Source: Lepidodermella squamata (Eukaryota > Animalia > Gastrotricha). From it: DNA of 64,000 nt. Positions 1-64,000 of the stretch are shown one piece after another. The stretch's first letter is position 1. Each line of letters starts with the position of its first letter. The stretch spans positions 558,001-622,000 of the forward strand of contig JBLDXI010000032.1 in assembly GCA_047495785.1 (NCBI GenBank), written 5' to 3'. The notes beneath the pieces were generated by a model. The model saw only the letters and a program-made list of their open reading frames with translations. It was not told where the DNA came from and did not search any database. The position numbers and the translations under genes are program-made.

Positions 1-1097
1 TCATTTCACTGACTCCTATTAACAGACTTTAGCTAGCTGCTCGACTTTTCGAAGTCTATAATTATTGGTTTGTACTTGTATCCGTGTGAGTCGAAGTACA
101 ATGTTGTGAGCGAATTTTAATAATAAATTTTTTAATTTATCATCTTTTGTGACTGAAGTGCTTTCGATTCAAAGCTGGCTCGATGCGTAATCAAATGGAT
201 TCGAACTCTTGAGCGAACGGAACGGGACATTCAGTGTATTTTTAGCGTTAACTGGAATAATTATAAATGTCGGGGGGTTTTAATTCCATTAATACCCTTG
301 CCTGCTTCCTCGTATCTGGAAATAGCATCTGAAAATCCGGACAGCTGAAAATAACCCCCACGATTTGGTTGGGATTTGAGTGTCGTATGTCACCAACTTG
401 AAAGACTCGAAAATTACGTTAATCCCTTCCTCACTCTGGCTTGCTTTCGAATTTGAATACTTTTGCAATGTCCCCGGGCAGCTTTCAAGTTGAGATTTTG
501 CTTACACAGGCGTAAAGACTGAGTCGTGGTAATCACCTGGAATCCAAGACATGTTTGTTTTCAAACGTATACGGGGTGCATTAGCAAGATTGAAGAGATC
601 GAGTAAAAGTCGGACACCCGTTTGGGCGGCGTCTTTAGCAACATTTTTTAGGACTACCCGGACTTGCTCCTATCTTTTGATCAATCAAACTGATCAATCC
701 GATGAAATTCTTTGAAATAAACTTGTCAACTTGTATGAAATGGATGCATGGCTTATAAAACCCCGTTTGAAGCCCAACTAATGATGAAAGCTGTTTCCGT
801 GAAGGCTTTGTCATTGGCGAACTTCGGACTTCGATGGTTCTGATGATTAAGAATAAGCATCACCAAATAGCCAGTCCGGTAAAAAATGACCGTGTTAGGT
901 ATTATAGCTTGGATATTAATAAATAATCTCCAAGTTCTATCACTGCTCGCTCTATTATAGACACCCGGCTGATACCGCCGTGGGAGAGCTGATAAGGAAC
1001 GAGATTAAGGTGACCGGTTGTCCACAATTTTTTAACCACTTCGGTGCAAGCACACTAAAGTCAAGAGTAAAAAAGAAATTATACTTTGATCGTGTCC

Positions 1098-1790
1098 ATG
1101 GATCAGCCAAATTACACTCTACATTACTTCCACGCCCGCGGTCGAGGCGAGTTGGTTCGCTACATGTTCACCTACAGCAAGATTCCATTCATCGACCGCC
1201 GATTCACTATGCAAGAATGGCCTCCGATCAAAACTCTGACGCCTTTGGGTCAGGTTCCTATCCTAGAGTGGCGTAAGGATGGAAAAAAGCAAGCTATCAT
1301 CCAAAGCGGCGCTATCATCCGCCACGTCGCAGCTGTCGCTGGGCTGTACGGAAGCAGTGACGAAGAGGCTGCTCGAGCCGATGAAGCCTACGAAAGCTTG
1401 AAGGAAGTACAGGAAGCTATGTACAAAGCCATTTTCGAACCTGACCCAGCCAGGAAGGAGGCGAACAGGACTGCGCTTCGGGAGAACGTCCTCCCGCGTG
1501 TTTTCAAGTTCCTAGAGAAGAAACTGCAAGAAAACAACGGAAAAAATCTTGCCGGTGGTGAAAACGTGAGCTTTTAATTTCTGTCTGTACCTATTACAAA
1601 TTTTCCTACGTAACAGTACACATACGCTGACATCTATTTGGCACAGTACTTTGACTCATTGAGACGAAGCGGGACGGTCGAAGATTCAGACTGGGACATT
1701 GCCCCAGGTCTTGTGGCCTTGGGAAAGACAATAGAAGCAACGCCTGAAATCGCGGCATACCTTGCGAAACGCGAAAATACTCCATTTTAA
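1098..1790 (+). CDS. Sigma-class-like GST (GST1), 2 exons, intron 1566-1616
   Basis: LHYF..RGRGE, P.GQVP and QSGAI motifs. A GT-AG intron joins a YTYADI..RENTPF* exon in frame. Confidence 0.93.
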
Positions 1791-1830
1791 GACGACATCG
1801 TAACAGTGACAATCAAATGCCAAGAAACAT

Positions 1831-4191
1831 TTAGCGCTTAAAAACGTAATAAAAATTAACGATGCTAGCAAATGCTGCCTCGACTAGAAACGTGAAGCTC
1901 AGGGTGACTTGTTTGTCTAGTGGCTCCGTGAGAATCAACAGAATAAGCACCGTCGCAGTTATGAGAGTTATTGAGTTGATCAAAGTGCTGACAATGTTGC
2001 CGAATTCAAGAGTTTTAGCCAGTCCATCAATCTTTTTCAGCTGAGTGAACTCAGAGAATGCCAGTAATAGACAGGCTATTAACGGTAACACGTGAATCAA
2101 TAATAGAGCCAGAATCCACGGTAAAGATTCCGAGTAATCACAGCTCGCCGTCCTAAACTCGAAGTAAGTATCTGTCTTGTAGTCATAGCCTGATGAAAAG
2201 ATATTAGGGATTGTTTCAAATCGAACCGACTCGATTGCCAACCACGCAATCAAGATGACTGAATTTATGCAGACGAATAAGGCCAGTGTCTTAAAATAGT
2301 GTCGCGTATTAAACTTCTGAACAATTGCATTCTGAATAATTATAAGCCTGCGTGATTTCACTTGCCCTCTGGCATCGACCACACGCCTCCGGGTACTAGT
2401 ATTGACTGACTGAGAATGAGTTTTTGAAGACAATGTGTCTTCTTGGAAGCTTTCCACTACAATGACTTGGCCGTATTGCTTGATAAGAACTTTGATATGT
2501 TGCCTGATAAACATGAGTTTGGCAATCAAACCCCCGTGGTAAAGAGACAGTGCTATGGTTGCCAGAGCTATATTTATATTACAAATTTGTGGAACGCCTG
2601 CAAACCAACCTCCGGGCGTCGAATGAATGCAAGCCGAAATTAACAGCAGAAGAACAGCTGCAGACGAAACTACTTTGTATGCCAGAACAACTGATATTCG
2701 CCGAGAGTTTTCCAACCGGCAGTATCCGATCAGGGCAGCAAGAGATAGCATTAACGATACAATTGATAGTGACCAAATAATTCCAGTCACTACTCGGCTT
2801 ACATCCTTCATAACTGTCTCCACCGTTCTCGAATCCTTCGGAGGTTTCCCGTCATTTGTCGCCCAGACTATAGGTCTTAAGGCAAGTATATTCGGCGTGG
2901 ATGACGCGTTGTCAGGGTTCAGTTTCACGGATAACAAGTCGATAGGATTAGAGCTGATTTCAGACAGAAGGTAAGAGACGTATTGAGGTTCGTAGTCCAT
3001 TTCTAAGCGGGGTGAATACTTGGTCCTGCCAACGCGAGCTCCGATGAAGTCAGTCACGGCAAGAGACTGATTCATCACGTGACTCACCTCTTTAGGGTAA
3101 TCGCGATAGTCAGACAAAGTCATCGAAAAATTCCTCAGGATTCTTTCAGATCGGTCAAGGGCTACCAAAGCTTCAACCATAGCGTCGTGGCATAGTTGTC
3201 TCATAATGTAATCAGAGCCTCGGGATGAATTCATCATTTCATCCAATCTGTTCTCGAATCCTGTCAAGTCATACCCTAAGGCTAGTGGACCGAATGGTAT
3301 GGTGGAAACAGTGGTTGGACCGATCCAATAGGTGTATCTATACTGTTCCCTAACTATCTCCCTGGTACAGCCTGGGTAGATGACTAGGGGCAAGCTTGGT
3401 TCGTCAACGAATCCAGCTGCATGAGCTAGGAAGATGTACCTAGACCCGGTTATTCCGACCTTATAAGCCTGGCAGAACAATCGCTGCATAAAAGCTGGCC
3501 TGTTCCCAACATCAATGTTAATGATTCGAGCGTCGCCATTTTTCAGAGATTCGATAACGGAATCGCTTACATCGCTCACTATATCGAACCAAGGAATAGC
3601 GATTCCTTTTGAAGTAGCGAGTTGGACGAATAACGCCGCGACTGAGTAGTCGTAAATTGACAGGGCATTGGTGATTACCGCCACTTTTTTCCATTGCCCG
3701 AATTTCAGGATGAATTCGACTTTTGGAATATTCACGTCTTCGCCGGGCATGCTGATTCTGTAGAGATTCGGGTAGTTCTTCCTATCACCAGTAAAAAATG
3801 GAGTACTGCAGGCTGTTCCAACAGCTGTCATGTTAACGTGATGGAGCAGTTGAGCCAAGCGTTGGCATCCCGTCGTGAAGTAAGGTCCAACAATGATAGG
3901 GGAGAGGTTAGCAACATCAATTCTCTCTCTGAACTCCATCATTCTGTTGACAACTTGAAGAGCCACGGGTCCTTCATCTCTATACACAGCATTGATGTGA
4001 TAATCGGGTATGAAGCTGGTGTTGTTATTCGCTGCGTCGACGGCTACTTGCATTGAGGCTCTGCAGAACTTTCCGTCCCTTGGTTCATTGCCTGTAAAAG
4101 CGACAAAGGCCAGAATATCCAGCCCTTTTGCCTTCTTCCCTGCAGCAAAGAAGAAAGTCTTTGCTAGAACGATGGCGAATAGCAAACGCAT
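1831..4191 (-). CDS. Intronless class C (GABA-B-like) GPCR: signal peptide, Venus-flytrap domain, 7TM
   Basis: 786 aa ORF with hydrophobic N-terminus. ANF-type motifs (AVDAAN, IIVGP, YPNLYR, WKKVAVI), a GKPPKD linker without a Cys-rich domain, then seven hydrophobic segments. Confidence 0.85.
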   Translation of the reverse strand: MRLLFAIVLAKTFFFAAGKKAKGLDILAFVAFTGNEPRDGKFCRASMQVAVDAANNNTSFIPDYHINAVYRDEGPVALQVVNRMMEFRERIDVANLSPIIVGPYFTTGCQRLAQLLHHVNMTAVGTACSTPFFTGDRKNYPNLYRISMPGEDVNIPKVEFILKFGQWKKVAVITNALSIYDYSVAALFVQLATSKGIAIPWFDIVSDVSDSVIESLKNGDARIINIDVGNRPAFMQRLFCQAYKVGITGSRYIFLAHAAGFVDEPSLPLVIYPGCTREIVREQYRYTYWIGPTTVSTIPFGPLALGYDLTGFENRLDEMMNSSRGSDYIMRQLCHDAMVEALVALDRSERILRNFSMTLSDYRDYPKEVSHVMNQSLAVTDFIGARVGRTKYSPRLEMDYEPQYVSYLLSEISSNPIDLLSVKLNPDNASSTPNILALRPIVWATNDGKPPKDSRTVETVMKDVSRVVTGIIWSLSIVSLMLSLAALIGYCRLENSRRISVVLAYKVVSSAAVLLLLISACIHSTPGGWFAGVPQICNINIALATIALSLYHGGLIAKLMFIRQHIKVLIKQYGQVIVVESFQEDTLSSKTHSQSVNTSTRRRVVDARGQVKSRRLIIIQNAIVQKFNTRHYFKTLALFVCINSVILIAWLAIESVRFETIPNIFSSGYDYKTDTYFEFRTASCDYSESLPWILALLLIHVLPLIACLLLAFSEFTQLKKIDGLAKTLEFGNIVSTLINSITLITATVLILLILTEPLDKQVTLSFTFLVEAAFASIVNFYYVFKR

Positions 4192-4647
4192 GGCGTTCTG
4201 TTCGATCTTGCAGAGAAGCTTATCAGAAATTCAAAACGAATCGAGAAGAGTATGTGGACATATGAAGCTAACTTGCAGCGAACAACAATTTCAGTGACTC
4301 AGACAAGGAACGTCCTTAGTCGGAACTATTCTTCTCTCTTGCTTTCAAAAGAATTTCCGAGATATTTGAATGCATGCGTGAATAACACTATCACATTTCC
4401 CTTCCGCTTTCTGATCACTTTCGAGACTTTAATTGTCAAAGACCAGGGCAATATAAAGTCCGTTAACGTGGGCTTTTAATACTCCAGTCAAGATCATTTA
4501 CAGCGAGTGAACATACTGACCGATATTCTACCTTATCTACAATAATGACCAGATAAAAAAGTTATCGGACCGAGCGATGCGTTTTTGAAAGCTAATGGAG
4601 TTTCATTATATGCAGAATTGAGCCCACAAAAGCTAAGTGCTTGTAAA

Positions 4648-5347
4648 ATGTCCTACACTGTACATTACTTTAACGCTCGTGGCCGAGCTGAAGTCATTCG
4701 ATACATGTTCGTCATGAGCAAGACTCCTTACACTGACCACCGTTTCGAACGCGATGAATGGATCAACACAATCAAGGCTACAATGCCATTGGGTCAAGTT
4801 CCTTCACTCGAAGTCAATAAGGACGGCAAAACGATACACATTATTCAAAGTGGGGCCATTGCCCGCTACGTTGGTCGAGTAACTGGTATGGCTGGAAAGT
4901 CGCTCGAAGAGACAGTTAAAGCGGATGAAGCCTTCGAAAGCCTACGAGAACTTTTGGATTTCTTCGGGAAGGTTTTCATTGAAAGCGACGCGGAGAAGAA
5001 GGCCAAGTTGTTAACGCAGCTTACGGACGAAGTAATTCCTCGCATTTTCGGGTTCTTGGAACGTCGCCTCAAAGAGACCGGCGGTAGAAATCTTGCCGGT
5101 GGTGACGGGGTAAGTCAACTCCATCATTCTTTTTACTGAAAAGTTTAGAGTTTTTGTGGATTTTCAGTACACCTATGCCGACGCTTTCTTGGCTCAAATT
5201 TACGACGCTATACCGCGGGACAAAATTTTGGATGCCCAGAAGACTTGGGAAAAGTTTCCAGGATTAACTGCTCTGGCCAAGGCTATTAACGAGTCGCCTG
5301 AAATTTCAGCCTACATCGCCACTCGTGACAACAACACTCCGTTTTAA
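4648..5347 (+). CDS. Sigma-class-like GST (GST2), intron 5110-5167
   Basis: MSYTVHYFNARGRAE, MPLGQVP, QSGAI. Second exon YTYADA..RDNNTPF*. Confidence 0.93.
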
Positions 5348-5534
5348 TACGGCGCATGTTGACGATCCAAGCACGATATTGCTTGCTTATATAGGAAAGC
5401 CACCAAGCAAGATTTTTGAAGTGGCGTTTTTTCTTTACCAGTTGTAAGCCACGAGTCAGTAATGAATGAAAAAATCTTGCTATACGATAATATTTTCGTG
5501 AATTTCGTTAATTTTTTGTTGACTTCTTCTTAGG

Positions 5535-6236
5535 ATGGCAACTAATTTTATTCTTCATTACTTTCACGGCCGAGGCCGCGGTGAGCCGATTCGTTACCTG
5601 TTCATCTACAGCAAGACGCCCTATACTGATAACCGCATACCCTTCGACCAATGGCCATCGCATGAGGTCAAAAACACAGACCTACGCCGGGTTCCTGTTC
5701 TCGAGTTCACTAAGAAAGACGGCAAACGAGGTAAGCTCGCGCAGAGTGGCGCCATTGTGCGCTTCGTTGCCCAGGCAACTGGCTTGGCCGGCAAATGTCC
5801 GGAAGAAACGGCCCACGCTGATGAGGCCTTCGAAAGCATTCGTGAGGTTGTCGACTTTATGGCTCGGGTCTTCTGGGAGAAGGACGCGGAACAGAAGGCT
5901 GCGCTTCATAAACAACTGACCGAAGTGTTGATCCCACTTATTTTCGGGTTCTTGGAGCATCGTTTGATCGAAAATGGCGGGAAAAGCCTGATTGGAGGAG
6001 ATACTGTGAGTTGAACCTATAAGTTTGAATTTTAAATGTTGAAATTCTTCTTGCAGGTTGCTTATTCGGATTTGTATCTCGCCCAATTTTACGATGCTAT
6101 CCCTCATGACAAAATGCTTGACCAGGCGGTTATGACCGAAAAATATCCTCACCTTGCTGCCTTGGCTAAGTCTATCAATACATCCCCGGATATTGCTGCT
6201 TATTTGGCCACGCGAGACAACAATACGCGATTCTGA
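5535..6236 (+). CDS. Sigma-class-like GST (GST3), 2 coding exons
   Basis: LHYFHGRGRGE and QSGAI. Intron at the shared GG.x position. Ends RDNNTRF*. Confidence 0.9.
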
Positions 6237-6428
6237 ATTCAATTTGAAGTTATTGCTTGACCTTATTCGGCCTTGATTATCCATATTATTTTTGGTTGAT
6301 TGAAATCGATGATAAAGCAATAAATTCGCAGCTTCTCACCTTTTCTTTTATTCGACCGTGAAGGTGTGATTTTTTGGTGACTTTAAAGTGCGCAATAATT
6401 AAGCACTTAATTCTAGCTCGCGGCAATA

Positions 6429-7182
6429 ATGGAGAAAGATAGCGAGGTTACGGTTCACTACTTCAACGCAAGGGGCAGAGCTGAGTTGGTCCGATGGATC
6501 TTGACATTCGCTAAGAAAGACTTCGAAGACCACCGAATTGCTAATGCAGACTGGCCAGCTTTTCGACCTCAAGCGCCTATTGGCGAGCTTCCTTTCATTG
6601 AATTTAAGAACAAGCAAAGCGGGAAAACGGCGACCTTATGCCAACCAGCGACAATGGCGCGACAACTGGCGGTCCTGTTCAATTTGGGCGGTAAAGATTT
6701 CGAACAACGAGCTAGGGCTGATGAAGCTTTCGAGTGCTTACGAGAAATCATGGACATTGGCGCGAAGGCTGTGTTCGAAAAAAATCCATCATTACGCAAT
6801 AAAATGCTGAACCACATTCAAAAAGTTATCATGCCACCGATTTTCGCCTATCTAGAACGGCTAGCTAAAGAAAATTTCGGGAAAAATTTAGCTGGCGGAG
6901 AAGGGGTGAGAAAATTCCAAAAAATTCAATTTAATTATTAAAATTGCAATTTTAGTTCACGTATGCGGATCTGACACTAGCCTTGCTTTTCGATACTCTG
7001 AATGCTTCAAACGTGGACGGTATGGATAAAATTGAGCGGGTTTATCCAACACTTTTTTCAATCGCGAAACGTGTGATGGAAACGCCAGAAATTCGCGTAA
7101 AAATTGCAAAATTTATATCAAATTTTTTTATTACTTTTTTTAACAGGAGTACCTTGCTAAACGACCTGACACTGCATTTTAA
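6429..7182 (+). CDS. Sigma-class-like GST (GST4), 3 exons
   Basis: VHYFNARGRAE and ADEAFE. Exons FTYADL.. and EYLAKRPDTAF* are joined by GT-AG introns. Confidence 0.9.
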
Positions 7183-7602
7183 GCAATACACTTAATTTAA
7201 TGTCCTGACTTGTTTAACTTGAACCACAATAAACTGTATAATTGAAAAATATGTCAAGAGAATCACACGACTTATGATTATTATTTGCCTGCGTATATAG
7301 GTGAAGGAGTTTTTCGCTGCTTTATTTATAATTTAATTTATTCACTACCCTATACAGCGTGTTTGCGTGTTCAGCTGTTTGCTGCGATATAAAAATCATC
7401 GATAAACCCGCGCGAAATAACGCTACTGAGAGCTATTACTGCGTGCCTTGACGCGCACACACACACGACGCCGGAAATCGATTTCCGTCGCATTTTTTTC
7501 CCTCAGCACGTCAGGCTACAATTTATTTCGCAGTCTACACACCGCGCTTTTTTCGACCCATTTCTTCTTACTTTGCAAGTTCACCTTTGGACACGCTGAA
7601 AC

Positions 7603-8416
7603 ATGGATAAGGATAGCAAAATCACTGTTCACTATTTCAACGGAAAAGGTGAGCATTTCATTGCTTGAAAATAAATCGTCTAAGTATAATCATGTTGTAG
7701 GTCGAGCTGAACTCTCCCGACTCATTCTATCGTATGCTGGGAAGGAGTTTAAAGATCAGCGTTACACGAAGGAAGACTGGCCAGCTTTCAAACCTCAAGC
7801 GCCTCTAGGGCAACTGCCTGTTATAGAATTCACGAACAAAGATGGAAAATCGGTGATGCTAGCCCAGAGCGCAACCCTTGCCCGAACTTTGGCTACGATG
7901 TATGGATTGAATGGCAAAACTTTGGAAGAACAAGCTCGTGCCGATGAAGCTTTCGAGAGTATCCGGGAAGTTATGGAATTTGGCGCTCAGCTACATTTCG
8001 AAAAGGACGCTGCTAAGAAGGAAGAAATGGAAAAGAAAATGGCGACTGATCTCATGCCGCGAATTTTCGGCTACCTTGAGAAAAAGGCCTTGGAACATGG
8101 CGGCAAGAACGTTGCTGGAGGGTCAGGGGTGAGTGTCGTGGTCGTGTTGCATCAGAGAATTTTCATAATTCCTTCATTTTATATAGCACACCTATGCCGA
8201 TATTGGCATTGCCATGGTTTATGATCACACGAAACCGATGAAGGAGAAGCTGGAAATGCTTGAAAAACATTTCCCAACGATGACTGCCATTGCCAAGGCT
8301 GTTCTGGATAATCCTGGTGTTAAGGTCTGCGATTACTTTCCTCCGGTTTTTTCAACAATGATTTTATTTATAAATTATAGGCTTATATTGCTAAACGTCC
8401 TGTCACGGAGTTCTAA
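7603..8416 (+). CDS. Sigma-class-like GST (GST5), 4 exons
   Basis: MDKDSKITVHYFNGK|GRAE, APLGQLP, QSA. Ends AKRPVTEF*. Confidence 0.9.
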
Positions 8417-8949
8417 ACAATACGATCAGGAATTCCGGGGAAAAAACGATTTACTGACTCAAATGACCTGAAATCTCTGATAATAATCCAATATGTAATA
8501 ATGTTGACTGCCGTTATTAAGATTGCTCGCAGGAACCCATCAGCCTTTATTATCTTCAGTTAATCGACACTTTCACCTTGAAACTTGAAATAAACTATCA
8601 TTCACATCAACATCGAAATCATGTTAATAATTGTATTATACAGAATTGTCAGAGTAAGACTCTGAACTCCAAACGATTTTCCGATTTTCCGAAATTTCTG
8701 AATATTTATAAAAAGGTTCTCTCATAATTATTTTTGGAATAACATCCCTTTTGGTTCCTGGAATGGACCTGGAGGTTTCAGGAATGGTTCGAGGAGCTCA
8801 ACTAAATTGCCATTTAATTTCGCTTGGAAAGCATGGCAAAGAATGTGAAAGAATATTTTCTACAGATTGATTTAACAGCAATTAAAATGCGATTTTATAG
8901 CAATCGAAGGGATTCAAAGGGTTTCCTAGCTAAACGTCAGCTTTGAGTC

Positions 8950-9400
8950 AGGAAATACTGATATCTTTTAGCGGAACCCAATTTACGGGATTTTTAACCC
9001 AATTTGCTTTTGCGGAACCAAGCTCAATGTTGTTCCTTTTTTTATTTTATTTTTTTATTTTAATTTAATTTTAATTTTAATTTAATTATTATATTTAATT
9101 TAATTTAATTTAATTTATTTTAATTTTCAAAAAATTGCAGGAATTTGGCGATGAATGATTTCTAAGGTGAGCGCTACGCCTTGCACTTAATTTTACGCAG
9201 AATTTAAAATATTATTTCGAATTACGATAATCTAAAAATAAAAGTTTTGGGAATACTAAAAAAAGACCTTAGGCCAAGGCCAAATAAATATTCCGAAAAA
9301 TACGGTTCCGCTCATCGTACATTTGGTTCAGGTAACAGGTAACGGGAGATATTTCGGACTAAAGTCTAGGCGATACAGCACTTTTTTAAGGAACCCGGCT
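8950..9400. repeat. Degenerate copy of the GGAACC repeat/MITE family, with an internal (TTTAA)n low-complexity tract at ~9040-9125
   Basis: ATATCTTTTAGCGGAACCCAATTT (~8961) matches the terminal repeat of the 28.6-28.9 kb element. Several GGAACC/GGTTCC motifs are present. Confidence 0.5.
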
Positions 9401-10014
9401 TTACGATATTAATTGCAGGCCGGGTTTTGCAAGGTCAAAGTCCACGCTATTGAGACCGTGCAGTTAAAAATGACAGTCAAAAATGCTCCAAAAGCTGTCG
9501 GGCTGTAATTTCAATAATAGTCTGAGAAATCCGGAAAAAATTTGAAAAAAGGCTTAACGTCACAGAATTTCATTAGCTGATTATACTAACACCAACATTT
9601 TCGACGTTTGGCTCGGGTCCAACCCTTTCATAAATTTTCGAGATGCCCGTTCCTCGATTTCGCCATGTCATATCAGGTCAAAAAGGAAGAAGGGGTCACT
9701 ATCTCGGATGGTCACAACTTTCACGCTGGAGATTGCAAGGCTATGCTTTCGAGAAGTTTCCTAGTTATCATTATGCAAATAAGTGGGTCGTGTTATTTGC
9801 TATGCTACGTCGGCCGTTAGGGCTAGAAATTTGCCGGTCATGCCATACAGCGGTGATAGCGGCTTGTTTACACACCGTTTTTTTCCGTTCCTTATCTTTT
9901 TCGACCGACTTCCCAAGCCTTTATAAACCAGCTAGTTCGGGGTTGAAGACCAGTGTCTCTGAATTCGCATTTCGACTAATACTTCTCGCAATAAAGACTT
10001 CATCCCGCAACGCA

Positions 10015-10662
10015 ATGGCTGATCACAAAATCACCCTGCACTACTTCAACGGCCGTGGCCGTGCTGAGTTGGCCCGCTTCCTGTTGGCCTATGTTGGTCG
10101 TGAATACACCGACAAGCGCTACACCATGGAGGAATGGCCGGCGATCAAGGCCAACTTCCCCCTTGGCCAGCTGCCCGTCATCGAGATCCACAAGCCCGAT
10201 GGCACCAGCGAGCACATGACCCAGAGCGCCAGCATTGTCCGCGCTATCGCCTCATGGCACGGCCTCAACGGCAAGACCCCGAAGGAAACCGCCCGTGCTG
10301 ACGAGGCCTTCGAGGCCGCGAAGGAGGTGCTGGAGGCTGGCATGAAGGCTTTCTTCGAGAAGGACGCCGCCAAGAAGGCCGAGCTGACCGAGGCTGCCAA
10401 GCAGATCGCCCACCGCATCTTCACCTTCCTGGAGGCCAAGGCCAAGGCCCACAACGGCAAGAGCGTCGCCAGCGACGAGGCCATCACCTATGCCGACGTC
10501 ACCCTCGGCCTCATCCTTGACAACGCACACAACAACAAGACCAAGGAGGAGATTGATGCCTTCTCGGCCAAGTTCCCCACCATCCATGCTATTGCCAAGT
10601 CTGTCTTGGACAACGCTGGCCTCAAGGCTTACCTTGCCACCCGCCCGGCCACTCCTTTCTAA
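10015..10662 (+). CDS. Intronless, strongly GC3-biased sigma-class-like GST (GST6)
   Basis: MADHKITLHYFNGRGRAE..RPATPF*. TATAAA at ~9922, AATAAA after the stop. Confidence 0.95.
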   Translation: MADHKITLHYFNGRGRAELARFLLAYVGREYTDKRYTMEEWPAIKANFPLGQLPVIEIHKPDGTSEHMTQSASIVRAIASWHGLNGKTPKETARADEAFEAAKEVLEAGMKAFFEKDAAKKAELTEAAKQIAHRIFTFLEAKAKAHNGKSVASDEAITYADVTLGLILDNAHNNKTKEEIDAFSAKFPTIHAIAKSVLDNAGLKAYLATRPATPF

Positions 10663-11092
10663 ACCAATCAGGACGATTTCAACTCCTGAATAAAATTTCT
10701 GTAACCACTTTGATGAAGATCAAATAAAAAGTAGTTCAGAAGTCTTCGTCTCTTTTTGAGAGAGTTTTTAGGTGTCACAAGCCAATTATCAGTTATCATC
10801 ACAACATTAAGATTATACTGATGGGGCTATATACATATGGGTGCAAGCTGTATTCAGGGTTAAAATTGATTTTGTAGTCGGTTCGATCGTCACAGTTCAT
10901 TGCATATTCACGCTTTAGGAAATCTGGGGGGAGCTTTAGGAAATTTCGACACCAAAATATGACTGACAACGTGCTAATCGTCTAGACGCGCAGTCGTCGT
11001 TATGGAAAGAGGGCGAGTCAACATTGCGCGCAGCGATACACGATGAACCTTATCATTATGATTTAACATACTGAGAAAAGCGACCATAAATA

Positions 11093-13423
11093 ATGCGCTT
11101 TGATGCCTTGCTTTTCGCTATATGGTATGTCGCGACATTTCCTGCCATTAGCCAATCGTCGCAGATGACTTTCGAGAAATGGCTCAGCAAGCCTGAGCTG
11201 GATAATTTGCTACCAGCTACGTTGGCGCCATATTTTGACCAGCAAGTTAATTCGAAAACAGAATGCTTCTCTCACTGCATGAAAAATGCGAGTTGCAGTA
11301 GTTTGGCGTGCAGCGAGTTGAAACGCTTGTGCAAGCTGTACAGCCATCCGGGTTCTGGAAAGCCCCTTCCAAAACTGAAGCTAGACCTGGGGCAGGGTCA
11401 CAAAATGTACTATCGCAGTCACTTCTGCCCTCCCGGTTGGATAGCTGACAACGACAGCGACCGGTGTTATCTTCTTCAAAATGAAACGCTATGGCGGCAA
11501 TACTCTTGGAAGGTTTGCGACGAAAACTTTCAATCAGAGCTAGTCACATTCCAAAATGTCGATCAACGACGCCGGTTGTACGAAATTCTCAGGAATAACG
11601 CTCCTTCTAATACGACTAAATGGTGGACTGGTTATGCAGCTTTCGCAGCCAACGTCTGGCCAAGGCCCGTTCAAGAGATCAAAGGCTACATCAAACGCAT
11701 GGGAAATGTTGGCACAGATCTCGTGACTTTGACCAATGTCAAAGGACCCGAAGAATGTGCTAATAAGTGCGATCGAGTCTATCGCGACAGTTGTGTAGCT
11801 TTCACGTTCTACCGACGGGATAACTACTGCGTTTTGAAGTCGGCTTCTTCCAACGCACCGGGCGGATCAGGTGATGTTGATGCTTGGAACTATGAAAAGG
11901 TGCGAGGGCGGCCTGCAGCGCGGCGCGAGAATACGAAAATAAACTCCGCAAGTGTCAATACCTGCTACAGTGGAACCGCGGCTGCTGTGCTTACCAGTCA
12001 GAGATGCTCCGATATGTGTAAGGCAACGCGTGGCAGATGCGTTACCTTTCAATTTCGACCCGCTCCTCTGACGCCAGGTGGCACTTGCTGCCTGTTCTAC
12101 AACTCATTGTTCACATCAAGGGCAGTCGAAGCTGGCACGTTGTTATACGATTTGGTTGAAATTGACAAAGCCCCTTGCATTTTCGGTCAGCGGTATCACG
12201 ACAGTTGTTTAACGATAGCTTATGGCGACTTTCTACCCGCTACGCTTCAAAATGCTCGTTGCTCTGAAATGGGCGGTATTTTGACGGCCCCTATCGATGG
12301 ATCCCAAAAGTATCGACTCATAACTGTCGCCAGTGATCGGCTGGCTAACTTGGGCTTTAGCTTCCCTAATTTCATCATGGACTATGGCGCTATGAACCCC
12401 AGTACCTACCCGAATCCAGCGAATTGGACGACCCAAATTAATAAGCTGTACCTTGCTGGGTCGCCAGCCTATGAACTTTGGCCTTGGAGTGAGCCGCCGA
12501 GTTTGAATTCCGGAGAGTGGCTATGTGGTGCTGGGAAGAACCAGTTTCAGGATTTTGGAGTGGACGTCAGCAATCGAATCCTGTGTGAAATTCCCACATC
12601 TCAGTCTTACCCTCAAAATTGTCGATTCACGACGCCTGGTCGCGAATACAACGGAAGAATGACGAAAACGTCAAGTGGAGCTTTATGCGCTATGTGGAAC
12701 GGGACTGAATACAACTCAGCGGCAAAAAGCTTTCCTGAACTACACGTGTTTCATCGATACTGCAGGAACCCCGACATAGCTCGAATGCCGAAAGGGCCGT
12801 TCTGCATGAGGCAGGACAGCAAAACTACACCTGAATATTGCGACCCGCCCCCGATGTGCCCCGAAACCGATTGGGCACAGGGCCAAGTTTTTGACAACCC
12901 ATCCATTCCTTTTGCAACCATAAGTCCAACTAATGACTCTTATGAGTGGACTACTCAAAAATTTGATTTCAAGGCTAATGGAATCTGCAGCTTGGACATG
13001 AGTAACTGGTGTCCTTATTACTTTGGAGGGAGTTGCTACGTAATATACAAATTGCCAAGATTTCGCGCCGAAGCTAAGGCTATTTGTCAGCAAACTAATT
13101 CTCACCTGTTAACAATTGAAAGTGAAGCCGAACAATTGTACATTAACAGCATAATAATGAGTCAAGGAGCAAAATGGATGGCCTCGTTGTACGGCTATCA
13201 CCTGGGCTTGCAACGGCTCAATCCAAGTGATATGTTCACGACTTGGGATACCGGAACGCCTGTTACCTTTACATTTTACATGGCAAACAAACCGTCAGCT
13301 TCAGCTACGGCGGACTGCGTCTATTTCGGGTATCTTGACACTGTCTATTCCAGCGAGTGGTACGATCAAGGTTGCAGTCTGATTGAGGCGTATCCTATAT
13401 GCGAAATTGAATTGGCTGGTTGA
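11093..13423 (+). CDS. Intronless secreted mosaic protein: PAN/apple x3, C-type lectin-like x3, kringle (copy A)
   Basis: Signal peptide. PAN Cys patterns (ECFSHC..CSS..CKL; ECANKC..CVAFTF..CVLK), kringle (GREYNG..SGALCAMW..YCRNPD..GPFC) and CTLD (SCY..AKAICQ..SHLLTIESEAE..WYDQGC..PICE). Confidence 0.9.
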   Translation: MRFDALLFAIWYVATFPAISQSSQMTFEKWLSKPELDNLLPATLAPYFDQQVNSKTECFSHCMKNASCSSLACSELKRLCKLYSHPGSGKPLPKLKLDLGQGHKMYYRSHFCPPGWIADNDSDRCYLLQNETLWRQYSWKVCDENFQSELVTFQNVDQRRRLYEILRNNAPSNTTKWWTGYAAFAANVWPRPVQEIKGYIKRMGNVGTDLVTLTNVKGPEECANKCDRVYRDSCVAFTFYRRDNYCVLKSASSNAPGGSGDVDAWNYEKVRGRPAARRENTKINSASVNTCYSGTAAAVLTSQRCSDMCKATRGRCVTFQFRPAPLTPGGTCCLFYNSLFTSRAVEAGTLLYDLVEIDKAPCIFGQRYHDSCLTIAYGDFLPATLQNARCSEMGGILTAPIDGSQKYRLITVASDRLANLGFSFPNFIMDYGAMNPSTYPNPANWTTQINKLYLAGSPAYELWPWSEPPSLNSGEWLCGAGKNQFQDFGVDVSNRILCEIPTSQSYPQNCRFTTPGREYNGRMTKTSSGALCAMWNGTEYNSAAKSFPELHVFHRYCRNPDIARMPKGPFCMRQDSKTTPEYCDPPPMCPETDWAQGQVFDNPSIPFATISPTNDSYEWTTQKFDFKANGICSLDMSNWCPYYFGGSCYVIYKLPRFRAEAKAICQQTNSHLLTIESEAEQLYINSIIMSQGAKWMASLYGYHLGLQRLNPSDMFTTWDTGTPVTFTFYMANKPSASATADCVYFGYLDTVYSSEWYDQGCSLIEAYPICEIELAG

Positions 13424-13628
13424 TCCGAACTGAGGCCTTCAGTTGCAATCTGCAATGTCTGCTAATCAGAATGACTGCGAAGTGTAACATAGATTTTCAT
13501 CAGCTCTCTCATTCTCTATGATCTCTCTCTGCACAATAACCTGATACAATTTATCACTATGCCTAGTGAATAAAACATAGTTTTTTTAATTCAGACTCCA
13601 TTATCAGTCATTTTTTTCGAAACCGCAA

Positions 13629-13640
13629 GTCGGTCAAAAA
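13629..13640 (+). promoter_or_regulatory. GTCGGTCAAAA element upstream of GST7, representative of a recurring motif
   Basis: The same 9-mer recurs at 19280, 19529(rc), 20776, 24821, 27472, 27548(rc), 27609, 29183 and 29218, always upstream of a GST. Function is inferred. Confidence 0.65.
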
Positions 13641-13974
13641 CCATGACCCAGATTTAGCTACTAAAGGCATCCGCTCAGAGTGCGCTCTGAATGAATTAAA
13701 CCCCTCTTTTAAAGTAAAATTGCCGCGTGATCCATCACCACGCCGAAAAAAACATCACAAAGGGAGAGATGCTGTATATGCTGTAGGTATACTATGTTTG
13801 CTATTGGTAAACATAGCAGCTAACAGGCACCATTTCTCTATACGAATTGATTTTTTTGCCTGTTTTCACCGACATTGAATAGCGCTCATAAATACCGGGG
13901 GCACTGCCGCTTTTTTTGCCACACCTGCAGCCCATTTTCCTTTTGCTATTGATTGATAAATTTCTCACCGAAAC

Positions 13975-14613
13975 ATGGATAAAATAACACTTCATTACTT
14001 CAACGGTAAAGGACGCGCTGAGCCATCTCGATTTCTGCTCGCCTATGTCGGCAAGGAATACAAAGATCAGCGTTACGCCAGGGAGGACTGGCCAGCTTTC
14101 AAGCCCCAGTGTCCTCTGCAACAGCTGCCAGTTCTAGAATTCACGAACAAAGACGGGAAGTCAGTCATGCTGGCCCAAAGTGCCTCGATTTTCAGAACTC
14201 TGGCTTTATTCTTTGGTTTGAACGGCAAAACCATGGAGCAGCAAGCTCGAGCTGACGAAGCATTCGAAGCCCAACGAGAGATACTGGAGGCAAATGCCAA
14301 GGTTCTCTTCGAAAAAGACCCCGCAAAGAAAGCTGAACTTCAGAAGGCAGCTCAGGACATTGGCGCTCGTGTTTGGCCATTTTTGGAGAAACGAGCCAAG
14401 GAGAGCGGTGGAAAAGGCCTGGTGGCGGCGGATCACGTGACCTACCCGGACATTGTTCTCGGATTTATGTGGGATAACTTCCATGACCGGCCCAAGGATG
14501 AAATCGACGCTTTTTCCGCCAAATTTCCAACTATTTCCGATATCGGCAAGAAAATTTTGGACAATCCTGGTATCAAAGCCTACCTTGCCAAGCGTCCTAA
14601 AACGGAGTTCTGA
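13975..14613 (+). CDS. Intronless sigma-class-like GST (GST7)
   Basis: Complete 212 aa ORF with LHYFNGKGRAE, QQLP and QSA. Confidence 0.95.
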   Translation: MDKITLHYFNGKGRAEPSRFLLAYVGKEYKDQRYAREDWPAFKPQCPLQQLPVLEFTNKDGKSVMLAQSASIFRTLALFFGLNGKTMEQQARADEAFEAQREILEANAKVLFEKDPAKKAELQKAAQDIGARVWPFLEKRAKESGGKGLVAADHVTYPDIVLGFMWDNFHDRPKDEIDAFSAKFPTISDIGKKILDNPGIKAYLAKRPKTEF

Positions 14614-15607
14614 AGATAATAAATGATATTATTATACATACCTGCCTATATAAAAATATTGACTCGAGCTTTGTCTTATTTGTTGAATACTCCGGTATTT
14701 CTATTCCTTTTCGTATGGTTGAAAATAAATCACGCCTTGTCGCGATTTTATTTTATTCTTTACTAATAATCTACAGAAGTGCCAAGTCTGTTTCGGACAT
14801 TAAATGCTTACCTCAATTTTCTTCAACTGCGCCGCGTTCTGAAAGTGAGGGCCAGGCCTTATACTGAAAATCGCGGCGAATTTCGACCCATTTAGTTGGA
14901 TTTTGTTTATTAAATCGTGAACATTCCAGGAATTGGCATTTTCGGCCAGGTTACTCATTCAAAATTTGGTTTCACTTAAAAGCAAGACTTTTGTTTAGAA
15001 TTTCTCGCAAATATTGATGGACCGGGTAGTTCTAAACAACCTGAGCAAACGAGTATTCCGCAACAAAAATAAATCAGGGACTTCAAAAGAGCAGGCAAAA
15101 AATCAATAAAGCAGTCTGAAGATCTTGACAAAAAATGGTGACAAAAAAGACAGATGACTATTTCGAGATCCCCCTTCACAAACATTTCGAGCTCATTTGT
15201 CAATTTTTACCCGCTCAAATGCGTTTAGATTTTCTAATTCGCCAAAACTCACGATTGTTCACATTTTGTTGCTCTTTGATCGCTGCAATTCGTAGCCGAA
15301 ACCGTTGATTCTGCGCGAGACAACTTGGAAACTCCGGTCAGACTCTTTTCAGCGATGCGAGAACCAACGCAGCGTCTTCCCAACTTTGATCGCACCGTCT
15401 CTCATGTAATAAATGTTCATAAATGTTCGCCCGGCCACTCCTTTCTAAACCAATCAGGACGATTTCAACTCCTGAATAAAATTCTGTAACCACTTTGATG
15501 AACGTCAAATAAAAAGTAGTTCAGAAGTCTTCGTCTCTTTTTGATCTTACAATGCTATTGAGATAGTATTTAGGTATCACCAACCATTTATCATCAGAAT
15601 ATTAAAA

Positions 15608-16289
15608 CCCTTTCATGGCGGAATTTTTCATCTGCGGGAGAAAAAATATTTTACGGCAGTTCCAGAGGTCTTCGAAGGCCCTGATCACGATTTTGAAACC
15701 CGGTTGTCTATTTATCTATCACCGTTAAGGCTGTAAAAAACTGCCCGAAATCGCCCTATCCGCCTGGCTGATTTCAGGCGATCTTTCGAACACCCAAATT
15801 TCCGTGTCAGGCGTCTTCAGCTTTGGAATTTTAGATTCTTAATTACTCTCACGAAAATCCCCAAGAGGCTCAGCATTCAGATCTGAATTCTGCTTTTCCA
15901 GTTTTCCTCCCGACAGTCACGTACTCCGCCTGTATTAAAGTCTGGGCGGACGAATTCGGCCGGTTTGATTGAATTTCAATAGCGTCGTCATTTTTAATTT
16001 CCAACTGAAAAAAATTGACACAGAGGCCAATGAGACTATGGCGCATAAAAAATGATCAGAATGAACCTTTCAAGTTGAAAAAATCGAAATTTCAATCTCA
16101 GGTAGACTATTTTCGAATTGCTAGTATGTCCTGACCATGCAAGGTAATAGTTTCCAGGTCTTAAAGCCTTGTAGCCAACATCGAAAAGCAACATTCCTCA
16201 AAGGGCGATCAAGAATTCATCAAATTTAATTTTCTGCGAATTTTCGAAATCGTCGAAATTCCGAAATCGTCCTTCCCGCCGTGAAACGG
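15608..16289. mobile_element. Non-autonomous TIR element, possibly piggyBac-like
   Basis: Left end CCCTTTCATGGCGGAA versus reverse complement of the right end CCGTTTCACGGCGGGAA. TTAA/TAA-like flanks. Absent from duplicate copy A. Confidence 0.55.
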
Positions 16290-16304
16290 TAACATTGCAT
16301 CATG

Positions 16305-16480
16305 CCGCGGGGTTGGCGACAGAACGACTTGAATAGAAGCAATTGGCGCAATGCATTTGATGCAAAGAAAAAACTGGCGTTTTAATAATGATAAGGCACG
16401 CGACTGACTTGGCCGAGATGCAGAAAGTTAGTGTTTACGTCTTTTGTTTCTATTCTCGGCGTTCTGTCGCCCACCCCGCG
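16305..16480. mobile_element. MITE with 21-bp terminal inverted repeats
   Basis: CGCGGGGTTGGCGACAGAACG ... CGTTCTGTCGCCCACCCCGCG (1 mismatch). Absent from copy A. Confidence 0.7.
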
Positions 16481-16750
16481 ATATTATACTCATGGTGCGT
16501 ATGCGTGCAGGCTTTATTCAAAGTTTAATCGATTCATGCTCACGCTTTAGGAAATGTCCGGCTGCAACTTGATGAAGTTCCGATACAATAATATGACTGA
16601 CAGCTTCACTGTGCACGCAGTACGATCGTCTTGGGCGCCGTTGTGGAAGACACCTGGTAACGTGCCAATATCGCACACAGCGATACAACTAACCCTAGCC
16701 GACTGAGCAGACTATCGCTTTTCTTTTTCCTGGGAAAATCGACCATAGCA

Positions 16751-19096
16751 ATGCTCATCGATGCCTTTATTTCATCTATATTGCTGCTCGTGGCATCTCC
16801 TACCATTTGTCAATCGTCGATGATTACTTTCGAGAAATGGCTTTCCAAGCCTGAGTTGGATAATTTGCTGCCGGCTACTTTGATGCCATACTTTGACCAG
16901 CAAGTTAATTCGAAAACAGAATGCTTTTCTCACTGCACGAAGAATGCGAGTTGCAGTAGTTTGGCTTACAGCGAGTTGAAACGCTTGTGCAAGCTGTACA
17001 GTCATCCGGGTTCTGCAAAACCGCTGCCAAAACTGAAGCTAGACTTGGGGCAGGGTCACAAAATGTACTATCGCAGTCACTTCTGCCCACCTGGTTGGAT
17101 AGCGGACAACGATAGCGATCGGTGTTATCTTCTTCAAAACGAAACGCTCTGGCGTCAATACTCCTGGAAGGCTTGCGACGAAAACTTTCAATCAGAGCTA
17201 GTCACTTTCCAAAATATTGATCAACGCCGCCGACTGTACGAAATTCTCAAGAATAACGCGCCTTCTAATACGACTAAATGGTGGACTGGTTATGCAGCTT
17301 TCGCAGCCAACGTCTGGCCAAGGCCCGTTCAAGAGATTAAAGGCTACATCAAACGCATGGGAAATGTTGGCTTAGATCTCGTGACGTTGACCAATATCAA
17401 AGGACCCGAGGAATGTGCTAATAAGTGCGATCGAGTCTATCGCGACAGCTGTGTTGCTTTCACGTTCTACCGACGAGATAACTACTGCGTTTTGAAGTCG
17501 GCTTCTTCAAACTCACCGGGCGGATCGGGTGATGTTGATGCTTGGAACTATGAAAAAGTGCGAGGACGGCCTGCAGCGCGGCGTGAGAATACAAAAATTA
17601 ACTCCGCAAATGTCAATAACTGCTACAGTGGAACCACGGATGCTGTGCTTACCCTTCAGAGATGCGCCGATATGTGTAAGGCAACGCGTGGCAGATGCGT
17701 GACCTTTCAATTTCGACCCGCTCCTCTGGCGCCTGGTGGAACTTGCTGCCTGTTCTACGAATCATTGTTCAACTCAAGATTGCCCGAAGTTGGAACGTAT
17801 GTCTACGATTTGGTTGAAATTAACAACCGCCCTTGCATTTTCGGCCAGCGGTATCACGACAGTTGTTTAACGATAGCTTATGGCGACTTTCTACCCGCTA
17901 CGCTTCAAAATGCTCGTTGCTCTGAAATGGGCGGTATTTTGACGGCCCCTATCGATGGATCCCAAAAGTATCGACTCATAACTGTCGCCAGTGATCGGCT
18001 GGCTAACTTGGGTTTTAGCTACCCTAATTTCATTATGGACTATGGCGCTATGAACCCCAGTACCTACCCGAATCCAGCAAATTGGACGACCCAAATTAAC
18101 AAGCTGTACCTTGCTGGGTCGCCAGCCTATGAACTTTGGCCTTGGAGTGAGCCGCCGAGTTTGAATTCCGGAGAGTGGCTATGTGGTGCTGGGAAGAACC
18201 AGTTTCAGGATTTTGGAGTGGACGTCAGCAATCGAATCCTGTGTGAAATTCCCACATCTCAGTCTTACCCTCAAAACTGTCGATTCACGCCATCAGGTCG
18301 CGAATACAACGGAAGAATGACGAAAACGTCAAGTGGAGCTTTATGCGCTATGTGGAACGGGACTGAATACAACTCAGCGGCAAAAAGCTTTCCTGAACTA
18401 CACGTGTTTCATCGATACTGCAGGAACCCCGACATAGCTCGGATGCCGAAAGGACCTTTCTGCATGAGGCAGGACAGCAAAACTACGCCTGAATACTGCG
18501 ACCTGCCCCCGATGTGCCCCGAAACAGATTGGGCGCAGGGCCAAGTTTTTGACAGCCCATCCATTCCGTTTGCAACCATAAGTCCAACTAATGACTCTTA
18601 TGAGTGGACTACTCAAAAATTTGATTTCAAGGCTAACGGAATCTGCAGCTTGGACATGAGTAACTGGTGTCCTTATTACTTTGGAGGGAGTTGCTACGTA
18701 ATATACAAATTGCCAAGATTTCGCGCCGAAGCTAAGGCTATTTGTCAGCAAACTAATTCTCACCTGTTAACAATTGAAAGTGAAGCCGAACAATTGTACA
18801 TTAACAGCATAATAATGAGTCAAGGAGCAAAATGGATGGCCTCGTTGTACGGCTATCACCTGGGCTTGCAACGGCTCAATCCAAGTGATATGTTCACGAC
18901 TTGGGATACCGGAACTCCTGTTACCTTCACGTTTTACTTGGCAGACAGACCATATCCGTTCAGCAAGCCAATTTCCTCTCAAGTGGGCTGCATCTACTTC
19001 GGGTATCATGACTCTATCTATTCCAGCGAGTGGTACGATGACAGTTGCAGTCTGGTTGAGGCGTATCCTATATGTGAAATTGAATTGGCTGGTTGA
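16751..19096 (+). CDS. Intronless secreted PAN/C-type lectin/kringle mosaic protein (copy B)
   Basis: 781 aa ORF, near-identical to 11093-13423. Confidence 0.9.
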   Translation: MLIDAFISSILLLVASPTICQSSMITFEKWLSKPELDNLLPATLMPYFDQQVNSKTECFSHCTKNASCSSLAYSELKRLCKLYSHPGSAKPLPKLKLDLGQGHKMYYRSHFCPPGWIADNDSDRCYLLQNETLWRQYSWKACDENFQSELVTFQNIDQRRRLYEILKNNAPSNTTKWWTGYAAFAANVWPRPVQEIKGYIKRMGNVGLDLVTLTNIKGPEECANKCDRVYRDSCVAFTFYRRDNYCVLKSASSNSPGGSGDVDAWNYEKVRGRPAARRENTKINSANVNNCYSGTTDAVLTLQRCADMCKATRGRCVTFQFRPAPLAPGGTCCLFYESLFNSRLPEVGTYVYDLVEINNRPCIFGQRYHDSCLTIAYGDFLPATLQNARCSEMGGILTAPIDGSQKYRLITVASDRLANLGFSYPNFIMDYGAMNPSTYPNPANWTTQINKLYLAGSPAYELWPWSEPPSLNSGEWLCGAGKNQFQDFGVDVSNRILCEIPTSQSYPQNCRFTPSGREYNGRMTKTSSGALCAMWNGTEYNSAAKSFPELHVFHRYCRNPDIARMPKGPFCMRQDSKTTPEYCDLPPMCPETDWAQGQVFDSPSIPFATISPTNDSYEWTTQKFDFKANGICSLDMSNWCPYYFGGSCYVIYKLPRFRAEAKAICQQTNSHLLTIESEAEQLYINSIIMSQGAKWMASLYGYHLGLQRLNPSDMFTTWDTGTPVTFTFYLADRPYPFSKPISSQVGCIYFGYHDSIYSSEWYDDSCSLVEAYPICEIELAG

Positions 19097-19630
19097 TACA
19101 AACTGAGGCCATCAGTCGCAATGTGCAAGGCCTAGCAGGGATGACCGCTAAGTAAAAAATTTTATTATATCATTTTATCTCTCATTCTGTTCTATATAAT
19201 CTCTATGTGTATAATAAATTTCCCATTTTTTTTTGAACTTCGGATTCCTGATGGAAGAATATTTTTTTTTAAACCGTAAGTCGGTCAAAAAACACAGGAA
19301 TCATATTCAGCTATCTAAGGTCTCCGCTCAGATCGACTAGGCTCTGAATGAATTGAACTCCTCTTTTGAAGTAAAATCGCCCCGTGATCCACGTGGCGAA
19401 AAAACATCAAAAGAAGAAATGAAAGCAGGTGCTATGATATGCTGCTACGAGCATGCTATGTGTGCTACTGGTGAACATTGCAGCTAGTACGCCCTATGTC
19501 TTTATACGAATTGATTTTTTTGCCTATTTTGACCGACATTGAATAGCGCTCATAAATACCTGCACTGCCGCTTTTTTTGACACACCTGCAGCTCATTTTC
19601 CTTTTGCGATTGATTGATGCTCAACAAAAC

Positions 19631-19706
19631 ATGGATAAGGATAGCAAAATTACCTTACATTACTTCAACGGCAAAGGTCGAGCTGAGTTATCTCGACTAC
19701 TACTCG
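19631..19706 (+). pseudogene. GST pseudogene: 5' stub only, body deleted
   Basis: MDKDSKITLHYFNGKGRAELSRLLL is fused directly to sequence matching 14743 onward, which lies downstream of GST7. Confidence 0.88.
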
Positions 19707-21010
19707 ATTTTATTTTATTCTTTACTAATAATCTACAGAAGTGCCAAGTCTGTTTCGGACATTAAATGCTTACCTCAATTTTCTTCAACTGCGCCGCGTT
19801 CTGAAAGTGAGGGCCAGGCCTTATACTGAAAACCGCGGCGAATTTCGACCTATTTAGTTGGATTCTGTTTATTAAATCGTGAACATTCCAGGAAATTAAG
19901 ATTAAGATTTTCCAATTCGCCAAAACTCACGCATTTTGTTGCTCTTTGATCGCTGCAATTCGTAGCCGAAACCGTTGATTTTGCGCGGGACAACTTGGAA
20001 ACTCCGGTCAGACTCTTTTCAGCGATGCGAGAACCAACGTAGCATCTTCCCAACTTTGATCGCACCGTCTCTCATGTTATAAAAAAAGTTCATTTCTACC
20101 AGTTTCCGTGATTATATGATGTAACGAACAAGTATTCGGTTGTTTTTCATTTGGACACATGACAGTCAGCCAAAAAAATATCGAAATGTTGGGGTGATGA
20201 AACGAAGGCGAAATAATTACGTAATTAAATTTCCAAAATGTTCGAAAAGTTGAAAGCGTAAAAGAATTGTCTAATCACCAGTATTTCTCACTTTCCTTTC
20301 CAGTGATGAAGCATCTTTGGGAATTCTGAAATCGCATGAAAAAAACTTATAACATGATAAAAGTTGACCTTAGAAATTCGTGAGTAAAATCACATCCGCC
20401 AAATGAAAATCGCGATGAATCATCTCGGCATACAGGTGTCAGATTTATCTTACTTATTCATTTATGCTCGCATGAGAAAAAATCCGGAATAAACAATGCA
20501 GCGAAAAGGGTTTATATTTATGAGGGCTAATGAGCTTTTTATTTGTCGCTAGCTTGTGTTTTTACCTGGTCTCGCTGATGTTACGTCCATTGCAATACAA
20601 ATTCGTGCCAGTCGAGTGCATAAGAAAATGATGATAATTAATTTTCGAGGTTAAAATGCAAAAAAATCATTAATCACCAAAAATATCCGCCAAAAGCTTT
20701 ATGATGTAGCGTTCAATGAAGAAAATATCCCCGTTATTTCAATAGGCTTGTTAAAATATTCGCGTGACAAAGAAAGTCGGTCAAAAATAAGGTCATAAAA
20801 CGGAATTCAGGTGCTCTGATGCTATGGTTGCTGGCATAATATTATGTATTGCGCACCAGTCCTTGATATAAAGGAATCGATTCTTTCCCGCTATGACCTA
20901 CATAAAATAGCGTATAAATACTGGGGCGCTACCACATTTTCGCCATTCGTCCTACTTTCAGTGCAGTTTTCGCCTTTTATTATCAAGTTTAAGAAATTTC
21001 AGCCAGAACC

Positions 21011-21655
21011 ATGAATAAGGATAGCAAAATCACGCTGCATTACTTCGATGCCAAGGGCCGTGCTGAGCCATCTCGATTTCTGCTCGCCTACGTCGGCAAG
21101 GAGTACAAAGATCAGCGACATTCTAAGGAAGAATGGCCGACCTTCAAGCCACAGTGCCCCCTGCAGCAAATTCCTGTTCTCGAATTAACGGGCAAAGACG
21201 GCAAATCAGTCATGCTGGCCCAGAGCGCCTCAATTCTCCGAACTCTGGCTACAATGTTCGGTTTGAACGGCAAAACCCTGGAACAACAAGCTCGAGCTGA
21301 CGAAGCATTCGAAGCCCAGAAGGAGATGATGGAGGCAACCGCCAAAGTCCTCTTCGAAAAAGACCCGGCAAAGAAAGCCGAACTCCAGAAAGCTGTAGCA
21401 GATACGGGTGCTCGAGTTTGGCCGTACTTAGAGAAGCGTGCTAAGGAGAACAATGGCAAAGGTCTGGTAGCGGATCACGTGACCTACCCTGACATTGTCC
21501 AAGCTTTAATGTGGGACAACTTTCAAGCTCACCCGAAGGAAGCTGTTGATGGCTTCTATGCCAAGTTTCCAACTATTTGCGATATTGGCAAGAAGATACT
21601 GGAAAATCCTGGCATCAAAGCGCATCTAGCCAACCGTCCTAAAACGGAGTTCTGA
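21011..21655 (+). CDS. Intronless sigma-class-like GST (GST9)
   Basis: Complete 214 aa ORF, close paralog of GST7. TATAAA at ~20913. Confidence 0.95.
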   Translation: MNKDSKITLHYFDAKGRAEPSRFLLAYVGKEYKDQRHSKEEWPTFKPQCPLQQIPVLELTGKDGKSVMLAQSASILRTLATMFGLNGKTLEQQARADEAFEAQKEMMEATAKVLFEKDPAKKAELQKAVADTGARVWPYLEKRAKENNGKGLVADHVTYPDIVQALMWDNFQAHPKEAVDGFYAKFPTICDIGKKILENPGIKAHLANRPKTEF

Positions 21656-22050
21656 AGACCTGCCTAAATGACTCGAATTTTTCTAATATTTACTGTACTA
21701 TAGTCCTTTTTGTGTCTTAAAATTGTTAATAAATCATAGCTTTTTTTCGTTATTTTTTCATGATTTTGACCACGATTCATAATCCACAGACCTGTCTTTT
21801 ACCGCGGCGACAATAGTCATAGGTGTTCGCTCCATTGTTTACCCAGAATGAAAAAAGGGCACTACGAACACAAAAAGCTGACCCGCTATCCCTGGAAAAA
21901 AGCTCGAGATGACTATGGCGTTGTGCAAATACTTGAGCTAGAAAATTTGTCACCTGATTCGTCATCTTGCAAGCTATAAATACGGGTAGCGTTTCGCCTT
22001 AAGATGTAATAATCATATTCGATTGTTCTTTTTGAATCTCGCAAAAAATC

Positions 22051-22787
22051 ATGTCGTTCCTCCCGAAAGGTCCACCAGGCAAGGACAGGCCCAGCAAGGT
22101 TAGACTTGTCGATTTTCACGTCCGAGGCCGGTCTGAAATCATCCGCTGGATCTTGTCCTACGGCAAGGCGCATTGGGAAGAAACCCGTCTAAGCCCTGAA
22201 GATTGGAAGGCGATGAAAGCTAGTAAGTTTCCATCCATCAGCTTCTCAACTTCCAAGTTGTAATTATAATCAAATTTACAGTCGCCCCGATTGGTCAGGT
22301 TCCGTTCTTGGAGGTCGAACTCGACGGTAAGAAGAGGACCTTCGCCCAATCTTCGACTTTGGTCCGAGCTGTCGCTTATTGGTACGATTTAGTCCCGAAG
22401 AGCTCTCTAGAGGCTATCCACGCCGATGAAACCCTGGAAATTCTGAAAGACCTAATCGAACATGGAATTCGCGCCCATTTCGAATCGGACGAGGCTCGTA
22501 AACTTGTTGCTACGACCTTTTTCAAGGAGGAACTCCTGCCACGAACCTTGGCCTACTTGGAAAGGAAACTGCAGGACAATGGCGGGAAATTTATGGCTGG
22601 AAAGGAGACGACGTATGCCGATATCGCCGTGTCAGTAGTTGTCGATGGCTTGATCCAACTGCCGTTCATCAATTTCGACGTCAATGTCAAGGCTGTTTAT
22701 CCTGGACTTGTTGGCGTTGCCATGAAAGTTCGCGATCACCCGGAAATCAAGAAATGGCTCGAAAAGCGCCCGCCGACTCCGATTTGA
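22051..22787 (+). CDS. Divergent GST (GST10) lacking the catalytic Tyr, 2 exons
   Basis: VRLVDFHVRGRSE, then an intron (~22223-22281), then APIGQVP, QSSTL, ..RPPTPI*. Confidence 0.88.
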
Positions 22788-23424
22788 ACTTCTCATTCGA
22801 AGCACGTTTCTTTAGTTAGGAATTAGGAATTTTAATGTTTGATTGATCCTCAAGTTGATCTAAGGGCAGCTGAAATAAAATTTGAGTTTTAGGAAATAAA
22901 TGGTCTTCTGAAATTTTCTATTATTGCTCCAGATCAACGTTGATTTTTTCAATGTTCGGATTGGAAGGGTGCCTAATCAATAATTCCACCGGGATCCCAG
23001 TTTTCACATCAGAATTTTTCCTCAATTTGAAAAAAATAATTAATCAATAATTCGAGCTATAAAAAATATTTTTCATTTTTGTTATCCTATTTTATATATT
23101 TATTTTATTTTTATTTATCTATAAAATCCTATATCCTTAATTGAAAGCTCGCCATTTTTCAATTTGCCACCTGGTTACTGGTTAATATGATATTCCACAG
23201 ACAACAAGTTTATGTTTATCCTCTAGTTTATTACCTGCGTCCAGCTCGGTCAAAATCGCGCATTTATGATCGACTGCATAGGTCGCATCGATCGCCAGTT
23301 GCCGGGCGACGTTGACGCGCGCAACTTGTCCTAGCCGCCCTAGGGCGGATACTCACTTCGCTGTGGTACACTCTCATTTGCTTATTTTTATTGTTGTTTT
23401 CGCTGCAATTCTAAACTATACACT

Positions 23425-24271
23425 ATGGGAGCAGCCTGCAGTGGCGCCAGCAGTACGGCTAACTGTCCGAAGGGCAAGTACAAGATAATTTACTTCAACG
23501 TTCCCGGGCGAGCTGAGCCAATTCGTTGGATATTAGCTTATAAATTCGTAATAATAAAAACTCAGAAATTGTCAGCGCATGACCTAGTTTTTTTTTATAT
23601 GATCTCAGGCTACCGATTTCGATGACGAGCGTGTTGAACCGGCCAACTGGCCTGCCTTGAAGCCGAAAATGCCGATGGGTCAGCTTCCTGTTCTTGAAGT
23701 ACCGACAGATTCAGGCGAAACTATTCAAATATGTCAAACAACAGCAATAATCCGGCATTTAGCTCGACTTTTCGGTATTGCTGGGAAAACTCCTGAACAA
23801 ATCGCAAGGGCTGATGAAGCTTACGAAAGGTTTTTTCAACCTGATTTTTATCATTTGAAGCTATAAAAAAGATTTTCAGTTTGAAGGACCTCTCCCATGG
23901 CCTCTACGAGTACAATCTGGAGAAGGATGATAACATGAAATTTGCGGTGCTGATGGGATTTATTGGCGGGTCCTTGCCGCGACTTCTGGGTTACTTCGAA
24001 AAACGGATCAAAGAAAACGGCGGTAAAAACCTTACCGGCGGAAGTGGGGTGATTTTTTCAGAAAATTTGTAATTAATTTTTAAATAAATTTGGCTCATTT
24101 TAGTTAACTTATGCTGATATCTGTCTCGGGGCTGCTTATGAAAACCTCGTTAAAACGCTGCCGTTAGTCGATTTGAGTGACTATCCCAACTTCATCAAGC
24201 TCGGCAAACAAATCGCAGAAGTGGCAAATATCAAAGCTTACCTGAATAAGAGGCCGATTTCAAAACGTTAA
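23425..24271 (+). CDS. GST (GST11) with N-terminal MGAACS extension, 4 exons
   Basis: IIYFNVPGRAEP, MPMGQLP, QTTAI. Three GT-AG introns. Ends KRPISKR*. Confidence 0.87.
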
Positions 24272-24984
24272 TAGATCAATTTTTTTAGCGTGGATATTTT
24301 TTGCTGAAAGTGGTCTTTTGTTGTACCCCTCACCTCGATAATAAATTACTCTGATTATTGAGCTTCGGTGTTTTTTTACATTTTTTACATTTCTGCTGCT
24401 AATTGTGAACGCCACGTATTAAAAAATTTCAATTAATTATATTTCGATTAAATTTCCCATTAATAAGGGTTGGAATTAAAATCAGTTAAAAGTTAGCCTT
24501 CAAAATGCTCACAATGAAACATTTCTAATGCGTAGAAAAAACCGCGGGGAGGATTCACAAATGGGCATTAGGAAGTCTGGTATTAAAACCCAGGTTATAT
24601 TCCTAAATATAACTCCTAAATCCTCTTAAATAAAACAAAAATAAAAACCGCTCGGGGGTTGAATTGAGTTAATGAAAGGTTCAATACCTGTCTTTTCGGT
24701 CAGGCTCGATTTCTAAAATTAGTACATGCTATTAAATTTCAGTCAAGAATCTATCGTATTGATTTAGCATGAATAAGGTTCAGTTTTTTTAAGCGAGGAA
24801 TTGAGCTTTTATGAATGCAAGTCGGTCAAAAATTTCGTTGTAAAGAAAATTCTAGAATAAATATGAGGAGGTAAACATGCGCCACGCCCGATCAATACAC
24901 GACCGCACTATTTAAGCCGTCATCTTTTCTTCCAGCCACGACTAACCACATTTTTCCGCTTGAAGAATCTGCCCGAAATATAAC

Positions 24985-25669
24985 ATGGCTGCTGGAAAAT
25001 ACAAGCTGCACTACTTCAACGGCGGTGGCCGCGCTGAGGCGATTCGATGGACCCTGGCCTACGCCAAAGTCGACTTTGAGGATCAGCGATACCAAAGGGA
25101 CCAATGGCCGGCTGTGAAAGAGAGCATGCCGCTCCACCAACTTCCTGTTCTCGAGTTCAACGACGGCAAGCAGACGCATAAATTCGTCCAAAGCGCAGCG
25201 ATCATCAAATTTGTGGGCAACAACGTCGGGCTCGGTGGCAAAAATCCTGTTCATGCGGCCAAAATCGACGAGGCCTACGAAAGCCTTCGCGAATTTCAAG
25301 AAACTTTGTTCCGCGCTATGTTTGAGAAGGACGAAGCTCGCAAGGGTGAATTGATGGGAAAGGTTATTAAGGAAGAGTTCCCCAGAATTTTCGGCTTTCT
25401 CGAAAAGCGCGTCAAAGAAAATGGCGGCAAAAACTTGGCCGGCGGTGATGGGGTAAGATTAGCGAAAAATCAAAATAATTTATTAATAGTACATCAAATT
25501 TTAGCACTCCTATGCGGACACCTTTTTGGCAGCTTTGTTCGAGATGGTAGCTGCTCACAAGGTTCTGGACTTCAGCCCGTTTCCCGGTATTTCAGCTGTC
25601 GCTAAAGCTGTGGCGGAAAATGCCGGAGTGAAAGCCTACCTTGCCAAGCGTCCCAAGGCTGATTTTTAA
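24985..25669 (+). CDS. Sigma-class-like GST (GST12), 2 exons
   Basis: KYKLHYFNGGGRAE. Second exon HSYADT..KRPKADF*. Confidence 0.93.
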
Positions 25670-26236
25670 ATGCGTGCCAATCATCGAATTTGCACCTACC
25701 CGAGAATAGCTGGGAAGAATTGATAAAGAGACCTGCCTATAAATTATTAATTATTTGTAGATTTTCTTGTTTCTTTCAAGCATTAAAAATAAAAGCGGTT
25801 ACTAGATACGCACAATAGAGTTCGAGGTCATAATATTAACAATCAAGAAAGGATAGCTGAAAATGGAAATACATGTGGCGTCGGGACAACTTGCCGAAGA
25901 AAAAATGCGCATTTTATACCTTCACATGAATATTTTTGAACCAGCTTAATCTTAGCGGTACGCTAATTGGTCTTGTATTTATTTCGGCGTGTCAAAATTC
26001 GTATTTTTGGCTTTTGGGGACGGTTTTTTGAATTTTTTGCCATCTTCAAAGAGCATATAGATAAGTACTAGGAGGCGCAAAAATACCTGCTGATTTTTAA
26101 TCGATAATTTCAGACAAACTAGATTTCTAAATTTAGCACAAGCCATAAAATGTCTGCCGCACAGGTCAACGCAATCGATCGCGTTTATTTAGCATGGATA
26201 AGTGCAGTTTTTTAGCGAGCAGTTGAGTTATTATGA

Positions 26237-26915
26237 ATGCGGGTCGGTCGAAAGCTGTCTTACATCGGTCAAGCCGGGCGGGGAGAGGCTATCCGCTGGA
26301 CATTTGCCTATGCCAAGATCGATTATGAAGACCACCGTTACAAATTCGAAGAATGGCCTGCTGCTAAGCCGTCAATGCCGCTTCAACAGCTGCCGGTTCT
26401 CGAGTTCACCGAAGATGGTAAAACTTTGAAATTAAGCCAAAGCGCTACTATCATCAAATTCGTCGCTAATACCGCCGGTCTTTCGGGGAAAAATCCTAAG
26501 GAAGTCGCCAAGGCCGATGAAGCCTATGAGTGTGCTCGCGAATTCCAAGACGCTTACTTCAAAGCCGTGTCTGAGAAGGACGAAGAAAAGAAGAAGGACG
26601 CGATGGCTAAGGTCGCCAAGAATGACTTCCCGAGGGTTTTCAACTTCCTCGAGAAGCGTATCAGCGAAAACGGCGGCAAAAACGTAGCTGGTGGCGATGG
26701 GGTAAACAAATTTTAATTATTTATTTCTACATTTTATATCGATTTTTTAGTACACGTATGCTGATATTTTCCTGGCTTGCCTTTACGATATGATGAGCCA
26801 ACGCAATTATTTTGATTTCGCTCCGTATCCAGGCGTTGCCGGTGTTGCCAAGGCGATTGCTGAGAACGAGGGAGTCAAATCTCATCTTGTCAAGCGTCCA
26901 AAGGGCGATTTCTAA
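26237..26915 (+). CDS. Sigma-class-like GST (GST13) with rearranged 5' end; possibly a pseudogene
   Basis: Intact GST body and second exon. The start region derives from upstream promoter sequence. Confidence 0.75.
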
Positions 26916-27469
26916 CTCTGGAGATGCTTTCAAATTGAACTCGAATTAATTGTGAATAAAATGGAGTTTAATTTCGGAAAAATCGTGTTTTTCAGGGTTA
27001 ACCAATTTTTGTAGTCCCAAAAGATTCACCTAGAAGCTGTAAAATGTTGTTATCAATCACGGCAAATCGGTGATTTTAACCAGGCAAGTAATCGCAGAGG
27101 AAAATGATGTGAGCAACTTATTCGGCGGCCCGGTGTGAATATTCAAATGAGAGTAAAATTTTTCTTTACATAAAAAAAATAACCTGAAATTTGTTGCCAT
27201 GAAAAAGGCCGTTGTCGGTTTTTTTATTTGTTTTTTTTTAACCTTGATAGTCGAATTCCGGTTGTCCCTTCTGCGACCTTTATTATTACTTCCATGGATC
27301 ATCAACTGAGAAAATAATTTGAAGCCGAAATTCCAAGATCAGATTATTATCCCTTAACTTTTATCTCAGCAAATAATCAGTGGCTACGCTACGTGACCTA
27401 ATTTTTTAGTGCTAAAAGCAATTTATTGAGGTTAAACTCAAATTGCTAAAATTAGCGCAGCCTTACTGA

Positions 27470-27620
27470 ATGTCGGTCAAGAATCAAAGAAGGACGGCCA
27501 TTCCCCGTACATAAAACCGCATCTTATTCATGCTGAAACAAAGAATCTTGACCGACATTTTTTACATGCCGGGGCTATTTTTAGAAATCCAGGCGAATAC
27601 TACAGCATGTCGGTCAAAAT
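27470..27620. promoter_or_regulatory. Cluster of three ATGTCGGTCAA elements upstream of GST14, two forming an inverted pair
   Basis: ATGTCGGTCAAGAATC (27470), GAATCTTGACCGACAT (27543) and ATGTCGGTCAAAA (27607). Confidence 0.65.
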
Positions 27621-27787
27621 TCTATACCTGAAAAGAAACTTCAGAATAACTTAGTAGGTAAATCACGTACCACACCCGATCAATACGCATGGCAGCAATG
27701 CTATTTAAGCCGGCGAATTTCTCCCATAACCACAGCTAACCAAATTTCTTTCTGCAAATTATCTGAAAATATTCCTAAAGCTCTCTA

Positions 27788-28473
27788 ATGGCTACTGGTA
27801 AGTACAAGCTGCACTACTTCAACGCAACTGGCCGCGGCGAGGCGATTCGATGGACCCTAGCCTACGGCAAGGCTGACTTTGAAGATCAGCGATACATCGG
27901 CGAGCAGTGGCCGGGTGTGAAGGAAAGCATGCCGCTTCAACAACTGCCAGTCCTCGAATACAACGACGGCAAGCAGACGCATAAACTCGCCCAAAGCGCG
28001 GCGATCATCAAATTTGTGGGCGCCAATCTCGGGCTAGGTGGCAAAAATGCGATTCACACCGCAAAAATCGACGAAGCGTATGAAAGTCTACGCGAATTCA
28101 ACGAATCGATGCTGCTCGCTAGATTTGAAAAGGACGAAGCTCGCAAGGTTGAAAAGATGGGCAAACTTGTTAAGGAGGACTTCCCAAGAATTTTCGGATT
28201 TCTCGAAAAGCGCGTCAAAGAAAATGGCGGCAAAAACCTAGCAGGCGGTGATGGGGTAAGATTTAAGGAAAAATAAAAATAATTTATTAATACATGAAAT
28301 TTCAGCACTCCTATGCGGACACATTCTTGGCGGCTTTGTACGAGATGGCAGTGGCTAACAATAAGGCTCTGGACTTCAGCCCGTTTCCCGGTGTTTCAGC
28401 TGTTGCTAAAGCTGTGGCGGAAAATGCCGGAGTGAAAGCCTACCTTGCCAAGCGTCCGAAGGGTGATTTTTAA
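27788..28473 (+). CDS. Sigma-class-like GST (GST14), 2 exons
   Basis: Close paralog of GST12. Ends KRPKGDF*. Confidence 0.93.
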
Positions 28474-28643
28474 CAACAGCCAATTGTCTGAATGGCTGGA
28501 GATCAAAACCATTACATACCGAACTTTGAATATTTTACATTCAAGTATTCACCTATTCACATTTGCATAATTAAATGATAACCTATTTATTTTGAATAAA
28601 ATTTGGTTTTGATTCTAATATGGACATTCTTTTAGGGTCTTAC

Positions 28644-28935
28644 TCTTAGAGGAACCAAAATTGCCTGTTAGCGGAACCAAATATTGGAATTTTCAATGGG
28701 CCTAAAGCTACTTTTTGAAGCTTTCAAACTTGTCATGATTTATCAGGTTAATTTGAAATAAATCATTAAATTCAGCGTAAAGTTCTGTAAAAGACACATT
28801 CTTCACTATAGAATTCATGCATTGCCTCAATTTCGTAGAAATATTCAAAAAGCGGCCTTTTGCTTACCATAAATTAGGTTCCGCAAAATGCCGATATGGT
28901 TTTTCGCTACAGGCAAATTGGGTTCCTCTAAAAGA
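28644..28935. mobile_element. MITE with ~50-bp imperfect terminal inverted repeats (GGAACC family)
   Basis: TCTTAGAGGAACCAAAATTGCCTGTTAGCGGAACCAAATATTGG versus reverse complement of CCGATATGGTTTTTCGCTACAGGCAAATTGGGTTCCTCTAAAAGA. Confidence 0.7.
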
Positions 28936-29366
28936 TATTCTGATTCTTTTACAATTCATTGCCCGAAAATTATATGAACGAGATAAATTTGATTCAACAA
29001 ATTTTTGATCTGGTTTCTAACCGCCCGCCCGCCCGCTACAGAACAGCAATAAAGTCACGCGAATAAAAAGCATTGTTCTCGGACTAATAATCGTAAAAAA
29101 GCCATTAATTCATTCTCGACAATCTTGTTATTTGGCATCATTTTTTAAGCATCTATTCCTTCTTCATAAGCATCCATTTAATGTCGGTCAAAACATTTGA
29201 AATAGTAGCGGTAGACAGTCGGTCAAAAATTGTTATTGATTGCTTTCACGCATTCCGTGCGCCGCTTTCTCCTTTATTACTATTTAAGAGTTTTTTACCT
29301 GTGCTACACAGCGTATATAAAGCTGCGAAATAGAGCCTTATTTTTGTGCAAAGTAACTAGTTTAAA

Positions 29367-30053
29367 ATGACCATTGGCAATTTCAAGGTTCACTACTTCG
29401 CCGGATCAGGCCGTGCTGAAGCCATTCGTTGGACGTTGGCCTACGCCAAGGCCGATTTCGAAGACGTTCGTTTCACCTATGAGCAATGGCCTGCAATCAA
29501 GCCGAAAATGCCGACGGGAACTGTTCCAGTTCTCGAATTCAGCGACGGCAAGCAGACGCATTTTCTAGGTCAAAGTGCTGCGATTATCAAATTTCTGGCG
29601 AATCACTTCGGTTTGGTTGGAAAATCGCCGATCGAAAGCGCCAAAGCTGAAGAAGCTTATGAAAGTGCTCGCGAATTTCAGGAATTTGTCGGCTCGATCT
29701 ACGGCGAAAAGGACGAAGCTAGGAAGGTCCAGTTGCGCGAGAAACTCAGCACAGAACTTTTGCCTCGTCTTTTCGGTTTTATCGAGAAGCGAATCAAGGA
29801 AAATAACGGCAAGAATCTGGCTGGCGGCGATGGGGTATAAATTATTTTAAGAATTTCCTTTTCGATGTAATTTAATTCCGTCATTTTGCAGTACACCTAT
29901 GCCGATATTTATGTTGCTGCTTTGGTGGAAATGATCAGCGAGGGCAAGTTTGCCGATTTCAGCCCTTATCCTGGCGTGGTTGCTCTATCGAAGGCTGTTG
30001 CTGAGGTTGATGGCATCAAGGCCTACATTGCCAAGCGTCCGAAAACGAAATGA
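29367..30053 (+). CDS. Sigma-class-like GST (GST15), 2 exons
   Basis: VHYFAGSGRAE and QSAAI. Second exon YTYADI..KRPKTK*. Confidence 0.93.
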
Positions 30054-30283
30054 AAAAGCTACCTCGATCAAGACAGTATTCTTTGCATGCTATTGTGATT
30101 GGCTCTCGCCCGACATCAGCTGTGAATCGAATTTTAGATGGAATAAAAATATTCAATTTATCTATATATAAATTCACAAAATATATATTAATACGCCTTC
30201 GTTGGGGTGGTTTGGACTCAGAGGTAGACCTCGAACCAGGTGGATCAACGGAGTGGATAGAAGCCCAATTAAAGTAGGTCTTA

Positions 30284-30662
30284 CAGCGTGTCCCATAAGT
30301 AACGCATGCAAAGAAAATACACGGAAAAGGGTTCAGAAATTTTAAAATGAGAGACGAAGTCACACCTCGTGGCCAGAAAATATTTTGAAAAATTCAAAAT
30401 ATCATAAGAATAGTAATTAAGCATGCGTCACTTTCAATGGGATTAAAAAATTCCGGAGAAATTTGGTACAACCCGGTAAAATACCGAAAATTACCGAACC
30501 AGTTACCGTCGGGGGATTTCGCCGGTAAATTGTGTATTTCTTCGGTTAAATCGCCGATAAAAGATGGAAATCTCTCGGTAGGTTTATTTTAATAAAATTA
30601 ATGAATTTCCTACTAAAATTTGCCAAATTAATAAATCGTTGCGCAAATTCTGGGACACTCTG
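30284..30662. mobile_element. Tc1/mariner-type MITE
   Basis: TA-CAGCGTGTCCCATAA ... TTCTGGGACACTCTG-TA: inverted termini with a TA target duplication. Confidence 0.72.
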
Positions 30663-31615
30663 TACTAGGGACATTCGCCGGGAATCCAACAATAAAAAAA
30701 GTTTGGAGGATAAAAAAACCAAAACACCAAGAAACAAGACAATAGGAAAAACCCGGCGGAAAGGATTTTAAAATCAAAATTATTCCACACTGTCAATTAG
30801 CGGAATTCATTTGAAAAAGCTGAATGGCGCACGGTTGTTAACTTGATTAAAAACTATGAATTTTATGGAAAAAGCAGAATCTTCAACTGTGCGGGTGGGT
30901 GGTATGAGCATTCTTCGCCTACCTTCGCCCTCTTCAAAACCGGAAACAGTAAAAGACGCTAGTCGAGAAAAGTATAAATAAAACTGTTATTATTTTTTTA
31001 AAGCGAATTTCGAGTTGATATCCAGATTGAATCACGTTAGCACTCACTTCAGGCGACCTACTGCTTATATGTGGTTTCCGTTAAGCTAATAATGTTCTTC
31101 ACGACACGGCAAACGCAGACAGAATTAAGAAACCTGGCAGAGGTCACCATACACGATATTTTTTTCAGCGGGCAAACAATCTAGTATATAAGCAACGACC
31201 ATAAACATTTTGAAAATTTTTGCTTTAACGCTACTTTTTTGGAAATTGAGAATTTTCGTGCTGCCAGACCTAAGTGCTACAAGATCTAAGTATATTTAGG
31301 TTATAAACTACAGGCGATTTTTTTTTATTATTTTAGGGAGAAATATTGCAATGTTTAAATATTAGCCCAGTTTTGAGGGTAATATAATAACGCTCAAAAC
31401 CATTGACTTTCTGTCGATTTTTTCATTTTTTGAGATTTTTAAGGAGTAAAATTTACTAGCCCGGGATGCTATTATCTAATTTTTCGAAGGTTGCAAACTC
31501 GCCCCGATTTAGCAAATCGTTGGATACATGAAATTTGAAATTATCATCGATTAAACGCTTCACTTTTTTATAACGAGTATTAGATAAAATAGAATTTTAA
31601 TGCCTTGTATACAGA

Positions 31616-31646
31616 CTTCTCTTCTCTTCTCTTCTCTTCTCTTCTC
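31616..31646. repeat. (CTTCT)n microsatellite
   Basis: About 6 tandem CTTCT units. Confidence 0.85.
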
Positions 31647-31815
31647 AAACTTTGATTTCATGGACATCGAGTCTGAGGATGTCACGGTTTACAGGGTTAC
31701 AGGGTCATATTAATTTTTTTTACGATTTTTTCTGTTTTTTTCGCGTGAGAGCATATTATGCTATGTTATGATTTTTGAGGCCAACTTTGGCAGTTAGATT
31801 CGCAATTTTAAATAA

Positions 31816-33586
31816 ATGCTCGTGATTTTGCTGACAACTTTCTTGGCTCAAATTTATGTAATCACTGGCGAAGATGTAAATCGTCCGAATAAAATCGACT
31901 CAATTGAGGGTAACATGTCCCCAGAGCTGGTGCGACTGGTATCGCAACATAAACACGTGTTATTTTCAACCGAAATGTGCACTCGGTCGCATATCAAGCC
32001 GATGTTGGTACTCTCGAAAGCTCTGCAAAATCGCGGCCATCGAACAACCTATGCTGCCCTGTTCGATGCGGCGAAAACGTGGATAAAGCCCGGGGATTTT
32101 AACAATTTCGCTCAGCTGAAATACTCCGCCGAATACGAATATCCTCGCGATGAGAATATTAGAGAAAAAATTGTCCAGGATTTTAATTTTCGAGTAGACG
32201 CCACCAACCAGAAAATTCCATCCGAAAATGAAGGTAAATTTTTTAATTTTCATTCAATAAAAAAACGAAACTTGAAAAATTGAATTATTTTTCCTTTTTC
32301 CAGCGTATTTGCTACAGTCGGAAATGTTTCTATACAACATTCAGACAAATTATGAAGGCGCATTTCGGAGTTTGAAGGACTTGTGTGAAGCTGATCGGCC
32401 CGACCTCATGGTTTGCAACTGGTTTTCTCAAAGTTGCGCCGATGTTGCGAATTTATTGAAAATTCCTTACGTGGTAACCACTTCCTCGTCAACCGTACCT
32501 GTCATTCCAGGAGTTCAAAGTTTCATTCCGACTTATGTCACGCCATACAGCCCTTTCAACGCCACGTTTCAACAGCGGCTTTACGCTAAATTTGTCTATC
32601 CGATTAGGATGATTTTTAGCGTATACCAAGGTTTGGCTGAGAGGTCGAAAATCCGGGCGAAACTCGGATTTCCTGACACTTTTGACCCCAGATCGCCTTA
32701 TAGGAATCGCCACATTTTCACAAATAGCCACTGGGGTTTTGAATACGCGAGGTACACGTCGCCTTTCATCCACGTTTTAGGAGCAATAGTTGAACCGGAC
32801 ATCTATAAAATGGAACCCAGCCTTCAAAAGTGGCTGGATGATGCTCATTCTCGGAACGAAGTCGTGGTCTACTTGGGCTTCGGGTCTTTAGTCACCCCAA
32901 CCAACTCGACAATGCAACGATTAATTCGTGGATTATTTTGTCGGAAAAATCAGGATTTAAAGGTAAATATTCTATGGTCTTACGGCAACGCCAAGTTGGA
33001 AGCAGCTCTTCCACCTGAGATTTACAGAGACCCACAAAATTACCCGAATTTGCGGCTAGAAAGTCGAGTCGCTCAAATTCAAGTCCTGAAACACCCAGCT
33101 GTTCATTTATACGTCAGTCACGGAGGATTGGAGAGCATGTTCGAATCGATTCTAGCTGGCAAACCCATGCTGCTTCATCCTATGGTCAATGACCAACATC
33201 TAACAAGCATGCGGGCGAAAGAACTGGGTATTGCCGATGTACTCGACAGCTTTGCTAATGGCGAGGCGACTGAGATGGATATTTGTGAGAAATCACAAGA
33301 AATCATAGCTCGATACCTCCGTAAAGATCCTATATTGCTAGATAATATTTTGAAAGCTGGAGCCGCTTTGTACTACAACGCCCAGAATTTCGAACAGGCT
33401 GTTGATATAATTGAAATGGAAATGACAATTCGTTCGGATCATCTGAGAATGTTCGAGGATGAAGTGTCATTTTACAGGCTGTACGATTTGGATCTATACG
33501 CTATTTTTATATTTTCGCTAATTATTCCTCTCCTCATATTTCGTATGAGCCGAACCCGAAGACTTGGCGATATAAAAAAAGAATGA
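31816..33586 (+). CDS. UDP-glycosyltransferase (GT1), UGT-1, intron ~32234-32302
   Basis: Signal peptide, RSH..RGH and the signature AQIQVLKHPAVHLYVSHGGLES..GKPM..DQ. C-terminal TM plus basic tail. Confidence 0.92.
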
Positions 33587-34325
33587 TTGAATAAAAAAAG
33601 AAATCCCGGAAGTGGAGAAAGGGTCTAAATATTCTATTATTTTAACAGAATATCTGAAAATTAAGGAGTTTTTCAGCGTATATTTTTTGTATACAAATTG
33701 TTGAATTTTTTTAGCCAATCTTGAAGATTTAGCAAATTTAGAAAACGAATTTCGGGCGAATTGAAATTTAATTGCATATTGGTTCCGATCACGTTCAAAT
33801 TTAGTTCATAATACTTTAAGCTAGTTTCATGGAACCTTTATTTTCTGTCCTCGTACCATCTTGACTTAGACATGAGACGTAGACATGAGACTATAGCTTC
33901 GAAGCTTCCATAATATTTCCTCCCAAAAAAATAATGAGCTAGAAGTGCGAATAAGCACACTTTTATATAGCAAAAAATCAGCAATTTGGACTTTGCACCT
34001 CATTAAAATAATCACATTATTTCTGATTTTCTACGAGCCGCGGCGTCCTATCGCACGTCTCATGGACTTGGAGCGTCGGAACTGCAAAATTATTCCATTT
34101 ATTCTATTGGAATGACCTATTTAATAGAGAATTAACTCATAAACCGAATCAATTCCTTGCTTTCGCGTTCAAAAACAATATTAAGTAGCAATGTTTTTAC
34201 TATTTGCTCGAGTGACTAATGCATTTTTTTCTAATATTGTTTTAGAAGTTGCGATGAAATTTGAGAAAGTTAATGCGCGGGTTTCTTTACTATAAAAAAT
34301 AAAAGTTCGACGAATTCATTTGCTT

Positions 34326-34826
34326 TTAAATATAGGTACTATACTGTGAGTATAAGACGACTTCTCTTCCGCTTTTTTTCAACCAGCTGGTTGAGCCGGC
34401 CTTTAGCTGGGATGGGCTCCACTTTGAGGGCTGGATTGACATACCCAGTGAGTGGTAGCACGTATGTCCCTTGACATAGCGCAATGAGTGTTGGTGCACA
34501 TCATTCTTTCGGTGAGTTTCACAGTTTCCTGGGCAGATGAAGTCTATTGAACACGTGACATGGATTATTTTTCGCATAAACGTGGATAATTCGTCGAAAT
34601 TGACCCAATCCATCGATTTTATCTGGCGACGATAACTGTTGGCTACTTCGTTAGTCATCGGAGAGTGTTCGGCATGGAAGACATAGCTGAGGAGCCGGCT
34701 GTTCTTGGCGTCGTGGTACTTCACGTCACTGCTGTCATGCCACAATATAGCCTCGGCCCAACGCGTGTCGTTGGTTTTTGGAACTAATTGATGGAACTTT
34801 TCGATGAGGCCACTTGTCGCCCGCAT
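34326..34826 (-). mobile_element. Degenerate MULE/SWIM zinc-finger transposase C-terminal fragment
   Basis: W.NFDE followed by C..C...TCYHSLG (SWIM-like CxC..CxH) and a basic KKSGR motif. No DDE core visible. Confidence 0.5.
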
Positions 34827-35625
34827 GACACCTGCAACGTTAGAACCATCAAGAAAGCGGATTATAAGGCGCCAATGGCACTTGAAATGCTCATTTTTTG
34901 ATCAGATTAATAAGGATAATCACAGAGTGGGATAAATAAAGGCCGATTAAAGATCGCACCCGAATAATCGCCGCGTTTTTAGGCCCATTTAAAAAATCAG
35001 GAAAATATTAAAAAAATACGGTATTTGCAAAATTGGGAAAAAAGCGAATTTCGAGCTCGAATCTACAGTAGTTTACACGACCCGCACCAGATAATTTTGT
35101 CCGGCTATAAATGAAAGTCCGGCTCAACTTTTTGTCCGTAAAGTCCTCGGTAAGAGCCAAGCAAAGTTGTCCATCTCAACGCTTATTTATCGTCCAGCTT
35201 AACGCAAAACTACAGTAGCTTGAATCACGTTTAGGCTAGATTCGGACGACACCCAGGCGTGGAGTGCACGAATACACTGATAAGTGGCTCCGTTTTGGCT
35301 GTTGTTCTTCACGACATGGCAACGCTGACCGATCTTCAATACACGTCAACTCTTTATTTACCTAACCAATTTTTGATAAAATTGGAATAGAATTTTTAAA
35401 TTGAATTGGATAAGTAGAATTTTATTACCTTTTGTGAAATCTTCCCTTTTCATACTTAGATTTTCTGGAAATTGGGTCAAAGGATGTCACGGTTTACTAG
35501 GTTAATACGTCATATTAATTTTTTTTTACGATTTTTTATATTCTGCGAGTTAATTTCACGTGATCTACGCGGTGAGAACAAATGCTTTATCAGGTCATTA
35601 TTTTAGATTCACAATTTCTTGAAAA

Positions 35626-37394
35626 ATGCTTATGATTTTGCTGACAACTTTCTTGGCTCAAATTTACATAATTAATGGCGAAGAAGTTAATCATGCGGGT
35701 AAGCTGATCGATGCAATTGAAGGTAACATGTCCCCGGAACTGGTGAGACTGGTATCGCAGAAAAAACACGTGTTATTTTCAACCGAAATGTGCACTCGGT
35801 CGCATATCAAGCCGATGTTGGTTCTCTCGAGAGCTCTACAAAAGCGCGGCCATCGCACAACCTATGCTGCCCTGTTCGATGCGGCGAAAACATGGATAAA
35901 GCCCGGGGATTTTAACCACTTCGTTCAGCTAAAATACACTGCCGAATACGAATATCATCGCAACGAAAATATTCGGGAACAGCTTGGCCACGCATTCAAT
36001 CTTTTAGTAGATTCCGCTAGCCGAACTGTCCCATCTCAAAATGCAGGTAAATTATTTTATTTTTAAAATTGTGCCTTTCCCTTATTGTCCCTTGTCCCTT
36101 TCCAGCCTATTCGCAACAGTCAGAATTGTTTCTATACAACATCCAGAATAATTATGAAGGAGCTACGCGAAGCTTGAAGGACTTATGTGAAGCTGATCGA
36201 CCTGACCTCATCGTTTGCGACTGGGTATCTCAAAGTTGCCCCGATGTCGCGAATTTATTGAAAATTCCTTATGTTGTAACGGCTTCCTTATCTATCGTTG
36301 CTGTTGTTCCAAGAGTTCAAAGATTCATTCCGACTCTTGTCACGCCACACAGCCCTTTCGACGCCACGTTTCAGCAACGGCTTCACGCTAAATTCGTCTT
36401 TCCGATTAGGATGATGTTCGGCCTATACGAGGGCTTGGCTGAGAGGTCCAAAATCCGGGCGAAGTTCGGAATCCCTGACAGTTTTGACATCACAGCTCCT
36501 TATAAGAACAGGCACATTTTCGCCCACAGCCACTGGGGTTTTGAATACGCGAGGTTCACGTCGCCGTTCATCCACGTGTTAGGAGCAATAGTTGAGCCTG
36601 ACATCTATGAAATGGAACCCAGCCTTAAAAAATGGTTGGATGACGCGTATTCCCGGAACGAAGTCGTGGTCTACCTAGGCTTCGGAACTTTAGTCACCCC
36701 TACCAACTCGACAATGCGACGATTAATTCGTGGAATATTTTGCCAAAAAAATCATGATTTAAAGGTAAATATTCTATGGTCTTACGGCAACATTCAATTG
36801 GAAGCAGCTCTTCCGCATGAGATTTACGGCAACCTAGATAATTACCCGAATTTACGGCTGGAAAAACGAGTCGCTCAAATTCAAGTTCTGAAACACCCTG
36901 CTGTCAATTTATTCGTTAATCACGGAGGTTTGGAGAGCTTGTTCGAATCGATTCTAGCTGGCAAACCGATGCTGCTTCATCCTATTGTCAATGATCAACA
37001 TCTAACAAGCATGCGGGCGAAGGAGCTTGGAGTTGCTGATGTTCTCGACAGTTATGCGAATGGCGAGGCGACTGAGATGGATATTTGCGATAAATCACAA
37101 GAAATCATAGCTAGATATCGCCGTAAAGATCCTATATTGATAGATAATATTTTGAAAGCTGGAGCAGCTTTGTACTACAATGCCCAAAATTTCGAACAGG
37201 CTGTTGATATAATTGAAATGGAAATGACAATTCGTTCGGATCATCTGAGAATGTTCGAGGATGAAGTGTCATTTTACAGGCTGTACGATTTGGATCTATA
37301 CGCTATTTTTATATTTTTGCTTATTATTCCTCTCCTCATATCTCGTATTATACCTGAAGACTTTGCAATATATTTGAAGACAAATAAAAAATGA
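35626..37394 (+). CDS. UDP-glycosyltransferase UGT-2, intron ~36047-36104
   Basis: Close paralog of UGT-1 with the same signature and intron. Confidence 0.92.
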
Positions 37395-38312
37395 AATCAC
37401 GACAGTATGGATCTGGTCGAAATAGAAGCACTGTATCAGATAGGATGCAACCGGTCTTTTTATAGTGAATTTATTGTTATTGCAAAAAGCGCGGCTCGCG
37501 ACCACTTTTTTGATCACCAAACACCCTATCCGCCCATTATTATTTGAATTATTTTCAAAAATCGACAGACTGAACAGTCCCTTTTCAATTCGTTTGAGTT
37601 TGGGTAGATAAATAATAGATTTTGCGGTCTATCGAATGAGCCCAGGCACATCTTGTTGGCTCGCGTGATTAATTGTGCAGCATTTAGTGAAAACAGCTGT
37701 TATCGCAGATTTTTGGCAATTTTGCCGCGGTTGGCTCATTCGGAAAATTATTTTAAATTCTAAGAAAATTTGTTTATTCATGTTGAGAATCTTCTCTATC
37801 CAACGATATAAAATTTGCATTGTAGCTATTTTATTTCGATTTTCCGATATTCTATGGTTGTGCAACTTGGATTTAATTCCTATCGCCGCGTTGCTTCATT
37901 CGGAGATGTTATCAAAAAAAATGTTCGAGCTCAAAAATTTCGGAAAATCAAAATGAAATAGTTGACAGACATTTTATATCGTTGGATAGAAACAATTCTC
38001 AACTTTTTTTTAGCGAATTGAAACTTTTATTTCACAAAACAACAGACATGTAATATGTACCTATAGATATGTAGTAGTTCTTTTCTTGTTTCAAAATATT
38101 TATTTTACTTTTGAAAATTAACTTACATAAAAGCAAAGCTTTTGTGATATCTCGGTAATAAAGGCTTACTACTTGGTTGCATCCAATAGCTCAACAATGG
38201 ACTATTAACGTGCGATGCGTCTCCACAATGCCACATCATCTTTTCTAGTGAAGTTGAGAGGAAATTTTCATTTTTTTTATTTATTAGCAGTTATCAACTG
38301 CGCTGTTCAATT

Positions 38313-40096
38313 ATGCAGCTAGTTTTCGCCATCATCTTGTCTCAGGTATTTTTCTCAGCAGCAGCCGAAGATGATCAAAGTCGGGCTGAACAACCCGGAT
38401 ATCTATCGGAAAAGCTGGAAGAAATCAAGGGGAATATGTCACCCGATCTCGTGAAACTTGTCTCGAAACAAGGGCACATTCTGTTCTCAACCGAGGTTTG
38501 CACACGGTTCCAAGTCAAGCCGATTCTATTCCTATCAAGGGAACTACAAAAACGCGGCCATCGAACAACCTATGCAGCTTTGTCCGAAACAGCTAAAGCC
38601 TGGATAAAACCAGGCGATTTCAATAGTTTCGTTCAGCTCAAGTATACCGAGGAATACGTATTCCCAGAGGACCCAACAGTAAGGCAGAGAATTCGCGAGC
38701 AATTAAAATTGCGATCTGCTAATGCAAGTCAAACAGTTCCGTCTCAAAATGAAGGTAAATTTTACAAAAATCAGGAAAAATTTAATAAATTACCAGCCAA
38801 CCCTTTCCAGCTATTTCAAGGCAATCGAGAACTTTTTTCGACAACATTCAGATCAATTACGAAGGAGCTTTCCGGAGCCTGAAGGAGTTATGTGAGGCCG
38901 ATCGGCCTGATCTCATCGTCTGTGACTGGAATTCTCAAAGCTGTCCTGATGTCGCAACTGTCCTAAAAATTCCTTACGTTGCTACAGCCTTCTCATCATC
39001 CCTACCCATCGTACCTGGGGTTCAGAATTTCATCCCAGTTCCGATCGCACCTTACAGCCCTTTTGGTGCTTCATTTCAACAACGCTTTTACGCCAAGTTC
39101 ATCTACCCGGCAAAGATGGCTTATGGGCTGTACCCTGGGCTGGTTGAGAGGTCAAAAATTCGAGCCAATTACAACATTCCGGACAGTTTCGACCAAACAG
39201 CGCCGTATAGGAATAAACACATTTTCATCCATAATTATTGGGGCTTCGAGTACGCAAGGTACGCATCACCTTTCATCCACGTTTTAGGACCGATTGTTGA
39301 GCCTGATGCTCAGGAGATTGATTCTAGGCTCCTGAAATGGCTTGACGACGCCCAATCCCGTAACCAGCCTGTCATTTACATAGGTTTCGGTACTTTGGTC
39401 AACCCGACGTATTCAGCCTATCAAAATTTGTTCGGCGGATTGTTATGCAGGCGGAACAAAGAGTTTGAAACCAACATCTTATGGGCCCATGGCGATACCA
39501 GGCTGGATTTGGCTCTTCCTCCGCATGTTTATAACAATCAGAGAGGATTCAAGAATTTGCGACTTGAGAGGCGAGTCGCCCATGTGAAGGTTCTCAATCA
39601 TCCTGCTGTTCAATTATTCGTCAGTCACGGTGGCTTAGAGACATTATTGGAGGCAATTCTAGCCGGTAAACCTATGTTACTCCACCCGATCGTCAATGAA
39701 CAACCCTTGACGAGTATGCGAGCGAAAGAGCTGGGCATTGCCGAGGTTATTGATAGCTACGCAAATGGCGAGGCTTCGGAAAGAACGTTTTGCGAAAGGT
39801 CGAATTCATTGATTCATCGCTACATCGAGAAAAGTCCTGTTCTAATGGCGAACCTTCAGAAAGCTAGCGCAGCTTTGTACTACAACTCACAACAATTCAA
39901 ACGAGCGGTTGATATTATTGAAATGGAAATGACGATTGGGTCTGATCACCTGCGAATGTTTGAGGACACAGCTCCGTTCTATCGGCTTTACGATCTTGAC
40001 CTATTTGCTGCTTTGATTGCCTTTATTATACTCATCTTTTACGTGATTGTTCGCTTTTTCCGCCGACTGTGTTGTGCGAAGAGAAAGGTCGAATAA
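38313..40096 (+). CDS. UDP-glycosyltransferase UGT-3, intron ~38755-38810
   Basis: Signal peptide, SHGGLE..GKPM..NEQ signature, TM and a KRKVE (KxKxx) ER-retrieval tail. Confidence 0.9.
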
Positions 40097-41102
40097 AATT
40101 TAGGGCAATTAGCATTTCCAATCTGGGTCAAACTGTCATTAAAGCTCAAAAATAGTGCGACGAATGCCACGTGCTGCAAAAAGTGGGTCAGTTCGCACTG
40201 ATTGCGCCAGGGAAACTAACTCGAGGATATTTGCTTTAATTTGAATTAATAAAATAATTATGATCAAATAAGCGATACCTTGTGGGTAGATCGTCATGCG
40301 CGTCACGTGGGTCAATATGTGGGGGTCGTGAATTTTTCATACTTCCTTTGCACGATTTCCCTGTACAGGAGGTCTGAGAAAAAAATGGACGGCATTTGAA
40401 CCCTTTTAATGTGGAATTCCGGCCTAGATTCTGCGAGCGTTTAAATCGAAGATAGATGAGAAGAAGAACATTAAAGAGGCGCTTACAGTTAAGCAAATGG
40501 TAATCGGCAATGTTGATAAGGCCGGAATATTGATTGGAATTTGGCGACAAAAGAGCCGATCGACTGAACAATAAAATTATTCCAATATTTTAAATTTTAA
40601 TGCGAGGAAAAGCATAGACAATGGAGTTGGGAGAATCTATGGCGCGCATAAGGCTCTGCCAGAGAATAGTAAACAGAAAACACGGACCTAGGCGAAAAAT
40701 AGAACAAAGTATTCCTACAAAACGGCGAAAAAAGTTGGACGGAAGAAATTCAGGAAAATGAGCTATTTTGTTAACAATTAAAGCTGCATTTTTCAGATTT
40801 GGAAAAAATAATCGATCTATTTAACATTATAAAAATGAAGTCAGTGAAACATTTTGTCTATATGGAAAACTAGTTGTTTCCATGACCTGGCTTTCACCTG
40901 CGCTTTGCTGTATTCCAAAACTCATACTGTATGGGAAAATTTCAAAATCGAACGAAATGAAACAAATTCGTAATATTTATTTGCAATAAAACACGAAACT
41001 GGCTGTTATATTGAAAATCTAAGAATTCGACAATGACGACAACGGATTATTGAGAGTCACTCGGATAAAGCATGACCAGAGGTCCAAAATCGCGATACAT
41101 TC

Positions 41103-41813
41103 TCATTCTACAGCTTCAGATTTCTCGTAACTCGTCGAAGGCTCGTTCAATTTGCTAGCAGCTGAGCCTGTAACCTTATTACGCCGATACATCGCCTCGG
41201 CGTACAGCCGTTTCTCAACCGCTGTTTTCAAGGCCGACTGAAACAACGCCATAGATTGCGTCTCAAAGCGCGACATTGTCTCCGCAGTTACAGCTGCTAG
41301 CAATCGATCGTCACTCGTCAATTGGCGATGAGCTTTTTTCTCCTCACATTGGCCATTCAGCTTGCCAACCTTTTCGCCCTCATTAATCCCATTATTTTGG
41401 CCATTAACGGCAAAATATTCCAGCAACTTTCGGGCAAACGTGATTGGACAACCGGAAATTTTTTCGATTTCAGCAATTGTTTTAAGCGGAATTTCGTAAC
41501 TAGGCGTGTTGCCGATGCAAACCATTCCGTTAGCATCTGGCAACTTCCCGACTAATTTTGCAGCCAGGTCTAAATGCTCGTTAGATGCCTTTCGGGAGTT
41601 TGGGTTAGACAGACCCAACTTGATCGCACTCATAATTTCAGTTTTCGCCGATTCTATCGACTCGAGTATCAGTTCTGGGAACATGAACTTAGAGATACAA
41701 CACTTGCCACGTTAATTTTTACCTGAATCATGGCTTTGGCATTGCCGCTTAGCCGGTGGGGGTTCGTATTCGTTAGGGTCGACGAGGCTGGCGACATCCT
41801 GAGGCGGTGACAT
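41103..41813 (-). CDS. Putative BEN-domain nuclear protein; intron 41675-41722, start uncertain
   Basis: PPAKR NLS-like motif. FARKLL..F..LNG..L..D.RLLAAV..F pattern resembles BEN. A 48-nt GT-AG intron removes the in-frame stop between two same-frame ORFs. Confidence 0.55.
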
Positions 41814-43831
41814 GATGAAAGAAGCGCAGTTGACCAATCGCATGGCTGAGTAAATGTCGAAGTTGTTGATACCAGTCGGGGAGGTGTTGGCCGAGAAACT
41901 TCCGTGATGCATTGGCAATCGGTCGCGCAGGAAGCTACTGATACTATGAATGCTATTACTACGACTTCTCGGGTTGCTTATCAATGAATGCGATGGCGAT
42001 CCAAACGGCTTAAATGCCATAAAAAGATCTGGGTTATGTGATATTCGTTTGCTATTGAGAAGAAGCGCCTTCTGTCTTGGGGAGGCCGTATTTGTTTTTC
42101 TTTCACAGCCCTGCAGGGGAGCGTAAAAAACGTTCACATCCTAGCGCCTTAGACCATGGCGGCAGTATTAATCATAACGTAAGGTGTATTAATTATTAAC
42201 AAAGATTCAACAAAACAGAGCCAGGTAGCGTGTTTTGTACTGTATCGATCGGCATGTGATTGATTATTCGTCAAGACTCTAGCTTGATGTGCGAGACGTG
42301 ACGATCGAGTTTGATGCTAAATAAAGCGTGTTGATTTTAGAACCGCCCAAGACATATTTGCTGCTACAGGGTAGGAATATTTTAGGAAAATCCATTATCT
42401 GTCGCGATATATCGGTTTATCGATTCGCAATTCATCAATTTATGAATTGGAAATTGTTATTTTATTTATTCTATAGCAATCGCACCAACTTCGTTGGCTG
42501 GCACGGTGCATAATTAGTTTTCATGACCTGGAAAATTTCTGAGCGAGACAGAGTCTAGGAATTTCATAAACATTGAGAGCCGAATTTGTCAGCCAGTTCT
42601 CCCAAAGTATGGATGAGCACGTGCAAATCTTAAGTATAAGGTTCCAGAACTTATTTGAGAATCGATGACCAGATTTTGCCAAAACATGGCCTTCAAATTC
42701 CAGATCTTCCACAACATCCGAATCTTCTAATATGAAGACTATTTTGCGCTATGAGCGGTCCTGCTACGAAGTGTGGTCCAGCTTGCAGATTCTATATATC
42801 GATTTTATGTATCGATTATCGATTTTACTAATCAGCCGTCCTGGAAGCAGCCGGCATCGAACATTTCTACACGTAAGTAATGGTATCAGGTAGCTGAAAT
42901 TGAACTTCAAAGGTTATGGAGGAAATTAGTACAGCGAAGATTTTACGGTTCCAGCATTAAATTTGAAGCACTATCACTAAAGTTTCACTAAATATGGTTT
43001 TTCGAATTTCACGTCTTCACTAGAATCTCAATTGTTTCGTTATCGCACGCCTAACCGATAGATCTCCATATTACGAGGATTTGCGCTATTAGTGGCCATT
43101 GTAAGAGTTAGGTATACTTCAGCCTTCAGAACCGATATATGGATTCGAAATATCGATTTTACAAATCAGTGATTTTTTTCGTCTTGGAGCTTGGAACCGA
43201 ACACCAATCATCCTTTCTCTACACCATGTGAGGCCCCATTTAGCTAAACTAATGATAAGTTAACATTAACGATCAACTAACAAAATCGCTGTCGTATTTG
43301 CGCATAGGTGGTATGAAGGTATTACAAATCCTGTAATAAACAAGTTCCTCGTTTCGATCCAAGAATTTTAGCTGATCTGTTGCGCTGTGAGATAAAAACA
43401 ATGCCAATTCATTGATTCAATAATGTGTCTCAACTCGTTTTTACAGGTCAACGTGCAAAAAAATAAAGCAAACAAGAGCTCGCATCGCAGGTTAAACTGA
43501 GAAGAAAAACAGGTTTCCCATTTTTTCCATGTAGACGCTTGGAATAATGCTGGTCACGTGGTCAACATCAGTTAATCCCTTAATTGTTAAATTGCGGTGA
43601 CTACGCACTCGCAGAATTTCACCAATGTTTACCTGCTCGTTTTTTGTAATTGCTCGTGCCGAGTTTTTGCGGCATCGTTAAATATTGACCCTGATCCGCA
43701 CATACTGCGCAACCTTGTTTACCCAACCACCTGGACGATGGCTTAAAAGGCCCACCCTTCGTTAAATTATTTGAACTTCATTACCTCATCTCAGTTTACC
43801 TTATTTTTTCCATTCATTTTTTTATCGAGCA

Positions 43832-44593
43832 ATGTCTGAGGGAAAGAAAGCTTGCAAGGTTAAGCTGCATTCGTTCAACGCGCGAGCTCGCGCTGAACCG
43901 ATTCGATGGCTTCTGGCCTACGCTGGAGCTGATTGGGAGGACATCCGCTACAACAAGGAAGAGTGGCCTAATGTCAAGTCAAGTATGCTTGATAATTTTA
44001 GTTTTTCGACCTTGGTCTAACTGTTTTTCTTTCAGCTATGCCTCTCGGTCAACTGCCAGTTCTGGAGGTCGAGGTTGATGGCAAAACCCACAAAATCACT
44101 CAAACCGGAACGATTATTCGCACGATTGCCCACTGGCACAAACTTGCCGGTGACTGCGACAATCTGGCACTAATCGCTGATGAGCATTTCGAGATGTTTG
44201 TTTGAACCATTCAACGACATAAATATTCTTCACTTTCTTCTCCGGTTTAGAGCACGTGAAATCGTTGAACACTCCTATGCCGCTGTTATGGAGTCAGACG
44301 ATGCGAAGCGCGAGGCTAACAAGGCCAAGTTGCACGAGGTTCTGAAGCGCAATCTGGCATTCATGGAGCACCGCGTCCAGGAGCACAAAGAAACGGCTTT
44401 GGCTGACGGTCAAAGGCACTTGTACTCCGCTGTTTGCCTTGCGTCGATCTTTGAGGGTCTCCGCGACCACAAGCTGGTAGAACAGGAGCAGGTCGAGCGT
44501 GACTACCCTGGCATTGCGAAGATTGTCAAGCACATTGTCGAGTCGCCTGAGATCGAGAAGTACTTGGCGAATCGTCCCAAGTTCGACCCTTGA
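43832..44593 (+). CDS. Divergent GST (GST16), catalytic Tyr replaced by Ser, 3 exons
   Basis: VKLHSFNARARAEP, MPLGQLP, ADEHFE, ..NRPKFDP*. Confidence 0.88.
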
Positions 44594-45170
44594 GGTCACA
44601 GCACACGTGGCTATTCTCAACTGCCAAAAACTTGAAACACTGACTGAAGAAAATGAACTTCTTTCCCCATGCAGATCCCTAATTTCAAGATTTAGAATTT
44701 GCACAAAATTTGCAGAGTTACAGCAAAAAAAGGAGTGCCACTGAGAATATGTTCAGGGCAGGAAGTACCTATCTACTTATTCAAGATTAAGACAACTTAA
44801 ATGAACATTCCTAAGCCAATAAGACGAGATAGCTTTGCCCTTGCCGGAATAAACTATATCTTCACCTGCACGTAAAAACATATTGGCTTATTTTCATTGA
44901 ATTTAGCTCATAAGATTTAAAGCTACATTTCTGTTTCTCCTCGTCAGAGGAATGTCAGTATGGAGACTTGCGATAGCGGAACATAGAACGCAGAAAGACC
45001 AGATTTTCAACTCAGAAGTGGCTTCACATCCGTAGACAGATGCGATAAGACTAGTTTTATCCCTTTTTTTCATTCTATATTTTCCCATTGCGATGGAACT
45101 ACAACGGGTTCAAAATTTTGGCGAGCATAAATTCACGATAATTTCATCTTAGGATACATTGATGTGTAAG

Positions 45171-46495
45171 TTAGGCGTGGTCATTTTGATAACTTGGAAC
45201 TAAGGGATATTCGCTTTCGTTCTCAGGCATAATCACGTCTTCTAAAACAGATTCTCGAGCCGAAATAGCCAAGTTTTTGCGCGTGAGACGTCGCCCGAAA
45301 CGGAGTAGATCGTTGGTGAATCCCGGGCGGACGCACTGAATAACTGGGGCTATGGCTGTTTCGAAGTTGAACGTTAGGAGGAACATTTTATGCATCGGAG
45401 CTGACAGAATATTCGGCCCATCCGATGCCCAGAGTAATGTAAATATTAGCGACGTGAAGATAGGAATGTGAAAAGCTGAAAAAGCGACAAACGAAATCAG
45501 TGACTGCATCATGTAGAACATTTCGCGACGCTGCCAGGTGACTAACAGCTTGTTGTTCCGAATCGCAATTTTATCGGCCGAATCTCCAGTTGGCGTTCGA
45601 CTCCTTGGAAATAACTGCGCATTAACAGCCCGTAGCTTAGTGAAAATCAGCCTTAGATAAGGAACCTATAAGGAACTAAAGTTAAGCTGTGATAAAGCTA
45701 ACAAACCAATAGTTGTAAGCGATCAGGTTATTGGGAATCAAGATTGCACATAAACTGAATGCAATGGCTGATAGCAACGAGGTGTCGATGTTTTCGGCCA
45801 AACGATATTCGAAATTGCCACAAAGCCTCACAGCCGTGCCATTATTGAGACCCGGCACCACTACCGTTTCAACCGCCATGCTGTTGAATGGATAGATAGC
45901 ATCGATCCCGAAAGCAACGAATGAGAGAATTGCGGAAATTAAGGCCCATCCTAAAACCTAAAACCTAATAGACCTTAAAAACTGTGATAGAACTCGCAAA
46001 ATATCCGAATCTTGCCCTTTTAGTATTGGCTGGATAGTTTGGGTTGTTTGATAACAAGCACAGCCTGCGCTCGTAGCTGATCAACATGAAGATCCAAGTT
46101 CCGAGGATTCCGGTCGAACCCGATATCCAAAACATTGCCGTGCACAACTCGTCACTAGCTTCCCAAAACCCAGTTCTTACTGGTACCCAAATGTTTACGG
46201 TTTGCACGATTCCATGCACTATCGAACAAGTGGCAACTAGCGCGGTCAGAATGAGAAAATCTCGTCGCACATTCCTTTTGTAGTAGACAATCAGGTTGGT
46301 GAAATTAGTCACAATAATGAGTATCGCCATTGCCAAGTAAGCGATCGGGAATCTTAAACGTTCCCTAACCGTGGTTTTGCTTAAGTCATGGAACCATCCG
46401 ATGAAATATGGTCTTGGTTCGTGGTAGCCACGGTTCGGCAGAATAGCCATAACCCACGCCTCGCCGATGTAGGCTGGATGAGAAGATGCATTCAT
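45171..46495 (-). CDS. Class A (rhodopsin-like) GPCR, multi-exon
   Basis: TM1 Asn, W..LC before TM3, ISYERR (DRY-like), further hydrophobic helices and IAPVI (NPxxY-like). Confidence 0.78.
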
Positions 46496-48010
46496 TTTCC
46501 CTAAGTTGAATAACTAATCTAAGTTAAAATCAAACTGGACTTGCTCAAGCCAGGTGTTTGAAAGCACTTGGACCAAAATTTCCGACTAAGACATGCGAAT
46601 CGAAAGGGAAATGTCCTTCCGCTTCGTGAATTCCGCTAATTAATTTCCATATATCTATTATTTCACATTAGGGAATAGCTAGCATACAGTCGTGCTATCA
46701 TTCAGAAAGGGAGCACAACCGAATTATGTACCACAGGCGTCTAGTTTTTTAGGTCTAATTGGCCGAGACTCGTCAGTTTTTTAGCTTTTTATTTCTGGCT
46801 TTTTCATTACGATTACGCCGCGAGCGGAGAGAGCATTACGGGCAAGGATTTTTCGGCCGAGTGGCAAAAGAGTGTTCTATTTGCGAGGCAACGATCGATG
46901 ATTATCAAATGCCAAATCGAGCGAAGGGCGAACTATTTACTGATCTATTTATGGTGAACATGTCGTTCGCGTCGTTAGATCAGGTTCATTTCATGTATCT
47001 ATGGCAAATAAAAATTCATGTGACCTAACAGTTACAAGGGAACAAAATTCACGGGAAAATGCTGGCATGTAGGTATATATTTAGTCTCAATTTTCAATTG
47101 TTTGGAAATTCCAAAAATATCCATGCAGTATTCAAGAAATTGATCAATTTGGATATCCTTGGTCTCGAAATGAATATGATGAATGAATACATTATGTTAC
47201 ATGTCTATTTTGACAAATTTTCACGCTTTATAACTCGGCAAAAGTGACCGCTCGTGGTTCCATCTGTGGAGTTATCGCCTTCCTTATGCCTTCCTTTTGC
47301 AACTATCAGCAAATATCACATACGGAGTGCGAAGTGTGTAAAAGAAGCCCATGCAAGGGGTGTCACTGAGATTGAGATGGCTAATTTCGCGTCGATTTTT
47401 TTGTATTCTAAATTTTTTGCGTCAGCTAATGCGTAAAGCGAATAAACTTTCGATTTTCATGTGAGGATTACTTTACTTGTTTGTTACTCATGATTGATCT
47501 TAATAAGGTAGTGAAGTTGAATGCATTAGAAAATTGCTGTCACTTGACATTGGCTTATTTCCGCCGTCCACCATGCCAGCCACAACGCATCAATGACCGC
47601 GCAGCATCGGCGGACAGATACATTTATCAGGCAATATAATAATTTGTTGTTTGTTGTTTGTGGCCCTGTCAATAATCGATTTGCATACACACATGTGAGT
47701 GGGCGCACACACTCACTGTTAATTTGCGATTATTACACGGTGGCGCAGTAAATAAATCAACCAGAAATACAGTAACGGCGCGCGCTCGCTCTGTCATTTC
47801 ACTCTCAAGTGTGTAAGCACTTAGCGGGCGGCATTTCAATTTCGGGCAAATGCAAGAAGCTTGATGCTCGCTATTAGAGCTAATGCAGGTGTCAAATTCA
47901 AATCTGCGGCGACTCTCAAAATCAAAGCCGCTCTCGGCGTTTGACCAGCTGCTACTCAGTACAATTTCGGCCAAAGCACTTTGCAGGGCCTCGGAACACT
48001 CCAAAAGTTA

Positions 48011-50852
48011 ATGGGCTGGATTTACCTGTTTCTACTCCTTCTAAATGTCAAGTGGATTTTCGCAGCTGAGATCCATGAACACGAGTCCCTCGAATCCGCT
48101 ATAAGTGAGTTTTAATTTCAATTCATAATGTTCTTCAAATTGATCATTTCAGAGGAGCATGGTGTAGAAGTGGTCAACATAGCCCTCAGCGCTGAAAAGC
48201 GACTAATTAAGCAGTTGATGGATAACTACACTGTGGATGGGAAATTCGGAAGGCCCATCAAATCAATGTGAGTTCACTTATTTTAAGGTGGATGGATTGC
48301 TAGATCTCTATCAATATAGGAATAAGACCCTGAAAGTTGGCTACGGCATCAGCCTTATTCAAATCATGAATGTTGATGCCAAGGATCAGGTCCTGACGAC
48401 AAACATATGGTGCAAATATGTAAGTTGGATGAATGATATCTAGAAAGCCATTGTAATATATTTCTTCCGTTTCAGAAATGGCAAGATGAATCACTGCAAT
48501 GGGTTTGAAATCGTATATTGATTCGATTTTGAATTCAACTTTTGTATTTTAGGATCCAAAAAATCATGGCAATATCACCATAGTTAGAGTCCCGATAACC
48601 CATATTTGGAAGCCAGACTTTGTTCTTTACAACTACGCCGATGAGCGATTAACCGAGCAGCGCAACACAATGGCATTAGTCGATCCTATAGGAACGGTCA
48701 CTTACATTCCACCCGTGATTTTCAAAAGCTCATGCGCTATCGATACGACGAATTTCCCGTTCGATGAGCAAACTTGTCACATGAAATTCGGCTCTTGGAC
48801 TTACAACGGCAACGCGCTCGATCCGTACTTCATGGACGGGAAGGAATTTATTGATCTGAGTGAATACATGCCGTCTCAGGAATGGATCATTCTTGAACAT
48901 AATGCCAAGAAAAATGTTCACATCTACGAGGTAATTTGTTGGATTAATGATGCAATCTTTAAATTTTGCCATTCAGTGTTGTCCGAATGAGCCGTATCCG
49001 GATTTAACGTTTTACCTCAAATTGCGCCGCCGAGCGACGTTCTACAGCTATACCCTGGTATTGCCTTGCGTTCTTTTATCCTTCATCACAATGGTGCTTT
49101 TCATGCTGCCTCCGGAGACACCGGCGAAGATGCTTCTCGGGATCAACATTTACATCGCCTTCTTCATGCTGCTACTTCTTTTGAAAGAATCAACCCCGCC
49201 AACAGCAAAACGCATTCCAATATTAGGTCCGCCTTAATAAAACTAAGATTGTTCATCCAACGTAAAATTTCCTCTAGGAGCCTATTATTGCTTCAACATG
49301 GTGATGACCACGTGTTCCACTTTTTTCTGCGCTATACTGGTCGACATGCATTACCGGGCTGACAAGCGAAATCCACCTAGTAGATGGATAACTTACGTAA
49401 ATTTTAGAAAAATCTGTGTAATTTTAGTGAAATTTTGGTACTTTTATAGATAATAATTGAGGTGATTGCAAAAGCAATGCTTATCCACATTCCACCCAAC
49501 ATAGCACGATTCATCCATGACCAAAAAGAGCGCAGCCGTAAGAGGAGCACTGTCCGAAAAATCCTTCGCCTACGAAATCGAAGTGGCAGCGTCGTGAAAC
49601 ATCGAACACTAGTGACTCTGAAGGAGAGCATCTTGGAAATTCCGGAGCAAATGTGTGACTGCGTTGTTGTTCGAATTCACGAGTCTGACAGCCAGCCTGA
49701 CAGCAGGAAGACAAGCGTGCCAACCAACGTTTTCGACTCCACCGGAGCCAACGAGTTTCCTGTACCAAAGATCACGGTTAATGACGATGATGAGGATGAT
49801 GAATCATCTAGCAGTCAGGATTCTGGGAACAAATCTAACGCATCTCGTCGCCTGTTTGAGAACGAATCGACTTCAAGTGATGAATTCCTGCCATCCTGCA
49901 TTAGAAAAGACCGCGGGCCTGATACTTTGAACATACCAGGGAGATTCAGCGAGCAGAAAACTGACTTCCTAGGGCCATCAAATAAGTCCTATCGCAGCAG
50001 TTTCTCAGTTCCGGTACGAACTAGGGACAGCCAGGAGGAGGCCAGGCGGCGGTTGAGGGGGTCAAGCGTCACTATCTCCCCATTGAAACGAGGTGTATTT
50101 GTCGGAGCGACGGTGGATTCACGCCGTTATGGACCTCAGCGGCAGAGATCAAACAGTGCTAGGTTGTCAACAATTGATAGCTCCGCATCAGGCCGTGACA
50201 GCAGTTCTAACAGCAGAGTTGAAATTCGAAAGTTCATCAGCGCGAGGGATCCAGCTCCTGTGATTCGTCATTCGTTCAGCCACAGGGGGGTAATGCCTTC
50301 AACTTCATTCGACAAGAAGCACTACAACAAATTTGAGGTAAGTACCTTTAACTGTGAAATTTGAATGAAAAATCAAGCATTTCTCTTCAGATGCACTCGA
50401 CTCCGTCTTCACCTGCTGCCGATATGCTTAATTCCGTGCTTCATAAGCTTGATAGGCAGATTCTGGCGCTGTCGGCTCAGAATTCCGGAGAAATCTTAGG
50501 ATCAGCCCGATCCGCACCTGCTGTGTTGCAGAGTGAGCGATCTCATCGTCGAAAGGCTATAGCGCCGGCCGCTCATTACGACCCTGAGCAGTATGCACTA
50601 GCGATTCGGGTTGAAATCATGACAATCCGCGAGATGCTTGCTCGCTTCATTGCAAAAATGGCTGATAAGGATACGCATAAGCGGAGTGCTGAGGTCTGGC
50701 GCATGATTTCAATGGTTCTCGACCGAGTATTTCTGTTTGGTTACATTCTATCGATGATTTACTCGCTCACAGCCTTGTTTCCACAACGGCCGCCTGAATT
50801 GGCTGATAATGCACGTTATCCCAACGGAACTCTCATTCTCGACGATGAGTGA
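48011..50852 (+). CDS. Nicotinic acetylcholine receptor alpha-type subunit, predicted anion-selective, multi-exon
   Basis: Signal peptide, WKPD..LYN, Cys-loop CAIDTTNFPFDEQTC, GSWTY, loop C YE|CC..EPY, PPETPAK before M2 and an M4 motif (MVLDRVFL). Confidence 0.93.
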
Positions 50853-51413
50853 TGCATTCCATAAGTTATCATCAACTGTCGAAGCTGACGGTAATAAAAT
50901 AATAAATTCCCACATGGTTGGTTATTTTTTGCTTCAATGGTAAATGTGTTTCCGCCCGTAGTTTCCGCCTTGTGTTTCGGGCAGAAACTCGATTTCTGCC
51001 CTCAACACCGTTAAGGATTCCTTAATTTTCTTATCGTTCACCAAAAGATTATCTTGAAATATCGCAGCTCGTATCGACTAACCTAGTTCAACCCGAATTA
51101 GCTGCCTGGGAATCGCGTTTGATTAATTTTGCTGGGTAATTTAGCATGTCATTATAGTTAGATTGTTTATGATTAGGTGTAGAAAACCGACTGGGAATGA
51201 TCGATGTCAGAATAAATTGGTTCACATTTAGGTTGATTTTTCGTTCCTTTCGAGCAGACAGAGGTCTTGTGGTCATATGGTATATTTTCAACATGGACTT
51301 TCGACAAAATGTAAGGACAGCGCGGGAGCATGTTTTGTTGAAACGAAACGAACGAAAAACTTTTTTATTTAAAAAGAAAAAAAAGGATTAGGATATTTGC
51401 CATTCATCAGCAC

Positions 51414-52704
51414 TTAACAGCCGTTTTGTTCTGGGGATGGTCTCATTTTGTCAAAGAAAAATTTCGAAAATATCTCTCGGGAAATTGGATCGGATCGGTG
51501 CAGTAACGCGTTTGAGTCCACAAGCGTAACTATCCGCTGAAAATGGCGCCCCATGGCTAGTTTGAGTTGATCAGCTAGCATAAGAGCCAACTTTGCCTTT
51601 TCCTTGCTCCCCAACGAAATAGCCAAATATTCCTCCGCTGCCATCCTATATCGCCCTCCATTGCCTGAATCTATACGAAGAGAGCATGAGATCTCCGAGA
51701 TCTCCAAGGTTTTAGCATCAACTTACCGTTAAAAAAGACATATGCACAGAGCAATGCCATGTCAGCTTTTGTGAGTGGGCCCAGCTCTTTGAATCGGCTA
51801 TGAATATTTTCTAAATCTTCGATTGCCATCTAGCATGGGCTGTCTGATGACAATTGCGTTTTAAATAATATAAAAAGCTTACAATTATGAACGGAAACAA
51901 TTGAATCAGTTTTGCTTGCGGATGCTGACTTAGACCGTAGAAGAAAAGACCGCAAGTGCCGTCCCCCGCATCCAAAAACTTCAGCATTGCGATAGACATA
52001 AATGATTTGCTGAAATATTGGCATCTTTCATGAATGGTGAGATTTGAATATCCAGATAACGAGCGAACGAAATGGCTGGTTAGCAAGGAAAACCGACGGG
52101 TACGATATTCCCTTGCCCAGCCGATGAGTTCCTCCCGGCTATGTAATGCCTCACCCGCTTTTCCCATCTCCTTTGCCTGTTAAAAAGTTCTTGGAATTTA
52201 CTTGCAATAAAATGTCAGTAAAACCTACGATTTCCAGTAATTTATCCAAGATTGAGTAAGCGTTGACTGTCGAACGAAGATCATACTCTTTTTTAACTAA
52301 GGCATGTTGTATTGGTTGATCAATAATGGCTGTGTTCTTTCTTGGGGAACAATGTTTCTGCCTCGCGGCTTCTATAAGTGCTTCACATTTTTTATAGCGA
52401 CAAGCAGAGCACAACTTTGACTCCGACTTAACATCTGTTTTGCAATTTCCTTTCCCCCACCAGCAGTGGTATTCACGGTTTTTAGCTTGATAATAAAATT
52501 TCTGAAACGGAAAACGATACATCCGATCCGGGTGAAAATAAGTATAATTTCTTTTTACCTTGCAAGGGTCACACATGACAATACCTAGTCGAACTGCATT
52601 GGCCACTCTACCACAAATCTGTCAAAGGAATCAGAAATCCTGATGTGGAGATCGAACAGCTTCAAAGAACCTACGTCGCACGCTTGTTTAAAGGTTGTAG
52701 ACAT
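51414..52704 (-). CDS. Divergent nuclear receptor NR-1 (DNA-binding domain plus short ligand-binding domain), 6 exons
   Basis: Spliced CD|ICGRVANAVRLGIVMCDPCK|KF..C..C..CSACRYKKC gives Cx2Cx13Cx2C. FVRSLSGYSNL..ER resembles the LBD signature. Confidence 0.85.
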
Positions 52705-53689
52705 AATTCAAATAACGCCTTCTCGCTTCATCAACAGGGGAAAAAGGCATGAATTAAGGCCATTATTTTACATAAGCGAACTTAAAAGGAATCTTTGTAA
52801 TTCATATTCTATGCGCATCCTTATTCATAATTCTTTGAAAGAAGGATTGAGCCTTGGGAATTTTGGGTTCCTGAAATCAGAAAATAGTAAGACATTTCAG
52901 AAAATCATTCCTTTTGACAGGCAACCGAGTCCTCGTCTCCCGCAAAATGAATACAACTCGGGATATAAAGGCCTTGGATTTCATGCCCCCGCATTACTCT
53001 TCAATTTTTTCACCTAATTCCCGGCAGGCGGCAGGCGACAGTAATTCGGGGTTGAGCCGACCTGTGAACTGATAGGAACGACTGAGTAATTAGCTAAGAC
53101 AGACCTGCTCACATTGTATACATTTTACATTTGTGAACTATGAAGTTCGAAAAGGACACTGTATGCAGCGGACAGAGTGTTTCATGTTTGTGATTGCCCA
53201 TTTATCACTTCACTGGTTTTGCCGCAAGATAGCCGGAGCCTGTATAGCGAGGCGTGCCCAAATACCGCCCCCGAGAGGCAACTTCATTAGTAGTATTCTA
53301 ACGGAAGAGTCCTAAAAGAAGCAACTTGTGCTGGCTATCACCGCGATTATAATAGGAATTCGCTCAGGCAAGGATTTTCTTGCTCGCATGCAACTTAGCA
53401 AGGTAGGAGACGTATTAAAGAAAAAGGGGATACGCATGGGATACTCTATATAGAACATTTTACAAATTCAATTACTTTCCTAAACTCAATTCCTAGAAAT
53501 GTTGAATTGTGTATAATAATTGTTGTAGTAGTCGCCCGTACGTGTTTGGGTAACGGTGCTCGTCGCTATACCCTATACCACTCCGCGCTCTGGCCGCTCT
53601 CAAACGTGCCCACGACGTTTACTGAAAATTTAACGAATTTGAACTAACCACGTTACACTGCACACGGGCCAATCACCCCGTCGTTACAT

Positions 53690-54790
53690 GCCAGTCTAGC
53701 TAGGGGAGTTCCTTCAGCGTTCCACCAAGTGGCAATTGCCCCTTGGTCGAGTAGATATTCGATAAGCTTTGCGTGGTAGTTATGCTCTTGACCCTTTGTA
53801 GCTGTTTCGAATTCATGGTCTTGAATTTGGAACAAAGCTTATCGAATTTGGCTGGCGTTTTGTGCGCGCGATTGCGCAACACGTGAGGGCGCGCACAAGT
53901 CGAGCGCACAAAATCTCGAATTATACCCAAATTTATTTTTTTATTCAATTAGTCCACGATCAAGATGACACGTCAGACTTATCGAATTATCTAAAATTCG
54001 AATGGATTCGATTATTTAAATTTGAAGTTTAATGAATTATTATGACTTGCAAAATTGCGCGTGCACAAGTTAAAGTCATGCATGGTTTTTATTGAGCGCG
54101 TAGCGGACCAATCAGAGTGCGCGCGTGGAGGGGACTTAGGCGGCCCTGAATATGTGCGATATCGTGACTCCGTTAGCAAACAGCAGTTAGGCGATCTCAA
54201 TTAGTGAAATCTCATCTTCCTGCGGCTGTGACACAAACGCTGAAAGATTGAGAGCGTCGTAATGGCGTCAAATAATCCATCCCTAAAATCTCTCTCAACG
54301 CGCCACTGAGCCTAATTCATCCTCCCGTTAGTCGTCATCCCTATTTTATCGATACCATCTAGCAAATCAGCATTTGCAGCAGCATCGCTTAGACTAATGT
54401 AAGCGTTTTGCAACTCTTTTTCCTTGCGCTCCAAAGCAAGAGAAAGTAAAGTTGTTGTTCTATTTTCAGCAACCAGACTTCTGGCAGCCCTAACATCAAG
54501 ATATTCCAGCAGTTGTTCCAATGTATCCTGGCTTTTAATTGCGAAACGAATGGGAGTCCGATTGTAGCTAGTAGCTATCCCGCTCTAGGAGGAGATCAGG
54601 TAGGTGGAAGTAGGTAGTAGTATGTGGAAAACCCTCGGGTCCCTTCTTTCATTGACTGCCAAAACTGTTAGGGATTGCCAGCTTCATTATGCCAAGTCAC
54701 GTTAGCTCCTTGATCGAGAAGGTAATAAAAAAATTAGCGCATATAACCCATGCGCCATGCGCTATACCGGTGATAGCCTTTCGCAGTCAC
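53690..54790 (-). pseudogene. Deleted remnants of both ankyrin-Sushi genes
   Basis: 53690-53835 and 54160-54600 match parts of 58500-59790; 54643-54785 matches ~62100-62235. Frameshifts and internal deletions are present. Confidence 0.85.
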
Positions 54791-54870
54791 ATTACTTAGA
54801 GCCACTGTTTTTGCCGTATCGAGGGAATCAAGTTATTGTTCGAAAATTAGCTCCTCATCTTGATTGTGGG

Positions 54871-55241
54871 TCATTCACATCGTTCGACAAGAAGCATTAC
54901 AGCAAATTTGAGGTATATGTATGTGGATTCTGAATATGAACATTTCACAAGTTTTTCCCACTAGACGCACTCGACGCCGTCTTCACCTGCTGCCGAAATG
55001 CTTGATTCCGTGCTTCATAAGCTTCATCGGCAGATTCTGGTTGAAATTGGCTGATAAGGATACACATAAGCGGAGTGCTGAAGTCTGGCGCATGATTTCA
55101 ATGGTTCTCGACCGAGTATTTCTGTTTGGTTACATTCTATCGATGATTTACTCGCTCACAGCCTTGTTTCCACAACGGCCGCCCGAATTGGCTGATAATG
55201 CACGTTGTCCCAACGGAACTCTCATTCTCGACGATGAGTGA
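54871..55241 (+). pseudogene. Duplicated, internally deleted 3' fragment of the nAChR gene
   Basis: FDKKHY.KFE exon end, plus a near-identical ADKDTHKRSAEVW..LDDE* M4 segment and 3' UTR. Confidence 0.9.
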
Positions 55242-55523
55242 CTTGATGCATTCCATAAGTTATCATAAACTATGGAAGACGACGCTAATAAAATAATAAA
55301 TTTACTTGGCGTACATTTTTGAATTACAGTAAATTTAATTGCAGATTGAGCCAACAGTGTTTAGTAATTTGTGAAAAATTGGTGCGTTCCGCTGGGCAAT
55401 TTAGCTACCTTAAGACGTCCAATAAGATGCGTGTCAACACGAAAATATGATTATAGAAAGCCGACTATAGAACGATTGATTAGTTTGCTTAAGGGCTCAA
55501 GTGTTATTCTTTTCAGCCCTGTC

Positions 55524-56753
55524 TCAGGAAAAATAAGACAATATATCTTTGGAAATAGTATTGGCTCGGCGCTGCAGAACACTTGAGTCCACAAACGTTA
55601 GTATGCGCTGAAAATGGCGACCCATGGCTAGTTTGAGCTGATCAGCTAACATAATGGCCAGTTTAGCCTTTTCATTGCTCCCTAACGATGTAGACAAATA
55701 TCCCTCCGTGATAACCCTATTTCGGTCTGCACCACCCAGATCTAGAAGAAGGGAACATGTAATCTATATTAAATAACTTCCTGTAATCTAACCGTTAAAA
55801 AAAACGAAAGCACAGAGCAATGCCATGTCAGCTTGTGAGAGTGGGCCTAACTCTTTAAACCGGCTATGAAGATCCTCCAAGTCTTCAATCGTTAGCTATC
55901 ATTAGCACAGTTTGAAATAATACTTGCTTGAAGGTAAACAAATAACTTACAATGGAGAATGGGAATAACTGAACGATTCTTGCTTGCAGATGCTGACTTA
56001 GACCGTATAGGCCTTCATCTCCCGCATCCAAAAACTTCAGCATTGTGATAGCCATGAAGGATTTACTGAACGATTGGCATACTTCATGAATATTGAAATT
56101 CGAATACCCAGGTAACGCTCGAACGAAATGGCTGGTTACCAGGGAATACCGACGCATAAGATATTCGCATGACCAGCTGACCATTACTTCTAGACCATGA
56201 AGTGTAACGTCCGCTTTTCTCATCTCCTCAGCCTGTTATTAAGCATCAAATTGAATTGCGATGACATTTAAGGAGAACTTACGATTTCTAGTAGTTGATT
56301 CAATGATGAGTAAGCGTTGACTATCGAACGAAGATCGTGCTCTTTCTCAACTAGAGTAAGTTCTATGGGCTGATCAATGATGGCAGTTTTCTTTCTTGGC
56401 GTGCAATGCTTCTGCCTCGCGGTCTCAATCAGAGTTTCGCATTTTTTATAGCGGCAAGCAGCGCACAGCTTCGACTTGGTGTTCACTTCTATTTTGCAGC
56501 TCCCGCTCCCCCACCAGCAAGAGTACGCACGTTGTTTAGCTCGGTAGTAAAACTTCTGTTATGAAAACGAAAGAAACTTTCGTTGAGTCCATACATTTCC
56601 GAAACTAAACCTTGCAAGGATCACACATGACAATACCCAGACGAACTTCATTGGCAACCCTACCACAGATCTGTTGAAGAGATATGGATTCGTATGAAAA
56701 TATCATGACTCAATAAAACATACTTCGCAATTTTGCTTAGAAGTTGTAGACAT
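55524..56753 (-). CDS. Divergent nuclear receptor NR-2, paralog of NR-1, 6 exons
   Basis: MSTTSKQNCE|ICGRVANEVRLGIVMCDPCK|KFYYRAK..CAACRYKKC and FVRALPGYSNF. Frame stays open across the same introns. Confidence 0.82.
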
Positions 56754-58040
56754 AATTCCATGTAACTGAGAACTACCACTTCATCTTTGACATTTTGCAT
56801 TTTGAGGTAAATGATACAGCTTTGTGAACCCTGAAGTGCGACGTGGACGACGTGCTCTGTTCTGTGATTGCCCATTTATCACATCGCTGATGTTCCTGTA
56901 ATCTCAAATTAGTCTGCATCGCTAGGAACGTCCAAACACCACCCCCGTACGATTGAAATCACAATAAATTTAGGCTGCTGAGGGCTAAACTGATCCGGGT
57001 TATCAAGCGCATATCTCTTTCAGCTTTCCCCTTGTCACAATGTCGTCCAGGGCTGTTAACAAGTTTGACCTAGTAACAAGGCTATTCAAAAATAGCGCGT
57101 CGCTTTTACCGATTTGACCGAGAAAATCGCGCGATGGAGCCTGTTTATTAGAGTAATTGAAAACGACCAGATTTTTTCGGTCAATATTTTGGGAACAAGA
57201 AATTATGCCACGTGCTGTCTTACAGCTTTTTGCCCTATTATCTCTGCCTGGGAAGTGTCTGGGCTATGGACTCTTGCTCCTAATATCTCAAGACCCGAAC
57301 GAAGAGAGTTTTATCAAGTACTACTTTTCTCGTGTTTTTTTCTAGTATGGACTCAGGGCCCATGACCTCCTGAACCCGCGCTGTGGACCTCGATAACCGC
57401 GCTTGTTATCTTCGCTCTCCGCACTCGGATACAATGCCGATGCCCGAACCCGGCCGAGGTAAGCGCGCCTGCAGCAATACACTAGCCTACTTGTTTTCTG
57501 CGCCGCACTCGGGTTGACACCTGGGTTTGCGCGTATTCATGCAGCCGGGTGTGGGCTTGCCAAAGCGCTCCAACAGCATTTTTTTCTGAAACCGAAATAA
57601 CTGACCAAGCGGACTTGATTTTCAAACTTTTTACCTCTTGATTTTTGTTAAGAGGTACTTATAATAACTTTCTCGGGATCAAGGAAAGCGGCCAACAATT
57701 TTGGACATATTTTTGTAATTCTGCGAGTTGTTTTGAAAATTACTGACAAAACAATTGAATTAACTGGTAAAAAGGAATCAAGGAAATTCCTGGTGAAAGA
57801 AGTTTTACTGGAAAATGGGAAAGCGAGAAAATTTACTGCGGAAAGAAACAATTTGCTGGAAACCAGGTAGCTCTAGTTGCAAAATAGTGAACAGTTGGGT
57901 GCAATATTTGAAAAAACGAAAATTCAATTATGAGCTCTTTTCTCGGCATGTGGCTAAAATATCCTGTTTTCATCATTCATCGATATAACAGATAATACTG
58001 AGTTCATGTAGGAGATTTGAAAAGCAAGATGGCTCGCCGA

Positions 58041-61000
58041 TCAAATGGTAGAGCAAAATTCGTCAGTGCAGGAGTCCTTCCTTGCTCCTCTGCGGATCAT
58101 CAGCTTAGCTGTGAGACGTTCCTTGTAACGGGCTGCGAGATTGAGAGCTTCGTCCAACTCGCTGGCGCCATTGTCCAGAAGCAGCCTAACCATTTCCACC
58201 GCCCCATCTCTGGCTGCTATCATTAAAGCTGAATTTCCATCGGCATTTCTGTGGTTTAGAACAGCACCATGTTTTATTAGCAGCTTCACGAGTTGCATTA
58301 TGTTGAACGAAGCGGCATGCATTACTGCAGTCATACCGAAATCATTTGCGCGATTAACATCTGCTCCTTTACTAATGAGGTAAGAAACAAGATCTACCCC
58401 ACCGTATGCCAGTAAATCTGTGCCTCCGGAATTGCGCACATTCATAAGATCAACGCCGCGACTTTCCAATAACTGCATAAACGATAGGCCGCAATTCTTG
58501 TAACATGCAAGTATAGCTAGGGGGGTTCCTCTAGCACTCCGCCATGTGACATTTGCCCCTTGGTCGAGTAGATATTCGAGAAGCTTCGCATGGTAGTTAT
58601 GCCCTTGACCATCGATAGCTGTTTCTAAATCAGAGTCTCGAATTAAGAACAAACCGTGCTCGACCAGATATCTCACAGCGTCCAATCGACCAAATCGAAG
58701 CTGGTTTTCTAATACATCCCGGTTTGATAGGTCGAGGCCATTATTTAGAAGAAACTCCAAAACGTCTATGTCTTCGATTTTCATTTGACTAATCTCGCGG
58801 CTAAACCTTTCCGTGGTGACATTTTCTCCTTTCCCAACGAAAAATTTTACCAGTTCATAGCTTTTCTTGCGGAACGCAATAAGAGTGGGTGAGAAGTATT
58901 CATCGTCTGATATCGTGACTCCGTTAGCGAACAAAAGCTTGGCGATCTCAATTCGTGAAATCTCATCTTCCTGGCTGTGACATAAACGCTGAAGGATTGA
59001 GGGCTTCGTAACGGCGTCAAAAAATCCATCCCTAAATTCTCTCTCATCGCGCCACTGAGCCAAATTCATCTTCCCGTTAGTCGCCATCAGTATTTTATCG
59101 ATAAGACCTCTGGCCTGTAGCAAATCAGCATTTGCAGCAGCATCGCTTAGACCCATGTACGCGTTTTGCAACTCGTTTTCCGTCAGATCCTATATATTGT
59201 AATAAGGCCTATTTCGGCGATTTACTAACAGGAGAATCGTTCTTCTTACCTCATAAACTTTTCCAGGTTTCGGAATCCATTCCGGGCACTTACCATGCTC
59301 CTTCACACAGGTAGTTTTCATAGCTTCAATGAGCGTGAGTATAGCGGGTGACCAGTGAACGGTTAGTGTCGCATTTATCGGCAGCCTTTCTCCGGGTCTC
59401 ACTCTAACAATGAAGTGGGATTCCATTCGCAAGTTCTGCAGCGGTACCACACAGTAATTTGCTGACTTGCACTTCATCTTGTTCGTCATCGAATTCGCGA
59501 TGCCCTGAAGGCCTAAGGATTTTGCACGATCTATTGGCGACAGGCCATCCGATGCATCTGTTGCATACGGATCTGCTTCGTACTTTGAAATCAGGAGTTC
59601 AGCAGCCTGAATGCAGTTGCGCTCCACAGCAAGAGAAAGCAACGTTTTTGTTGTGTTGTCAGCAACCAGACTTCTGGCCGCCCTAACATCGAGGTATCCC
59701 AGCAATTGTTCCATAGCCAATGTATCGTGGCATTGAATTGCGAAATGAATGGGTGTCCGATTGTAGCTGTCTCGCTCTAGGAGGAGATCAGGCCATCTGT
59801 AGGCCAAATACCTGGCCATTTCCCATCGTTGTAAAGAAACCGCTCTATGAAGTGGGGTCTGGTCAAACGGATCAATTTGTTCCCTGACAACTCTGAACGT
59901 TCTATCGGCCCAAATTATCTCTTTAAATGCTTGAACATTTCCTATGTCAATTGCTCGAAATAGCGGTGTTCTTCCTTCGAAATCGAGCACAGTCAAATTC
60001 ATTTCGGCCCTGTCGCATAGGCGATAATAGTCATCGCTCAACAATCCATCGATTGCCCTGAAAATGGGATGTTCTTCGGGATGTTCAAAGTCTACAGATC
60101 GATTCGCTGCTCCGATAGATTCTAAAACCTCCATAAAACTGCTTGGTTTATGTCGATCTGAAATTGCAACCTCGGCGACGTCGTATGGTGTCATCCCGGC
60201 TAAGTCAGTTTGATGTATCAAAGATGGGTCCTTTCTCAGAAGCATGCCAATTATTTTAGCCTCAGATTCGGCATCACTTTCAAAAAGCAGTATGTCCTCG
60301 AAATCTCGGCTTGCTTTCATCAGGTCCTTCCTCAAACTACCATCATACAATGACATGGAGTGTAACAACGTTCCTCCCAGCGAGTTTCGGATTGTGACAT
60401 CAACCCCTTTTTCAATGAAAAGCTTCACCGCTTCTGTGTTACGATGGATAGCCGCTAAATGAAGCGCTGGTCCCCACAAATGCTGAAACTCATCGCCCTC
60501 TCGCCCTGGAAACTGGCATTTCGAACGATTCAAAATTTTAACCACCAAAGGTTTTTCAAGGATTTTTCGCAAAACTGTGAAGTTTCCCAAAAGGCAAGCA
60601 TAACACAGCGGAGTTTGTCCCAACGAGTCTTCAACTGTTAAATCCAAGAAATCGAGAAACTTCTCGAGGAACACGAATTTGTTTTTCCGAATGGCGTAAT
60701 GACTGATGCTCTCGGCAGGAGTGTGCAAGGTGGTAGTAGGATAAGCGTAGGCTAAACCTCTTTGATTATAGGGGCAAACGAATGACTTGACCCGAGGTTG
60801 TGTTTTTAAAACCCATTCCAGTGCTTTGTACCGATCCTTCTCGAGTAGAATGAGCGCGGGAGATTCACGGAGTATTGTACAAGTCTCCAGGCTGGCATTT
60901 CCTATGTTGACGAGGGACTCTAAGGCTGCGATAATGTTATCTTCCGTCTTGTCATAACTAGAGGCAGCAACAGAGACTGCAGCTTGCATCAATGAGCTTG

Positions 61001-61466
61001 AGCGAAGGTTCATGATATTCTGATAGTCGTCAGGATACTTTGTGACCATCGCTCGGACAAGGCGCTCGATAACCTCAGGTTCACATTCCTCGGCAGCAGT
61101 GTGCAGCAATGTTCGACCATAGGAGTCAACTTCATTGAGTTCAGTATGGTTGTAAGACAGTAGTAAATCCAACGTATCTACATAAGACCTCTCAACTGCG
61201 GCACGGAGCAATGTCTTGTTTTTTGAATTCCTGAGATTGATTGCACCGGGATTTTTCTCGATAATTTTCGCAAAATTATCGTTCAAGTAATAACGCATTT
61301 CGCTTTCCAATCCGTCTATATCTGTGGGCGTTAGTACCTTTGGGAGCTCTGGACATCGTGGAGGGTGACTTAGCTCAACAGTATCCGACTGAATGGAATA
61401 CTGGCATTTGGCGATGGTGATAGCAACCACATTTATGATGAAGAAAGTTACAGAAAATCGAATCAT
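58041..61466 (-). CDS. Predicted secreted ankyrin-repeat / Sushi-like / ankyrin-repeat protein (ANK-1), intron 59190-59249
   Basis: Signal peptide MIRFSVTFFIINVVAITIAKC and many G.TPLH.A-type repeats. A 60-nt GT-AG intron joins the 764 and 376 aa ORFs in frame. Confidence 0.85.
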
Positions 61467-61643
61467 TACTGATCTAGCAAACAAATATCACGGTTAAACT
61501 TATATCATATACATAGCTTATAATGGGTCATATCAACTGAACTGGATGTAAAATGAGTTTTCGGCCGCTGGAATTTTTTATTTCAAATACTACCGTAGTG
61601 TTGCCTGAGTTAATTAAAATGCAAAAACAATCCATCTCAAATA

Positions 61644-64000
61644 TCACCAGAGGTATTCAACACTCGTATCCTCTATAGTTGCACCCCTTTGTAAGAGAAG
61701 TTTGACTGTAAAACGATGCTGATGCTGGTTCGCTAACTTAACAGCCTCATCCAAGTCAGAGGCACCATTATCCAAAAGTAGCCTAACCATTTCCAGATTC
61801 CCATCTCGAGCAGCTATTTTAAGAGCGGAGTCGTTCTCCACATTTCTGTGGTTAATGCTTGCATCTTCCTTTATCAACATGTTCGCGATGTAACGATTGT
61901 TTCGAATAGCTGCATGAATCAGTGGTGTCATACCAGAATCGTCTGAATGATTAACGCTAGCTCCCAAATCGATAAGATACCGAACCAAGTCTGATCTACC
62001 CTCTATCACGGCGTAAGATAGTAAGTCTTTGTTGCTAGCATCTGTTTCGTTGGCAAGATTCACGCCACGTTTTGATAGTAGTTGGAAAACCTTCAAGTCT
62101 CTTCTTTCATTAACTGCCAAAATTGATAAGGGATTGCCAGCTTCATTGCGCCAAGTTACGTTAGCTCCCCGATCGAGTAGGTAATCCAAAATTAGCGAAT
62201 TTAAACAATGCGTTTTACCGGTGACAGCTTTTTCAAGATCGGAATCGCGGATTTGCTGAATCCCTTTTCCAACAAAGTATTTTACCGCATCCAAACGACC
62301 AAGTAACAGCTGGTTTTCAAAGACATCTCGACTCGAAAAATCAGCCCCATTATCGATAAGAAATTTCAGAATATCAACATCATCGATTGGAAGGGTTCCG
62401 AAATCTTCATTCACGCCAACACCGTTTTTCACAAGAAACTTTACCAATTCGTAATTATTGTTCCGGAAAGCTGTTAGAATTGGTGAAAACGTAGCATCGC
62501 CTTGAATCGATACGCCATTGGATATCATTACTTTAGCGATTTCTATCCTTAAGATCTCTTCAGTGTGGCCTGAAGTTAGACGATCGAGGATTGTATTGTC
62601 CAGTGCTTCGCCAATAGTTGATAGTCGGATTTGTTCAAACAATTTCCTGAATTCAGCGAGATTCCCAGTATGAGCTGCATCCCCAAGTCTCTGATGAGCA
62701 TACTCTAGCTCTGTCTTGGTCAAAACCTAAAGTGAATATTGTCATGGCGTTTTGTTCATCAAATAGGTTGGCTTACCTTGACACATTTACCAGGAACCGG
62801 TTGCCATTTCGAACATTTTAGTGGATCTTTAACACAAGTTGAAACGGAAGCTCCACTAGTCAACATTTGATCATCCGGGCAATGAATATGGATCGTAGCG
62901 TTAAGTGGCAACTTTTCCAACTTCTTGACCGGCATGATGTAGCTGATCAAGCCATCAACATGGTCCAAGGAGCAACTTTCTTCTTGATAACAGTCTTTCG
63001 CTCTGGAAATTATAGAAGATATTCCATGCGGTATTCTAACATTAGGAAATGGCTCTTCAAAGGAATCGATGCCGAATTTCGAAATGAGAACTTCCACGTT
63101 TTTGGGGCAGTTGAATTTGATTGCTAAGGACAGAAGTGAATCGCCAGTCATATTACTAAGAGCCACTTCTTTTGCCGTATTGAAATCGAGAAAATCAAGT
63201 AATTGTTCGAAAATCGGCTCTTCGTGGCAAGAAACTGCATAATGCAAGGCAGTTTCATTTTTCTCATCTCGTTCCAAAAGCAGACCAGGCCATCTGTAGG
63301 CCAGATACCTTGCAATTTCCCATTTATAACCATCAATCGCTCGGTGTAGTGCGGTATAGTTAAATTTGTCTGGTCTTTCGAAGACAACTTTTAAAGTCCA
63401 AGCGGCAATTATTTGTTTTACAGCGATCAAATTGCCATTATCAATGGCGTAAAATAAAGGAGGTCGTCCGAGCTCATCGAGTACTGTCAAATTCATCTCA
63501 GCCATATCGCATAGTCGATCACCAAAAATATCCGTCAACTTGTCAATCGCATCGAAAATCTCGTGTCTAAATCGAGTTTTAACTTCAAGAGCCGAGATTT
63601 TAGCACCATTTGCAACCAAAACTTCAATCATTGTCGTCGGGTCTGCTGAAATCCCTAGTTCAGCCCAATGAAATGGGAGATTACCAGCGAAGTCAGGTTG
63701 ATTTTTGAGATTTGGATCCTTCTCAAGAATTATTTTCACAATTTTTGATTCTGTTTCCTGTTCGCTTTCGTAAAGCAGCATGTCTTCAAATTCCGGCCTC
63801 GATTGAATCATGCCGGCTCTAAAACCACTTTGATGAATAGCCATCGAATGCAAAACATTGCCACCCAAGCTATTACGAGAGGAAACATCCGCCCCTAATT
63901 CGATGAAAATGTTAACTGCTTCAGTATTCCGAGAAATTGCGGCTAAATGCAGGGCTGGGGCTGAAATGTGGGTCAATCCACCGAATAATCGGCATTTTGA
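61644..64000 (-). CDS. Paralogous ankyrin-Sushi-ankyrin protein (ANK-2); 5' end outside the window, intron 62727-62776
   Basis: Collinear with ANK-1, same intron position, 4-Cys plus Trp Sushi pattern. Confidence 0.85.

Follow-up and report, generated by a model that had tools for sequence, protein, structure and literature searches.

The 9-mer GTCGGTCAA recurs upstream of a block of sigma-class GST genes, where it is probably a site for a sequence-specific transcription factor, as judged from its sequence and placement. Its occurrence in both orientations, its multiplication within promoters, and its position upstream of a mapped transcription start are together the behaviour of a transcription-factor site. 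Across the window, meaning the whole 64-kb stretch of DNA that was analyzed, the word was observed 10 times against 0.32 expected from dinucleotide shuffles (shuffle maximum, 4), and it was the sole GC-rich word among the most frequent 9-mers. An element of this kind would co-regulate the GST paralogues.

Distribution of the element in the GST array

A preliminary description of this DNA had located ten exact copies, correctly in both coordinate and strand. The one-mismatch copies that it added are all real; those at 23245 and 26243 were placed correctly, whereas two given as 9897 and 13863 lie at 9901-9909 and 13865-13873 on the minus strand. The array and its sites are as follows.

9643..30050: sigma-class GST array G6-G15, all genes on the plus strand
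9901..9909, minus strand: G6 proximal variant GTCGGTCGA; ATG at about 10045; TATA-like TTTATAAACC (9920) 19 nt on, start to start
13629..13637, plus strand: G7 distal exact copy, -346 from ATG 13975; TGACCC 7 nt downstream
13865..13873, minus strand: G7 proximal variant GTCGGTGAA; TATA (13887) 22 nt on
19280..19288, plus strand: G8 distal exact copy
19529..19537, minus strand: G8 proximal exact copy; TATA (19551) 22 nt on
20776..20784, plus strand: G9 distal exact copy, -235 from ATG 21011; AGGTCA 6 nt downstream
20893..20901, minus strand: G9 counterpart of the proximal site, reading GTAGGTCAT, in which canonical AGGTCA replaces CGGTCA
23245..23253, plus strand: G11 variant CTCGGTCAA, 180 nt upstream of ATG 23425
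24738..24751, plus strand: G12 decayed distal copy TTCAGTCAAGAATC, aligned with the first G14 copy
24821..24829, plus strand: G12 exact copy, -119 to -111 from the mapped transcription start
24908..24940, plus strand: G12 core promoter, with TATA box CTATTTAAGCC at 24908-24918 and transcript 5' end at 24940
26243..26251, plus strand: G13 variant GTCGGTCGA; a deletion in this assembly fuses the motif region to about codon 12
27472..27480, plus strand: G14 exact copy 1, -316 from ATG 27788, inside the 17-nt unit AATGTCGGTCAAGAATC
27548..27556, minus strand: G14 exact copy 2, inverted, forming 17-nt inverted repeats with copies 1 and 3
27609..27617, plus strand: G14 exact copy 3, with TATA (27701) 92 nt on; aligned with the G12, G13 and G15 copies
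29183..29191, plus strand: G15 exact copy 1, -184 from ATG 29367
29218..29226, plus strand: G15 exact copy 2, 35 nt past copy 1

The motif-bearing genes belong to two clades, G6/G7/G9 (plus the fragment G8) and G12-G15, which are not sisters in the tree. The 7-letter core GTCGGTC occurs 12 times in the window, each time upstream of a sigma-class GST gene in the span G6-G15. When one mismatch to GTCGGTCAA was allowed, the window contained 28 matches against 11.7 expected, and several of the extra matches were coding coincidences (44044 and 26264, GST peptide G-Q; 33068 and 36870, UGT coding sequence). The copies lie within about 350 bp of a GST start, as had been proposed, at -102 to -351 from the ATG; the exception is 26243, at the start of the 5'-deleted G13, where runs X1 and X2 differ from the window sequence to the left of 26272. 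They occur in either orientation and singly, doubly or triply per promoter, and the local multiplication noted earlier was confirmed in G14 (three copies) and G15 (two).

The name "detoxification response element" that the preliminary description had offered is unsupported. The word is not common to several detoxification-gene families: none was found upstream of or near the three UGT genes, GSTs G1-G5, G10 and G16, or the remaining genes of the window. It is thus absent from 3 of 3 UGTs and 7 of the 16 GSTs of the island, and G14, which has three copies, yielded almost no cDNA.

An extended element and its candidate readers

The upstream promoter element seems to extend beyond GTCGGTCAA: its full length is about 14-17 bp, approximated by A-W-GTCGGTCAA-R-A-W, and the 9-mer is its invariant core. 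In the 5' flank of the 10 exact copies, the base at -2 is A in nine and the one at -1 is A or T in all ten, followed by G-T and then CGGTCA. The conserved span of 14-17 bp takes in an A at -7 and an invariant A two bases past the core.

The motif core CGGTCA is one base off AGGTCA, and it is preceded by an A/T-rich extension that ends in T beside the half-site (A-W-G-T-CGGTCA). Based on this resemblance, the most likely factor class may be the nuclear receptors, reading an extended half-site of A-W-G-T plus CGGTCA, possibly one of this genome's receptors with altered P-boxes; we put this assignment forward tentatively. The word is non-palindromic and lacks a constant partner site, so the factor would bind as a monomer. 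ROR/Rev-erb/HR3, NGFI-B and SF-1/ERR are nuclear receptors that bind extended half-sites as monomers. Compared with their consensus sequences (W-A-W-N-T-R-GGTCA for the ROR/Rev-erb/HR3 type, AAAGGTCA for NGFI-B and TCAAGGTCA for SF-1/ERR), the GST motif has the same single non-palindromic GGTCA core, the same A/T-rich 5' extension with a T abutting the half-site, and the same placement in either orientation upstream of promoters, and the homologous site of G9 reads the canonical GTAGGTCA. It differs in having C first and a conserved 3' A-run without counterpart. Canonical receptors prefer A or G over C at the first half-site position, and a conserved 3' A-run is atypical as a receptor contact. 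In the array, 13 of the 14 copies begin the half-site with C; CGGTCA stands in place of RGGTCA in all 10 exact copies, and AGGTCA occurs only at the G9 proximal site. Such a conserved near-half-site, with A consistently changed to C, offers a concrete test sequence for atypical nuclear receptors.

Second half-sites had been reported near 13631 and 20778. Both are present (TGACCC at 13644 and AGGTCA at 20790), but the site at 13644 is not retained in the duplicate G8 promoter. A paired half-site reading, whether DR or IR, is ruled out, since these partner sites are absent in the paralogues. The elements of xenobiotic receptors (PXR/CAR DR3, DR4 and ER6; insect HR96; nematode NHR-8 and NHR-86 targets) are alike in idea, being receptor sites at clustered detoxification genes, but they are paired half-sites, whereas the GST motif has no constant partner.

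Candidate regulators are found in the same island, 22 kb off.

51417..56709, minus strand: two divergent nuclear-receptor-like genes; first finger C-x2-C-x13-C-x2-C, P-box CDPCKK

These genes are candidates only, and they match Pfam zf-C4 at E=0.003, weaker than the cut-off. A review of two-DBD receptors (PMC10497141) gives CEACKK and CLPCKS as P-boxes, and searching its text for the term "response element" yielded no occurrence. The element could conceivably answer to a lineage-specific nuclear receptor with a rebuilt P-box, such as the CDPCKK pair, although we regard this as doubtful. If true, CGGTCA in place of AGGTCA would match, on the DNA side, the altered reading head of the receptor, and the element would be the first known target sequence for a receptor lineage related to the two-DBD receptors. 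It would also provide a worked case of a receptor family and a cis-element co-diverging while controlling a private set of GSTs. Both the "dedicated regulator" of the preliminary description and its link to nuclear receptors derive from sequence resemblance.

A functional site read by a factor outside the nuclear receptors is a serious possibility, the candidates being a tandem C2H2 zinc-finger protein, a bZIP/CNC-type protein recognizing the GTCA half-site, or a domesticated transposase-finger protein. The conserved 14-17 bp exceed the usual monomeric receptor site, no second half-site is constant, the half-site begins with C, and the neighbouring receptor-like genes fall short of the zf-C4 cut-off, all of which would suit such a factor. 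On the other hand, the ARE core is absent from every exact copy and fitted by the G11 variant alone, and no other known consensus appears to fit the motif better than the receptor extended half-site.

The classic elements of GST promoters are the ARE (TGACnnnGC, for CNC/Nrf2-small Maf) and the SKN-1 site (WWTRTCAT). The motif shares the GTCA/TGAC half-site, and AATGTC in its 5' part is similar to the beginning of the SKN-1 sequence, but the TCAT core is missing. The earlier statements that the motif is neither an ARE nor an XRE were borne out for the motif copies and their flanks. On the reverse strand, every exact copy has TGAC-CGA-CA or -CT, with no GC, and a regex for TGACnnnGC matches only at the G11 variant (23244-23252), which together with its preceding G is a chance fit to GCnnnGTCA. 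GCGTG is absent from the motif, separate CACGC words lying outside it at 24883 and 29247. The ARE, XRE and SKN-1 readings are therefore ruled out from the motif letters. The reverse strand TTGACCGAC contains both the plant DRE/CRT core (CCGAC) and the W-box (TTGACC), which is a likeness of letters only; the AP2/ERF and WRKY families that read them are not known in animals.

Conservation against diverged flanks

In comparisons across the two GST clades, nothing but the 15-16-nt motif was alignable, in agreement with the earlier observation that flanks do not align between subfamilies. Within each clade, the motif is the top conserved promoter block, level with the TATA box. The alignment of the G12-G15 promoters has 403 columns, of which 33 are invariant; its longest invariant run is GTCGGTC, the next is AAA, and all others reach at most 2 columns, while column identity in the flanks is about 52%. 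In the G6-G9 alignment, the proximal copy is the best-kept 12-column block, and a longer invariant run is found in the TATA core only. Because the word has been kept while the surrounding DNA drifted, it is most likely a regulator docking site.

The alternative that the word is a functionless leftover of an ancestral promoter, spread by tandem duplication and gene conversion, is unlikely. Every carrier is indeed a tandem paralogue, part of the copy count is due to inheritance, and flanks remain alignable in G7/G8, whose promoters are 88-90% identical, and in G12/G13. Exact copies are also retained in the pseudogene G8, a truncated G7 duplicate with about 25 codons left (19631-19714), where the proximal site is exact and that of the intact G7 is a one-base variant. 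However, the core is invariant where the flanks have drifted to the identity given above, the clades share nothing more in their promoters and differ in the positions and orientations of the motif, and G14 and G15 have gained extra copies. In addition, at least seven copy lineages keep the exact 9-mer, against 0.32 copies expected. The preliminary claim that the motif is not just a product of duplication thus stands, in that this is a real, non-random promoter element conserved among paralogues, aligning across clades whose flanks do not.

Position relative to the TATA box and the transcription start

Spliced cDNA contigs and the SMART template-switch oligo on a cDNA contig map the G12 start to 24940, 31 nt after the TATA box, which places the G12 copy at -119. 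This mapping shows that the element is upstream DNA, outside the mRNA. A core promoter element (TATA, Inr-like) is ruled out by this distance of 119 nt, by the use of both orientations, and by the spread of -102 to -351 from the ATG.

The two clades use the element in different arrangements. In the G6-G9 clade, a reverse-oriented copy stands at a fixed start-to-start distance of 19-22 nt ahead of the TATA box, a constancy indicative of promoter function, and G7-G9 have an additional forward copy farther upstream. The G12-G15 promoters have a forward copy about 60-95 nt ahead of the TATA box, with extras in G14 and G15. The G15 cDNA contig starts at 29235, 9 nt after a motif copy, and this case is unexplained.

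An architectural role, as a boundary or insulator between packed tandem genes in place of a gene-specific activator site, is quite improbable. The copies do lie in 600-900 bp spacers between co-oriented genes, in either orientation and sometimes as multiples, but they are absent from the equally tight spacers of G2-G5, G9/G10 and the UGTs, and the constant spacing to the TATA box in the G6-G9 clade also argues against it.

Copy number

DNA-run depth per bin was 76 and 81 at the G12 and G14 copies and 105 at the two G15 copies, most other bins being at about 65-110. Five of the copies before G12, G14 and G15 lie in bins of single-copy depth, and the other two in a bin near that depth. A dispersed-repeat reading is ruled out for G12-G15 by depth, and the flanks are unrelated between clades. 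Derivation of the copies from the termini or pieces of a small mobile element that landed beside these genes (for instance, a MITE terminal repeat) is very improbable: the G14 copies make 17-nt inverted repeats 48-57 nt apart and there is a high-copy repeat in the G14-G15 interval (28548-29099, depth up to 3918), but depth is not raised over the G12, G14 and G15 copies, most copies are single without a matching second arm, their positions are conserved relative to the TATA box, and the window is otherwise free of copies.

Significance and relatives

Should the element prove to be a genuine regulator site, it would give a handle on how a GST block is switched on in a little-studied small invertebrate, and a bait for the factor. 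If it is an ordinary paralogue-specific promoter motif, it would help to annotate these promoters, which would be unsurprising.

In the literature, the 9-mer, searched for on both strands, turned up only in primers, bacterial operators and a plant WRKY paper, and searches on CGGTCA as a nuclear receptor half-site gave only incidental vertebrate elements. A scan of the GST alignment against metagenomes found no relative, and word searches with the lectin-kringle protein and G12 exon 1 gave no match. GTCGGTCAA is absent from five sigma-GST promoters of a distant relative (L001-L003), in which a single exact copy, without an assigned owner gene, lies at a contig end (L001:7905). These metagenome contigs hold the best GST relatives, which are 40-44% identical.

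Gene content of the window

The element under study, the 9-mer GTCGGTCAA with its core GTCGGTC, is real, conserved and located upstream of the promoter, and it is probably a transcription-factor site serving two clades of sigma-class GST genes, G6/G7/G9 (with the fragment G8) and G12–G15. The window comes from an animal genome with small introns, and translated searches identified in it 16 sigma-class GST genes, numbered G1–G16 in order and all on the plus strand, whose closest match in the protein collections was 44% identical and metagenome-derived.

Approximate starts of the GST genes in the window
1098, plus strand, G1
4648, plus strand, G2
5535, plus strand, G3
6429, plus strand, G4
7640, plus strand, G5
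10045, plus strand, G6
13975, plus strand, G7
19631, plus strand, G8
21011, plus strand, G9
22051, plus strand, G10
23425, plus strand, G11
24985, plus strand, G12
26237, plus strand, G13
27788, plus strand, G14
29367, plus strand, G15
43840, plus strand, G16

Two copies of a PAN-kringle-C-lectin gene, whose protein had no match in the protein collections searched, are interspersed among the GSTs, and the window also contains three UGT genes, two divergent nuclear-receptor-like genes and ankyrin genes. G8 is a stump of only about 25 codons (19631–19714) that is preceded by a full-length duplicate of the G7 promoter, within a tandem duplicate of a lectin-kringle and GST unit (11093–14613 and 16751–about 19720).

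G13 is 5'-truncated in the assembly (26237–26275), with the promoter motif region joined directly to about codon 12. The G13 contig from X1, a run with cDNA contigs, carries 157 different letters before 26272 that encode a normal N-terminus (GKYKLHYFNG), and the contig from X2, a DNA run, likewise begins at 26272. The truncation probably reflects either a deletion allele or a collapse in the assembly.

Distribution of the motif

GTCGGTCAA occurred exactly ten times in the window, compared with 0.32 expected from 100 shuffles, none of which gave more than 4, and it was the sole word not rich in A/T among the most frequent non-trivial 9-mers. All 12 occurrences of GTCGGTC lay upstream of G6–G15. 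The ten exact copies listed in the preliminary description were each found in place; its four one-mismatch copies also exist, with coordinates off by 2–4 nt for two of them. Because no copy was detected near the UGT genes, G1–G5, G10, G16 or other genes of the window, the proposed name "detoxification response element" is not earned. One-mismatch matches outside the GST array were mostly coding coincidences. Two such variants, at 57114 (minus) and 57176 (plus), lie upstream of the second nuclear-receptor-like gene and are within chance expectation.

Duplication and conservation

Duplication alone explains the recurrence of the motif in part. The G7 and G8 promoters, which derive from the tandem duplicate, are 88–90% identical, and G12 and G13 have flanks in common. 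Between clades, as had been claimed for the GST subfamilies, the flanks do not align: blastn-short comparisons of G12 with G7, G9 and G15 aligned only the 15–16-nt motif. A first-exon tree gave two supported clades, (G5,(G6,(G7,G9))) and (G13,(G15,(G12,G14))), and left their sister relation unresolved. Counted by lineages rather than copies, the exact 9-mer has been kept in at least seven, far above the 0.32 expected.

In the G12–G15 promoter alignment, 33 of 403 columns were invariant; the longest invariant run was GTCGGTC, followed by AAA, and all other runs spanned at most 2 columns. The best-kept 12-column block of the G6–G9 alignment was the reverse proximal copy, the one nearer to the TATA box (TCGACCGAC, TTCACCGAC, TTGACCGAC, ATGACCTAC), and a longer invariant run was found only in the TATA core. 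This copy stands 19–22 nt from the TATA box, start to start, in all four genes. Loss and gain were also observed. G12 retains a decayed second copy, TTCAGTCAAGAATC, at 24738, with an intact counterpart in G14, and extra copies were gained in G14 (three in total, sharing the 17-nt unit AATGTCGGTCAAGAWTC in both orientations) and G15 (two), which bears out the local multiplication reported at these genes.

The promoter of G5, the sister to the motif-bearing G6–G9 clade, has TCGACCCAT (7480–7500) at the place of TCGACCGAC in G6, a sequence resembling a decayed proximal copy.

We also compared the GST promoters of related metagenome contigs. Four sigma GSTs of a distant relative, with 41% identity and tiny introns, lie on L001, and L002 carries one. 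The motif was absent from all five of these promoters, and the element is thus no ancient feature shared by sigma-GST promoters in general. L001 has one exact reverse copy (TTGACCGACAT, 7905–7913) located 365 nt past its last GST at the contig end; the gene that it precedes lies beyond that end.

Dispersed repeats and known elements

For G12–G15, an origin as a dispersed repeat was rejected, since the G12, G14 and G15 copies lie in bins of ordinary X2 depth: 76 and 81 in the bins with the G12 and G14 copies and 105 in the bin with the two G15 copies, compared with about 65–110 in most other bins. A repeat or mobile element of high copy number fills 28548–29099, between G14 and G15, with an X2 depth of 723–3918 against about 80 and many loose ends and joints. 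Weak evidence in the same direction comes from the X2 contig over 26272–27936, which differed from the window by 26 substitutions; because at least 23 of these lay left of 27392, the 545 nt holding the three G14 copies contain at most 3.

The motif is not palindromic. Across the ten copies, the 5' flank has A at -7 (9/10), G at -4 (7/10), A at -2 (9/10) and A or T at -1, and the 3' flank reads A or G, then A (10/10), then A or T. As the preliminary description had held, the motif is neither the XRE, whose core (GCGTG) it does not contain, nor the ARE, whose core (TGACnnnGC) is fitted only by the G11 variant through a chance of its flank. The second half-sites noted near 13631 and 20778 are present but not kept in paralogues: the duplicate G8 no longer has the TGACCC of 13644, and the AGGTCA of 20790 occurs in G9 alone, leaving no constant partner half-site.

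Candidate binding factor

Read as A-W-G-T-CGGTCA, the motif has what we take to be the extended half-site layout of a monomeric nuclear receptor, although the first base of that half-site is usually A or G, whereas here it is C. The homologous G9 site reads GTAGGTCA.

Nuclear-receptor-like genes in the window
51417–52707, minus strand, first finger C-x2-C-x13-C-x2-C, P-box CDPCKK
55527–56709, minus strand, first finger C-x2-C-x13-C-x2-C, P-box CDPCKK

Both genes have a lengthened second finger (spacing C-x6-C and C-x10-C), and their match to Pfam zf-C4 (E=0.003) is below the Pfam cut-off. A 57-nt intron directly follows the P-box lysine. Two-DBD receptors have the P-boxes CEACKK and CLPCKS (PMC10497141), and a term search of the text of that review returned no mention of "response element." The CDPCKK receptors would be linked to the element by resemblance and proximity only. 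A nuclear-receptor reading is attractive but unproven, and we regard it as tentative.

Position relative to the transcription start

X1 is cDNA, because its contigs skip 49–57-nt GT..AG introns (25451–25504, 26700–26750 and 29833–29891) and one contig ends at 24940 with a SMART template-switch oligo tail. The start of G12 is therefore 24940, which lies 31 nt downstream from the TATA-box T (box at 24908–24918) and 45 nt before the ATG, and the G12 motif copy occupies -119 to -111 from it. The element is upstream DNA, neither transcribed nor part of the core promoter. Judged by contig depth, G12, G13 and G15 are probably expressed and G14, the gene with three copies, hardly at all, although contigs cannot prove absence.

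The cDNA contig of G15 starts at 29235, which is 9 nt past the second motif copy; both TATA boxes lie downstream of this point, and 22 letters of the contig are unaligned. This position may be an alternative upstream start. Two further candidate promoter elements were observed: the 12-nt block CCCGATCAATAC, which G12 (24887–24898) and G14 (27675–27686) share without a difference and which separates motif from TATA box in both, and, farther upstream, a CTAAAWTTAG word (MEF2-like, YTAWWWWTAR) kept in G12, G13 and G14.
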